DNA of 64,000 bases, taken from assembly GCA_002269645.1 (NCBI GenBank), contig NIVC01001040.1:62001-126000 (forward strand). The letters are read 5' to 3'. The position numbers and the translations under genes are program-made. Shown piece by piece: positions 1 through 64,000 of the stretch. Under the pieces are notes generated by a model that saw nothing but the letters and a program-made list of their open reading frames with translations, did not search any database and had not been told where the DNA came from. This stretch comes from Macrostomum lignano. Its lineage: Eukaryota. Numbering within the stretch: the stretch's first letter is position 1; every line of letters starts with the position of its first letter.

Positions 1-1371
1 ACGCTACAATGATCCGAAATGGATTTTTTGATTGTACTTTCACTTTACAGGTAAAAGTACAAAAAACGTGTTTTTTGAGGTCGAAAAATTGGCATTTTTT
101 TCAACTTTGCCTCACCGCAGCGAAAAGGACGCGCGATAGCGCGGCCTTTGAGCTGCCTCCTAGCCTTAAAAACACTTGGGGCTGTTTGATGCGCTATAGT
201 TTTTTGGGCTAAAATGTACTTTTCACATAGCTGCCTATCTGCACTTTAAAAGTACAAACTTTTAGAACACTTTTGAAAGGCCTATCTCGTCGAGATGGAA
301 AAGTTTATTTTTTACTTTTTCTATACCAAATCACTCAACAGGATGTCCTCTATTCGGAAATGTTGAGATCGGGCCGATTGGGCCATTAATAACTTGCCCA
401 GGTGCCAAAGAGTGCCTAAAAACGACGTTTTCGAAAAACTGGGTCACGTTTTTAAAAAGTAGTCCCAAAAAATAAGAAAGCGTTTTAAGCTACGGTGTTG
501 AGACTTTAACACAACGTGTCAAACATATGGAAATTTGTTTTCTTGAATTTTCTAAGCATTTGGACCTACCTGTGCTGAGCAGTGACCCGGAAACCAGGGA
601 AAAAAGAAGCCGGGGCTCTGCAGAAAATCAGACGTTGTTAAGGAAAATTTTTTAAAATGGGGCGAATTTTTTCGAGTGTAGTGTCAAATTGTAGCCTATT
701 GGATGCTCTTTTGAATGACATAAGACACTCATGAAAAAACCCCTGTTAACAGGTACTTTTTACCTGTTAAGTGAAAAACGGCCCATTTGGGGGTACAAAC
801 TTTGAAGTCGAAAAATAAGAATTTTTGCGCACCGATTTTTCTGCATTTTCAATATTGTTTAGTCGAATAGCTAAAGTTACACCGGTCATACGCCAATATG
901 GCTGGAAAATTCGTATTTTTGAGAAAATTGGCTCCGAATTTTGAGTAGGCCATTTTTGGGCAAATTTTGAGCATACTTTTGCTAATAACTCTGCATTGGC
1001 GAGACCTAGAGACTCAAGTTTGGTGTCTAAAAACAGCACTATGGATGCATTATGCAGCTAAATCAGTTTTGAAAACTGATTCTTAGGTTAACATGTCTTA
1101 ATACCTGTTTGATTACCTGTCAGAACAGGTGAAAATTCATATTTTGGCGCCTAGCAGCCGAAAAATTTGTTGACATAATTTGAAAATGCATTGGATGAAT
1201 GCGCCTTGATGTTATCTCTGTAACTACATGCGACTCGTATTTTTAGGTAGAAGCGTTGCGATGCAACGAGCAGAAATGTATGAAAAAGCAGCAAAAATGG
1301 TAGAAATGGCTGCTATTAGCGATATTCGATATAAAATACGTGTACTATGGGCCAACTTAGTAAGCAAATTG

Positions 1372-1426
1372 TGGCTCAGTGGCAGAGTTAGTTTCCATAC
1401 AATTGAGTGCTGCAGGGTTCGATTCC
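1372..1426 (+). other. tRNA-like Pol III promoter remnant (A box/B box), SINE-head-like; not an intact tRNA
   Basis: TGGCTCAGTGG at 1372-1382 and GGTTCGATTCC at 1416-1426 at tRNA-like spacing; no convincing acceptor stem or cloverleaf seen. Confidence 0.5.
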
Positions 1427-1524
1427 CAAGAGATCCGAAAAATTTTTTAGTTTAAAGTTCTTTTAGAGCAAACAGAATCCAGATTTTTTGTATTTTTATT
1501 TCTCTAACTATTATGTTTTTTATA

Positions 1525-2503
1525 CGAGGGGTGTCCAAAAAGTAGTGATACTTTTAACCGTAGCTCTCGTTATATAGCTTCCTGTGATTTAAAATTTTAT
1601 GAACTGATAGCGGCAAATCTCTTCTACAGACTGCTTTTTGAATTTTTAAAATTGATACCAGAGAACAAAAGTTATACCCACAAAAGTAACAGTACCTGTA
1701 CCATAGAGTTACACAGATTATATCAAAATTTATGATAGTCGACTTCTGCACTTATTCATTAAGAAGGCATCGATAAATGTCTTGTTTAAGCAATACCAAA
1801 GCCCAATTGCAAAATTATGCTCACTGCGACTGACTGAAATTTGTCTATGGACAGAATCATGCGCAGAAAAATAAAGCATTAAATTCATTACTTTACTTGC
1901 AAACAGAGGAGCTTGCATTTTGCAATTGATTTCATTGCCCATACTCGATAACACACATGGATGTGCACTCAGTTGTTGCTCAGCAAAGTACTATCTTCAC
2001 TCTTTGGCGTGCTGGCCATAGTGCCTCAGAAATTCACGCAAAACTTTGCTCTGCGCACGGATCTCTGCAGTCAGCAAAATGACATGAGTTTATCGATGGA
2101 TGGAGCAGTTCAGCAAGGGAAGGACTGACTTGGCAGATCAGCATCGGACGGGGCGGCCATACGTTCATCGACCTGGCGGACTCCATTCTGAATCTTCTTG
2201 ATGAGGACTCCCGAATGACCATTAGAGAGATCGCTGACAGGTTGGACAAGCCGAAATCAACAATTCATAGAAGCTTACTCGGCATGGATCTCGTGAAGCT
2301 CAGCCTATAATCTGTGTAACTCAATGGTACAGGTACTGTTACTTTCATGGGTATAACTTTTGTTCTCTGGTATCAATTTTAAAAATTCAAAAAGCAGTCT
2401 GTAGAAGAGATTTGCCGCTATCAATTCATAAAATTTTAAATCACAGGAAGCTATAGAACAAGAGCTACGGTTAAAAGTATCACTACTTTTTGGACACCCC
2501 TCG
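1525..2503 (+). mobile_element. Non-autonomous, internally deleted Tc1/mariner element with ~198-bp terminal inverted repeats
   Basis: TA|CGAGGGGTGTCCAAAAAGT...ACTTTTTGGACACCCCTCG|TA with TA target duplication. TIRs 1525-1722 and 2306-2503 match with few mismatches. Confidence 0.9.
1957..2304 (+). pseudogene. Mariner transposase N-terminal DNA-binding (HTH) fragment with frameshifts and stops
   Basis: Hand translation across frameshifts: MDVHSVVAQQSTIFTLWRAGHSASEIHAKLCSAHG / VYRWMEQFSKGRTDLADQHRTGRP / DLADSILNLLDEDSRMTIREIADRLDKPKSTIHRSLLGMDLVKLS, the mariner paired-like HTH pattern. No DD34D domain. Confidence 0.8.
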
Positions 2504-2733
2504 TACAATTAAATTACATTTATTTAAATTTATTTTTCTTTTTATACGTATTTAAAAAGTAACAGTGAATCTTTTAGTGCGGCACGTATGATTGATAGTG
2601 CAAAAAGTATATTACGATACATGTCGGCAAGCAAGTATTTGATGTCTGGTCGTTTGAAGGCTAGAATATAGTTGTAACATATTACAAAGACGTGTTTAGA
2701 TGTGGGAAAAGTTCTCGAGGGGTGGTGGAGCGG

Positions 2734-5732
2734 TGGGGGAGCCAGCCCCCCTTTACCACTAGACTAACTAATGCCAGGGGCGTGGGGGGCGGCCAGCCCC
2801 CCACTATACCACTAGACTAACTAATGCCAGGGGCGTGGGGGGCGGCCAGCCCCCACTATACCACTATACCACTAGACTAACTAATGCCAGGGGCGTGGGG
2901 GGCGGCCAGCCCCCCACTATACCACTAGACTAACTAATGCCAGGGGCGTGGGGGGCGGCCAGCCCCCCACTATACCACTATACCACTAGACTAACTAATG
3001 CCAGGGGCGTGGGGGGCGGCCAGCCCCCCACTATACCACTAGACTAACTAATGCCAGGGGCGTGGGGGGCGGCCAGCCCCCTACTATACCACTAGACTAA
3101 CTAATGCCAGGGGCGTGGGGGCGGCCAGCCCCCCACTATACCACTAGATTAACTAATGCCAGGGGCGTGGGGGGCGGCCAGCCCCCCCACTATACCACTA
3201 GACTAACTAATGCCAGGGGCGAGGGGGCGGCCAGCCCCCACTATACCAATAGACTAACTAATGCCAGGGGCGTGGGGGCGGCGAGCCCCCACTATACCAC
3301 TAGACTAACTAATGCCAGGGGCGTGGGGGCGGCCAGCCCCCACTATACCACTAGACTAACTAATGCCAGGGGCGTGGGGCGGCCAGCCCCCACTATACCA
3401 CTATACCACTAGACTAACTAATGCCAGGGGCGTGGGGGCGGCCAGCCCCCACTATACCACTAGATTAACTAATGCCAGGGGCGTGGGGGCGGCCAGCCCC
3501 CACTATACCACTATACCACTAGACTAACTAATGCCAGGGGCGTGGGGGGCGGCCAGCCCCCCACTATACCACTAGATTAACTAATGCCAGGGGCGTGGGG
3601 GGCGGCCAGCCCCCCACTATACCACTAGACTAACTAATGCCAGGGGCGTGGGGGGCGGCCAGCCCCCTACTATACCACTAGACTAACTAATGCCAGGGGC
3701 GTGGGGGGCGGCCAGCCCCCCACTATACCACTAGACTAACTAATGCCAGGGGCGTGGGGGGCGGCCAGCCCCCCACTATACCACTAGACTAACTAATGCC
3801 AGGGGCGTGGGGGCGGCCAGCCCCCCACTATACCACTAGACTAACTAATGCCAGGGGCGTGGGGGGCGGCGAGCCCCCCACTATACCACTAGACTAACTA
3901 ATGCCAGGGGCCTGGGGGCGGCGAGCCCCCCACTCTACCACTAGACTAATAAATGCCAGGGGCGTGGGGGGGGGCCATGCAGCCCCCCACTATACCACTA
4001 GACTAACTAATGCCAGGGGCGTGGGGGCGGCGAGCCCCCCACTATACCACTAGACTAATAAATGCCAGGGGCGTGGGGGGCGGCCAGCCCCCCACTATAC
4101 CACTAGACTAACTAATGCCAGGGGCGTGGGGGCGGCCAGCCCCCACTATACCACTAGACTAACTAATGCCAGGGGCGTGGGGGGCGGCCAGCCCCCACTA
4201 TACCACTATACCACTAGACTAACTAATGCCAGGGGCGTGGGGGCGGCCAGCCCCCACTATACCACTAGACTAACTAATGCCAGGGGCGTGGGGGCGGCCA
4301 GCCCCCTACTATACCACTAGACTAACTAATGCCAGGGGCGTGGGGGCGGCCAGCCCCCCACTATACCACTATACCACTGGACTAACTAATGCCAGGGGCG
4401 TGGGGGGCGGCCAGCCTCCCACTATACCACTAGATTAACTAATGCCAGGGGCGTGGGGGGCGGCCAGCCCCCCACTATACCACTAGACTAATAAATGCCA
4501 GGGGCGTGGGGGGCGGCCAGCCCCCCACTATACCACTAGACTAACTAATGCCAGGGGCGTGGGGGGCGGCCAGCCCCCTACTATACCACTAGACTAACTA
4601 ATACCAGGGGCGTGGGGGCGGCGAGCCCCCCACTATACCACTAGACTAATAAATGCCAGGGGCGTGGGGGGCGGCCAGCCCCCCACTATACCACTAGACT
4701 AACTAATGCCAGGGGCGTGGGGGCGGCCAGCCCCCTACTATACCACTAGACTAACTAATGCCAGGGCGTGGGGGGCGGCCAGCCCCTACTATACCACTAG
4801 ACTAACTAATGCCAGGGGCGTGGGGGGCGGCCAGCCCCCCACTATACACTAGACTAACTAATGCCAGGGGCGTGGGGGGCGGCCAGCCCCCCACTATACC
4901 ACTAGACTAACTAATGCCAGGGGCGTGGGGGGCGGCCAGCCCCCTACTATACCACTAGACTAACTAATGCCAGGGGCGTGGGGGCGGCCAGCCCCCCACT
5001 ATACCACTAGACTAACTAATGCCAGGGGCGTGGGGGCGGCCAGCCCCCCACTATACCACTATACCACTAGACTAACTAATGCCAGGGGCGTGGGGGGCGG
5101 CCAGCCCCCCACTATACCACTAGACTAACTAATGCCAGGGGCGTGGGGGCGGCCAGCCCCCTACTATACCACTAGACTAACTAATGCCAGGGGCGTGGGG
5201 GCGGCCAGCCCCCCACTATACCACTATACCACTGGACTAACTAATGCCAGGGGCGTGGGGGGCGGCCAGCCTCCCACTATACCACTAGATTAACTAATGC
5301 CAGGGGCGTGGGGGGCGGCCAGCCCCCCCACTATACCACTAGACTAATAAATGCCAGGGGCGTGGGGGGCGGCCAGCCCCACTATACCACTAGACTAACT
5401 AATGCCAGGGGCGTGGGGGCGGCCAGCCCCCTACTATACCACTAGACTAACTAATACCAGGGGCGTGGGGGCGGCGAGCCCCCACTATACCACTAGACTA
5501 ATAAATGCCAGGGGCGTGGGGGCGGCCAGCCCCCCACTATACCACTAGACTAACTAATGCCAGGGGCGTGGGGGCGGCCAGCCCCCTACTATACCACTAG
5601 ACTAACTAATGCCAGGGGCGTGGGGGCGGCCAGCCCCTACTATACCACTAGACTAACTAATGCCAGGGGCGTGGGGGGCGGCCAGCCCCCTACTATACCA
5701 CTAGACTAACTAATGCCAGGGGCGTGGGGGGC
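2734..5732 (+). repeat. ~51-53-bp GC-rich minisatellite, ~57 copies; each unit has a hairpin followed by CTAG
   Basis: Unit GCCAGGGGCGTGGGGGGCGGCCAGCCCCCCACTATACCACTAGACTAACTAAT; variation mainly in G/C run lengths and an extra CTATACCA. Confidence 0.97.
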
Positions 5733-6114
5733 TTTTTAGCTCTCAATTTAGGTTAAATAAATAGATGTCATAGCCATAAACAATAATGGACACAATATAA
5801 ACCATCGTCCCACCTTTGAAGACGACAGCGTCTTCATTCACTAGTTTATTAGGTCCGTTTTTCCAAACCTCTTTGCTGGGGTAATATTTGATACCTCTTG
5901 GCAAGCAAAAGAAAAGTAAGAAAAGAAATTCTCAAGAAATTGTTCCACTGCCAAATGAGTGCCAACACCTGTGGCAGCAGGAGTTCTGCAGTGTGGTTGT
6001 GCTGGACACCGGACCGGACTGCGCGAGCGTGCTGGCCGGTGACCGAGCTCAACAGCTCAGCCTGGGCCGATGCGTTGTTGCCAAGCGTTGCCGGGCTGTT
6101 GCTGGGCGAATCCT

Positions 6115-8194
6115 GCTGGCTGTAGCTTATCCCCAGGCTGTGGCTCTCATGCTGACGGAGCTGGGCACTTGCTGTCTGTAGCTTATCCCCAGACTGTGGC
6201 TCTCATGCTGACGGAGCTGGGCACTTTCTGTCTGTAGCTTATCCCCAGGCTGTGGCTCTCATGCTGACGGAGCTGAGCACTTGCTGGCTGTAGCTTATCC
6301 CCAGACTGTGGCTCTCATGCTGACGGAGCTGGGCACTTGCTGTCTGTAGCTTATCCCCAGGCTGTGGCTCTCATGCTGACGGAGCTGGGCACTTGCTGTC
6401 TGTAGCTTATCCCCAGGCTGTGGCTCTCATGCTGACGGAGCTGGGCACTTGCTGTCTGTAGCTTATCCCCAGGCTGTGGCTCTCATGCTGACGGAGCTGA
6501 GCACTTGCTGGCTGTAGCTTATCCCCAGACTGTGGCTCTCATGCTGACGGAGCTGGGCACTTGCTGTCTGTAGCTTATCCCCAGGCTGTGGCTCTCATGC
6601 TGACGGAGCTGGGCACTTGCTGTCTGTAGCTTATCCCCAGGCTGTGGCTCTCATGCTGACGGAGCTGGGCACTTGCTGTCTGTAGCTTATCCCCAGGCTG
6701 TGGCTCTCATGCTGACGGAGCTGGGCACCTGCTGTCTGTAGCTTATCCCCAGGCTGTGGCTCTCATGCTGACGGAGCTGGGCACTTGCTGTCTGTAGCTT
6801 ATCCCCAGGCTGTGGCTCTCATGCTGACGGAGCTGGGCACCTGCTGGCTGTAGCTTATCCCCAGGCTGTGGCTCTCATGCTGACGGAGCTGGGCATCTGC
6901 TGTCTGTAGCTTATCCCAAGGCTGTGGCTCTCATGCTGACGGAGCTGGGTACTTGCTGGCTGTAGCTTATCCCCAGGCTGTGGCTCTCATGCTGACGGAG
7001 CTGGGCACTTGCTGTCTGTAGCTTATCCCCAGGCTGTGGCTCTCATGCTGACGGAGCTGGGCACCTGCTGTCTGTAGCTTATCCCCAGGCTGTGGCTCTC
7101 ATGCTGACGGAGCTGGGCACTTGCTGTCTGTAGCTTATCCCCAGGCTGTGGCTCTCATGCTGACGGAGCTGGGCACCTGCTGGCTGTAGCTTATCCCCAG
7201 GCTGTGGCTCTCATGCTGACGGAGCTGGGCATCTGCTGTCTGTAGCTTATCCCAAGGCTGTGGCTCTCATGCTGACGGAGCTGGGTACTTGCTGGCTGTA
7301 GCTTATCCCCAGGCTGTGGCTCTCATGCTGACGGAGCTGGGCACTTGCTGTCTGTAGCTTATCCCCAGGCTGTGGCTCTCATGCTGACGGAGCTGGGCAC
7401 TTTCTGTCTGTAGCTTATCCCCAGGCTGTGGCTCTCATGCTGACGGAGCTGGGCACTTGCTGTCTGTAGCTTATCCCCAGGCTGTGGCTCTCATGCTGAC
7501 GGAGCTGGGCACCTGCTGGCTGTAGCTTATCCCCAGGCTGTGGCTCTCATGCTGACGGAGCTGGGCACCTGCTGGCTGTAGCTTATCCCCAGGCTGTGGC
7601 TCTCATGCTGACGGAGCTGGGCACCTGCTGTCTGTAGCTTATCCCCAGGCTGTGGCTCTCATGCTGACGGAGCTGGGCACCTGCTGGCTGTAGCTTATCC
7701 CCAGGCTGTGGCTCTCATGCTGACGGAGCTGGGCACCTGCTGGCTGTAGCTTATCCCCAGGCTGTGGCTCTCATGCTGACGGAGCTGGGCACTTGCTGTC
7801 TGTAGCTTATCCCCAGGCTGTGGCTCTCATGCTGATGGAGCTGGGCACTTGCTGTCTGTAGCTTATCCCCAGGCTGTGGCTCTCATGCTGACGGAGCTGG
7901 GCACCTGCTGGCTGTAGCTTATCCCCAGGCTGTGGCTCTCATGCTGACGGAGCTGGGCACTTTCTGTCTGTAGCTTATCCCCAGGCTGTGGCTCTCATGC
8001 TGACGGAGCTGGGCACTTGCTGTCTGTTGCTTATCCCCAGGCTGTGGCTCTCATGCTGACGGAGCTGGGCACTTGCTGTCTGTAGCTTATCCTCAGGCTG
8101 TGGCTCTCATACTGACGGAGCTGGGCACCTGCTGGCTGTAGCTTATCCCCAGGCTGTGGCTGTGGCTCTCATGCTGACGGAGCTGGGCACTTGC
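6115..8194. repeat. 56-bp minisatellite, ~37 copies
   Basis: Unit TAGCTTATCCCCAGGCTGTGGCTCTCATGCTGACGGAGCTGGGCACTTGCTGTCTG; period 56 (6121 to 6177). Confidence 0.97.
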
Positions 8195-8284
8195 GACAGC
8201 GCTGGCGACTAATATTGGCCTCATTGGCAGCTGATGGGGGAGCTGCAGCCGCCAAAACCAGATCAACTGTAGCCTAAGCTTAAG

Positions 8285-8515
8285 ATTAAGCTACCAGCCT
8301 CCCAGATACCAGATTAAGCTACCAGCCTCCCAGATTCCCAGATTAGGCTACCAGCCTCCCAGATCCCCAGATTAAGCTACCAGCCTCCCAGATCCTCAGA
8401 TTAAGCTACCAGCCTCCCAGATCCCCGATTAAGCTGCCGGCCTCCCAAATCATCATATTAAGATACCAGCCTCATAGATCCCCATATTAAGCTACCACAA
8501 TGCCAGATCCCCACT
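8285..8515. repeat. Degenerate ~29-bp tandem repeat, ~7 copies
   Basis: GATTAAGCTACCAGCCTCCCAGATCCCCA-like units. Confidence 0.85.
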
Positions 8516-8614
8516 ATATTCTCCCATAATTAACAATGCACCATTTGCCCCACCCATCCGCAGTCGCGCTTCCCTGGTCAGGTGGCAGCAGCTTCTACGG
8601 TTATTTCTGCATCC

Positions 8615-9290
8615 TCAAGCGGACTGGGCTGGCTCGTGGGCGATGGAGAGGCGGTGCTGCTGGACGCGAGCTGCAGCTTGGTTGAGCGAAGGCTGCTGAA
8701 CTGCCAGATCAGCTGTGCGGTGTCGAGCAGAGCCGATGGCATCCAAGGCGATCCCAGCAGGCACAGAGGTTTGAAAATTGCGGGACTCGAGTCCAGCATT
8801 GCCTGGCTGTGCTGTTGCTGCCATCAAATCCACTGCTGCCTGACTGCCCCAGCTGAAGTCCAGTCAGTGCCGGACACAGCTATTAATATTTATTGCTAGG
8901 AATTCAGCAGTGAGCAGCACATTGCTGACTGCTGTCTCATTTGAGTTCAGACTCAAGGACCGATTGTTGCTATGCCAATCAAAAATCAGTACTGATCATA
9001 AATCATTACCGTCTGGCACCTGTGTGATCAGCCGGTTCCGCTTGAGTCGAGAGTCTGAGCCGCTGCATCGGTGGGCAGATGTGGTTTGTCTCAGACCCGG
9101 CCGACTCTTGGCCATAGACAGCGGCTGGCTGCATCAGTTGGAGTACGGCAGCTGGGGCTTCCAGTGCGCCTGACTGTCCGATTGCTGCAACTGGAGACTG
9201 GCGTCTCAGCTTCATCGGTTGCTGGTGAACCATTGCCCCATGCAGCTGTGCCTGCTGCCGTGTGCTTCGGGTGACAGCGGCTTGTGTCTC
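8615..9290 (-). CDS. Possible two low-complexity Q/A/S-rich coding exons of an unknown gene
   Basis: Open minus-strand frames (9006-9233 extended upstream; 8615-8833) can be joined in phase via donor CG|GTAATG (~9008) and acceptor GGACTTCAG|C (~8855). No recognisable domain. Confidence 0.2.
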
Positions 9291-9319
9291 TGCATTGACT
9301 TACTGCAGCTGTTGATCAA

Positions 9320-9529
9320 GTGCTCAATAAGCCTGAGTTGGTTAAACTGTGCTCAGTAAGCCTGAGTTGGTTAAACTGTGCTCAATAAGCCTGAGTTGGT
9401 TAAACTGTGCTCAGTAAGCCTGAGTTGGTTAAACTGTGCTCAGTAAGCCTGAGTTGGTTAAACTGTGCTCAGTAAGCCTGAGTTGGTTAAACTGTGCTCA
9501 GTAAGCGTGAGTTGGTTAAACTGTGCTCA
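9320..9529. repeat. 29-bp tandem repeat, copy A (~7 units)
   Basis: AGCCTGAGTTGGTTAAACTGTGCTCAGTA. Confidence 0.95.
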
Positions 9530-9706
9530 CAGGTTGTAATTCTGAGTTGGTATCGATTTTTAATCAGAATGGAATCTGGAGACTGTGCAGCATGTGAGGC
9601 GATTCTGCGAATATGAGATCATGAGGTCCATGTTTATTGTTTATTTACTTGGATGTCTTTGATAAATTTATAACAAATCGTTCGTTTAGCATTTAGGCAT
9701 TGATTT

Positions 9707-10190
9707 AGGTCATAGACAATTGCGGTCATCCTCAGTAGGTCATAGACAATTGCGGTCATACTCAGTAGGTCATCATACAATTGCGGTCATGCTCAGTAGG
9801 TCATCAGACAATTGCGGTCACACCCAGCAGGTCATAGACAATTGCGGTCATGCTCAGTAGGTCATAGGCAATTGCGGTCATGCTCAGTAGATCATAGACA
9901 ATTGCGGTCATGCTCAGTAGGTCATAGGCAATTGCGGTCATGCTCAGTAGGTCATAGGCAATTTCGGTCATGCTCAGTAGGTCATAGACAATTGCGGTCA
10001 TGCTCAGTAGGTCATAGACAATCGCGGTCATGCTCAGTAGGTCATAGACAATTGCGGTCATGCACAGTAGGTCATAGACAATTGCGGTCATGCTCAGTAG
10101 GTCATAGACAATTGCGGTCATCCTCAGTAGGTCATAGACAATTGCGGTCATGCTCAGTGGGTCATAGACAATTAGGGTCATACTCAGTAC
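9707..10190. repeat. 30-bp minisatellite, copy A (~16 units)
   Basis: GGTCATAGACAATTGCGGTCATGCTCAGTA; explains the MTAIVYDLLS ORF. Confidence 0.95.
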
Positions 10191-10526
10191 ATGTAGATCA
10201 TAGACAATCATGATCACAACTCGTACATGTAGGGTAGCTGTGAAAAATCGGTAATAAACAGTAAATGAATTCATCGATCAAAATTAACAATAGCATGAAA
10301 CCTACGACCCCCTTTTACCTTCTATTCTACGCCCTTTCCCCTGATCTTACCCTCACCAGAATCTCACCCGAGTTTCACCAGAATCTCACAAAGATGGGGA
10401 CAAAGCGACATGACATGCATGAATTAATAATTCTCCGATGTACGCCTGCATGCAGCCTACTAGAAAATTATGATAACTTTGCTGGATATGAGAGGGTAGA
10501 GAGAAGAGTAAAGAAGACTGTCATAT

Positions 10527-10892
10527 CAAACAGGAAATTCCCATTTCTAACAGGAGACTCCCATGTCTAACAGGAGACTCCCATGTCTAACAGGAGACTC
10601 CCATGTCTAACAGGAGACTCCCATGTCTAACAGGAAATTCCCATTTCTAACAGGAGACTCCCATGTCTAACAGGAGACTCCCATGTCTAACAGGAGACTC
10701 CCATGTCTAACAGGAAATTCCCATGACTAACAGGAGACTCCCATGTCTAACAGGAGACTCCCATGTCTAACAGGAAATTCCCATGACTAACAGGAGACTC
10801 CCATGTCTAACAGGAGACTCCCATGTCTAACAGGAGACTCCCATGCCTAACAGGAGACTCCCATGTCTAACAGGACACCATGTCTAACAGCA
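10527..10892. repeat. 20-bp minisatellite, copy A (~18 units)
   Basis: AACAGGAGACTCCCATGTCT. Confidence 0.95.
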
Positions 10893-11589
10893 AGAGTGTG
10901 CATTCTGAGTATTCTAGATAGCAGCGGGTTTAAAACCATACTCTGCTATCTAGAGTAGTCTCAAAAGTGTTTTCCCACCAAATTCAGTCCAAATAAAAGC
11001 AGAAATGCGGTTCTATTCTCATTTTCCTGCTCAAAACAGCGGCTGAGGTCGCTGAGCAGCCCCTCATACCCCGCCATAGTCTCAGTTCAATGCAAAGCGA
11101 AGCCACTGCAAACACTTATTTATGTACATTTCACAGTGCACTGAGTGAGCACAGACTCAAGTGTCTGCCAGCATCATTGATGCAGCATCAGCTGTTCAAA
11201 AGAGATGCACAGAATGGCTGATGCTCGTTCGAACACACTTTTGTGCAGATGAAGCAACAAGCCGCACCACCCAGCCTCCAGCATAGCACATTGCTCATCT
11301 GTCCACAGACTCTCTCCGAGCTCGAGTCTCCCCCGTTGCCATGGCAACTGGAGCAGCTCTGCAGCGTCTGTGAGGTTAAGGGCTCTGCACATCTCTTTGC
11401 TCACTGTGTGAGGGGCCGAGCCGTGAGGCAGCCTCAGACCTCATGACACTCTGCAAGCCCTTTGAAAACAATGGCCAGCTTCACTGCATGCCTGCTTCAT
11501 CAGCATCAGCTCTGCCTTCCCCGCATTGTTGTGTGCACTGTACTGAGTGAGGCTCAGAAATGATGCTGCGAAATATTGAAATATGAAAT

Positions 11590-11937
11590 GGGACACAGCG
11601 GGTCACGGCAAGTCAGGACACAGCGGGTCACGGCAAGTCAGGACACAGCGGGTCACGGCAAGTCAGGACACAGCGGGTCACGGCAAGTCAGGACACAGCG
11701 GGTCACGGCAAGTCAGGACACAGCGGGTCACGGCAAGTCAGGACACAGCGGGTCACGGCAAGTCAGAACACAGCGGGTCACGCCAAGTCAGGACACAGCG
11801 GGTCACGGCAAGTCAGGACACAGCGGGTCACGGCAAGTCAGGACACAGCGGGTCACGGCAAGTCAGGACACAGCGGGTCACGGCAAGTCAGGACACAGCG
11901 GGTCACGGCAAGTCAGGACACAGCGGGTCACGGCAAG
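11590..11937. repeat. 25-bp minisatellite, copy A (~14 units)
   Basis: GGACACAGCGGGTCACGGCAAGTCA. Confidence 0.95.
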
Positions 11938-11974
11938 CCAAGCGGTGGCTGTATATTTAACTGAGAACTCTTGA

Positions 11975-12630
11975 GTAAGCACCGGACTTCCTGCTCCAAC
12001 AGTTGCTAATAAAAAGTCAGTCCAAAAATCAAATACAAAAATCAGTGCCGGAAAAAGCGCCAAACCGGTGGCTGAAAAATGTGAAAAATTCTCGGCAACA
12101 GAAATTCTGGAGTAGGCATTGAGCAGTCTGAGCAGATTGGGGAAATTGTGATTGGCTTTGTACCAGAGTTTCAAAATCAACATTGATCAGCTTGAAACTG
12201 AAATGGCACTCGAGTCAGCACAAAAATGTCTCATTAATTGAAAGGAGCAACCGGTAAAACAAACCCAGCAGTCAAATAAATAAAATTTGAATTCCGAATC
12301 GCAGCCGAATAAGCGAAACTGTGATTGGATAACTGATCCGGGCATCGGGAAGCAGCAGGGTGATCGATAGACAAAACTATAATTCAAAATTCAAAATCTG
12401 AATGAGCAGAATGAGCAGTTCGAACAAACAAAGCAGCCGGATAAACATAAAGGGCAATCAGATAAACAAAAAGGTCAATCGGATAAACAAAAAGGGCAAT
12501 CAGATAAACAAAAAGGGCAATCGAATAAACAAAAAAGGCAATCGGATAAACAAAAAGGGCAATCGGATAAACAAAAAGGGCAATCGGATAGACAAAAAGG
12601 GCAATCGGATAAACAAAAGGGCAATCGGAT
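11975..12630 (+). pseudogene. Possible decayed ORF (K/Q/E/S-rich, death-domain-like segment, in-frame GQSDKQK repeat) with several stops
   Basis: One + frame reads ILE*ALSSLSRLGKL*LALYQSFKINIDQLETEMALESAQKCLIN*KEQ and continues in register into the 21-nt repeat. Stop density alone is not below random expectation. Confidence 0.25.
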
Positions 12631-12925
12631 AAACAAAAAGGGCAATCGAATAAACAAAAAGGGCAATCGGATAAACAAAAAGGGCAATCAGATAAACAAA
12701 AAGGGCAATCGGATAAACAAAAAGGGCAATCGAATAAACAAAAAGGGCAATCGAATAAACAAAAAGGGCAATCGAATCAACAAAAAGGGGAATCGAATAA
12801 ACAAAAAGGTCAATCGGATAAACAAAAAGGGGAATCGAATAAACAAAAAGGTCAATCGGATAAACATAAAGGGCAATCGGATAAACAAAAAGGTCAACCG
12901 GAAAAACAAAAGCAGACAACGTCAG
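12438..12925. repeat. 21-bp A-rich minisatellite, copy A (~23 units)
   Basis: GGCAATCGGATAAACAAAAAG. Confidence 0.93.
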
Positions 12926-12985
12926 CAGGCAAAACCGGCCGCTCCAAGAGCCGCTCCGCTCCCTCACAGCCCATCGTTCTCGCAG

Positions 12986-13471
12986 TCACGATGAGGCACT
13001 CAGGAAGCTGTGCCGCAGCAGCTCCGCGGTGTCCGCTCGCTTCCTCGGGTCATAGTCTACGCACCTGAGGTAGAAGTCCTTCAGGCCAGCTGAGAACGCG
13101 TCTGCAATCCGAGGCATCGCCCGCCCTCCGCACCTCACGATGCCGATCCGGAACTGCTGAACGTTCGCGTCAGGAGGCTGCATGGCCGTCAGCTCATACA
13201 CGGTGCAGCCGAAGGCCCACACGTCGGTCTTGGCTGAGTACGGAATCGAATCGCCCTCGCCCATGAACAGCTCGGGCGCCATGAAGTAGGGGGTGCCTTT
13301 GGGATCGACGCCTGTGCTCAGGCCGCAGGTGCCGACGATCTCCTTGGCGAGACCGAAGTCGATCAGCTTGATGACGCCTTTGCTGGTGAGCATCGCATTG
13401 GAGCTCTTGATGTCGCGGTGCAAGATGGCGCCCTCCGGCTGGCAATGCAGGAAGTTCAGGCCTGAGCAGAT
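12986..13471 (-). CDS. Ser/Thr protein kinase (STE11/MEKK-like), C-lobe terminal exon, copy A
   Basis: Acceptor CACCTGCAG|ATC; 486 nt; [38 protein letters not shown]; stop TGA at 12986-12988. Confidence 0.93.
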
Positions 13472-13524
13472 CTGCAGGTGGAGCAGTTTTGAGTAGTAAA
13501 GAAAGTGCATGAATTCACCCTCAC

Positions 13525-13620
13525 TGATCCCACACTGATCCCACACTGATCTCACACTGATCCCACACTGATCCCACACTGATCCCACACTGATCCCACA
13601 CTGATCCCACACTGATCCAC
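13525..13620. repeat. 11-bp intronic tandem repeat in the kinase intron, copy A
   Basis: (CCACACTGATC)n; the source of the false N-terminus SVWDQCGI in the ORF track. Confidence 0.9.
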
Positions 13621-13656
13621 CCATGCCAGGCAATGCCAGAGAACTCAGAGACACAC

Positions 13657-14041
13657 CTGTCTGGAGAAGTCCCTGACGCCGGACTCCTTGAACGGCTTTT
13701 TCTGACGCTGCATCAGCTCAAAGAGGCTGTGACCCGAGACAAGCTCGGTGAAGATGCACAGCCCATCCGACTTCTGCTCGCACTTGAGGAACTGCACAAT
13801 GTTGGGATGCGAGAGTCGCTTGAGGATCTCAACTCCCCGCTTCTCCATCTCGACGGCTTTTTGCAGCTTCCCCGATTCGCCGGTGCCGCTCAGGGGCAGC
13901 ACCTTGACAGCCACCGTCTGGTTGCGGTCTGTGAGGGCCTTGTACACCTCACCGAATCCGCCACGACCGATGAGCTGCTTCTTGTCTTTCTGCAGGATGA
14001 AGTCCCAGTCGGTGAAGCTGGGGTCCAGCTGCTTCTTGGCG
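13657..14041 (-). CDS. Ser/Thr protein kinase N-lobe exon, copy A (phase 2 start, phase 0 end)
   Basis: Acceptor TTTCAG|C GCC, donor CAG|GTGTGT; 385 nt; [28 protein letters not shown]; joins in frame to 13471. Confidence 0.92.
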
Positions 14042-14113
14042 CTGAAACATGAAATGAAGGAATTGATGAATTTTGTGTTGCTTGGGGCTTTCTGAGTACT
14101 TTGGAGTCACTCA

Positions 14114-14876
14114 GCCTTCTGCGTCACCAGCCTTCTGCGTCACCACCCTTCTGCGTCACCACCCTTCTGCGTCACCGCCCTTCTGCGTCACCAGCTTTCT
14201 GCTTCACCAGCCTTCTGCGTCACCACCCTTCTGCGTCACCACCCTTCTGCGTCACCACCCTTCTGCGTCACCACCCTTCTGCGTCAGCGCCCTTCTGCGT
14301 CACCACCCTTCTGCGTCACCACCCTTCTGCGTCACCACCCTTCTGCGTCACCACCCTTCTGCGTCACCACCCTTCTGCGTCACCACCCTTCTGCGTCACC
14401 ACCCTTCTGCGTCACCACCCTTCTGCGTCACCACCCTTCTGCGTCACCACCCTTCTGCGTCACCACCCTTCTGCGTCACCACCCTTCTGCGTCACCACCC
14501 TTCTGCGTCACCACCCTTCTGCGTCACCACCCTTCTGCGTCACCACCCTTCTGCGTCACCACCCTTCTGCGTCACCACCCTTCTGCGTCACCACCCTTCT
14601 GCGTCACCACCCTTCTGCGTCACCACCCTTCTGCGTCACCACCCTTCTGCGTCACCACCCTTCTGCGTCACCACCCTTCTGCGTCACCACCCTTCTGCGT
14701 CACCACCCTTCTGCGTCACCACCCTTCTGCGTCACCACCCTTCTGCGTCACCACCCTTCTGCGTCACCACCCTTCTGCGTCACCACCCTTCTGCGTCACC
14801 ACCCTTCTGCGTCACCACCCTTCTGCGTCACCACCCTTCTGCGTCACCACCCTTCTGCGTCACCACCCTTCTGCCA
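14114..14876. repeat. 16-bp minisatellite, copy A (~47 units)
   Basis: CTTCTGCGTCACCACC. Confidence 0.97.
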
Positions 14877-14884
14877 TGAGCATC

Positions 14885-14945
14885 CTCGGGCGCCATGAAG
14901 TGCCAGGTGCCTTTTGGCTGGTTTTGCAGGACTGCAGGTTTTGAC
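14885..14945 (-). pseudogene. Orphan kinase activation-segment fragment (KGTWHFMAPE), copy A
   Basis: Minus strand AAA GGC ACC TGG CAC TTC ATG GCG CCC GAG; homologous to the downstream kinase activation loop; truncated by the 16-bp array. Confidence 0.7.
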
Positions 14946-15404
14946 GAGTTCACCATCACCAACTGTCGCCTCATCATTTCTCACCGAGTCTCCTCAGGCA
15001 GTCCGACCGGAGTCGGCCCAGGCGGCTGGACGCTCTGTCGAGCTCGTGGGCGGGGACGCGGAGCTGCAGCGCTGTAGGAAGAGTTTTACGAGTGAGCCCG
15101 TTAAACATGTCTGGGTCGCCAAGACGGCACTTAAACTCTGCTAATGCTTCGTGTATAAAAAGCCTTGCAGATTGAGCTTTGGGTGGCGCTATGTGGACAT
15201 TGGGGCGCGATCGGGAGATTGCGGCGCCACGAAGAGATTGGAGGCTCTCAAATCATTCAAGTGCCAATATTTTGAACATCACACCAAGTACATTCCTAAT
15301 AAAATAGGAGAGTTTGAAACTTCGGAGAGTTTGATGGCACTTGAACTCGCTGATGCTTTGTGTTAAAAAACTGCAGATTGAGCTGTGGGTGGGGGGTTGG
15401 GGGC

Positions 15405-16010
15405 CCATGGGGAGATTAGGAGCGCCATGGGAAGTTTGGGGGCGCTTTGTGGAGATTAGAGGCGCCATGGGGGGAGGTTGGGGGAGCCATGGGGAGATTA
15501 GAGGCGCCATGGGGAGATTGGAGGCGCCATAGGGAAATTGGAGGCGCCATGGGGAGATTGGAGGCGCCATAGGGAAATTGAAAGCGCCATGGGGAGATTG
15601 GAGGCGCCATTGGGAGATTGGAGGCGCCATGGGGAGATTGGAGGCGCCATAGGGAAATTGGAAGCGCCATGGGGAGATTGGAGGCGCCATTGGGAGATTG
15701 GAGGCGCCATGGGGAGATTGGAGGCGCCATAGGGAAATTGGAGGCGCCATGGGGAGATTATAGGCGCCATGGGGAGATTGGAGGCGCCATAGGGAAATTG
15801 GAGGCGCCATGGGGAGATTGGAGGCGCCATGGGGAGATTGGAGGCGCCATGGGGAGATTGGAGGCGCCATGGGGAAATTGGAGGCGCCATGGGGAGATTG
15901 GAGGCGCCATGGGGAGATTGGAGGCGCCATGGGGAGGTTGGAGGCGCCATGGGGAGGTTGGAGGCGCCATGGGGAGGTTGGGGGCGCCATGGGGAGGTTG
16001 GGGGCGCCAT
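15405..16010. repeat. 20-bp minisatellite, copy A (~30 units)
   Basis: GGCGCCATGGGGAGATTGGA. Confidence 0.95.
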
Positions 16011-16162
16011 GAGGAGCTGCACTGACAGATTCATGACGCCCTCGCTTGACTGCGGCGCTGCTGAGAATTTCAGGGCGCCGATCATCAAAGCGCAATGAAT
16101 TTTCGCCAAACAATATTTTCAGTATTTTCAGTGTCTGGCAGCAGTTCTCAGTCAGGACTCAC

Positions 16163-17742
16163 CCAGCTGAGGCGGCAGTCGGCGCTGAGCTGCCAGCGGG
16201 AGGCCGAGAGGCTTCGAGCTGCCGCTGCGTGGAGGAAATCCAGGCCCGCTTTGCTGACTGGTCTCTAAAGTAGCAATAACTCTCAACATAATCAGCCGGT
16301 GTTTTGCCCTCGTTGTTCTTCAAGCCGAGCATTTCGGCTCCGATTTGGTCAAAAATGAACTGAAGAGAGTCGACTGGCTGCCACTGAGCGGCCAAATGGA
16401 CGGCCGTGTCACCTCTAGAGTCAGGAACTGTGAGACAGTCGCTGCCGAGCTCCTTCACCAGCCACTCCAGATTTGAATTGTCAGACTTCTTAGCAGCAAA
16501 GTGAAATGCTGTTCTATCATCATCTCCCTTCAGCCGAAAGCAGTCAGTTCCGATCTGTCTCTTGATCCACTCCAGCGACTCGATGCTCTGATGCTCAGCG
16601 GCCAAATGGACGGCCGTGTCACCTCTAGAGTCAGGAACTGTGAGACAGTCGCTGCCGAGCTCCTTCACCAGCCACTTCAGATTTGAATTGTCAGACTTCT
16701 GAGCAGCAAAGTGAAATGCTGTTCTATCATCATCTCCCTTCAGCTGAAAGCAGTCAGTTCCGATCTGTCCCTTGATCCACTCCAGCGACTCGATGCCCTG
16801 ATGCTGAGCGGCCAAATGGACGGCCGTGTTACCGCATTTGTCAGGAACTGTGAGACAGTCGCTGCCGAGCTCCTTCACCAGCCACTTCAGATTTGAATTG
16901 TCAGACTTCTGAGCAGCAATGTGAAATGCTGTTCTATTCCAAAACCCTCCCTTCAGCCGAAAGCAGTCAGTTCCGATCTGTCTCTTGATCCACTCCAGCG
17001 ACTCGATGCCCTGATGCTGAGCGGCCAAATGGACGGCCGTGGTACCGTATTCGTTAGGAACTCTGAGACAGTCGCTGCCGAGCTCCTTCACCAGCCACTT
17101 CAGCATTGAATTGTCCGACTTCTGAGCAGCAAAGTGAAATGCTGTTCTATCCCACAATCCCTTCAGCCGAAAGCAGTCAATTCCGATCCGTCTCTTGATC
17201 CACTCCAGCGACTCGATGCCCTGATGCTGAGCGACCAAATGGACGGCCGTGTCACCGAGTGAGTCAGGAACTGTGAGACAGTCGCTGCCGAGCTCCTTCA
17301 CCAGCCACTTCAGACAAGAGTTGCTTTTTCTGTTCATAGCGGCAAAGTGAGCGAATGTCTTTTCCCATGTACCGACAATTCTAAAGCAGCCTCTGCCTAC
17401 CTTCTTTTTAACCAGCTCCATCCAAGACTCGTCCTGATGCTGGGCAGCCAAGTCCACTGGAGTCTCACCTCCTAACAAAAAACTGCGATCATTTCTACGT
17501 GTCAGACAGTCGGGTCCGAATCTGTCAATCAGCAGCTCCAAGCACGACGAGCTCACCGGCTTGCAGGCCACGTGATGGGCCAGCGGCATTTTGCGAAGCT
17601 CTTCAAAGGGAAAGTCTATCTTGTCGAACCCGCCCACCTCCAGCTCGATGTTGCTGCCGACCTCACCGCACAGTCGCTGCAGCTCCTCGCTGTCTCCAGC
17701 CTCCAGCGCCGCTCTCAGCTTCCGCTCCATCTCTGTTGCCAT
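16163..17742 (-). CDS. Ankyrin-repeat protein exon (~12 repeats in alternating 35-aa A/B units plus cap), probably spliced onward
   Basis: ATG at 17742 in GTAGCCATGG context; GxTAVHLAA / RTAFHFAA motifs at a 210-nt period; exon ends GG|GTGAGT (consensus donor at 16162) overlapping the apparent TGA. Confidence 0.9.
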
Positions 17743-18353
17743 GGCTACACTGCTTCTCCTAGCAGCGCTTCTCTGCCGATCTGCTGTCTGCCGCAGCTGT
17801 TCCACACGGCTTCAAACTGAGTGCTTTGCTCTTCTTCAAGCGAATTTGCCTGCCAGCTCAGCAGCAGCAGCAAAAGTCCGGCTGTCACGGACTGAAATCT
17901 CTGAGCTCTCCTGTGCAGAGAAATTTGTTTAAATGGACTGAGGCCGATTCTCTTCTCTGACCCAGCGGCTGAGTTTGAGGGCTGATTGGGTGCCAGGGGG
18001 CCCGGCAGCTGCTCTGCTCAGCGGGGTGAGAGATGCAGGAGCAGTGAGATGCTGCGAGCTCTGCTGAGTTAAACAATGAGAGCTGACTGTGGCTGCGTGC
18101 TCGGCATAGCAAGTGCATTGTCAGTGGGCAGGGGTGAAGGGGCGGCAGCTGAGACACGAGGGGAGAGAGATGGAGAGGGGAGGGAGGGCAGGGCTGAGGC
18201 CTGGAAACCAAGCGGAGCTCTCTGACGATTTTCAATTTAGTTTGCAATTGTATGGCAAATATTTTGCAGAAAAATGCTTATGACTGAGGATTTTCTGTTG
18301 CTGAACTCGAAATAGATGGAGACTGGTCGCTTGGGTTTGCCAGCGACACTTTA

Positions 18354-18972
18354 CATCAGTATCTAACAGGTGACATCAGTATCTAACAGGTGACATCAGT
18401 ATGTAACAGGTGACATCAGTATCTAACAGGTGACATCAGTATCTAACAGGTGACATCAGTATCTAACAGGTGACATCGGTATCTAACAGGTGACATCAGT
18501 ATCTAACAGGTGACACCAGTATCTAACAGGTGACATCAGTATCTAACAGGTGACATCGGTATCTAACAGGTGACATCAGTATCTAACAGGTGACATCGGT
18601 ATCTAACAGGTGACACCAGTATCTAACATGTGACACCAGTATCTAACAGGTGACACCAGTATCTAACATGTGACACCAGTATCTAACAGGTGACACCAGT
18701 ATCTAACGGGTGACATCGGTATCTAACAGGTGACACCAGTATCTATCGGGTGACACCAGTATCTAACAGGTGACACCAGTATCTAACGGGTGACATCAGT
18801 ATCTAACAGGTGACATCAGTATCTAACAGGTGACACCAGTATCTAACGGGTGACATCGGTATCTAACAGGTGACACCAGTATCTAACGGGTGACATCGGT
18901 ATCTAACGGGTGACATCGGTATCTAACGGGTGACATCAGTATCTAACGGGTGACATCAGTATCTAACGGGTG
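18354..18972. repeat. 20-bp minisatellite, copy A (~31 units)
   Basis: ATCAGTATCTAACAGGTGAC with C/G variants. Confidence 0.96.
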
Positions 18973-19473
18973 AGTGGCCACTGGAGAGACCGCGCGTTAG
19001 TGCCCAGTGGACGAAAAATATCGCACCACTTAACTAATCAATAATTAATTCGTCACTTGACAGTCATGATACTTGATTTTCTGATTTAAATTTAGTGAAA
19101 TTTAATTTCCACGACACGCACAATTTGTGCACGAATTTGAAAGTTGGATTCAATTTCCTTGGATTGATGCTTTGAAAAAAATTACCTGATCGAAGAAATG
19201 ATCTATTAAAATTGCTATTTTTTAATTGCTTGGTTTAGAGGACTGCTGACTTTAACTATATACATCCAGGGTGTCCTAGTAGCTTGACTACGGGCTACTG
19301 TGGTATATTTTGATTCGGTAAATATTTCATGTAACATAATATCCGCTAACATCCGCATAGAGAAGCTATTATTTTGTATGGGCTAATTGGGGAATTAAAG
19401 CAAGCTTACGCGCAAATATTTTAATGTTTTTTTAGCATGTAGATATTATGTCAAACATTTGGAAAGTCTCGCA

Positions 19474-19529
19474 TCAACGCTTGACTTCAAACTTGACGTC
19501 TTTGCACTCGTTGATTGTTTCGCAAGAAT
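19474..19529 (-). CDS. Oxytocin/vasopressin-type precursor, last exon (neurophysin C-terminus DSCETINECKDVKFEVKR*)
   Basis: Acceptor TTTTTTTCTATTTCAG|AT, phase 1; supplies neurophysin Cys13 and Cys14; TGA at 19474-19476. Confidence 0.9.
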
Positions 19530-19620
19530 CTGAAATAGAAAAAAAGTCAGTAAACATATCTGGATTGTGAAATATTTTATTTGAAACTTTCTATTTGGTA
19601 GAGAAGGAACAGCTTCTTAC

Positions 19621-19863
19621 CAGCAGTGCAGCAGATGCCTCTGGAAGCGCAGCGACCCTTGCCTCCCAGACAGACGGTGGCGACGCGACCGCAGCCCAGG
19701 ACTTTCGCTGGCAGACGGCGGCACGCGGTGGTGTCCGGGCCGAAGCCGACGCGACATCCGCCGTGGGGGTGACAGCAGATGGTGCGGCCGAAACAGCGGC
19801 CCCAGCCGTGGGAGCAGCTCAGACAGGGACCGTTGATGGTATTGGTTGCCGGTACATGACTGC
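19621..19863 (-). CDS. Oxytocin/vasopressin-type precursor, neurophysin core exon
   Basis: CCTGCAG|GC...G|GTAAGA, 243 nt, phase 1-1: SHVPATNTINGPCLSCSHGWGRCFGRTICCHPHGGCRVGFGPDTTACRRLPAKVLGCGRVATVCLGGKGRCASRGICCTA; 12 Cys in neurophysin spacing. Confidence 0.95.
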
Positions 19864-19990
19864 CTGCAGGTTTGAAGTTATGGTAGAATTTAAAATACCT
19901 GCGTTTGGATTCGGCGTGCCGTTACATTAATTTGAGGTTCAAGGCCCAGGGCTGGCTGGCCATCTCAAAATGCCCACAGTGTGCATACTG

Positions 19991-20298
19991 TTGTAGCACA
20001 GTGGTACAGCGTCGGACTCACGACTTACAGGTCGGGGGTTCGATTCCCGATCCCACTAAAACAATTTGTGTCCTTGAGCAAGGACAACTTAACTCTGCAT
20101 TGCTTCAGTTCGCAAAGCTGTAAAATGGGTGCCAGCATTAGCTGGGGTAATAGAGGGTGTGTGTGGAGACAACCCCGGTCCTTGGACTGAACAGCCGTAC
20201 GCAGCCTTCAGATGCGCCGTGATATAGCTGCGGCTGAGCTGTCGGTTGCACATCTGGCCCAACTGAGGCAGGTGTAATAAAGTATTATTATTATTATT
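19991..20298 (+). mobile_element. tRNA-derived SINE in intron 1 of the neuropeptide gene (antisense to the gene)
   Basis: A box TAGCACAGTGG (19994), B box GGTTCGATTCC (20037), central GTGTCCTTGAGCAAGGACAACTTAAC...CTGTAAAATGGGT block, AATAAAG(TAT)n tail; flanked by ATACTG (19985, 20299) as a likely TSD. Confidence 0.75.
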
Positions 20299-20467
20299 AT
20301 ACTGCTGTACACTCAGAGTGTGCGCCTGCGTGCTCAGGTGTCCGTGGAATGGCATTGACTGCTGGACTTCTTGCTGACGGCTGTGGTTATTAAAGCCCCC
20401 CTTCTGATGAGTTGCCTGTTTGGCTTCAAAATTTTGCAGATTGTAAACAGGACTGCCTGCGACTCAC

Positions 20468-20636
20468 CAGTTTCATCAGCTTGCATCGACGCCAATTCAA
20501 ACTCGTCTATCGAGCGTTTCTTCTTGCCGCCTGGCGCACAGTTTTCCATGAAACAGGCGCCGCAGCAATGCAACAGGTATGCCAGGCACAGAAGAGCCAC
20601 GAGCTTGCGTTGAGCTGTTGTCGTCTTGTAGGCCAT
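20468..20636 (-). CDS. Oxytocin/vasopressin-type precursor, first coding exon (signal peptide, CFMENCAPG, GKKKR, spacer)
   Basis: MAYKTTTAQRKLVALLCLAYLLHCCGA-CFMENCAPG-G-KKKR-SIDEFELASMQADET; donor G|GTGAGT at 20467; acceptor TTTTACAG 9 nt upstream of the ATG. The three exons total 468 nt = 155 aa + stop. Confidence 0.95.
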
Positions 20637-21357
20637 TGTTAGTTTCTGTAAAATAGAAAGAGAAGTATTCGATAGTAGCTGATACTATCGAAAAAAGCCA
20701 CAGAACTCTTAACGGTTCCTGGATATTGAAAAGCTCGGTGCAGCCAGCTGTGCTACTGCAAGTACTGAATATGGCTCGCTTGACTGCAATCTGCATGAAT
20801 TTGTGTCTGACTTTGCTGCCTTCACTTCACCCTGCTGTGGCACCTCATCAATGGCGCTTTGTGCTCAAATGCAGTTTATTTATAAATTTATTAATAATTT
20901 TGCATTTTGTACTCACGGTTTATTTTGCTAATCTTTATACACAGTTCAGGTGTGCATTTTGTAATCCACCTTTGATAATCTTTGGATTTATTTATCCGGT
21001 GCAACAGACTGACCCTGCTTCTACTCGCCCCGACCCTAGCCATCCAAGCAGCTCCAGACCAGCCGAGCTCAATGCCCAGAGGACAATGGCGAAGCTGAGG
21101 TTTAAGGGCCGAGCCGGCAGCCTGCGAACGCGTGTCAAAAGAAGGCTCGCTGCAAATGCTTTTTTAGGAGGGGGGGGGGTTGATGGCTGCCTAAAAGCGG
21201 CAAAGAGACAAGATGCGTGAGCGCCAACCCTGCCCCGCTCAAACCATTCACTGCTTTGCATTGCGCTTGTGCTCTCAGCTAAAATTTACTGCCTTTGATA
21301 TTCGGCACTTCGTGTTTTCAGATGCGAGCCTCCCACTCATATTGGGCGTTTAGAATT

Positions 21358-24300
21358 AGGGAGAGGGGCAGGGAGAGACAGGCTGGGATGTAAGGTGAGG
21401 GGCAGGGAGAGAGACAGGCTGGGATGTAAGGTGAGGGGCAGGGAGAGAGACAGGCTGGGATGTAGGGTGAGGAGCAGGGAGAGAGACAGGCTGGGATGTA
21501 GGGTGAGGGGCAGGGAGAGAAACAGGCTGGGATGTAGGGTGAGGAGCAGGGAGAGAGACAGGCTGGGATGTAGGGTGAGGAGCAGGGAGAGAGACAGGCT
21601 GGGATGTAGGGTGAGGAGCAGGGAGAGAGACAGGCTGGGATGTAAGGTGAGGGGCAGGGAGAGAGACAGGCTGGGATGTAGGGTGAGGAGCAGGGAGAGA
21701 GACAGGCTGGGATGTAGGGTGAGGGGCAGGGAGAGAAACAGGCTGGGATGTAGGGTGAGGAGCAGGGAGAGAGACAGGCTGGGATGTAGGGTGAGGAGCA
21801 GGGAGAGAGACAGGCTGGGATGTAGGGTGAGGAGCAGGGAGAGAGACAGGCTGAGATGTAGGGTGAGGGGCAGGGAGAGAGACAGGCTGGGATGTAGGGT
21901 GAGGAGCAGGGAGAGAGACAGGCTGGGATGTAGGGTGAGGGGCAGGGAGAGAGACAGGCTGGGATGTAGGGTGAGGAGCAGGGAGAGAGACAGGCTGGGA
22001 TGTAGGGTGAGGGGCAGGGAGGGAGAAAGGCTGGGATGTAGGGTGTGGGGCAGGGAGGGAGAAAGGCTGGGATGTAGGGTGAGGGGCAGGGAGAGAGACC
22101 GGCTGGGATGTAGGGTGAGGGGCAGGGAGGGAGAAAGGCTGGGATGTAGGGTGAGGGGCAGGGAGAGAGACAGGCTGGGATGTAAGGTGAGGGGCAGGGA
22201 GAGAGACAGGCTAGGATGTAGGGTGAGGGGCAGGGAGAGAGACAGGCTGGGATGTAGGGTGAGGGGCAGGGAGAGAAACAGGCTGGGATGTAGGGTGAGG
22301 GGCAGGGAGAGAGACAGGCTGGGATGTAGGGTGAGGAGCAGGGAGAGAGACAGGCTGGGATGTAGGGTGAGGAGCAGGGAGAGAGACAGGCTGGGATGTA
22401 GGGTGAGGGGCAGGGAGAGAGACAGGCTAGGATGTAGGGTGAGGAGCAGGGAGAGAGAAAGGCTGGGATGTAGGGTGAGGAGCAGGGAGAGAGACAGGCT
22501 GGGATGTAGGGTGAGGAGCAGGGAGAGAGACAGGCTGGGATGTAGGGTGAGGGGCAGGGAGGGAGAAAGGCTGGGATGTAGGGTGTGGGGCAGGGAGGGA
22601 GAAAGGCTGGGATGTAGGGTGAGGGGCAGGGAGAGAGACAGGCTGGGATGTAGGGTGAGGGGCAGGGAGGGAGAAAGGCTGGGATGTAGGGTGAGGGGCA
22701 GGGAGAGAGACAGGCTGGGATGTAGGGTGAGGGGCAGGGAGGGAGAAAGGCTGGGATGTAGGGTGAGGGGCAGGGAGAGAGACAGGCTGGGATGTAGGGT
22801 GAGGGGCAGGGAGATAGACAGGCTAGGATGTAGGGTGAGGGGCAGGGAGAGAGACAGGCTGGGATGTAGGGTGAGGGGCAGGGAGAGACAGGCTGGGATC
22901 TAGGGTTAGGGGCAGGGAGAGAGACAGGCTGTGATGTAGGGTGAGGGGCAGTATGAGCGACAGGCTGGGATGTAGGGTGAGGGGCAGGGAGAGAGACAGG
23001 CTGGGATGTAGGGTTAGGCGCGGGGAGATGCAGGCTGGGATGTAGGGTGAGGGGCGGGGAGATACAGGCTGGGATGTAGGGTGAGGGGCAGGGAGAGAGA
23101 CCGGCTGGGATGTAGGGTGAGGGGCAGGGAGAGAGACAGGCTGGGATGCAGGGTGAGGGGCAGGGAGGGAGAAAGGCTGGGATGTAGGGTGAGGGGCAGG
23201 GAGAGAGACAGGCTGGGATGTAAGGTGAGGGGCAGGGAGGGAGAAAGGCTGGGATGTAAGGTGAGGGGCAGGGAGAGAGACAAGCTGGGATGTAGGGTGA
23301 GGGGCAGGGAGAGAGACAGGCTGGGATGTAGGGTGAGGAGCAGGGAGAGAGACAGGCTGGGATGTAGGGTGAGGGGCAGGGAGGGAGAAAGGCTGGGATG
23401 TAGGGTGTGGGGCAGGGAGGGAGAAAGGCTGGGATGTAGGGTGAGGGGCAGGGAGAGAGACAGGCTGGGATGTAGGGTGAGGGGCAGGGAGGGAGAAAGG
23501 CTGGGATGTAGGGTGAGGGGCAGGGAGAGAGACAGGCTGGGATGTAGGGTGAGGGGCAGGGAGGGAGAAAGGCTGGGATGTAGGGTGAGGGGCAGGGAGA
23601 GAGACAGGCTGGGATGTAGGGTGAGGGGCTGGGAGATAGACAGGCTAGGATGTAGGGTGAGGGGCAGGGAGAGAGACAGGCTGGGATGTAGGGTGAGGGG
23701 CAGGGAGAGACAGGCTGGGATCTAGGGTTAGGGGCAGGGAGAGAGACAGGCTGTGATGTAGGGTGAGGGGCAGTATGAGCGACAGGCTGGGATGTAGGGT
23801 GAGGGGCAGGGAGAGAGACAGGCTGGGATGTAGGGTTAGGCGCGGGGAGATGCAGGCTGGGATGTAGGGTGAGGGGCGGGGAGATACAGGCTGGGATGTA
23901 GGGTGAGGGGCAGGGAGAGAGACCGGCTGGGATGTAGGGTGAGGGGCAGGGAGAGAGACAGGCTGGGATGCAGGGTGAGGGGCAGGGAGGGAGAAAGGCT
24001 GGGATGTAGGGTGAGGGGCAGGGAGAGAGACAGGCTGGGATGTAAGGTGAGGGGCAGGGAGGGAGAAAGGCTGGGATGTAAGGTGAGGGGCAGGGAGAGA
24101 GACAAGCTGGGATGTAGGGTGAGGGGCAGGGAGAGAGACAGGCTAGGATGTAGGGTGAGGAGCAGGGAGAGAGACAGGCTGGGATGTAGGGTGAGGGGCA
24201 GGGAGGGAGACAGGCTGGGATCTAGGGTGAGGGGCAGGGAGAGAGACAGGCTGTGATGTAGGGTGAGGGGCAGTATGAGCGACAGGCTGGGATGTAGGGT

Positions 24301-27300
24301 GAGGGGCAGTGAGGGAGACAGGCTGGGATGTAGGGTGAGGCGCGGGGAGATACAGGCTGGGATGTAGGGTGAGGGGCAGGGAGAGAAACAGGCTGGGATG
24401 TAGGGTGAGGGGCAGGGAGAGAGACCGGCTGGGATGTAGGGTGAGGGGCAGGGAGAGAGACAGGCTGGGATGCAGGGTGAGGGACAAGAAGAGATAGGCT
24501 GGGATGTAGGGTGAGGGGCAGGGAGGGAGACAGGCTGGGATGTAGGGTGAGGGGCAGGGAGAGAGACAGGCTTGGATGTAGGGTGAGGGGCAGGGAGAGA
24601 GACAGGCTGGGATGTAGAGTGAGGGGCAGGGAGAGAGACAGGCTGGGATGCAGGGTGAGGGACAAGAAGAGATAGGCTGGGATGCAGTGTGAGGGACAAG
24701 AAGAGATAGGCTGGGATGTAGGGTGAGGGGCAGGGAGGGAGAAAGGCTGGGATGTAGGGTGAGGGGCAGGGAGAGAGACAGGCTGGGATGTAGGGTGAGG
24801 GGCAGGGAGAGAGACAGGCTGGGATGTAGGGTGAGGGGCAGGGAGAGAGACAGGCTGGGATGCAGGGTGAGGGACAAGAAGAGATAGGCTGGGATGCAGG
24901 GTGAGGGACAAGAAGAGATAGGCTGGGATGTAGGGTGAGGGGCAGGGAGAGAGACAGGCTGGGATGTAGGGTGAGGGGCAGGGAGAGAGAAAGGCTGTGA
25001 TGTAGGGTGAGGGGCAGTATGAGCGACAGGCTGGGATGTAGGGTGAGGGGCAGTGAGGGAGACAGGCTGGGATGTAGGGTGAGGCGCGGGGAGATACAGG
25101 CTGGGATGTAGGGTGAGGGGCAGGGAGAGAAACAGGCTGGGATGTAGGGTGAGGGGCAGGGAGAGAGACCGGCTGGGATGTAGGGTGAGGGGCAGGGAGA
25201 GAGACAGGCTGGGATGCAGGGTGAGGGACAAGAAGAGATAGGCTGGGATGTAGGGTGAGGGGCAGGGAGAGAGACAGGCTGGGATGTAGGGTGAGGGGCA
25301 GGGAGGGAGACAGGCTGGGATCTAGGGTGAGGGGCAGGGAGAGAGACAGGCTGGGATGTAGAGTGAGGGGCAGGGAGAGAGACAGGCTGGGATGCAGGGT
25401 GAGGGACAAGAAGAGATAGGCTGGGATGCAGTGTGAGGGACAAGAAGAGATAGGCTGGGATGTAGGGTGAGGGGCAGGGAGGGAGAAAGGCTGGGATGTA
25501 GGGTGAGGGGCAGGGAGAGAGACAGGCTGGGATGTAGGGTGAGGGGCAGGGAGAGAGACAGGCTGGGATGTAGGGTAAGGGGCAGGGAGAGAGACAGGCT
25601 GGGATGCAGGGTGAGGGACAAGAAGAGATAGGCTGGGATGTAGGGTGAGGGGCAGGGAGGGAGACAGGCTGGGATGTAGGGTGAGGGGCAGGGAGAGAGA
25701 CAGGCTTGGATGTAGGGTGAGGGGCAGGGAGAGAGACAGGCTGGGATGTAGGGTAAGGGGCAGGGAGAGAGACAGGCTGGGATGCAGGGTGAGGGACAAG
25801 AAGAGATAGGCTGGGATGTAGGGTGAGGGGCAGGGAGGGAGACAGGCTGGGATGTAGGGTGAGGGGCAGGGAGAGAGACAGGCTTGGATGTAGGGTGAGG
25901 GGCAGGGAGAGAGACAGGCTGGGATGTAGAGTGAGGGGCAGGGAGAGAGACAGGCTGGGATGCAGGGTGAGGGACAAGAAGAGATAGGCTGGGATGCAGT
26001 GTGAGGGACAAGAAGAGATAGGCTGGGATGTAGGGTGAGGGGCAGGGAGGGAGAAAGGCTGGGATGTAGGGTGAGGGGCAGGGAGAGAGACAGGCTGGGA
26101 TGTAGGGTGAGGGGCAGGGAGAGAGACAGGCTGGGATGTAGGGTGAGGGGCAGGGAGAGAGACAGGCTGGGATGCAGGGTGAGGGACAAGAAGAGATAGG
26201 CTGGGATGCAGGGTGAGGGACAAGAAGAGATAGGCTGGGATGTAGGGTGAGGGGCAGGGAGAGAGACAGGCTGGGATGTAGGGTGAGGGGCAGGGAGAGA
26301 GAAAGGCTGTGATGTAGGGTGAGGGCAGTATGAGCGACAGGCTGGGATGTAGGGTGAGGGGCAGTGAGGGAGACAGGCTGGGATGTAGGGTGAGGCGCGG
26401 GGAGATACAGGCTGGGATGTAGGGTGAGGGGCAGGGAGAGAAACAGGCTGGGATGTAGGGTGAGGGGCAGGGAGAGAGACCGGCTGGGATGTAGGGTGAG
26501 GGGCAGGGAGAGAGACAGGCTGGGATGCAGGGTGAGGGACAAGAAGAGATAGGCTGGGATGTAGGGTGAGGGGCAGGGAGAGAGACAGGCTGGGATGTAG
26601 GGTGAGGGGCAGGGAGGGAGACAGGCTGGGATCTAGGGTGAGGGGCAGGGAGAGAGACAGGCTGGGATGTAGAGTGAGGGGCAGGGAGAGAGACAGGCTG
26701 GGATGCAGGGTGAGGGACAAGAAGAGATAGGCTGGGATGCAGTGTGAGGGACAAGAAGAGATAGGCTGGGATGTAGGGTGAGGGGCAGGGAGGGAGAAAG
26801 GCTGGGATGTAGGGTGAGGGGCAGGGAGAGAGACAGGCTGGGATGTAGGGTGAGGGGCAGGGAGGGAGACAGGCTGGGATCTAGGGTGAGGGGCAGGGAG
26901 AGAGACAGGCTGGGATGTAGAGTGAGGGGCAGGGAGAGAGACAGGCTGGGATGCAGGGTGAGGGACAAGAAGAGATAGGCTGGGATGCAGTGTGAGGGAC
27001 AAGAAGAGATAGGCTGGGATGTAGGGTGAGGGGCAGGGAGGGAGAAAGGCTGGGATGTAGGGTGAGGGGCAGGGAGAGAGACAGGCTGGGATGTAGGGTG
27101 AGGGGCAGGGAGAGAGACAGGCTGGGATGTAGGGTGAGGGCAGGGAGAGAGACAGGCTGGGATGTAGGGTGAGGGGCAGGGAGAGAGAAAGGCTGGGATG
27201 TAGGGTGAGGGGCAGGGAGAGAGAAAGGCTGGGATGTAGGGTGAGGGGCAGGGAGAGAGACAGGCTGGGATTTAGGGTGAGGAGCAGGGAGAGAGACAGG

Positions 27301-27325
27301 CTGAGATGTAGGGTGAGAGGCAGGG
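21358..27325 (+). repeat. 36-bp G-rich minisatellite, copy A array 1 (~165 units), one G4 motif per unit
   Basis: GGGATGTAGGGTGAGGGGCAGGGAGAGAGACAGGCT; explains the 500-1000-aa ORFs. Confidence 0.98.
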
Positions 27326-27721
27326 CTGGCAAAATACCTTCCAAAATACCTTCAAAATCGCCAATAAAACAGCTGCCATCAATCCAATCACTTCATGACT
27401 TCATAACTTGCATCACTTCTTGGCTTTCGTAGGCATATAGTCGTTCAGTTCAAAAATAGTTTTAAATCTCCGCAAACAATATCGCTTACAATACGCTACT
27501 CATAGTACTCATAAGAATACCATTTGCCGTTAAAGAGAAGAGCAGCTAGATGGATTTTTTCCAGAAATTCGTTTGCACCTGAAGATTCGCTTTGCTGGAG
27601 TTTTTTACTCAAAAGCGAATGACAAAACTCTTACACTGCCGTGAGTCGTGCCTCGGCTCTCGGGGTGGGCGCTCAGTTTTTGAATTTTCCAGCGTCTCCG
27701 ATGCACCTCACTCTGCATCTC

Positions 27722-28985
<1,264 letters not shown>

Positions 28986-29731
28986 CCAGCTTGTGTTTTG
29001 TTGCGCACCTGTAAGAATTCAATTTTATTGCACACTCGAGTCCGCCTCTCCATCGGTTTCATTGTCCGCATTTGGCTTGTAAAAAACTGGCTTCTCAAGC
29101 AGCTGATTGCATTTTATAGCAAATGCTCGCTCAGCTCGAGTTTTGTTTAGCTGCGAGCTTGAGCAGTCCTGCTCACAGGGCTCTCTTCGCCAGCTGCATG
29201 AGCACGCATATCAACTGACAGAATTCAGCAATCCACCCTCGCTTTGGCCCACTGATGTTCCACACTTCTTTATATTTTTGCCTCCAAGAAGTCCAAAAGC
29301 AACAGCCAATCAGATTTTGTTGCCGATGCGCAGATTTTTAGTGGCGATAAAAGTGAAAATTGAATACTGATTTATTATTTCGAAAACGTTGGACTAACCT
29401 TAGAAAATGAGAAACAGTCCATCACAGGCGCGTGTGGTTGGTGCTGACTCACACAGCCATCCTTCAGGTAGCTGACTGCTCACACAGTCAGTGCAATTAC
29501 ATGTACATTATTTATCCGGTGCAACACACTGACTCAGCAGTTCAGCATTAATAATCTAGTTTTTCATCTGCATTGCTCAAATAAAAGTATTGCTGTTTCA
29601 ATGTTTCTGCCAGATCACCAATGGATGACAATGCAGAGCAGCAAATGTAAAGTATGTGCATTTGAGCATAAAGTTCTCGGCTGGTGTTTGTCTTTGCTGT
29701 TTTGTTCGTGGTTTGGAATCTCAGATTCGTG

Positions 29732-31103
29732 CTCATGTGCCATGACTAATATCTCATGCACACAGCCATTGCTCATGTGCCATGACCCATATCTCATGCA
29801 CACAGCCATTGCTCATGTGCCATGACTAATATCTCATGCACACAGACATTGCTCATGTGCCATGACTAATATCTCATGCACACAGACATTGCTCATGTGC
29901 CATGACTAATATCTCATGCACACAGACATTGCTCATGTGCCATGACTAATATCTCATGCACACAGCCATTTCTCATGTGCCATGACTAATATCTCATGCA
30001 CACAGACATTGCTCATGTGCCATGACCCATATCTCATGCACACAGCCATTGCTCATGTGCCATGACCCATATCTCATGCACACAGCCATTGCTCATGTGC
30101 CATAACTAATATCTCATGCACACAGCCATTGCTCATGTGCCATGACCCATATCTCATGCACACAGCCATTTCTCATGTGCAATGACCCATATCTCATGCA
30201 CACAGCCATTGCTCATGTGCCATAACTAATATCTCATGCACACAGCCATTGCTCATGTGCCATGACCCATATCTCATGCACACAGCCATTGCTCATGTGC
30301 CATGACCCATATCTCATGCACACAGCCATTGCTCATGTGCCATGACCCATATCTCATGCACACAGCCATTTCTCATGTGCAATGACCCATATCTCATGCA
30401 CACAGCCATTGCTCATGTGCCATAACTAATATCTCATGCACACAGCCATTGCTCATGTGCCATGACCCATATCTCATGCACACAGCCATTGCTCATGTGC
30501 CATGACTAATATCTCATGCACACAGCCATTGCTCAAGTGCCATAACTAATATCTCATGCACACAGCCATTTCTCATGTGCCATGACCCATATCTCATGCA
30601 CACAGCCATTGCTCATGTGCCATGACCCATATCTCATGCACACAGCCATTTCTCATGTGCAATGACCCATATCTCATGCACACAGCCATTGCTCATGTGC
30701 CATAACTAATATCTCATGCACACAGCCATTGCTCATGTGCCATGACCCATATCTCATGCACACAGCCATTGCTCATGTGCCATGACCCATATCTCATGCA
30801 CACAGCCATTGCTCATGTGCCATGACTAATATCTCATGCACACAGCCATTGCTCATGTGCCATGACCCATATCTCATGCACACAGCCATTGCTCATGTGC
30901 CATAACTAATATCTCATGCACACAGCCATTGCTCATGTGCCATGACCCATATCTCATGCACACAGCCATTGCTCATGTGCTATGACCCATATCTCATGCA
31001 CACAGCCATTTCTCATGTGCAATGACCCATATCTCATGCACACAGCCATTGCTCATGTGCCATGACACATATCTCATGCACACAGCCATTGCTCATGTGC
31101 CAT
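29732..31103. repeat. 40-bp minisatellite, copy A (~34 units)
   Basis: CTCATGTGCCATGACCCATATCTCATGCACACAGCCATTG. Confidence 0.97.
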
Positions 31104-31149
31104 AACCATCTGATTGTCTCTATTGTGTTTCTCCAACCATCTCCCTTTT

Positions 31150-31455
31150 ACACACCCCTCCCACCCATCCCCCTCTCACCTATCCCCCTCTCACCCATCC
31201 CCCTCTCACCCATCCCCCTCTCACCCATCCCCCTCTCACCCATCCCCTCTCACCCATCCCCCTCTCACCCATCCCCCTCTCATCCTCCCCCTCTCGCCAG
31301 CTTCTCTATTCTCCATCAGATCCCAGCTCAGTTTCTCTATTCTCCATCAGATCCCAGCTCAGCTTCTCTATTCTCCATCAGATTCCAGCTCACCTTCTCT
31401 GTTCTCCATCAGATCCCTGCTTAGCTTCTCTATTCTCCATCAGATCCCAGCTCAG
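31150..31455. repeat. Adjacent 15-bp and ~32-bp pyrimidine-rich tandem repeats, copy A
   Basis: CCATCCCCCTCTCAC units followed by AGCTTCTCTATTCTCCATCAGATCCCAGCTC-like units. Confidence 0.85.
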
Positions 31456-34380
31456 ACCCAAAAAACGCTTGTTTTCTCCTGTTTTGAGAAAGCTAAAAAA
31501 GCTAAAAGTGCAGCTGGCCGCCAGCCCAGCCAGCGGGGGGGGGGGGGCAGGCAGGGTGCTCAAGCACAATGCAGTCTCCATTGTGCAAGGCTGGGGCTGC
31601 AACTCATTCGGGAGCAGCCGCCACTGCAGCCTCAGACAGCTCAGGTTTGCGCTGCTCATCTCTGCAGCCTCATCGCTAATTGAATCTCCAACCTTCATCT
31701 GGAACGGCCCCACCCAGCTCAGCACTCGCAGTGCGACAGTCTGGCGTGATAAAAGCAGCCGGCAAAGAGAAAACTGCTCGAGTTCGCAATCACCCCATAC
31801 TGGCCTGTCGAACCACCCAACCCCCCCCCCGCAACCCCTGCCTGAGACAAACAAGTCCAGCTACAATGCAACTCCACTCAGCTCACTGCTCAAAACAGAT
31901 CGAGCGCTGCACTGCTGGTTGCCCCCCAGAGTCTGCCAAACTGCAGGGAGGCTGGCAGAGCGGTGCGTGGCCTGAGAATAGCGAGCGAGCAGAGATAATT
32001 ACTGCTTGAGGTTGAGCTGGCCTTTCTAACCACCCGCTCCCTACGGCTCAAGACTGCGTTTTGTCATAAATAAGGCATTGTTGCCATGCTCGAATCTCAG
32101 AATTTGATGGCTCTCAGGCCATTCAGTGCGGCTCAAAGCCTGTCTGTTGCTGCTGGCTGCAGGTGGCAGGAGTGCAAAATGCAGTGAGTTGCTGCGGCCG
32201 AGAGCTGGACAGAATTGAGATGGGCTGCCAGAGCTCGGCTGCACTTTAATAATAAACAACTGATGAAGCCCGAGACTGCAATTGAGGGTCTGAGCAGCTG
32301 CCTCTTGCGAAAAATTTATACATGTACTGTGGTTCGATTCTGTGCGATTGGCCTGAGGCGATTCCCAGCCCAGCCATGAAGGCCAACTTCTTAGGCACTC
32401 TGGTACAATGGGTTGGTTTTTAATGGAGCTGAACCAATACCAACTAAAATCACTGTACTAATCAGCATACCTGTACACTATGCGGACAATGCGATAGGAT
32501 TTCAAGGATTGCTTTTTGGACTTCTGCTGGGTCACAGATTCATGGGAAATCAGTAGTTTCCAGGGCATATCAGTAGTCTTCACAAGATGCGTGGGCCCAC
32601 AGGTAAGCAAATTTAGCAGGTATCGAGTAGGCTGAGCAATGGCTGGAGGTGCGATAATGCGGTTCCGGCTGGTTGCAGTGATAAGCAATGGTACAGTAGA
32701 AAATATTTTAAACTCTGTTGCTTGCTCCATTTTCAGCAGGGCTTATTGATCCTCGCTGCTCTCCGTGCCTGCTTATCTACATAACCGAGCTTCAAACTCG
32801 GTGACCGCGTGCCTGCCCAGAGCTGAGCAAAACTATTTGAGCGGGAAAAGTGAGCAACAACTGCATCGGTCCCTGCACACCAGTGCCTCACCTCCAGTCA
32901 GCCGGGTTTGCCATCCCAACAGACTGCACCCAAAACAGGGCGGCTCACACCTCAGGCCCGCGCACTGGTCCCTCCTACCGGGGTACCGGGTGCCTGTGCC
33001 GCCTACGGCCCCTCGGTCTCTCCTCCAGCCTTCTGTCACTAGCGGACACAAAAGTTGCAGCCAACAAGGGGTCGCACCCACCTTCCTGCCGCTGCCGTGA
33101 CGCGAACTCGAGTGAGTTCCAACATTCAGATAGCAGAGTGGCGTTCCGTGGTCGCCGCAGTGCTGCTCCGTCTGCCGCCTCCTCACCTCGAGGTGGCTTT
33201 TCCCAAGGGCGAACGGATTCCGCCCCCAAGAGCCGTGGTGTCGGGTTGCTGACGCCTTCGGGGGTACTCTCAAAGGGGTAACCATTGTCTTACGCTTGAC
33301 CAGCATGCTTGACTCCCCTAAGAGCTGGCATGCTTCGCCTTCTAAGGTGACTATCTAACACTAGCAAGCAACTTTAATTAAGCAAACAGTTTTCAACTTT
33401 ACTCTTTTTTGTTTATTTACTGAATTTTTCTGAATAGAGCAATTTTAATGCCATCAGTCGGTGCACATGGCTGGATTTGGTAGGCCTTTTTGCCTTAATT
33501 TTAGCGGACAGCACCTGGGATCAAGTCAACAGGTCCTTTGCTGTGCCACATGACAAGGCTGATTCCTATAGCCGAGCCACAACGTCTCAAACATCCGGTT
33601 CTGTTGACGCCAGCACCCTACTAGCCCTGCGTGATGCTGTCTAGTCCGCTCTCTCACACTGTATGACTGCCTCGCAGACATCGCAGTCCAGAGTTTTCAT
33701 CGTGGACTCCGTCTGACGAGGCAACCAGACAGCGGTTGAAATTGACATCGCCTGCATGTGCACCGATGTGTCTACATAATTCAATATTTTACAATTTAAT
33801 TTAAACTAATGAATACAGTAATCGATACATTTCACTGCAACTCAGCCTCTGCCGCATGTCATCCTCCAGCTCTTGTCTTTTGCCGCTCATGTCCTCTTGG
33901 TTGGAAAAACTGGTGTTTTCTAAGAAATGCTTGTCCAGACTCCGGAAAGTCAGGCAACCAGCATGTATAGGCGGTTTTTCGTGGGTCGGAATGGGCGGTG
34001 ATCGTTGCACCTCCTTTTACTTTCAGTATGTGCAGACCAAGTCTTATAACTGCAATGGCTCCATTGTTCGGGCGCAAGTTGAAAGTTTATCTTCTTTTCC
34101 GCGCTCATATTTGTGCTCAGTCGCTTTATTCGAAACCTGCACAATAGCAAGAAGGTTAGAGAACTACGCAATAGCAACTACTTGAGTGAAAAAATGAACG
34201 CCTGTACGCCAGTTCCATGTGAACACGGCTGGATCGGACCCGGCCGTCGTGCATCATCGTTGATGCTGCTGCTGATGGTTGTGTGAGCCGAGCTACGTTG
34301 GGTGCCTTAGACAAAGGCAGCGTCCGCAGCGTTGGGGCCTACTTCTTAGCTTTGGTCCCCTTCGCTCCAGGCTCACATTG

Positions 34381-35700
34381 GGTCTGGGACTGGGGCTGGG
34401 ACTGGGACTTGGACTTGGACTGGGGCTAGGAATGGGGCTGGGACTGGAACTGGGACTGGGACTTAGACTGGGACTGGGAATGGGGCTGGGAATGGGGCTG
34501 GGACTGGGACTTGGACTGGGACTGGGACTGGGGCTGGGAATGGGGCTGGGAATGGGGCTTGGACTGGGGCTGGAAATGGGGCTGGGAATGGGGCTGGGAC
34601 TGGGGCTTGGACTGAGGCTGGGACTAGGGCTAGGAATGGGACTGGGAATGGGGCTTGGACTGGGGCTGGGACTGGGGCTGGGAATGGGGCTGGGACTGGG
34701 ACTTAGACTGGGACTGGGAATGGGGCTGGGAATGGGGCTGGGACTGGGACTTGGACTGGGACTGGGACTGGGGCTGGGAATGGGGCTGGGAATGGGGCTT
34801 GGACTGGGGCTGGAAATGGGGCTGGGAATGGGGCTGGGACTGGGGCTTGGACTGAGGCTGGGACTAGGGCTGGGAATGGGACTGGGAATGGGGCTTGGAC
34901 TGGGGCTGGGACTGGGGCTGGGAATGGGGCTGGGACTGGGACTTCGACTGGGACTGGGACTGGGGCTGGGAATGGGGTTGGGAATGGGGCTTGGACTGGG
35001 GCTGGGAATGGGGCTTGGACTGGGACTTCGACTGGGACTGGGACTGGGGCTGGGAATGGGGCTTGGACTGGGGCTGGGAATGGGGCTTGGACTGGGACTT
35101 GGACTGGGACTGGGACTGGGGCTGGGAATGGGGCTGGGAATGGGGCTTGGACTTGGGCTGGAAATGGGGCTGGGAATGGGGCTGGGACTGGGGCTTGGAC
35201 TGGGGCTGGGACTGGGGCTGGGACTGGGACTGGGAATGGGGCTTGGACTGGGGCTGGGACTGGGGCTGGGAATGGGGCTGGGAATGGGACTGGGAATAGG
35301 GCTGGGACTGGGACTTGGACTGGGACTGGGACTGGGGCTGGGAATGGGGCTGGGAATGGGCTGGGACTGGGACTTGGACTGGGACTGGGACTGGGACTGG
35401 GACTGGGGCTGGGAATGGGGCTGGGAATGGGACTGGGAATGGGGCTGGGACTGGGACTTGGACTGGGACTGGGACTGGGGCTGGGAATGGGGCTGGGAAT
35501 GGGCTTGGACTGGGGCTGGGAATGGGGCTGGGACTGGGGCTGGGAATGGGGCTGGGAATGGGGCTGGGACTGGGGCTGGAATGGGGCTTGGACTGGGGTT
35601 GGGAATGGGGCTGGGATTGGGAATGGGGCTGGGGCCGGGGCTGGGAATGGGGCTGGGACTGAGGCTGGGACTGGGGCTGGGAATGGGGCTGAGGCCGGGG
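34381..35700 (+). repeat. Hexamer-based G-rich satellite (GGGACT/GGGGCT/GGGAAT), copy A
   Basis: Mixed 6-mer units; explains the GL/GM and WD ORFs. Confidence 0.96.
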
Positions 35701-36346
35701 CTAATAAAGACTTGTTTTCTCCAGTTTCTAGAAAGCTAAATAGGCTAAAAGTGCAGCTGGCCGGCAGCCCAGCCTCCGCCCGTCATCTCTGAGCACAAAA
35801 GCGAAGGTGCAGTGAGGGGAAGGCAGGGTGCTCAAGCACAATGCAGAGTCTCCATTGTGCAAGGCTGGGGCTGAAAATCATTCGGGAGCAGCCGCCAGTG
35901 CAGCCTCCGACAGCTCAGCATCTCTGCAGCCTCATCGCTAATTAAATCTCGCTTTTGCAATGACCTTGATTCTCAGTGCCCCTGATATGTCATGCTGTCA
36001 AGAGCTGCATTTTCTGAACAGCTGCTGTGTACTGCTGGGATTCGACAGCTCAGCCCCATCTCACTCTGCATCATTTAGAGCTGCTAGCCTCCTCTCTGCA
36101 GAGGCCCTGAGCAGCTCATTGTGCCACCGTACTGACCGCCTTTGTCTCTCATGAAATGCTGAATTACTTGGCAACTCCTTTGCACCTCATCTTCTCAGCT
36201 GCCCGCTTCGGACTGCCTTAGGCTTGGGGTGGGCGCTCAGCCTCGAGTCTCTCAGCATCTCCGCAAAGCACTGCTCACTGGCCTCTCAGCTCTTGGGTGG
36301 TCTGTCTTTCACCTGCATGCACAAGCTCTGTTTATCAGCCACCTGA

Positions 36347-38419
36347 AAGAGACAGGCTGGGATGAAGGGTGAGCGGCAGGGAGGGAGACAGGCTGGGATG
36401 TAGGGTGAGGGGCAGGGAGGGAGACAGGCTGGGATGTAGGGTGAGGGGCAGGGAGAGAGACAGGCTGGGATGAAGGGTGAGGGGCAGGGAGGGAGACAGG
36501 CTGGGATGTAGGGTGAGGGGCAGGGAGGGAGACAGGCTGGGATGTAGGGTGAGGGGCAGGGAGGGAGACAGGCTGGGATGTAGGGTGAGGGGCAGGGAGA
36601 GAGACAGGCTGGGATGAAGGGTGAGGGGCAGGGAGGGAGACAGGCTGGGATGTAGGGTGAGGGGCAGGGAGGGAGACAGGCTGGGATGTAGGGTGAGGGG
36701 CAGGGAGAGAGACAAGCTGGTATGTAGGGTGAGGGACAGTATGAGAGACAGGCTGGGATGTAGGGTGAGGGACAGTATGAGAGACAGGCTGGGATGTAGG
36801 GTGAGGGGCGGGGAGATACAGGCTGGGATGTAGGGTGAGGGGCAGGGAGATACAGGCTGGGATGTAGGGTGAGGGGCAGGGAGAGAGACAGGCTGGGATG
36901 TAGGGTGAGGGGCAGGGAGAGAGACAGGCTCGGATGTAGGGTGAGGGGCGGGGAGAGAGACAGGCTGGGATGTAGGGTGAGGGGCAGAGAGGGAGACAGG
37001 CTGGGATGTAGGGTGAGGGGCAGGGAGAGAGACAGGCTGGGATGTAGAGTGAGGGGCAGGGAGAGAGACAGGCTGGGATGCAGGGTGAGGGACAAGAAGA
37101 GATAGGCTGGGATGCAGTGTGAGGGACAAGAAGAGATAGGCTGGGATGTAGGGTGAGGGGCAGGGAGGGAGAAAGGCTGGGATGTAGGGTGAGGGGCAGG
37201 GAGAGAGACAGGCTGGGATGTAGGGTGAGGGGCAGGGAGAGAGACAGGCTGGGATGTAGGGTAAGGGGCAGGGAGAGAGACAGGCTGGGATGCAGGGTGA
37301 GGGACAAGAAGAGATAGGCTGGGATGCAGGGTGAGGGACAAGAAGAGATAGGCTGGGATGTAGGGTGAGGGGCAGGGAGAGAGACAGGCTGGGATGTAGG
37401 GTGAGGGGCAGGGAGAGAGACAGGCTGGGATGTAGAGTGAGGGGCAGGGAGAGAGACAGGCTGGGATGTAGGGTGAGGGACAAGAAGAGATAGGCTGGGA
37501 TGTAGGGTGAGGAGCAGGGAGGGAGACAGGCTGGGATTTAGGGTGAGGGGCAGGGAGAGAGACAGGCTGGGATTTAGGGTGAGAGGCAGGGAGAGAGACA
37601 GGCTGGGATGTAGGGTGAGGGGCAGGGAGAGAGACAGGCTGGGATTTAGGGTGAGAGGCAGGGAGAGAGACAGGCTGGGATGTAGGGTGAGGGGCAGGGA
37701 GAGAGACAGGCTGGGATGTAGGGTGAGGGGCAGGAAGGGAGACAGGCTGGGATGTAGGGTGAGGGGCAGGGAGGGAGACAGGCTGGGATGTAGGGTGAGG
37801 GGCAGGGAGGGAGACAGGCTGGGATGCAGGGTGAGGGACAGGGAGAGAGACAGGCTGGGATGTAGGGTGAGGGACAGGGAGAGAGACAGGCTGGGATGTA
37901 GGGTGAGGGGCAGGGAGAGAGACAGGCTGGGATGTAGGGTGAGCGGCAGGGAGAGAGACAGGCTGGGATGTAGGGTGAGGGGCAGGAAGGGAGACAGGCT
38001 GGGATGTAGGGTGAGGGGCAGGGAGAGAGACAGGCTGGGATGCAGGGTGAGGGACAGGGAGAGAGACAGGCTGGGATGTAGGGTGAGGGACAGGGAGAGA
38101 GACAGGCTGGGATGTAGGGTGAGGGACAGGGAGAGAGACAGGCTGGGATGTAGGGTGAGGGGCAGGGAGAGAGACAGGCTGGGATGCAGGGTGAGGGGCA
38201 GGAAGGGAGACAGGCTGGGATGTAGGGTGAGGGGCAGGGAGGGAGACAGGCTGGGATGTAGGGTGAGGGGCAGGGAGAGAGACAGGCTGGGATGTAGGGT
38301 GAGGGGCAGGAAGGGAGACAGGCTGGGATGTAGGGTGAGGGACAGGGAGAGAGACAGGCTGGGATGCAGGGTGAGGGGCAGAGAGGGAGACAGGCTGGGA
38401 TGTAGGGTGAGGGGCAGGG
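36347..38419 (+). repeat. 36-bp G-rich minisatellite, copy A array 2 (~57 units)
   Basis: Same unit family as 21358-27325. Confidence 0.97.
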
Positions 38420-39099
38420 TTAGTCGCCGGCCCATGGGAGGGGCCAATTTCGATACTGCATGGTTGGACACCCACAAAAACTCCAAGAAACATGAAAAAG
38501 CGCATAAAACCCGGTACGGCAGCTGCCAGCAATCTCTATGCATCGCTTCTTTGGCTCTCGCGGATATACGAGTATAATCTGCCAATCTAAAAATATTTTT
38601 AATCTCCGCAAACAATATCGCTTACAGTAAGCTACTCATAAGACTGGTGCGGCAAGCATATCCTTGTTGTAAAAGAGAATACCCGTATAGCATATTAGGA
38701 AAATGTATTGCCAACTGCTCATCAAGGAGTCACCAAGCAACAATCAATCCGAATTGGTTTGCGATGTGAAGTTTTTCAGTGGCGATAAAACTGTAATAAA
38801 TAGTAATTTATTAGTTAGAAAACTTTTGAATAATCACAGGGTAAAAAACTGAACGAAAAGAAAAAATATTATAAGAAAAAAAGTTCACATTAATTAAGTA
38901 AGGTTAAACAAATCAACTTTAGTAGACATGGGACAATTAGATTAAAGTGCACTTGAGCAGAAGGGGCCAAAAATTAACGTAATTGAGAATGGTAAAGCAG
39001 ATCCACTTAAGTAAGCATCGGAGCCGAATACCAGCTACCAGCATACGGTGGGTTTGAGCTGAAGGCCATGGAAACACAGCAGTCAAGAGAAGCATAATA

Positions 39100-39528
39100 C
39101 TGAGTTGGTTAAACTGTGCTCAGTAAGCCTCAGTTGGTTAAACTGTGCTCAGTAAGCCTGAGTTGATTAAACTGTGCTCAGTAAGCCTGAGTTGGTTAAA
39201 CTGTGCTCAGTAAGCCTGAGTTGATTAAACTGTGCTCAGTAAGCCTGAGTTGGTTAAACTGTGCTCAGTAAGCCTGAGTTGATTAAACTGTGCTCAGTAA
39301 GCCTGAGTTGGTTAAACTGTGCTCAGTAAGCCTGAGTTGATTAAACTGTGCTCAGTAAGCCTGAGTTGGTTAAACTGTGCTCAGTAAGCCTGAGTTGGTT
39401 AAACTGTGCTAAATAAGACTGAGTTGGTTAAACTGTGCTCAGTAAGCCTGAGTTGATTAAACTGTGCTCAGTAAGCCTGAGTTGGTTAAACTGTGCTCAG
39501 TAAGCCTGAGTTGGTTAAACTGTGCTCA
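39100..39528. repeat. 29-bp tandem repeat, copy B (~15 units)
   Basis: Same unit as 9320-9529. Confidence 0.95.
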
Positions 39529-39724
39529 CAGATTGTCATTCTGAGTTGGTATCGATTTTTTAATCAATGCAATCTGGAGACTGTGCAGAATGTCATCGAA
39601 TAATTTTGATGGCACGGCAACTCTACAATTATGAGATTATGAGGTCCATGTTTATTGTTAATTTACTTGGATGCCTTTGATTAATTTATAACAAATCGTT
39701 CGTTTAGCATTTAGGCATTGATTT

Positions 39725-40180
39725 AGGTCATAGACAATTGCGGTCATACCCAGTAGGTCATAGACAATTGCGTTCATGCTCAGTAGGTCATAGACAATTG
39801 CGTTCATGCTCAGTAGGTCATAGACAATTGCGTTCATGCTCAGTAGGTCATAGACAATTGCGGTCATCCTCAGTAGGTCATAGACAATTGCGGTCATACT
39901 CAGTAGGTCATCAGACAATTGCGGTCATGCTCAGTAGGTCATAGGCAATTGCGGTCATACTCAGTAGGTCATCAGACAATTGCGGTCATGCTCAGTAGGT
40001 CATAGACAATTGCGGTCATGCTCAGTAGGTCATAGACAATCGCGGTCATGCTCAGTAGGTCATAGACAATTGCGGTTATGCTCAGTAGGTCATAGACAAT
40101 CGCGGTCATACTCAGTAGGTCATAGACAATTGCGGTCATGCTCAGTGGGTCATAGACAATTAGGGTCATACTCAGTACAT
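39725..40180. repeat. 30-bp minisatellite, copy B
   Basis: Same unit as 9707-10190. Confidence 0.95.
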
Positions 40181-40514
40181 GTAGATCATAGACAATCATG
40201 ATCACAACTCGTACATGTAGGGTAGCTGTGAAGAATCGGTCATAAACAGTACATGAATTCAACGATCAAAATTAACAATAGCATGAAGCCTACGAACCCC
40301 TTTTACCTTCTATTCTACGCCCTTTCCCCTGATCTTACCCTCACCAGAATCTCACCCGAGTTTCACCAGAATCTCACAAAGATGGGGACAAAGCGACATG
40401 ACATGCATGAATTAATAATTCTCCGATGTACGCCTGCATGCAGCCTACCAGAAAATTATGATAACTTTGCTGGATATGAGAGGGTAGAGAGAAGAGTAAA
40501 GAAGACTGTCATAT

Positions 40515-42330
40515 CAAACAGGAAATTCCCGTGTCTAACAGGAGACTCCCATGTCTAACAGGAGACTCCCATGTCTAACAGGAGACTCCCATGTCTAACA
40601 GGAGACTCCCATGTCTAACAGGAGACTCCCATGTCTAACAGGAGACTCTCATGTCTAACAGGAGACTCCCATGTCTAACAGGAGACTCTCATGTCTAACA
40701 GGAGACTCCCATGTCTAACAGAAGACTCCCATGTTTAACAGGAGACTCCCATGTCTAACAGGAGACTCCCATGTCTAACAGGAGACTCCCATGTCTAACA
40801 GGAGACTGCCATGTCTAACAGGAGACTCCCATGTCTAACAGGAGACTCCCATGTCTAACAGGAGACTCCCATGTCTAGCAGGAGACTCCCATGTCTAACA
40901 GGAGACTGCCATGTCTAACAGGAGACTGCCATGTCTAACAGGAGACTCCCATGTCTAACAAGAGACTCCCATGTCTAACAGGAGACTCCCATGTCTAACA
41001 GGAGACTCCCATGTCTAACAGGAGACTCCCATGTCTAACAGGAGACTCTCATGTCTAACAGGAGACTGCTATGTCTAACAGGAGACTCCCATGTCTAACA
41101 GGAGACTCCCATGTCTAACAGGAGACTCCCATGTCTAACAGGAGACTCCCATGTCTAACAGGAGACTCCCATGTCTAACAGGAGACTCCCATGTCTAACA
41201 GGAGACTGCCATGTCTAACAGGAGACTGCCATGTCTAACAGGAGACTCCCATGTCTAACAGGAGACTCCCATGTCTAACAGGAGACTGCCATGTCTAACA
41301 GGAGACTCCCATGTCTAACAAGAGGCTCCCATGTCTAACAGGAGACTCCCATGTCTAACAGGAGACTCCCATGTCTAACAGGAGACTCCCATGTCTAACA
41401 GGAGACTCTCATGTCTAACAGGAGACTCCCATGTCTAACAGGAGACTCCCATGTCTAACAGGAGACTCCCATGTCTAACAGGAGACTCCCATGTCTAGCA
41501 GGAGACTCCCGATCCCATGTCTAACAGGAGACTCCCATGTCTAACAGGAGACTCCCATGTCTAACAGGAGACTCCCATGTCTAAAGGAGACTCCCATGTC
41601 TAACAGGAGACTCCCATGTCTAACAGGAGACTGCCATGTCTAACAGGAGACTCCCATGTCTAACAGGAGACTCCCATGTCTAACAGGAGACTCCCATGTC
41701 TAACAGGAGACTGCCATGTCTAACAGGAGACTCCCATGTCTAACAAGAGGCTCCCATGTCTAACAGGAGACTCTCATGTCTAACAGGAGACTCCCATGTC
41801 TAACAGGAGACTCCCATGTCCAACAGGAGACTCCCATGTCTAACAGGAGACTCCCATGTCTAACAGGAGACTCCCATGTCTAACAGGAGACTCCCATGTC
41901 TAACAGGAGACTCCCATGTCTAACAGGAGACTCCCATGTCTAACAGGAGACTCCCATGTCTAACAGGAGACTCCCATGTCTAACAGGAGACTCCCATGTC
42001 TAGCAGGAGACTCCTGATCCCATGTCTAACAGGAGACTGCCATGTCTAACAGGAGACTCCCATGTCTAACAGGAGACTCCCATGTCTAACAGGAGACTCC
42101 CATGTCTAACAGGAGACTCCCATGTCTAACAGGAGACTCCCATGTCTAACAGGAGACTCCCATGTCTAACAGGAGACTCCCATGTCTAACAGGAGACTCC
42201 CATGTCTAACAGGAGACTCCCATGTCTAACAGGAGACTCTCATGTCTAACAGGAGACTCCCATGTCTAACAGGAGACTCCCATGTCTAACAGGAGACTCC
42301 CATGTCTAACAGGACACCATGTCTAACAGC
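40515..42330. repeat. 20-bp minisatellite, copy B (~90 units)
   Basis: AACAGGAGACTCCCATGTCT; about five times longer than in copy A. Confidence 0.97.
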
Positions 42331-42998
42331 AAGAGTGTGCATTCAGTTTAAAACCATACTCTGCTATCTAGAGTAGTCTCAAAAGTGTTTTCCCACCAAA
42401 TTCGGTCCAAACAAAAGCAGAAATGCGGTTCTATTCTCATTTTCCTGCTCAAAACAGCGGCTGAGGTGGCTGAGCAGCCCTCATGCCCGCCATTGTCTCA
42501 GTTCAATGCAATGCGAAGCCACTGCAAACACTTATTTATGTACATTTCACAGCGCACTGAGTGAGCACAGACTCAAGTGTCTGCCAGCATCATTGATGCA
42601 GCATCAGCTGTTCAAAAGAGATGCACAGAATGGCTGATGCTCGTTTGAACACACTTTTGTGCAGATGAAGCAACAAGCAGCACCACCCAGCCTCCAGGTG
42701 AGCACATTGCTCATCTGTCCACAGACTCTCCGTGCTCGAGTCTCCCCCGTTGCCATGGCAACTGGAGCAGCTCTGCAGCGTCTCTGCAGTTAAGGGCTCT
42801 GCACATCTCTTTGCTCACTGCGTGAGGGGCCGAGCCGTGGGGCAGCCTCAGACTTCATGACACTCTGCAAGCCCTTTGAAAACAATGGCCAGCTTCACTG
42901 CATGCCTGCTTCATCAGCTCTGCCTTCCTCCCACTGTTGTGTGCATTGCACTGAGTGAGGCTCAGAAATGATGCTGCGAAATATTGAAATATGAAATG

Positions 42999-43146
42999 GG
43001 ACACAGCGGGTCACGGCAAGTCAGGACACAGCGGGTCACGGCAAGTCAGGACACAGCGGGTCACGGCAAGTCAGGACACAGCGGGTCACGGCAAGTCAGG
43101 ACACAGCGGGTCACGGCAAGTCAGGACACAGCGGGTCACGGCAAGC
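42999..43146. repeat. 25-bp minisatellite, copy B (~6 units)
   Basis: Same unit as 11590-11937. Confidence 0.93.
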
Positions 43147-43634
43147 CAAGCGGTGGCTGTATATTTAACTGAGAACTCTTGAGTAAGCACCGGACTTCCT
43201 GCTCCAACAGTTGCTAATAAAAAGTCAGTCCAAAAATCAAATACAAAAATCAGAGCCGGAAAAAGCGCCAAACCGGTGGCTGAAAAATGTGAAAAATTCT
43301 CGGCAACAGAAAATCTGGAGTAGGCAGTGAGCAGTCTGAGCAGATTGGGGAAATTGTGATTGGCTTTGTGCCAGAGTTTCAAAATCAACATTGATCAGCT
43401 TGAAACTGGAATGGCACTCGAGTCAGCTCAAAAATGTCTCATTAATTGAAAGGAGCAACCGGTAAAACAAACCCGGCAGTCAAATAAACAAAATTTGAAT
43501 TCCGAATCGCAGACGAATAAACAAAACTGTGATTGGATAACTGATCCGGGCATCGGGAAGCAGCAGGTGATCAATAGACAAAACGATAATTCAAAATTTA
43601 AAATCTGAATGAGCAGTTCGAACAAACAAAGCAG

Positions 43635-44180
43635 CCGGATAAACAAAATGCCCAATCGGATAAACAAAATGGGCAATCGGATAAACAAAATGGGCAATCA
43701 GATGAACAAAAACGGCAATCGGATAAACAAAAAGGGCAATCGGATAAACAAAAAGGGCAATCAAATAAACAAAAAGGTCAATCGGATAAACAAAAAGGAC
43801 AATCGGATAAACAAAAAAGGGCAATCAGATAAACAAAAAGTTCAATCGGATAAACAAAAAGGGCAATCAAATAAACAAAAAGGGCAATCAGATAAACAAA
43901 AAAGGGCAATCAGATAAACAAAAAGGTCAATCGGATAAACAAAAAGGGCAATCAAATAAACAAAAAGGGCAATCAGATAAACAAAAAAGGGCAATCAGAT
44001 AAACAAAAAGGTCAATCGGATAAACAAAAAGGGCAATCGGATAAACAAAAAGAGCAATCGGATAAACAAAAAGAGCAATCGAATAAACAAAAAGGTCAAT
44101 CAGATAAACAGAAAGGGCAATCGAATAAACAAAAAGGCAATCAGATAAACAAAAAGAGCAATCAGATAAACAAAAAACAT
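43635..44180. repeat. 21-bp minisatellite, copy B
   Basis: Same unit as 12438-12925. Confidence 0.92.
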
Positions 44181-44243
44181 CACCAAGCAAAACCGGCCGC
44201 TCCAAGAGCCGCTCCGCTCCCTCACAGCCCATCGCTCTCGCAG

Positions 44244-44729
44244 TCAGGATGAGGCACTCAGGAAGCTGTGCCGCAGCAGCTCCGCGGTGTCCGCTCGCTT
44301 CCTCGGGTCATAGTCTACGCACCTGAGGTAGAAGTCCTTCAGGCCGGCTGAGAACCCGTCCGCAATCCGAGGCATCTTCTGCTTTCTAAACCGCAGAATG
44401 CCAATATTTTCAATTGGCTGGTCTCCATCAGGAGGCTGCATGGCCGTCAGCTCATACACGGTGCAGCCGAAGGCCCACACGTCGGTCTTGGCTGAGTACA
44501 GAAGTGATTTCAATTTTGTGTCGAACAGCTCCGGAGCCATGAAGTACATGGTACCTTTTGGTCCGAAGCCTGTGCTAAGACCGCAGGTCTTCTCAATCTC
44601 CTTGGCCAGACCGAAGTCGATCAGCTTGATGACGCCCTCGTTGGTGAGCATAATATTGGAGCTCTTAATGTCACGGTGCAAGATAGCGCCCTCCGGCTGG
44701 CAGTGCAGAAAGTTCAGGCCTGAGCAGAT
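44244..44729 (-). CDS. Ser/Thr kinase C-lobe terminal exon, copy B
   Basis: Acceptor CTCCTGCAG|ATC; 486 nt open; [21 protein letters not shown]. Confidence 0.88.
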
Positions 44730-44945
44730 CTGCAGGAGCAGTTTTGAGCAGTCATGAGACCCCATACCTGCTCCCACCCACACTGATCCCACACTAATCC
44801 CACACTGATCCCACACTGATCCCACACTGATCCCACACTGATCCCACACTGATCCCACACAGATCCCACGCTGATCCCACACTGATCCCACACTAATCCC
44901 ACATCCCACCCATGCCAGGCAATGCCAGAGAACTCAGACACGCAC

Positions 44946-45330
44946 CTGTCTGGAGAAGTCCCTGACCCCGGACTCCTTGAACGGCTTTTTTTGACGCTGC
45001 ATCAGCTCAAAGAGGCTGTGACCCGAGACCAGCTCGGTGAAGATGTACAGCCCATCCGACTTCTGCTCGCACTTGAGGAACTGCAGGATGTTGGGATGCG
45101 AGAGTCGCTTGAGGATCTCAACTCCCCGCTTCTCCATCTCGACGGCTCTCTGCAGCTTCCCCGATTGGCCGGTGCCGCTCAGGGGCAGCACCTTGACAGC
45201 CACCGTCTGGTTGCGGTCTGTGAGGGCCTTGTACACCTCACCGAATCCGCCACGGCCGATGAGCTGCTTCTTGTCGTCCTGCAGAATGAAGTCCCAGTCG
45301 GTGAAGCTGGGGTCCAGCTGCTTCTTGGCG
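44946..45330 (-). CDS. Ser/Thr kinase N-lobe exon, copy B
   Basis: TTTCAG|C...CAG|GTGCGT; 385 nt open; 5 aa differences from copy A. Confidence 0.87.
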
Positions 45331-45404
45331 CTGAAACATGAAATGAAGGAATTGATGAATTTTGTGTTGCTTGGGGCTTTCTGAGTACTTTGGAGTCACT
45401 CAGC

Positions 45405-45699
45405 CTTCTGCGTCACTACTCTTATGCGTCACCATCCTTATGCGTCACCACCCTTCTGCGTCACCAGCCTTCTGCGTCAACCACCCTTCTGCGTCACCAC
45501 CCTTCTGCGTCACCAACCTTCTGCGTCACCAGCCTTCTGCGTCACCACCCTTCTGCGTCACCACCCTTCTGCGTCACCACCCTTCTGCGTCACCACCCTT
45601 CTGCGTCACCACCCTTCTGCGTCACCACCCTTCTGCGTCACCACCCTTCTGCGTCACCACCCTTCTGCGTCACCACCCTTCTGCGTCACCACCCTTCTG
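45405..45699. repeat. 16-bp minisatellite, copy B (~18 units)
   Basis: CTTCTGCGTCACCACC. Confidence 0.95.
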
Positions 45700-45710
45700 C
45701 CATGAGCATC

Positions 45711-45785
45711 CTCGGGTGCCATGAAGTGCCAGGTTCCTTTTGGCTGGGTGCCTGCGCTCAGACTGCAGGTTTTGACGAGTTCACC
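45711..45785 (-). pseudogene. Orphan kinase activation-segment fragment, copy B (LVKTCSLSAGTQPKGTWHFMAPE)
   Basis: 48/63 nt identical, ungapped, to the KTC...APE codons of the copy-B kinase (hand count). Confidence 0.75.
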
Positions 45786-46249
45786 AACTGTCGCCTCATC
45801 ATTTCTCACCGAGTCTCCTCAGGCAGTCCGACCGGAGTCGGCCCAGTCGGCTGGACGCTCTGTCGAGCTCGTGGGCGGGGACGCGGAGCTGCAGCGCTGT
45901 AGGAAGAGTTTTACGAGTGAGCCGTTAAACATGTCTGGGTCGCCAAGACGGCACTTGAACTCTGCTAATGCTTCGTGAATAAGAAGCCCTGCAGATTGAG
46001 CTTTGGGTGGCGCTATATGGACATTGGGGACGCGATCGGGAGATAGCGGCGCCACGAAGAGATTTTGAACATATTATATTTAACATATTACATATTACAA
46101 CATATTACATATTATATTATATTTTGAACATCACACCAAGTACATTCCTACTAAAATCGGAGAGTTTGAAACTTCGGAGAGTTTGATGGCACTTGAACTC
46201 GCTGATGCTTTGTGTTAAAAAACTCCTGCAGATTGAGATGTGGGTGGGG

Positions 46250-46458
46250 GGCGCCATGAGGAGATTGGGGGCGCCATGGGAGATTGGAGGCGCCATGGGG
46301 AGGTTTAAGTCGCCATGGGGAGATTGGAGGCGCCATGGGGAGGTTGGGAGGCGCCATGGGGAGGTTGAGGGCGCCATGGGGAGGTTGGGGGCGCCATGGG
46401 GAGGTTGGGAGGCGCCATGGGGAGGTTGAGGCGCCATGCGAGGTTGGGGGCGCCATGA
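46250..46458. repeat. 20-bp minisatellite, copy B (~10 units)
   Basis: GGCGCCATGGGGAG(A/G)TTGG. Confidence 0.9.
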
Positions 46459-46608
46459 GGAGCTGCACTGACAGATTCATGACGCCCTCGCTTGACTGCT
46501 GCGCTGCTGAGAATTTCAGGGCGCCGATCATCAAAGCGCAATGAATTTTCGCCAAACAATATTTTCAGTATTTTCAGTGTCAGGCAGCAGCTCTCAGTCA
46601 AGACTCAC

Positions 46609-47280
46609 CCAGCTGAGGCGGCAGTCGGCGCTGAGCTGCCAGCAGGAGGCCGAGAGGCTTCGAGCCGCCGCTGCGTAAAGGAAATCCAGGCCCGCTTTTC
46701 TGACTGGTCTCGATAGCGATAACTCTCAACATAATCAGCCAGTGTTTCGCCCTTGTTGTTCTTCAAGCTGAACATTTCGGCTCCGATTTGGTCAAAAATG
46801 AACTGAAGAGAGCCGACTGGCTGCAACTGAGCGGCCAAATGGACGGCCGTGTTCCCGTATTCGTCAGGAACTGTGAGACAGTCGCTGCCGAGCTCCTTCA
46901 CCAGCCACTTCAGATTTGAATTGTCAGACTTCTGAGCAGCAAAGTGAAATGCTGTTCCATCATCATCTCCCTTCAGCTGAAAGCAGTCAGTTCCGATCTG
47001 TCCCTTGATCCACTCCAGCGACTCGATGCCCTGATGCTCAGCGGCCAAATGGACGGCCGTGTTACCGCATTTGTCAGGAACTGTGAGACAGTCGCTGCCG
47101 AGCTCCTTCACCAGCCACTTCAGCTTTGAATTGTCAGACTCCTCAGCAGCAAAGTGAAATGCCGTTTTATCCAACCATCCCTTCAGCCGAAAGCAGTCAG
47201 TTCCGATCTGTCTCTTGATCCACTCCAGCGACTCGATGCCCTGATGCCAAGCAGCCAAATGGACGGCCGTGGTACCGTAT
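46609..47280 (-). pseudogene. 5'-truncated ankyrin-repeat exon, copy B
   Basis: Open remainder (5 repeats plus cap) with the GTGAGT donor intact, but the ATG and N-terminal ~230 codons are deleted at 47280/47289. Confidence 0.8.
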
Positions 47281-48082
47281 CTGAGTTATGCTGAGTTAAA
47301 CAATGAGAGCTGACTGTGGCTGCGTGCTCGGCATAGCAAGTGCATTGCCAGTGGGCAGGGGTGAAGGGGCGGCAGCTGAGACACGAGGGGAGAGAGATGG
47401 AGGGGGGAGGGAGGGCAGGGCTGAGGCCTGGAAACCAAGCGGAGCTCTCTGACGATTTTCAATTCAGTTTGCAATTGTATGGCAAAAATTTTGCAGAAAA
47501 ATGCTTATAACTGAGGATTTTTTGTTGCTGAACTCGAAACAGATGGAGAATGGTCGCTTGGGTTTGCCAGCGACACTTTAAGTCAGTATCTAACAGGTGA
47601 CGTCAGTATCTAACAGGTGACATCAGTGTCTAACATGTCACTCTAGTATCTAACAGGTGACGTCAGTATCTAACAGGTGACACCAGTATCTAACAGGTGA
47701 CATCAGTATCTAACAGGTGACATCAGTATCAAAAAGGTGACATCAGTATCTAACAGGTGACATCGATATCTAACAGGTGACATAAGTGTCTCACAGCTGA
47801 CATCAGTATCTAATACGTGACTTCTTTATCTAACAGGTGACGTCAGTATCTAACAGGTGACGTCAGTATCTAACAGGTGACATCAGTATCATACAAGTGA
47901 CATCAGTATCTAACAGGCGATATCGGTATCAAACACGTGACACCATTATCTAACAGGTGACATCAGTATCTAACAGGTGACATCAGTATCATACAAGTGA
48001 CATCAGTATCTAACAGGCGATATCGGTATCAAACACGTGACACCATTATCTAACAGGTGACATCAGTATCTAACAGGTGACA

Positions 48083-49478
48083 TCAGTATCGTGCGTGCGT
48101 GTAATTGATTTTTTCGAGAATGGCTCAACCGATTCTCTTCAAACTTGCACCATTCGATCAGAAATTTTCCTGGGATGGTGCATGCATCTTGGCTAAGAAA
48201 TTGATCAATATTAAAGGAATTAAATATTCGAAAAAACTGATTTTCTGCAAAGGTCAAGCAGCTCTTTCGACCTGAAATGCATTGTAAAAATGCTAGAGAA
48301 AAACCTGACTGACTGAATTTCAATTCTGATAAAGATTGCATCACAGCAAGTTGAAAACAGTGCCAAAGAAATGCACACACGACTTGATTTAAATTGCGTA
48401 ACCATATTGCTAACTTAAATTGAGACTGATACTGGCTGACTGAGAAATTGATTATGTCATAACTTTTTACTCTAACCGATTTGCTATAAGAATGAATTAT
48501 AAGGGCCACAATTCATGTTCTCCAATCGACAAGAGATAGCATAGATGCGAACAGACTGGACTGCTAATTCAGCGACCTGGGTTCGAATCTAAGTAGTGCA
48601 AAATAATTTTTTTATTAAAACATCTTAAAAACAAAATGCTAAGCATAAAAGAAGCACAATGTCAAACAAAAGTGGCACCATTTCAAACATTAAAGGCCAC
48701 CATGTCAAACATATATGTGACTCCATGTCTAACATTAAAGAGCCACCATGTCAAACATTAAAGAGCCACCATGTCGAACATTAAAGAGCCATCATGTCGA
48801 ACATTAAAGAGCCACCATGGTGAACATTAAGAAGCCATCATTACAGACATTAAGGTGCCACCAGGTCAAACATTAAAGAGCCACCATGTCGAACATAAAA
48901 GAGCCACTATGTCAAACATCAACGAGTCACCATGTCAAGCGTATAAGTGACTCCATGTCAGACATTAAAGAGCCATCATTGCAGACATTAAGATGCCACC
49001 AGGTCAAACATTAAAAAGCCACCATGTCAAACATAAAAGAGCCACCATGTCAAACATTAAAGAGCCACCATGTCGAACATAAAAGAGCACCATGTCGAAC
49101 ATTAAAGAGCCATCATTACAGACATTAAGATGCCACCAGGTCAAACATTAAAGAGCCACCATGTCAAACACAAAACAGCTACCATGTCAAACATAAATGG
49201 GGTGCCTACTATCTTGGAGTGCTTGCTATCTGGGGGTGCTTGCTATTAGGTGGATGCTTGCTATCTGGGGTGCCTGCTATCTGGAGATGCTTGCTATCTG
49301 GGGGTGCTTGCTATCTGGGGGGTTGCTTGCTGTCCTGGGATGTTTTCTTTTTGCATTACACTTCATTTGAGCAGTTTTTCTATTGTCTATGTGAAGGCTT
49401 TATTTGGCCGTCTTTTTGATACTTGTAGAGAGCTAGAGATTCTATCTAGATGCCCCCATCGGGGGCGAAGATTGCTAG
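48083..49478 (+). mobile_element. Non-autonomous Helitron-like element inserted in the 20-bp array
   Basis: Inserted at host A|T (GACA|TCAGTATCTAAC); 5' TC; 3' hairpin GCCCCC-ATC-GGGGGC, 8 nt, then CTAG (49475-49478); no TSD needed; 5' (GTGC)n plus GAGAATGGCTCAACCGATTCTCTTCAAAC; internal 23-bp and ~17-bp tandem repeats. Confidence 0.72.
48655..49195. repeat. ~23-bp degenerate tandem repeat inside the Helitron-like element
   Basis: ATGTCAAACATTAAAGAGCCACC. Confidence 0.88.
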
Positions 49479-49787
49479 TCAGTATCTAACAGGTGACATC
49501 AGTATCTAACAGGTGACATCAGTATCTAACAAGTGACATCAGTATCTCACAGGTGACATCAATATCTAACACGTGACATCAATATCTAACAGGTGACATC
49601 AGTATCTAACAGGTGACCTGGGTATCTAACAGGTGACACCAATATCTAACAGGTTACACCAGTATCTAACAGGTTACACCAGTATCTAACAGGTGACATC
49701 TGTGGCAAAGTGCCACTGGACTGATCTGAGGTTGCTTGGGGTGTAGGGTTGCGTGGGCACGTTGATTATTGCTTAAGTAGCTCGTAA

Positions 49788-50348
49788 GGGGTTCTAGCTA
49801 TCTGGGGTGCTTGCTATTAGGTGGATGCTTGCTATCTGGGGTGCCTGCTATCTTGGAGTGCTTGCTATCTGGGGGTGCTTGCTATTAGGTGGATGCTTGC
49901 TATCTGGGGTGCCTGCTATCTGGAGATGCTTGCTATCTGGGGGTGCTTGCTATCTGGGGGGTTGCTTGCTGTCCTGGGATGTTTTCTTTTTGCATTGCAC
50001 TTCATTTGAGCAGTTTTTCTATTGTCTATGTGAAGGCTTTATTTGGCCGTCTTTTTGATACTTGTAGAGAGCTAGAGATTCTATCTAGATGCCCCCCATC
50101 GGGGGGCGAAGATTGCTAGTCAGTATCTAACAGGTGACATCAGTATCTAACAGGTGACCTCGGTATCTAACATTTGACACCAATATCTAACAGGTTACAC
50201 CAGTATCTAACAGGTTACACCAGTATCTAACAGGTTACACCAGTATCTAACAGGTGACATCTGTGGCAAAGTGCCACTGGACTGATCTGAGGTTGCTTGG
50301 GGTGTAGGGTTGCGTGGGCACGTTGATTATTGCTTAAGTAGCTCGTAA
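49788..50348 (+). repeat. ~560-bp tandem duplication of the Helitron 3' end plus downstream flank
   Basis: Repeats 49201-49787; second hairpin + CTAG at 50091-50119. Confidence 0.9.
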
Positions 50349-50509
50349 ATACACCTCATTGATTGCTCGTCCTCGCGTGTACGTGTATCGTGTACTAATG
50401 TACGTCTTGCTTATTAAATATATATGCGCGTGCGCTAACTAGCAGTCGCTCAAGTTTTCTCAAGAAGTTCTTACTTACTTAACCAGTGGAGTCCGTGTGA
50501 GTTACTACA
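50262..50509. mobile_element. Possible solo-LTR-like insertion (~250 bp)
   Basis: Unique sequence inside the satellite, bounded by TGT...ACA; TSD ambiguous (CATC fits only if the element ends in TA). Confidence 0.3.
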
Positions 50510-51253
50510 TCTAATATAGTAATAATATAGGATCTAGTATAGTATCTAACAAGTGACATCAGTATCTAACGGGTGACATCGGTATCTAACAGGTGACATC
50601 GGTATCTAACGGGTGACATCGGTATCTAACGGGTGACATCGGTATCTAACGGGTGACATCGGTATCTAACGGGTGACACCAGTATCTAACAGAAGACACC
50701 AGTATCTAAAAGGTGACACCAGTATCTAACAGGTGACATCAGTATCTAACGGGTGACTGGCCACTGGAGAGACCGCGCGTTAGTGCCCAGTCGACGAAAA
50801 ATATCGCGCCACTTAACTAATCAATAATTAATTCGTCACTTGACAGTCATGATACTTGATTTTCTGATTTAAATTTAGTGAAATTTAATTTCCACGACAC
50901 GCACAATTTGTGCACGAATTTGAAAGTTGGATTCAATTTCCTTGGATTGATGCTTTGAAAAAATTACCTGATCAAAGAAATGATCCATTAAAATTGCTAT
51001 TTTTTAATTGCTTGGTTTAGAGGACTGCTGAGACTTTAAACTATACAGCCAGGGTGTCCTAGTAGCTTGACTACGGGCTACTGTGGTATATTTGATTGGG
51101 TAAATATTTCATGTAACACAATATCCGCTAACATCCGCATAGAGAAGCTATTATTTTGTATGGGCTAATTGGGGAATTAAAGCAAGCTTACGCGAAAATA
51201 GTTAATGTTTTTTAGCATGTAGATATTATGTCAAACATTTGGAAAGTCTCGCA

Positions 51254-51644
51254 TCAACGCTTGACTTCAAACTTGACGTCTTTGCACTCGTTGATTGTTT
51301 CGCAAGAATCTAAAATAGAAAAAAATGTCAGTAAAGATATCTGGATTGTGAAATATTTTATTTGAAACTTTCTATTTGGTAGAGAAGGAACAGCTTCTTA
51401 CCAGCAGTGCAGCAGATGCCTCTGGAAGCGCAGCGACCCTTGCCTCCCAGACAGACGGTGGCGACGCGACCGCAGCCAAGGACTTTCGCTGGCAGACGGC
51501 GACACGCGGCGGTGTCCGGGCCGAAGCCGACGCGATATCCGCCGTGGGGGTGACAGCAGATGGCGCGGCCGAAACAGCGGCCCCAGCCGTGGGAGCAGCT
51601 CAGGCAGGGACCGTTGATGGTATTGGTTGCCGGTACATGACTGC
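51254..51644 (-). pseudogene. Neurophysin-only remnant of the OT/VP-type gene, copy B (exons 51402-51644 and 51254-51309)
   Basis: Splice sites and frame intact, but a conserved Cys is TAT (Tyr, 51535-51537) and the signal/nonapeptide exon is deleted. Confidence 0.88.
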
Positions 51645-51860
51645 CTGCGGGTTTGAAGTTATGGTAGACTTTAAAATACCTGTGTTTGGATTCGGCGTGC
51701 CGTTACATTAATTTGAGGTTCAAGGCCCAGGGCTGGCTGGCCATCTCAAAATGCCCACAGTGTGCATACTGTTGTAGCACAGTGGTACAGCGTCGGACTA
51801 TCGAAAAAAGCCACAGAACTCTTAACGGTTCCTGGATATTGAAAAGCTCGGTGCAGCCAG

Positions 51861-52295
51861 CTGTGCTACTGCAAGTACTGAATATGGCTCGCTTGACTGC
51901 AATCTGCATGAATTTGTGTCTGACTTTGCTGCCTTCACTTCACCCAGCTGTGCTACTGCAAGTACTGAATATGGCTCGCTTGACTGCAATCTGCATGAAT
52001 TTGTGTCTGACTTTGCTGCCTTCACTTCACCCTGCTGTGCTACTGCAAGTACTGAATATGGCTCGCTTGACTGCAGTCTGCATGAATTTGTGTCTGACTT
52101 TGCTGCCTTCACTTTACCCAGCTGTGCTACTGCAAGTACTGAATATGGCTCGCTTGACTGCAGTCTGCATGAATTTGTGTCTGACTTTGCTGCCTTCACT
52201 TCACCCTGCTGTGCTACTGCAAGTACTGAATATGGCTCGCTTGACTGCAGTCTGCATGAATTTGTGTCTGACTTTGCTGCCTTCACTTCACCCTG
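51861..52295. repeat. 87-bp unit x5, copy B (single unit in copy A at 20748-20834)
   Basis: Period 87 (51861, 51948, ...). Confidence 0.96.
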
Positions 52296-52815
52296 CTGTG
52301 GCACCTCATCAATGGCGCTTTGTGCTCAAATGCAGTTTATTTATAAATTTATTAATAATTTTGCATTTTGTACTCACGGTTTATTTTGCTAATCTTTATA
52401 CACAGTTCAGGTGTGCATTTTGTAATCCACCTTTGATAATCTTTGGATTTATTTATCCGGTGCAACAGACTGACCCTGCTTCTACTCGCCCCGACCCTAG
52501 CCATCCAAGCAGCTCCAGACCAGCCGAGCTCAATGCCTAGAGGACAATGGCGAAGCTGAGGTTTAAGGGCCGAGCCGGCAGCCTGCGAACGCGTGTCAAA
52601 AGAAGACTCGCTGCAAATGCTTTTTTAGGAGGGGGGGGGGTTGATGGCTGCCTAAAAGCGGCACAGAGACAAGATGCGTGAGCGCTAACCCTGCCCCGCT
52701 CAAACAATTCACTGCTTTGCATTGCGCTTGTGCTCTCAGCAAAAATTTACTGCCTTTGATATTCGGCACTTCGTGTTTTCAGATGCGAGCCTCCCACTCA
52801 TATTGGGCGTTTAGA

Positions 52816-53975
52816 ATTAGGGAGAGGGGCAGGGAGAGACAGGCTGGGATGTAGGGTGAGGGGCAGGGAGAGACAGGCTCGGATGTAGGGTGAGGGGCAG
52901 GGAGAGAAAGGCTGGGATGTAGGGTGAGGGGCAGGGAGAGAGACAGGCTGGGATGTAGGGTGAGGGGCACGGAGAGAGAAAGGCTGGGATGTAGGGTGAG
53001 GGCAGGGAGAGAGACAGGCTGGGATGTAGGGTGAGGGGCAGGGAGGGAGACAGGCTGGGATGTAGGGTGAGGGGCAGGGAGAGAGACAGGCTGGGATGTA
53101 GGGTGAGGGGCAGGGAGAGAGACAGGCTGGGATGTAGGGTGAGGGCAGGGAGAGAGACAGGCTGGGATGTAGGGTGAGGGCAGGGAGAGAGACAGGCTGG
53201 GATGTAGGGTGAGGGGCAGGGAGAGAGAAAGGCTGGGATGTAGGGTGAGGGGCAGGGAGAGAGAAAGGCTGGGATGTAGGGTGAGAAGCAGGGAGGGAGA
53301 CAGGCTGGGATGTAGGGTGAGGGGCAGGGAGAGAGACAGGCTGGGATGTAGGGTGAGGGGCAGGGAGAGAGACAGGCTGGGATGTAGGGTGAGGGGCAGG
53401 GAGAGAGACAGGCTGGGATGTAGGGTGAGGGACAAGAAGAGATAGGCTGGGATGTAGGGTGAGAAGCAGGGAGGGAGAAAGGCTGGGATGTAGGGTGAGG
53501 GGCAGGGAGAGAGACAGGCTGGGATGTAGGGTGAGGGGCAGGGAGAGAGAAAGGCTGGGATGTAGGGTGAGGGGCACGGAGAGAGAAAGGCTGGGATGTA
53601 GGGTGAGAAGCAAGGAGAGAGACAGGCTGGGATGTAGGGTGAGGGGCAGGGAGAGAGACAGGCTGGGATGTAGGGTGAGAAGCAAGGAGAGAGACAGGCT
53701 GGGATGTAGGGTGAGGGGCAGGGAGAGAGACAGGCTGGGATGTAGGGTGAGGGGCAGGGAGAGAGACAGGCTGGGATGTAGGGTGAGGGGCAGGGAGAGA
53801 GACAGGCTGGGATGTAGGGTGAGAGGCAGGGAGGGAGACAGGCTGGGATGTAGGGTGAGGGGCAGGGAGAGAGAAAGGCTGGGATGTAGGGTGAGGGCAG
53901 GGAGAGAGACAGGCTGGGATGTAGGGTGAGGGGCAGGGAGAGAGACAGGCTGAGATGTAGGGTGAGAGGCAGGGC
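52816..53975 (+). repeat. 36-bp G-rich minisatellite, copy B array 1 (~32 units)
   Basis: Same unit as 21358-27325. Confidence 0.96.
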
Positions 53976-55063
53976 TGGCAAAATACCTTCCAAAATACCT
54001 TCAAAATCGCGAACAAACAGCTGCCATCAATCTAATCACTTCATCACTTCATAACTTGCATCACTTCTTGCCCTCGTGGATATATAGTCGTTCAGTTAAA
54101 AAATAGTTTTAAATCTCCGCAAACAATATCGCTTACAATACGCTACTCATAGTACTCATAAGAATACCATTTGTTGTTAAAGAGAAGAAGGCTGCATGGA
54201 ATTTTTCCAGAAACTCGTTGGCACCTGAAGATTCGCTATGCTGGAGTTTTTTACTCAAAAGCGAATGACAAAACTCTTACACTGCCGTGAGTCGTGCCTC
54301 GGCTCTCGGGGGTGGGTCAGCTTGTGTTTTGTTGCGCACCTGTAAGAATTCAATTTTATTGCACATTCGAGTCCGCCTCTCCATCGATTTCATTGTCCGC
54401 ATTTGGCTTGTAAAAAAACTGGCTTCTCAAGCAGCTGATTGCATTTTATAACAAATGCTCGCTCAGCTCGAGTTTTGTTTAGCTGCGAGCTTGAGCAGTC
54501 CTGCTCACAGGGCTCTCTTCGCCAGCTACATGAGCACGCATATCAACTGACAGAATTCAGCAATCCACCCTCGCTTTGGCCCACTGATGTTCCACACTTC
54601 TTTATATTTTTGCCTCCAAGAAGTCCAAAAGCAACAGCCAATCAGATTTTGTTGCCGATGCGCAGATTTTTAGTGGCGATAAAAGTGAAAATTGAATACT
54701 GATTTATTATTTCGAAAACGTTGGACTACCCTTAGAAAATGAGAAACAGTCCATCACAGGCGCGTGTGGTTGGTGCTGACTCACACAGCCATCCCTCAGG
54801 TAGCTGACTGCTCACACAGCCAGTGCAGTTACATGTGCATTATTTATCCGGTGCAACAGACTGGCTCAGCAGTTCAGCATTAATAATCTAGTTTTTCATC
54901 TGCATTGCTCAAATAAAAGTATTGCTGTTTCAATGTTTCTGTCAGATCACTAATGGATGACAATGCAGAGCAGCACATGTAAAGTATGTGCATTTGAGCA
55001 TAAAGTTCTCGGCTGGTGTTTGTCTTTGCTATTTTGTTCGTGGTTTGGAATCTCAGATTCGTG

Positions 55064-57630
55064 CTCATGTGCCATGACTAATATCTCATGCACACAGTCA
55101 TTTCTCATGTGCAATGACCCATATCTCATGCACACAGCCATTGCTCATGTGCAATGACCATATCTCATGCACACAGCCATTGCTCATGTGCAATGACACA
55201 TATCTCATGCACACAGCCATTGCTCATGTGCAATGACACATATCTCATGCACACAGCCATTGCTCATGTGCCATGACCCATATCTCATGCACACAGCCAT
55301 TGCTCATGTGCAATGACCCATATCTCATGCACACAGCCATTGCTCATGTGCCATGACTAATATCTCATGCACACAGCCATAGCTCATGTGCCATGACCCA
55401 TATCTCATGCACACAGTCATTTCTCATGTGCAATGACCCATATCTCATGCACACAGCCATTGCTCATGTGCAATGACACATATCTCATGCACACAGCCAT
55501 TGCTCATGTGCAATGACACATATCTCATGCACACAGCCATTGCTCATGTGCAATGACACATATCTCATGCACACAGCCATTGCTCATGTGCCATGACCCA
55601 TATCTCATGCACACAGCCATTGCTCATGTGCAATGACCCATATCTCATGCACACAGCCATTGCTCATGTGCAATGACCCATATCTCATGCACACAGCCAT
55701 TGCTCATGTGCAATGACACATATCTCATGCACACAGCCATTGCTCATGTGCAATGACCCATATCTCATGCACACAGTCATTTCTCATGTGCAATGACACA
55801 TATCTCATGCACACAGCCATTGCTCATGTGCAATGACCCATATCTCATGCACACAGCCATTGCTCATGTGCAATGACCCATATCTCATGCACACAGCCAT
55901 TGCTCATGTGCAATGACCCATATCTCATGCACACAGCCATTGCTCATGTGCAATGACCCATATCTCATGCACACAGCCATTGCTCATGTGCATGACCCAT
56001 ATCTCATGCACACAGCCATTGCTCATGTGCAATGACCCATATCTCATGCACACAGCCATTGCTCATGTGCAATGACACATATCTCATGCACACAGCCATT
56101 GCTCATGTGCCATGACCATATCTCATGCACACAGCCATTGCTCATGTGCAATGACACATATCTCATGCACACAGCCATTGCTCATGTGCAATGACCCATA
56201 TCTCATGCACACAGCCATTGCTCATGTGCAATGACACATATCTCATGCACACAGCCATTGCTCATGTGCCATGACCCATATCTCATGCACACAGCCATTG
56301 CTCATGTGCAATGACCCATATCTCATGCACACAGCCATTGCTCATGTGCTATGACCCATATCTCATGCACACAGCCATTTCTCATGTGCAATGACCCATA
56401 TCTCATGCACACAGCCATTGCTCATGTGCCATAACTAATATCTCATGCACACAGCCATTGCTCATGTGCCATGACACATATCTCATGCACACAGCCATTT
56501 TTCATGTGCCATGACACATATCTCATGCACACAGCCATTGCTCATGTGCCATGACCCATATCTCATGCACACAGCCATTGCTCATGTGCAATGACACATA
56601 TCTCATGCACACAGCCATTTCTCATGTGCCATGACACATATCTCATGCACACAGCCATTGCTCATGTGCCATGACCCATATCTCATGCACACAGCCATTG
56701 CTCAAGTGCCATGACTAATATCTCATGCACACAGCCATAGCTCATGTGCCATGACCCATATCTCATGCACACAGCCATTGCTCATGTGCAATGACCCATA
56801 TCTCATGCACACAGCCATTGCTCATGTGCCATAACTAATATCTCATGCACACAGCCATTGCTCATGTGCCATGACCCATATCTCATGCACACAGCCATTG
56901 CTCATGTGACATGACACATATCTCATGCACACAGCCATTGCTCATGTGCAATGACACATATCTCATGCACACAGCCATTGCTCATGTGCCATGACCCATA
57001 TCTCATGCACACAGCCATTGCTCATGTGCCATGACCCATATCTCATGCACACAGCCATTGCTCATGTGCTATGACCCATATCTCATGCACACAGCCATTG
57101 CTCATGTGCCATGACCCATATCTCATGCACACAGCCATTGCTCATGTGCCATGACCCATATCTCATGCACACAGCCATTGCTCATGTGCTATGACCCATA
57201 TCTCATGCACACAGCCATTGCTCATGTGCCATGACCCATATCTCATGCACACAGCCATTGCTCATGTGCCATGACTAATATCTCATGCACACAGCCATTG
57301 CTCATGTGCCATGACTAATATCTCATGCACACAGCCATTGCTCATGTGCAATGACCCATATCTCATGCACACAGCCATTGCTCATGTGCCATGACCCATA
57401 TCTCATGCACACAGCCATTGCTCATGTGCCATGACTAATATCTCATGCACACAGCCATTGCTCATGTGCCATGACTAATATCTCATGCACACAGCCATTG
57501 CTCATGTGCAATGACCCATATCTCATGCACACAGCCATTGCTCATGTGCCATGACATATCTCATGCACACAGCCATTGCTCATGTGCCATGACACATATC
57601 TCATGCACACAGCCATTGCTCATGTGCCAT
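55064..57630. repeat. 40-bp minisatellite, copy B (~64 units)
   Basis: Same unit as 29732-31103. Confidence 0.97.
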
Positions 57631-60600
57631 AACCATCTGATTGTCTCTATTGTGTTTCTCCAACCATCTCCCTTTTACACACCCCTCCCACCCATCCCCC
57701 TCTCACCTATCCCCTCTCACCCATCCCCCTCTCACCCATCCCCTCTCACCCATCCCCCTCTCATCCTCCCCCTCTCGCCAGCTTCTCTATTCTCCATCAG
57801 ATCCCAGCTCAGTTTCTCTATTCTCCATCAGATCCCAGCTCAGCTTCTCTATTCTCCATCAGATCCCAGCTCACCTTCTCTATTCTCCATCAGATCCCAG
57901 CTCAAACCCAAAAAACGCTTGTTTTCTCCTGTTTTGAGAAAGCTAAAAAAGCTAAAAGTGCAGCTGGCCGCCAGCCCAGACAGTGGGGGGGGGCAGGCAG
58001 GGTGCTCAAGCACAATGCAGAGTCTCCATTGTGCGAGGCTGGGGCTGCAACTCATTCGGGAGCAGCCGCCACTGCAGCCTCAGACAGCTCAGGTTTGCGC
58101 TGCTCATCTCGGCAGCTTCATCGCTAATTAAATCTTCAACCTTCATCGTTAGCGGCCCCCCAGCTCAGCACTCGCAGTGCGACAGTCTGGCGTGATAAAA
58201 GCGGCCGGCAAAGAGAAAACTGCTCGAGTTCGCAATCACCCCATACTGGCCTCCCGAACCACCCAACCCCCCCCGCAACCCCTGCCTGAGACAAACAAGT
58301 CCAGCTACAACGCAACTCCACCCAGCTCACTGCTCAAAACAGATCAGGTTGCCCCCCAGAGTCTGCCAAACTGCAGGGAGGCTGGCAGAGCGGTGCGCTG
58401 GCCTGAGAATAGCGAGCGAGCAGAGTTAATTACTGCTTGAGGTCGAGCTGGCCTCTCTAACCACCCGCTCTCTACGACTCAAGACTGCGTTTTGTCATAA
58501 ATAAGGCATTGTTGCCATGCTCGAATCTCAGAATTTGATGGCTCTCAGGCCATTCAGTGCGGCTCAAAGCCTGTCTGTTGCTGCTGGCTGCAGGTGGCAG
58601 GAGTGCAAAATGCAGTGAGTTGCTGCGGCCGAGAGCTGGACAGAATTGAGATGGGCTGCCAGAGCTCGCTGCACTTTAATAATAAACAACTGATGAAGCC
58701 CGAGACTGCAATTGAGGGGCTGAGCAGCTGCCTCTTGCGAAAAATTTATACATGTACTGTGGTTCGATTCTGTGCGATTGGCCTGAGGTGATTCCCAGCC
58801 CAGCCATGAAGGCCAACTTCTTAGGCACTCTGGTACAATGGGTTGGTTTTTAATGGAGCTGAACCAATATCAACTAAAATCACTGTACTAATCAGCATAC
58901 CTGTACACTATGCGGACAATGCGATAGGATTTCAAGGATTGCTTTTTGGACTTCTGCTGGGTCACAGATTCATGGGAAATCAGTAGTTTCCAGGGCACAT
59001 CAGTAGTCTTCACAAGATGCGTGGGCCCACAGGTAAGCAAATTCAGCAGGTATCAAGTAGGCTGAGCCATGGCTGGAGGTGCGATAATGCGGTTCCGGCT
59101 GGTTGCAGTGATAAGCAATGGTACAGTAGAAAATATTTTAAACTCTGCTGCTTGCTCCATTTTCAGCAGGGCTTATTGGTCCTCGCTGCACTCCGTGCCT
59201 GCTTATCTACTCAACCGAGCTCCAAACTTGGTGACCGCGTGCCTGCCCAGAGCTGAGCAAAACTATTTGAGCGGGAAAAGTGAGCAACAACTGCATCGGT
59301 CCCTGCACACCAGTGCCTCACCTCCAGTCAGCCGGGTTTGCCATCCCAACAGACTGCACCCAAAACAGGGCGGCTCACTCCTCAGGCCCGCGCACTGGTC
59401 CCTCCTACCGGGTACCGGATGCCTGTGCCGCCTACGGCCCCTCGGTCTCTCCTCCAGCCGTCTGTCACTAGCGGACACAAAAGTTGCAGCCAACAAGGGG
59501 GTCGCACCCACCTTCCTGCCGCTGCCGTGACGCGAACTCGAGTGAGTTCCAACATTCAGATAGCAGAGTGGCGTTCCGTGGTCGCCGCAGTGCTGCTCCG
59601 TCTGCCTCCTCACCTCGAGGTGGCTTTTCCCAAGGGCGAACGGATTCCGCCCCCAAGAGCCGTGGTGTCGGGTTGCTGACGCCTGCGGGGTACTCTCAAA
59701 GGGTAACCATTGTCTTACGCTTGACCAGCATGCTTGACTCCCCTAAGAGCTGGCATGCTTCGCCTTCTAAGGTGACTATCTAACACTAGCAAGCAACTTT
59801 AATTAAGCAAACAGTTTTCAACTTTACTCTTTTTTGTTTATTTACTGAATTTTTCTGAATAGAGCAATTTTAATGCCATCAGTCGGTGCACATGGCTGGA
59901 TTTGGTAGGCCTTTTTGCCTTAATTTTAGCGGACAGCACCTGGGATCAAGTCAACAGGTCGTTTGCTGTGTCACATGACAAGGCTGATTCCTATAGCCGA
60001 GCCACAACGTCTCAAACATCCGGTTCTGTTGACGCCAGCACCCTACTAGCCCTGCGTGATGCTGTCTAGTCCGCTCTCTCACACTGTATGACTGCCTCGC
60101 AGACATCGCAGTCCAGAGTTTTCATCGTGGACTCCGTCTGACGAGGCAACCAGACAGCGGTTGAAATTGACATCGCCTGCATGTGCACCGATGTGTCTAC
60201 ATAATTCAATATTTTACAATTTTTATTTAAACTAATGAATACAGTAATCGATACATTTCACTGCAACTCAGCCTCTGCCGCATGTCATCCTCCAGCTCTT
60301 GTCTTTTGCCGCTCATGTCCTCTTGGTTGGAAAAACTGGTGTTTTCTAAGAAATGCTTGTCCAGACTCCGGAAAGTCAGGCAACCAGCATGTATAGGCGG
60401 TTTTTCGTGGGTCGGAATGGGCGGTGATCGCTGCACCTCCTTTTACTTTCAGTATGTGCAGACCAAGTCTTATAACTGCAATGGCTCCATTGTTCGGGCG
60501 CAAGTTGAAAGTTTCTCTTCTTTTCCGCGCTCATATTTGTGCTCAGTCGCTTTATTCGAAACCTGCACAATAGCAAGAAGGTTAGAGAACTACGCAATAG

Positions 60601-60806
60601 CAACTACTTGAGTGAAAAAATGAACGCCTGTACGCCAGTTCCATGTGAACACGGCTGGATCGGACCCGGCCGTCGTGCATCATCGTTGATGCTGCTGCTG
60701 ATGGTTGTGTGAGCCGAGCTACGTTGGGTGCCTTAGACAAAGGCAGCGTCCGCAGCGTTGGGGCCTACTTCTTAGCTTTGGTCCCCTTCGCTCCAGGCTC
60801 ACATTG

Positions 60807-62122
60807 GGTCTGGGACTGGGGCTGGGACTGGGACTTGGACTGGGACTGGGGCTAGGAATGGGGCTGGGACTGGAACTGGGACTGGGACTTAGACTGGGAC
60901 TGGGAATGGGGCTGGGAATGGGCTGGGACTGGGACTTGGACTGGGACTGGGACTGGGGCTGGGAATGGGGCTGGGAATGGGGCTTGGACTGGGGCTGGAA
61001 ATGGGGCTGGGAATGGGGCTGGGACTGGGGCTTGGACTGAGGCTGGGACTAGGGCTAGGAATGGGACTGGGAATGGGGCTTGGACTGGGGCTGGGACTGG
61101 GGCTGGGAATGGGGCTGGGACTGGGACTTAGACTGGGACTGGGAATGGGGCTGGGAATGGGCTGGGACTGGGACTTGGACTGGGACTGGGACTGGGGCTG
61201 GGAATGGGGCTGGGAATGGGGCTTGGACTGGGGCTGGAAATGGGGCTGGGAATGGGGCTGGGACTGGGGCTTGGACTGAGGCTGGGACTAGGGCTGGGAA
61301 TGGGACTGGGAATGGGGCTTGGACTGGGGCTGGGACTGGGCTGGGAATGGGGCTGGGACTGGGACTTCGACTGGGACTGGGACTGGGGCTGGGAATGGGG
61401 TTGGGAATGGGGCTTGGACTGGGCTGGGAATGGGGCTTGGACTGGGACTTCGACTGGGACTGGGACTGGGGCTGGGAATGGGGCTTGGACTGGGGCTGGG
61501 AATGGGGCTTGGACTGGGACTTGGACTGGACTGGGACTGGGGCTGGGAATGGGGCTGGGAATGGGGCTTGGACTTGGGCTGGAAATGGGGCTGGGAATGG
61601 GGCTGGGACTGGGCTTGGACTGGGGCTGGGACTGGGGCTGGGAATGGGACTGGGAATGGGGCTTGGACTGGGGCTGGGACTGGGGCTGGGAATGGGGCTG
61701 GGAATGGGACTGGGAATAGGGCTGGGACTGGGACTTGGACTGGGACTGGGACTGGGGCTGGGAATGGGGCTGGGAATGGGGCTGGGACTGGGACTTGGAC
61801 TGGGACTGGGACTGGGGCTGGGACTGGGGCTGGGAATGGGGCTGGGAATGGGACTGGGAATGGGGCTGGGACTGGGACTTGGACTGGGACTGGGACTGGG
61901 GCTGGGAATGGGGCTGGGAATGGGGCTTGGACTGGGGCTGGGAATGGGGCTGGGACTGGGGCTGGGAATGGGGCTGGGAATGGGGCTGGGACTGGGGCTG
62001 GGAATGGGGCTTGGACTGGGGTTGGGAATGGGGCTGGGATTGGGAATGGGGCTGGGGCCGGGGCTGGGAATGGGGCTGGGACTGAGGCTGGGACTGGGCT
62101 GGGAATGGGGCTGAGGCCGGGG
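60807..62122 (+). repeat. Hexamer-based G-rich satellite, copy B
   Basis: Near-collinear with 34381-35700. Confidence 0.96.
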
Positions 62123-62767
62123 CTAATAAAGACTTGTTTTCTCCAGTTTCTAGAAAGCTAAATAGGCTAAAAGTGCAGCTGGCCGGCAGCCAGCCTCCGC
62201 CCGTCATCTCTGAGCACAAAAGCGAAGGTGCAGTGAGGGGAAGGCAGGGTGCTCAAGCACAATGCAGAGTCTCCATTGTGCAAGGCTGGGGCTGAAAATC
62301 ATTCGGGAGCAGCCGCCAGTGCAGCCTCCGACAGCTCAGCATCTCTGCAGCCTCATCGCTAATTAAATCTCGCTTTTGCAATGACCTTGATTCTCAGTGC
62401 CCCTGATATGTCATGCTGTCAAGAGCTGCATTTTCTGAACAGCTGCTGTGTACTGCTGGGATTCGACAGCTCAGCCCCATCTCACTCTGCATCATTTAGA
62501 GCTGCTAGCCTCCTCTCTGCAGAGGCCCTGAGCAGCTCATTGTGCCACCGTACTGACCGCCTTTGTCTCTCATGAAATGCTGAATTACTTGGCAACTCCT
62601 TTGCACCTCATCTTCTCAGCTGCCCGCTTCGGACTGCCTTAGGCTTGGGGTGGGCGCTCAGCCTCGAGTCTCTCAGCATCTCCGCAAAGCACTGCTCACT
62701 GGCCTCTCAGCTCTTGGGTGGTCTGTCTTTCACCTGCATGCACAAGCTCTGTTTATCAGCCACCTGA

Positions 62768-63908
62768 AAGAGACAGGCTGGGATGAAGGGTGAGCGGCAG
62801 GGAGAGAGACAGGCTGGGATGAAGGGTGAGGGGCAGGGAGGGAGACAGGCTGGGATGTAGGGTGAGGGGCAGGGAGGGAGACAGGCTGGGATGTAGGGTG
62901 AGGGGCAGGGAGGGAGACAGGCTGGGATGTAGGGTGAGGGGCAGGGAGGGAGACAGGCTGGGATGTAGGGTGAGGGGCAGGGAGGGAGACAGGCTGGGAT
63001 GTAGGGTGAGGGCAGGGAGAGAGACATGCTGGGATGAAGGGTGAGGGGCAGGGAGGGAGACAGGCTGGGATGTAGGGTGAGGGGCAGGGAGGGAGACAGG
63101 CTGGGATGTAGGGTGAGGGGCAGGGAGGGAGACAGGCTGGGATGTAGGGTGAGGGGCAGGGAGAGAGACAGGCTGGGATGAAGGGTGAGGGGCAGGGAGG
63201 GAGACAGGCTGGGATGTAGGGTGAGGGGCAGGGAGAGAGACATGCTGGGATGAAGGGTGAGGGGCAGGGAGGGAGACAGGCTGGGATGTAGGGTGAGGGG
63301 CAGGGAGGGAGACAGGCTGGGATGTAGGGTGAGGGGCAGGGAGGGAGACAGGCTGGGATGTAGGGTGAGGGCAGGGAGGGAGACAGGCTGGGATGTAGGG
63401 TGAGGGCAGGGAGAGAGACAGGCTGGGATGAAGGGTGAGGGGCAGGGAGGGAGACAGGCTGGGATGTAGGGTGAGGGGCAGGGAGGGAGACAGGCTGGGA
63501 TGTAGGGTGAGGGCAGGAAGGGAGACAGGCTGGGATGTAGGGTGAGGGGCAGGGAGGGAGACAGGCTGGGATGTAGGGTGAGGGGCAGGGAGAGAGACAG
63601 GCTGGGATGAAGGGTGAGGGCAGGGAGGGAGACAGGCTGGGATGTAGGGTGAGGGCAGGAAGGGAGACAGGCTGGGATGTAGGGTGAGGGGCAGGAAGGG
63701 AGACAGGCTGGGATGTAGGGTGAGGGGCAGGGAGATACAGGCTGGATGTAGGGTGAGGGGCAGGGAGGGAGACAGGCTGGGATGTAGGGTGAGGGGCAGG
63801 AAGGGAGACAGGCTGGGATGTAGGGTGAGGGCAGGGAGGGAGACAGGCTGGGATGTAGGGTGAGGGGCAGGAAGGGAGACAGGCTGGGATGTAGGGTGAG
63901 GGGCAGGG
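62768..63908 (+). repeat. 36-bp G-rich minisatellite, copy B array 2
   Basis: Same unit as 36347-38419. Confidence 0.96.
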
Positions 63909-64000
63909 TTGGTCGCCGGCCCATGGGAGGGGCCAATATCGATACTGCATGGTTGGACACCCACAAAAACTCCAAGAAACATGAAAAAGCGCATAAAACC

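What the first reader, a model, noticed from the sequence alone, without database searches (positions are those of the whole stretch)
19474..20645. Spliced oxytocin/vasopressin-type precursor with a non-canonical nonapeptide, CFMENCAPG-amide
Seen: three GT-AG exons join in frame (169+243+56 nt) to give a signal peptide, C-F-M-E-N-C-A-P-G, amide-donor G, KKKR and a complete 14-Cys neurophysin without copeptin. Known: family peptides are C1-x-x-x-N5-C6-P7-x-G9-NH2, Pro7 is nearly invariant, and the last intron after the second CC pair is conserved in vertebrate OXT/AVP. Here the tail is Ala7-Pro8, with Met3 and an acidic Glu4. Inference: a divergent ligand with a co-evolved receptor. I recall OT/VP-type peptides being reported from some flatworms, so novelty must be checked.
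Basis: partly seen in the sequence, partly recalled or inferred. Interest (0 to 1): 0.88.

Follow-up and report, generated by a model that had tools for sequence, protein, structure and literature searches.

The report
Second, divergent flatworm vasopressin/oxytocin-type gene
The window, from the flatworm Macrostomum lignano, carries an intact three-exon gene for a vasopressin/oxytocin-type hormone precursor with an unusual predicted peptide, CFMENCAPG-amide; this is a second, divergent copy beside the ordinary one already reported for the species, and its peptide-coding exon is missing from every database model I could reach.

Summary
On the minus strand, three GT-AG exons (20636-20468, 19863-19621, 19529-19474; 169+243+56 nt) give a 155-aa protein. 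It has a signal peptide, CFMENCAPG, an amide-donor Gly, KKKR, a 28-aa acidic spacer and a 14-Cys neurophysin (Pfam Hormone_5, 53 bits; Foldseek top hits are all bovine neurophysins).

The organism is Macrostomum lignano: UniProt A0A1I8I0Z5 is identical to the product of exons 2+3. The VP/OT precursors reported for this species (Kobayashi 2022; three of their four accessions resolved here) belong to a different family, Mlig003431, with the peptide CFVANCPPG. The window gene is only 34% identical to it but has the same architecture: two phase-1 introns that split a Gly codon and the Asp codon of CCxx/D/SC.

No database model of the window's family includes exon 1, and neither peptide string occurs in the searchable literature.

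The window also holds a second tandem copy (51254-51644). It has lost exon 1 through a 665-bp deletion and carries a Cys-to-Tyr change. A GenBank paralogous locus has the same deletion.

Expression, processing and a receptor could not be tested. The literature reports no clear VP/OT receptor in M. lignano.

Verdict: a real gene and a new member of a known family, of moderate interest.

The parts
20646..20647 (-). AG of an acceptor-like site (TTCTCTTTCTATTTTACAG|AAACTAACA) 9 nt upstream of the ATG. It is a candidate SL trans-splice acceptor, or a cis-splice acceptor for a 5' non-coding exon.
   Evidence: Read directly from the sequence. The canonical paralogue has CTCTTCAG|AAACC at the corresponding place, and a UniProt model (P0023) starts exactly there. 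38.8% of M. lignano genes are trans-spliced (PMC5730564). The function is inferred.
20468..20636 (-). Coding exon 1 (169 nt): signal peptide 20636-20556, nonapeptide CFMENCAPG 20555-20529, amide-donor Gly 20528-20526, KKKR 20525-20514, then the first 15 residues of the spacer. The donor is G|GTGAGT.
   Evidence: BLASTP aligns HCCGACFMENCAPGGKKKRS with HLCELCFVANCPPGGKK-RS of the canonical M. lignano precursor. The start context is AACAATGG.
19864..20467 (-). Intron 1 (604 nt, phase 1, splits a Gly codon). It contains a tRNA-like T-arm motif (GGGTTCGATTCCC, + strand, 20036-20048), probably a remnant of a tRNA-derived SINE.
   Evidence: ARAGORN finds no intact tRNA.
19621..19863 (-). Coding exon 2 (243 nt): the rest of the spacer and neurophysin Cys1 to Cys12 (...GICCTA).
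   Evidence: The product of exons 2+3 is identical to UniProt A0A1I8I0Z5 (P0003).
19530..19620 (-). Intron 2 (91 nt, 29% GC, phase 1). It splits the Asp codon of CCTA/D/SC, the same position and phase as CCDL/D/SC in Mlig003431.
19474..19529 (-). Coding exon 3 (56 nt): neurophysin Cys13 and Cys14, the tail KDVKFEVKR and the TGA stop.
   Evidence: The exon is 100% identical in copy B and in L001.
19420..19425 (-). ATTAAA, a candidate poly(A) signal 49 nt after the stop codon.
   Evidence: This is a motif match only.
33082..33306 (-). Homologue of the upstream exon that the transcriptome-derived GenBank model PAA80927.1 joins to exon 2 in the exon-1-deleted paralogue. The donor CAGGAAG|GTGGGT is conserved, with the last exon base at 33082. 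It may be a 5' exon or outron of the transcription unit.
   Evidence: The annotation method is described in PMC5730564. Its link to copy A is inferred.
51254..51644 (-). Copy B, 31.8 kb away in the second tandem unit: exon 2 (51644-51402) and exon 3 (51309-51254). Exon 1 and the 5' part of intron 1 have been removed by a 665-bp deletion (junction near 51797). The sixth neurophysin Cys is changed to Tyr (TGT to TAT). Probably a pseudogene.

Best explanation
Copy A (19474-20636, minus strand) is an intact gene of Macrostomum lignano for a second, strongly diverged vasopressin/oxytocin-type preprohormone. It probably arose by an old duplication of the gene that now encodes CFVANCPPG-amide (Mlig003431).

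Shown:
- the three-exon ORF;
- the 14-Cys neurophysin domain;
- homology of exon 1 to the paralogue's exon 1;
- identical intron phases and positions in the two families.

Inferred from the established processing pathway of this family:
- The signal peptide is removed after Ala27, leaving Cys1 at the N-terminus.
- Cys1 and Cys6 form the ring.
- A prohormone convertase cuts at KKKR.
- A carboxypeptidase trims the basic residues.
- Peptidylglycine alpha-amidating monooxygenase uses Gly10 to give CFMENCAPG-NH2. The calculated [M+H]+ is 968.342 for the amidated, disulfide-bonded form.
- The peptide is released with a neurophysin carrier from secretory vesicles.

The ring keeps the residues that matter most in this family: aromatic residue 2, hydrophobic residue 3 and Asn5. 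The tail has Ala7-Pro8 instead of Pro7-x8, and position 4 is acidic. The target is presumably a GPCR, but none has been identified.
For: - Gene model and splice sites.
- Neurophysin domain: Pfam Hormone_5 at 53.1 bits, PDB neurophysins, AF2 plus Foldseek with TMt 0.55-0.60 to bovine neurophysins.
- All 14 Cys align with those of precursors from other phyla.
- Organism and independent database models of exons 2+3.
- Canonical paralogue Mlig003431 (PAA50340.1, PAA85176.1, PAA46766.1): 34% identity, alignment across the nonapeptide and dibasic site, and the same three-exon, phase-1/phase-1 structure.
- In an NJ tree the two M. lignano families are sisters, with 66% bootstrap support.
- The signal peptide fits the (-3,-1) rule.
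- A transcriptome-derived GenBank model (PAA80927.1) uses the exon 2 acceptor and the exon 2/3 junction in a paralogous copy, so the family is transcribed and spliced there.
- The gene keeps an open frame, all its Cys, its processing sites and consensus splice sites despite about 66% protein divergence from its paralogue. That argues for long-term purifying selection.
Against: - There is no direct transcript evidence for the exon 1/exon 2 junction of copy A. No protein containing exon 1 exists in the 15-billion-protein collection.
- Two of the three copies available as DNA have lost exon 1, and one of these has also lost a structural Cys.
- Between copy A and the deleted copies, exon changes are 2 synonymous to 5 non-synonymous (L001) and 3 to 3 (copy B). 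This gives no sign of constraint, though the counts are tiny and one partner in each comparison is degenerate.
- The position that aligns with Glu47 of bovine neurophysin II is Leu107 here. Glu47 binds the hormone's alpha-amino group; that role comes from my own knowledge of the 1NPO/2BN2 structures. The position is Glu in 15 of the 17 aligned precursors.
- No clear VP/OT-type receptor has been reported in M. lignano (PMC8896804).
Confidence: 0.68

Rival explanations
1. The family is a redundant duplicate on its way to being lost. Copy A happens to be still unbroken but is no longer a functional hormone gene. On this view the unusual peptide (Glu4, Ala7) and the altered neurophysin pocket reflect relaxed constraint rather than a new ligand.
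For: - Copy B in the window and the GenBank locus L001 share a 665-bp deletion of exon 1. Copy B also has a Cys-to-Tyr change.
- Non-synonymous changes equal or outnumber synonymous ones between copies.
- The residue aligning with Glu47 is lost.
- No VP/OT-type receptor has been found in the species (PMC8896804).
- M. lignano is a recent polyploid with massive redundancy (PMC5730564).
Against: - The degenerate copies are about 97% identical to copy A in the exons. They are therefore very recent, whereas the split from Mlig003431 is old (34% identity).
- Over that long period the ORF, the 14 Cys, Asn5, Gly9, the amidation Gly, the basic cleavage site, the signal peptide and four consensus splice sites were all kept.
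- Ala7 also occurs in a presumably functional peptide of Saccoglossus (PMC7181382).
Confidence: 0.27
2. The exon 1 join is an artefact of reading the sequence: a chance ORF next to a real neurophysin-only gene.
For: No database gene model includes exon 1. The GenBank model of a paralogue uses a different, far-upstream first exon.
Against: - That paralogue has exon 1 physically deleted, so its model could not have used it.
- Exon 1 encodes a signal peptide followed by CF-x-x-NC-x-PGGKK(K)RS, which aligns with exon 1 of the canonical paralogue.
- It ends in a consensus donor in the same phase, splitting the same Gly codon, as in that paralogue.
Confidence: 0.03

Closest known systems
Macrostomum lignano Mlig003431 precursors (PAA50340.1/PAA63765.1, PAA85176.1, PAA46766.1; UniProt name 'Oxytocin'), cited as VP/vasotocin precursors by Kobayashi et al. 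2022 (PMC8896804)
   Same: Same species. Same domain order: signal peptide, nonapeptide, G, basic site, 14-Cys neurophysin, no copeptin. Same three coding exons, with phase-1 introns splitting a Gly codon and the Asp codon of CCxx/D/SC. Both have Phe2, Asn5, Pro8, Gly9 and GGKK(K)RS.
   Different: Identity is only 34%. The peptide is CFVANCPPG there and CFMENCAPG here (V3M, A4E, P7A, each codon differing at two bases). The spacer before the first neurophysin Cys is 28 aa here and 10 aa there. The loop between Cys7 and Cys8 is basic here (RRLPAKVLG) and contains Asp-Glu there. The window's family is annotated only as hypothetical, GRANULINS-domain or EB-domain protein, without exon 1.
Platytocin precursor of the polyclads Stylochoplana pusilla (BCO16375.1) and Notocomplana humilis; peptide CFIRNCPPG-NH2, read from P0009
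   Same: A flatworm VP/OT-type precursor with Phe2, Asn5, Pro8, Gly9, GGKKRS and a 14-Cys neurophysin.
   Different: About 32% identity. Platytocin has Pro7 and a basic Arg4, and its neurophysin has the C-x-x-E motif. Its receptor, its expression and its antidiuretic and egg-laying effects have been shown experimentally (PMC8896804). None of that is known for the window gene.
Saccoglossus kowalevskii VP/OT-type peptide CFISDCARG-NH2
   Same: Ala at position 7 in place of the usual Pro, in an otherwise typical VP/OT nonapeptide (PMC7181382).
   Different: It comes from a deuterostome and is the species' only reported VP/OT gene. It has Arg8 rather than Pro8 and no acidic residue at position 4.
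Vertebrate vasopressin/oxytocin-neurophysin genes (bovine neurophysin I/II structures 1NPO, 2BN2, 1JK4)
   Same: Neurophysin fold and the 14-Cys pattern. A three-exon layout with the last intron just after the second CC pair; the vertebrate side of that comparison is my own knowledge and was not tested here.
   Different: Here Glu47 is replaced by Leu, there is no copeptin, the spacer is long and acidic, and the peptide has Ala7-Pro8.

Membership tests
VP/OT-type neuropeptide precursor (nonapeptide + neurophysin) | An N-terminal signal peptide directly followed by the hormone | tested here: met
   n-region with K4, R10 and K11; hydrophobic core LVALLCLAYLL; Cys at -3 and Ala at -1 before Cys28. 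This was a rule-based check only, because no SignalP was available.
VP/OT-type neuropeptide precursor (nonapeptide + neurophysin) | Cys1 and Cys6 forming a six-residue ring, with Asn (rarely Asp or Ser) at position 5 | tested here: met
   C-F-M-E-N-C. C28 and C33 are invariant and N32 nearly invariant in alignment A1.
VP/OT-type neuropeptide precursor (nonapeptide + neurophysin) | Pro at position 7 (typical and nearly invariant, but not strictly defining) | tested here: not met
   Ala7, with Pro at position 8. This is the only exception among the 12 sequences in A1. Precedent: Saccoglossus CFISDCARG (PMC7181382). Ciona has Ser7 (own knowledge).
VP/OT-type neuropeptide precursor (nonapeptide + neurophysin) | Gly9 followed by an amide-donor Gly and a basic cleavage site | tested here: met
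   P-G-G-K-K-K-R. G37 and K38 are invariant in A1.
VP/OT-type neuropeptide precursor (nonapeptide + neurophysin) | A neurophysin domain with 14 conserved Cys | tested here: met
   Pfam PF00184 at 53.1 bits against a cut-off of 27.2; PDB neurophysins at E=1e-7; Foldseek top 10 all neurophysins; all 14 Cys aligned.
VP/OT-type neuropeptide precursor (nonapeptide + neurophysin) | Neurophysin hormone-binding carboxylate (Glu47 of bovine NPII; C-x-x-E after the seventh Cys) | tested here: not met
   Leu107 aligns with Glu47. 15 of 17 precursors have Glu there; the exceptions are this protein and Mlig003431. The role of Glu47 comes from my own knowledge of the 1NPO/2BN2 work.
VP/OT-type neuropeptide precursor (nonapeptide + neurophysin) | Conserved gene structure: hormone exon, central neurophysin exon, C-terminal neurophysin exon | tested here: met
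   Same intron phases (1 and 1) and homologous positions as in M. lignano Mlig003431. The comparison with vertebrate genes was not run here.
VP/OT-type neuropeptide precursor (nonapeptide + neurophysin) | Signals through a VP/OT-type rhodopsin-class GPCR | not testable with these tools
   The M. lignano genome and proteome could not be searched as a set. Kobayashi et al. report no clear receptor orthologue in M. lignano.
VP/OT-type neuropeptide precursor (nonapeptide + neurophysin) | Expressed and processed to an amidated, disulfide-bonded peptide | not testable with these tools
   Indirect evidence only: the transcriptome-derived model PAA80927.1 shows that exons 2 and 3 of a paralogous copy are transcribed and spliced.

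The most novel reading that the evidence does not exclude
The peptide and its carrier have changed together and left the classical system. The neurophysin lost the glutamate that clamps the hormone's N-terminus and acquired a basic loop (RRLPAK), while the peptide acquired an acidic Glu4 and an Ala7-Pro8 tail. This happened in an animal where no VP/OT-type receptor has been found. On this reading CFMENCAPG-amide would be a neofunctionalised ligand that binds its carrier differently and acts on a receptor outside the VP/OT receptor family, or on a highly diverged, so far unrecognised member of it.
Probability: 0.12. Interest if true: 0.7.

Novelty: new member of a known kind. Interest (0 to 1): 0.42.

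Why it matters
VP/OT signalling was thought to be lost in flatworms until 2022. Since then platytocin and a set of M. lignano precursor genes have been reported. This finding adds a second, much more divergent ligand gene in the same model species, and existing annotation hides it because the peptide exon is missing from every model.

If the gene is expressed, M. lignano offers a tractable system, with transgenesis and RNAi, for asking three things: how duplicated VP/OT ligands diverge, whether Pro7 and the neurophysin Glu47 clamp are dispensable, and what the peptides signal through in a species with no recognised receptor. If it is not expressed, it records the decay of a hormone gene family after polyploidisation.

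It also corrects three UniProt names and one GenBank model.

Tried and rejected
- **Exon 1 in databases.** I looked for any protein containing exon 1 in the 5.8-billion-cluster database and in the 1.84-billion-representative library. None was found; only neurophysin-only models turned up.
- **Other loci.** Exact-sequence look-ups of the UniProt fragments P0003 and P0001 gave nothing.
- **Literature strings.** CFMENCAPG, CFVANCPPG, Mlig008727 and Mlig003431 returned no papers. The supplement of Kobayashi 2022 is not held. The Thiel 2018 supplements contain none of these strings.
- **PAA87831.1.** I tried to resolve the fourth accession cited by Kobayashi by searching with P0019 and with the platytocin precursor. 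It was not recovered, so I cannot exclude that it is a further family or even a member of this one. It was, however, not among the hits to the full-length window protein.
- **Selection between copies.** There are too few differences (7 and 6 nt) to say anything.
- **tRNA or SINE in intron 1.** ARAGORN found none, and Rfam found only a 13-nt T-arm match.
- **Phylogeny.** An NJ tree on 132 columns gives only 66% support for sisterhood of the two M. lignano families. Long-branch attraction is possible.
- **Rejected reading.** The + strand ORFs over the gene (19571-19927 and 20657-21217) have no Pfam match, and the first is the antisense shadow of the GC-rich exon 2.
Full report
**1. What is in the sequence**

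The feature lies on the minus strand. Three segments join in frame:
- 20636..20468, 169 nt, starting at an ATG in the context AACAATGG;
- 19863..19621, 243 nt;
- 19529..19474, 56 nt, ending in TGA.

Together they make a 468-nt ORF. The splice sites are close to consensus: G|GTGAGT and CCTGCAG|G for intron 1 (604 nt), G|GTAAGA and TTCTATTTCAG|A for intron 2 (91 nt, 29% GC against 59% in the coding sequence).

The 155-aa product reads MAYKTTTAQRKLVALLCLAYLLHCCGA-CFMENCAPG-G-KKKR-SIDEFELASMQADETGSHVPATNTINGP-[14-Cys domain]-KDVKFEVKR. Its upper coordinate, 20645, is the first base after an acceptor-like TTTCTATTTTACAG, 9 nt before the ATG.

**2. Is it more than chance?**

- Residues 70-146 match Pfam Hormone_5 (neurophysin) at 53.1 bits, against a curated cut-off of 27.2, E=5.8e-14.
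- The sequence matches bovine neurophysin I and II in the PDB, E=1e-7.
- An AlphaFold2 model built on a 12-sequence alignment has 10-residue block mean pLDDT of 81-88 over the neurophysin domain, apart from one loop block (residues 111-120) at 59. The ten best Foldseek hits in the PDB are all bovine neurophysins (probability 1.00, TM 0.55-0.60 on the target).
- All 14 cysteines align with those of precursors from tardigrade, brachiopod, insects, rotifer, polyclad flatworm and fishes.
- The N-terminus has a basic n-region and an 11-residue hydrophobic core. Cleavage after Ala27 fits the -3/-1 rule (Cys-Gly-Ala), as do neighbouring sites after residues 24, 26 and 28. Ala27 is preferred because it puts Cys1 at the N-terminus, as the family requires. 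This was a rule-based check, not SignalP.

**3. Organism and existing annotation**

The only close database relatives form one 90% cluster of four Macrostomum lignano proteins. UniProt A0A1I8I0Z5 (98 aa) is identical to the product of exons 2+3, so the window is M. lignano.

The three UniProt entries start at exon 2 and are named 'GRANULINS domain-containing' or 'EB domain-containing' protein. The GenBank entry PAA80927.1 (Mlig008727g1) carries an unrelated 76-aa N-terminus. No protein with exon 1 exists in either large protein collection.

**4. Relation to what is published**

Kobayashi et al. 2022 (PMC8896804) described platytocin in polyclads. They stated that BLAST found VP/vasotocin precursor genes in M. 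lignano (PAA85176.1, PAA50340.1, PAA46766.1, PAA87831.1) and no clear receptor orthologue there.

I recovered three of those four accessions. They are all Mlig003431g1-g4: 142-143 aa, peptide CFVANCPPG followed by GKKR, and a 14-Cys neurophysin. PAA87831.1 could not be resolved.

The window protein is only 34% identical to Mlig003431, about as far as it is from precursors of other phyla (28-38%). Even so, BLASTP aligns the end of the signal peptide, the nonapeptide and the cleavage site: HCCGACFMENCAPGGKKKRS against HLCELCFVANCPPGGKK-RS.

I then derived the exon structure of Mlig003431 from two GenBank loci, L002 and L003. It has exons of 127+237+68 nt. Both introns are phase 1: the first splits a Gly codon between the basic site and the neurophysin, and the second splits the Asp codon in CCDL/D/SC. 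The window gene has the same phases. Its first intron splits a Gly codon (ADET/G/SHV) and its second splits the Asp codon in CCTA/D/SC.

This is independent support for the exon 1-exon 2 join and for paralogy. An NJ tree places the two M. lignano families as sisters, with only 66% bootstrap support.

The three differing nonapeptide codons each differ at two bases (GTT/ATG, GCC/GAA, CCA/GCG). That is consistent with an old split. Neither peptide string, and neither gene name, occurs in the searchable literature.

**5. Surroundings: a tandem duplication and a broken twin**

The window consists of two tandem units of roughly 31.8 kb. They carry the same succession of minisatellite arrays and, downstream of the hormone gene, the same ankyrin-repeat and protein-kinase exons.

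The second unit holds copy B of the gene, with exon 2 at 51644-51402 and exon 3 at 51309-51254. Three features distinguish it:
- It lacks 665 bp corresponding to 20019-20683 of copy A, that is, exon 1 and the 5' part of intron 1. The junction is TTTTTTCGAT(AGT)CCGACGCTG, with AGT microhomology.
- It carries TGT to TAT (Cys to Tyr) at the sixth neurophysin cysteine.
- It has five copies of an 87-bp unit upstream, where copy A has one.

The GenBank locus of PAA80927.1 (L001, NIVC01000558.1) has exactly the same deletion and the same 87-bp expansion, but different point substitutions. The deleted form has therefore itself been copied, or is allelic or homeologous.

The deletion is the derived state, for two reasons: exon 1 is homologous to exon 1 of Mlig003431, and the deletion cuts through a tRNA-like element in intron 1.

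This also explains the odd GenBank model. GenBank annotation of Mlig_3_7 comes from a genome-guided transcriptome assembly plus TransDecoder (PMC5730564). With exon 1 gone, the transcript joins an exon about 10 kb upstream (donor CAGGAAG|GTGGGT) to exon 2.

That donor is conserved in both units of the window, at 33082 and 59512. The model is thus indirect evidence of two things: the family is transcribed, and the exon 2 acceptor and the exon 2/3 junction are used.

In copy A the same upstream exon could splice to the acceptor at 20646-20647, or that acceptor could receive the spliced leader. The canonical paralogue has a similar CAG|AAAC site upstream of its ATG, and a UniProt model starts exactly there. 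This step is inference.

**6. How it most likely works**

By homology with the family, the preprohormone enters the ER and the signal peptide is removed after Ala27. The Cys1-Cys6 disulfide and the seven neurophysin disulfides form. A convertase cuts after KKKR, a carboxypeptidase removes the basic residues, and amidation consumes Gly10. The result is CFMENCAPG-NH2, with a calculated [M+H]+ of 968.342.

The ring retains Phe2, a hydrophobic residue 3 and Asn5. In Aplysia, alanine substitutions inside the ring affect receptor activation more than those at positions 7-9, and the disulfide and the amide are critical (PMC10067623). By that yardstick the Ala7 change is the milder kind, and Saccoglossus CFISDCARG-NH2 already shows Ala7 in nature (PMC7181382). 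Glu4 makes the peptide net neutral.

Two features of the carrier stand out:
- The spacer before the first neurophysin Cys is 28 residues long and acidic (pI 4.05), against roughly 7-12 residues in most of the other aligned precursors.
- The residue aligned with Glu47 of bovine neurophysin II is Leu107, inside a basic loop, RRLPAKVLG. From my own knowledge of the 1NPO/2BN2 structures, Glu47 is the carboxylate that binds the hormone's alpha-amino group. Fifteen of the 17 aligned precursors have Glu there.

Whether the peptide still binds its neurophysin in the classical way is open.

**7. Rivals**

The main rival is that this family is a decaying duplicate and copy A is merely not yet broken. 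In its favour:
- two of the three copies available as DNA have lost exon 1;
- one of them has lost a structural Cys;
- the few differences between copies show no excess of synonymous changes (2 synonymous to 5 non-synonymous, and 3 to 3);
- the Glu47 equivalent is gone;
- no receptor is known.

Against it, the broken copies are about 97% identical to copy A in the exons, so they are very recent products of a neopolyploid genome. The divergence from Mlig003431 is old. Over that long period every element needed for a secreted amidated cyclic peptide and its carrier was retained.

I put about 0.68 on a functional divergent paralogue, 0.27 on a non-functional relic and 0.03 on an artefactual exon join.

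**8. Verdict**

The gene is a new, unannotated member of a known family. It sits in a species where the family is already known through a more canonical paralogue, and there is precedent for Ala7. Interest is moderate. It would rise if expression and a receptor were shown, or if the changes in carrier and peptide proved to be coupled.

Noticed in passing
window 51254-52300 (minus strand): A second copy of the neurophysin gene in the next tandem unit. It has a 665-bp deletion of exon 1, a Cys-to-Tyr change in exon 2, and a five-fold expansion of an 87-bp unit that is single-copy upstream of copy A (about 20741-20839). GenBank locus NIVC01000558.1 (L001) shows the same deletion and expansion.
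   Followed up: yes
window about 8300-38400 and 38400-64000: The window is essentially two tandem units of about 31.8 kb. They carry the same ordered series of minisatellite arrays (periods 29, 30, 20, 25, 21, 16, 20, 210, 20, 36, 40 and 12 nt). Among them are a 6-kb array of a G-rich 36-mer (21357-27325) and a 1.3-kb (TC)n tract (27718-28983). These explain the extreme GC skew seen in the composition profile.
   Followed up: partly
window 12989-17805 (minus); duplicate at 44247-47258: Exons of an ankyrin-repeat plus Ser/Thr protein kinase gene lie immediately downstream of the hormone gene in both units. Pfam gives Pkinase at 110 and 70 bits and Ank_4 at 132 bits. The ankyrin exon overlaps a 210-bp tandem array.
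   Followed up: partly
window 33082-33306 and about 59512-59742 (minus): Homologues of the far-upstream exon that the GenBank model PAA80927.1 joins to exon 2, with a conserved donor AAG|GTGGGT. Its 76-codon ORF has no Pfam match, and unit A is frameshifted relative to L001. It is probably non-coding 5' or outron sequence.
   Followed up: partly
window 19990-20060 (+ strand, inside intron 1): A tRNA-like stretch containing a perfect T-arm, GGGTTCGATTCCC. ARAGORN calls no tRNA, so it is probably a remnant of a tRNA-derived SINE. The exon-1 deletion in the other copies ends inside it.
   Followed up: partly
P0013 (Rotaria sp. Silwood1, CAF0781982.1 and others) and P0014: The protein library holds bdelloid-rotifer entries with a typical VP/OT precursor (CYITNCPIG-GKR plus a neurophysin-like domain), on contigs up to 5.5 Mb. 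The 2020 review (PMC7181382) lists the system as lost in rotifers.
   Followed up: no
literature / PAA87831.1: The fourth M. lignano accession cited by Kobayashi et al. 2022 could not be found in any search here. It may be a further neurophysin-type gene of this species.
   Followed up: partly
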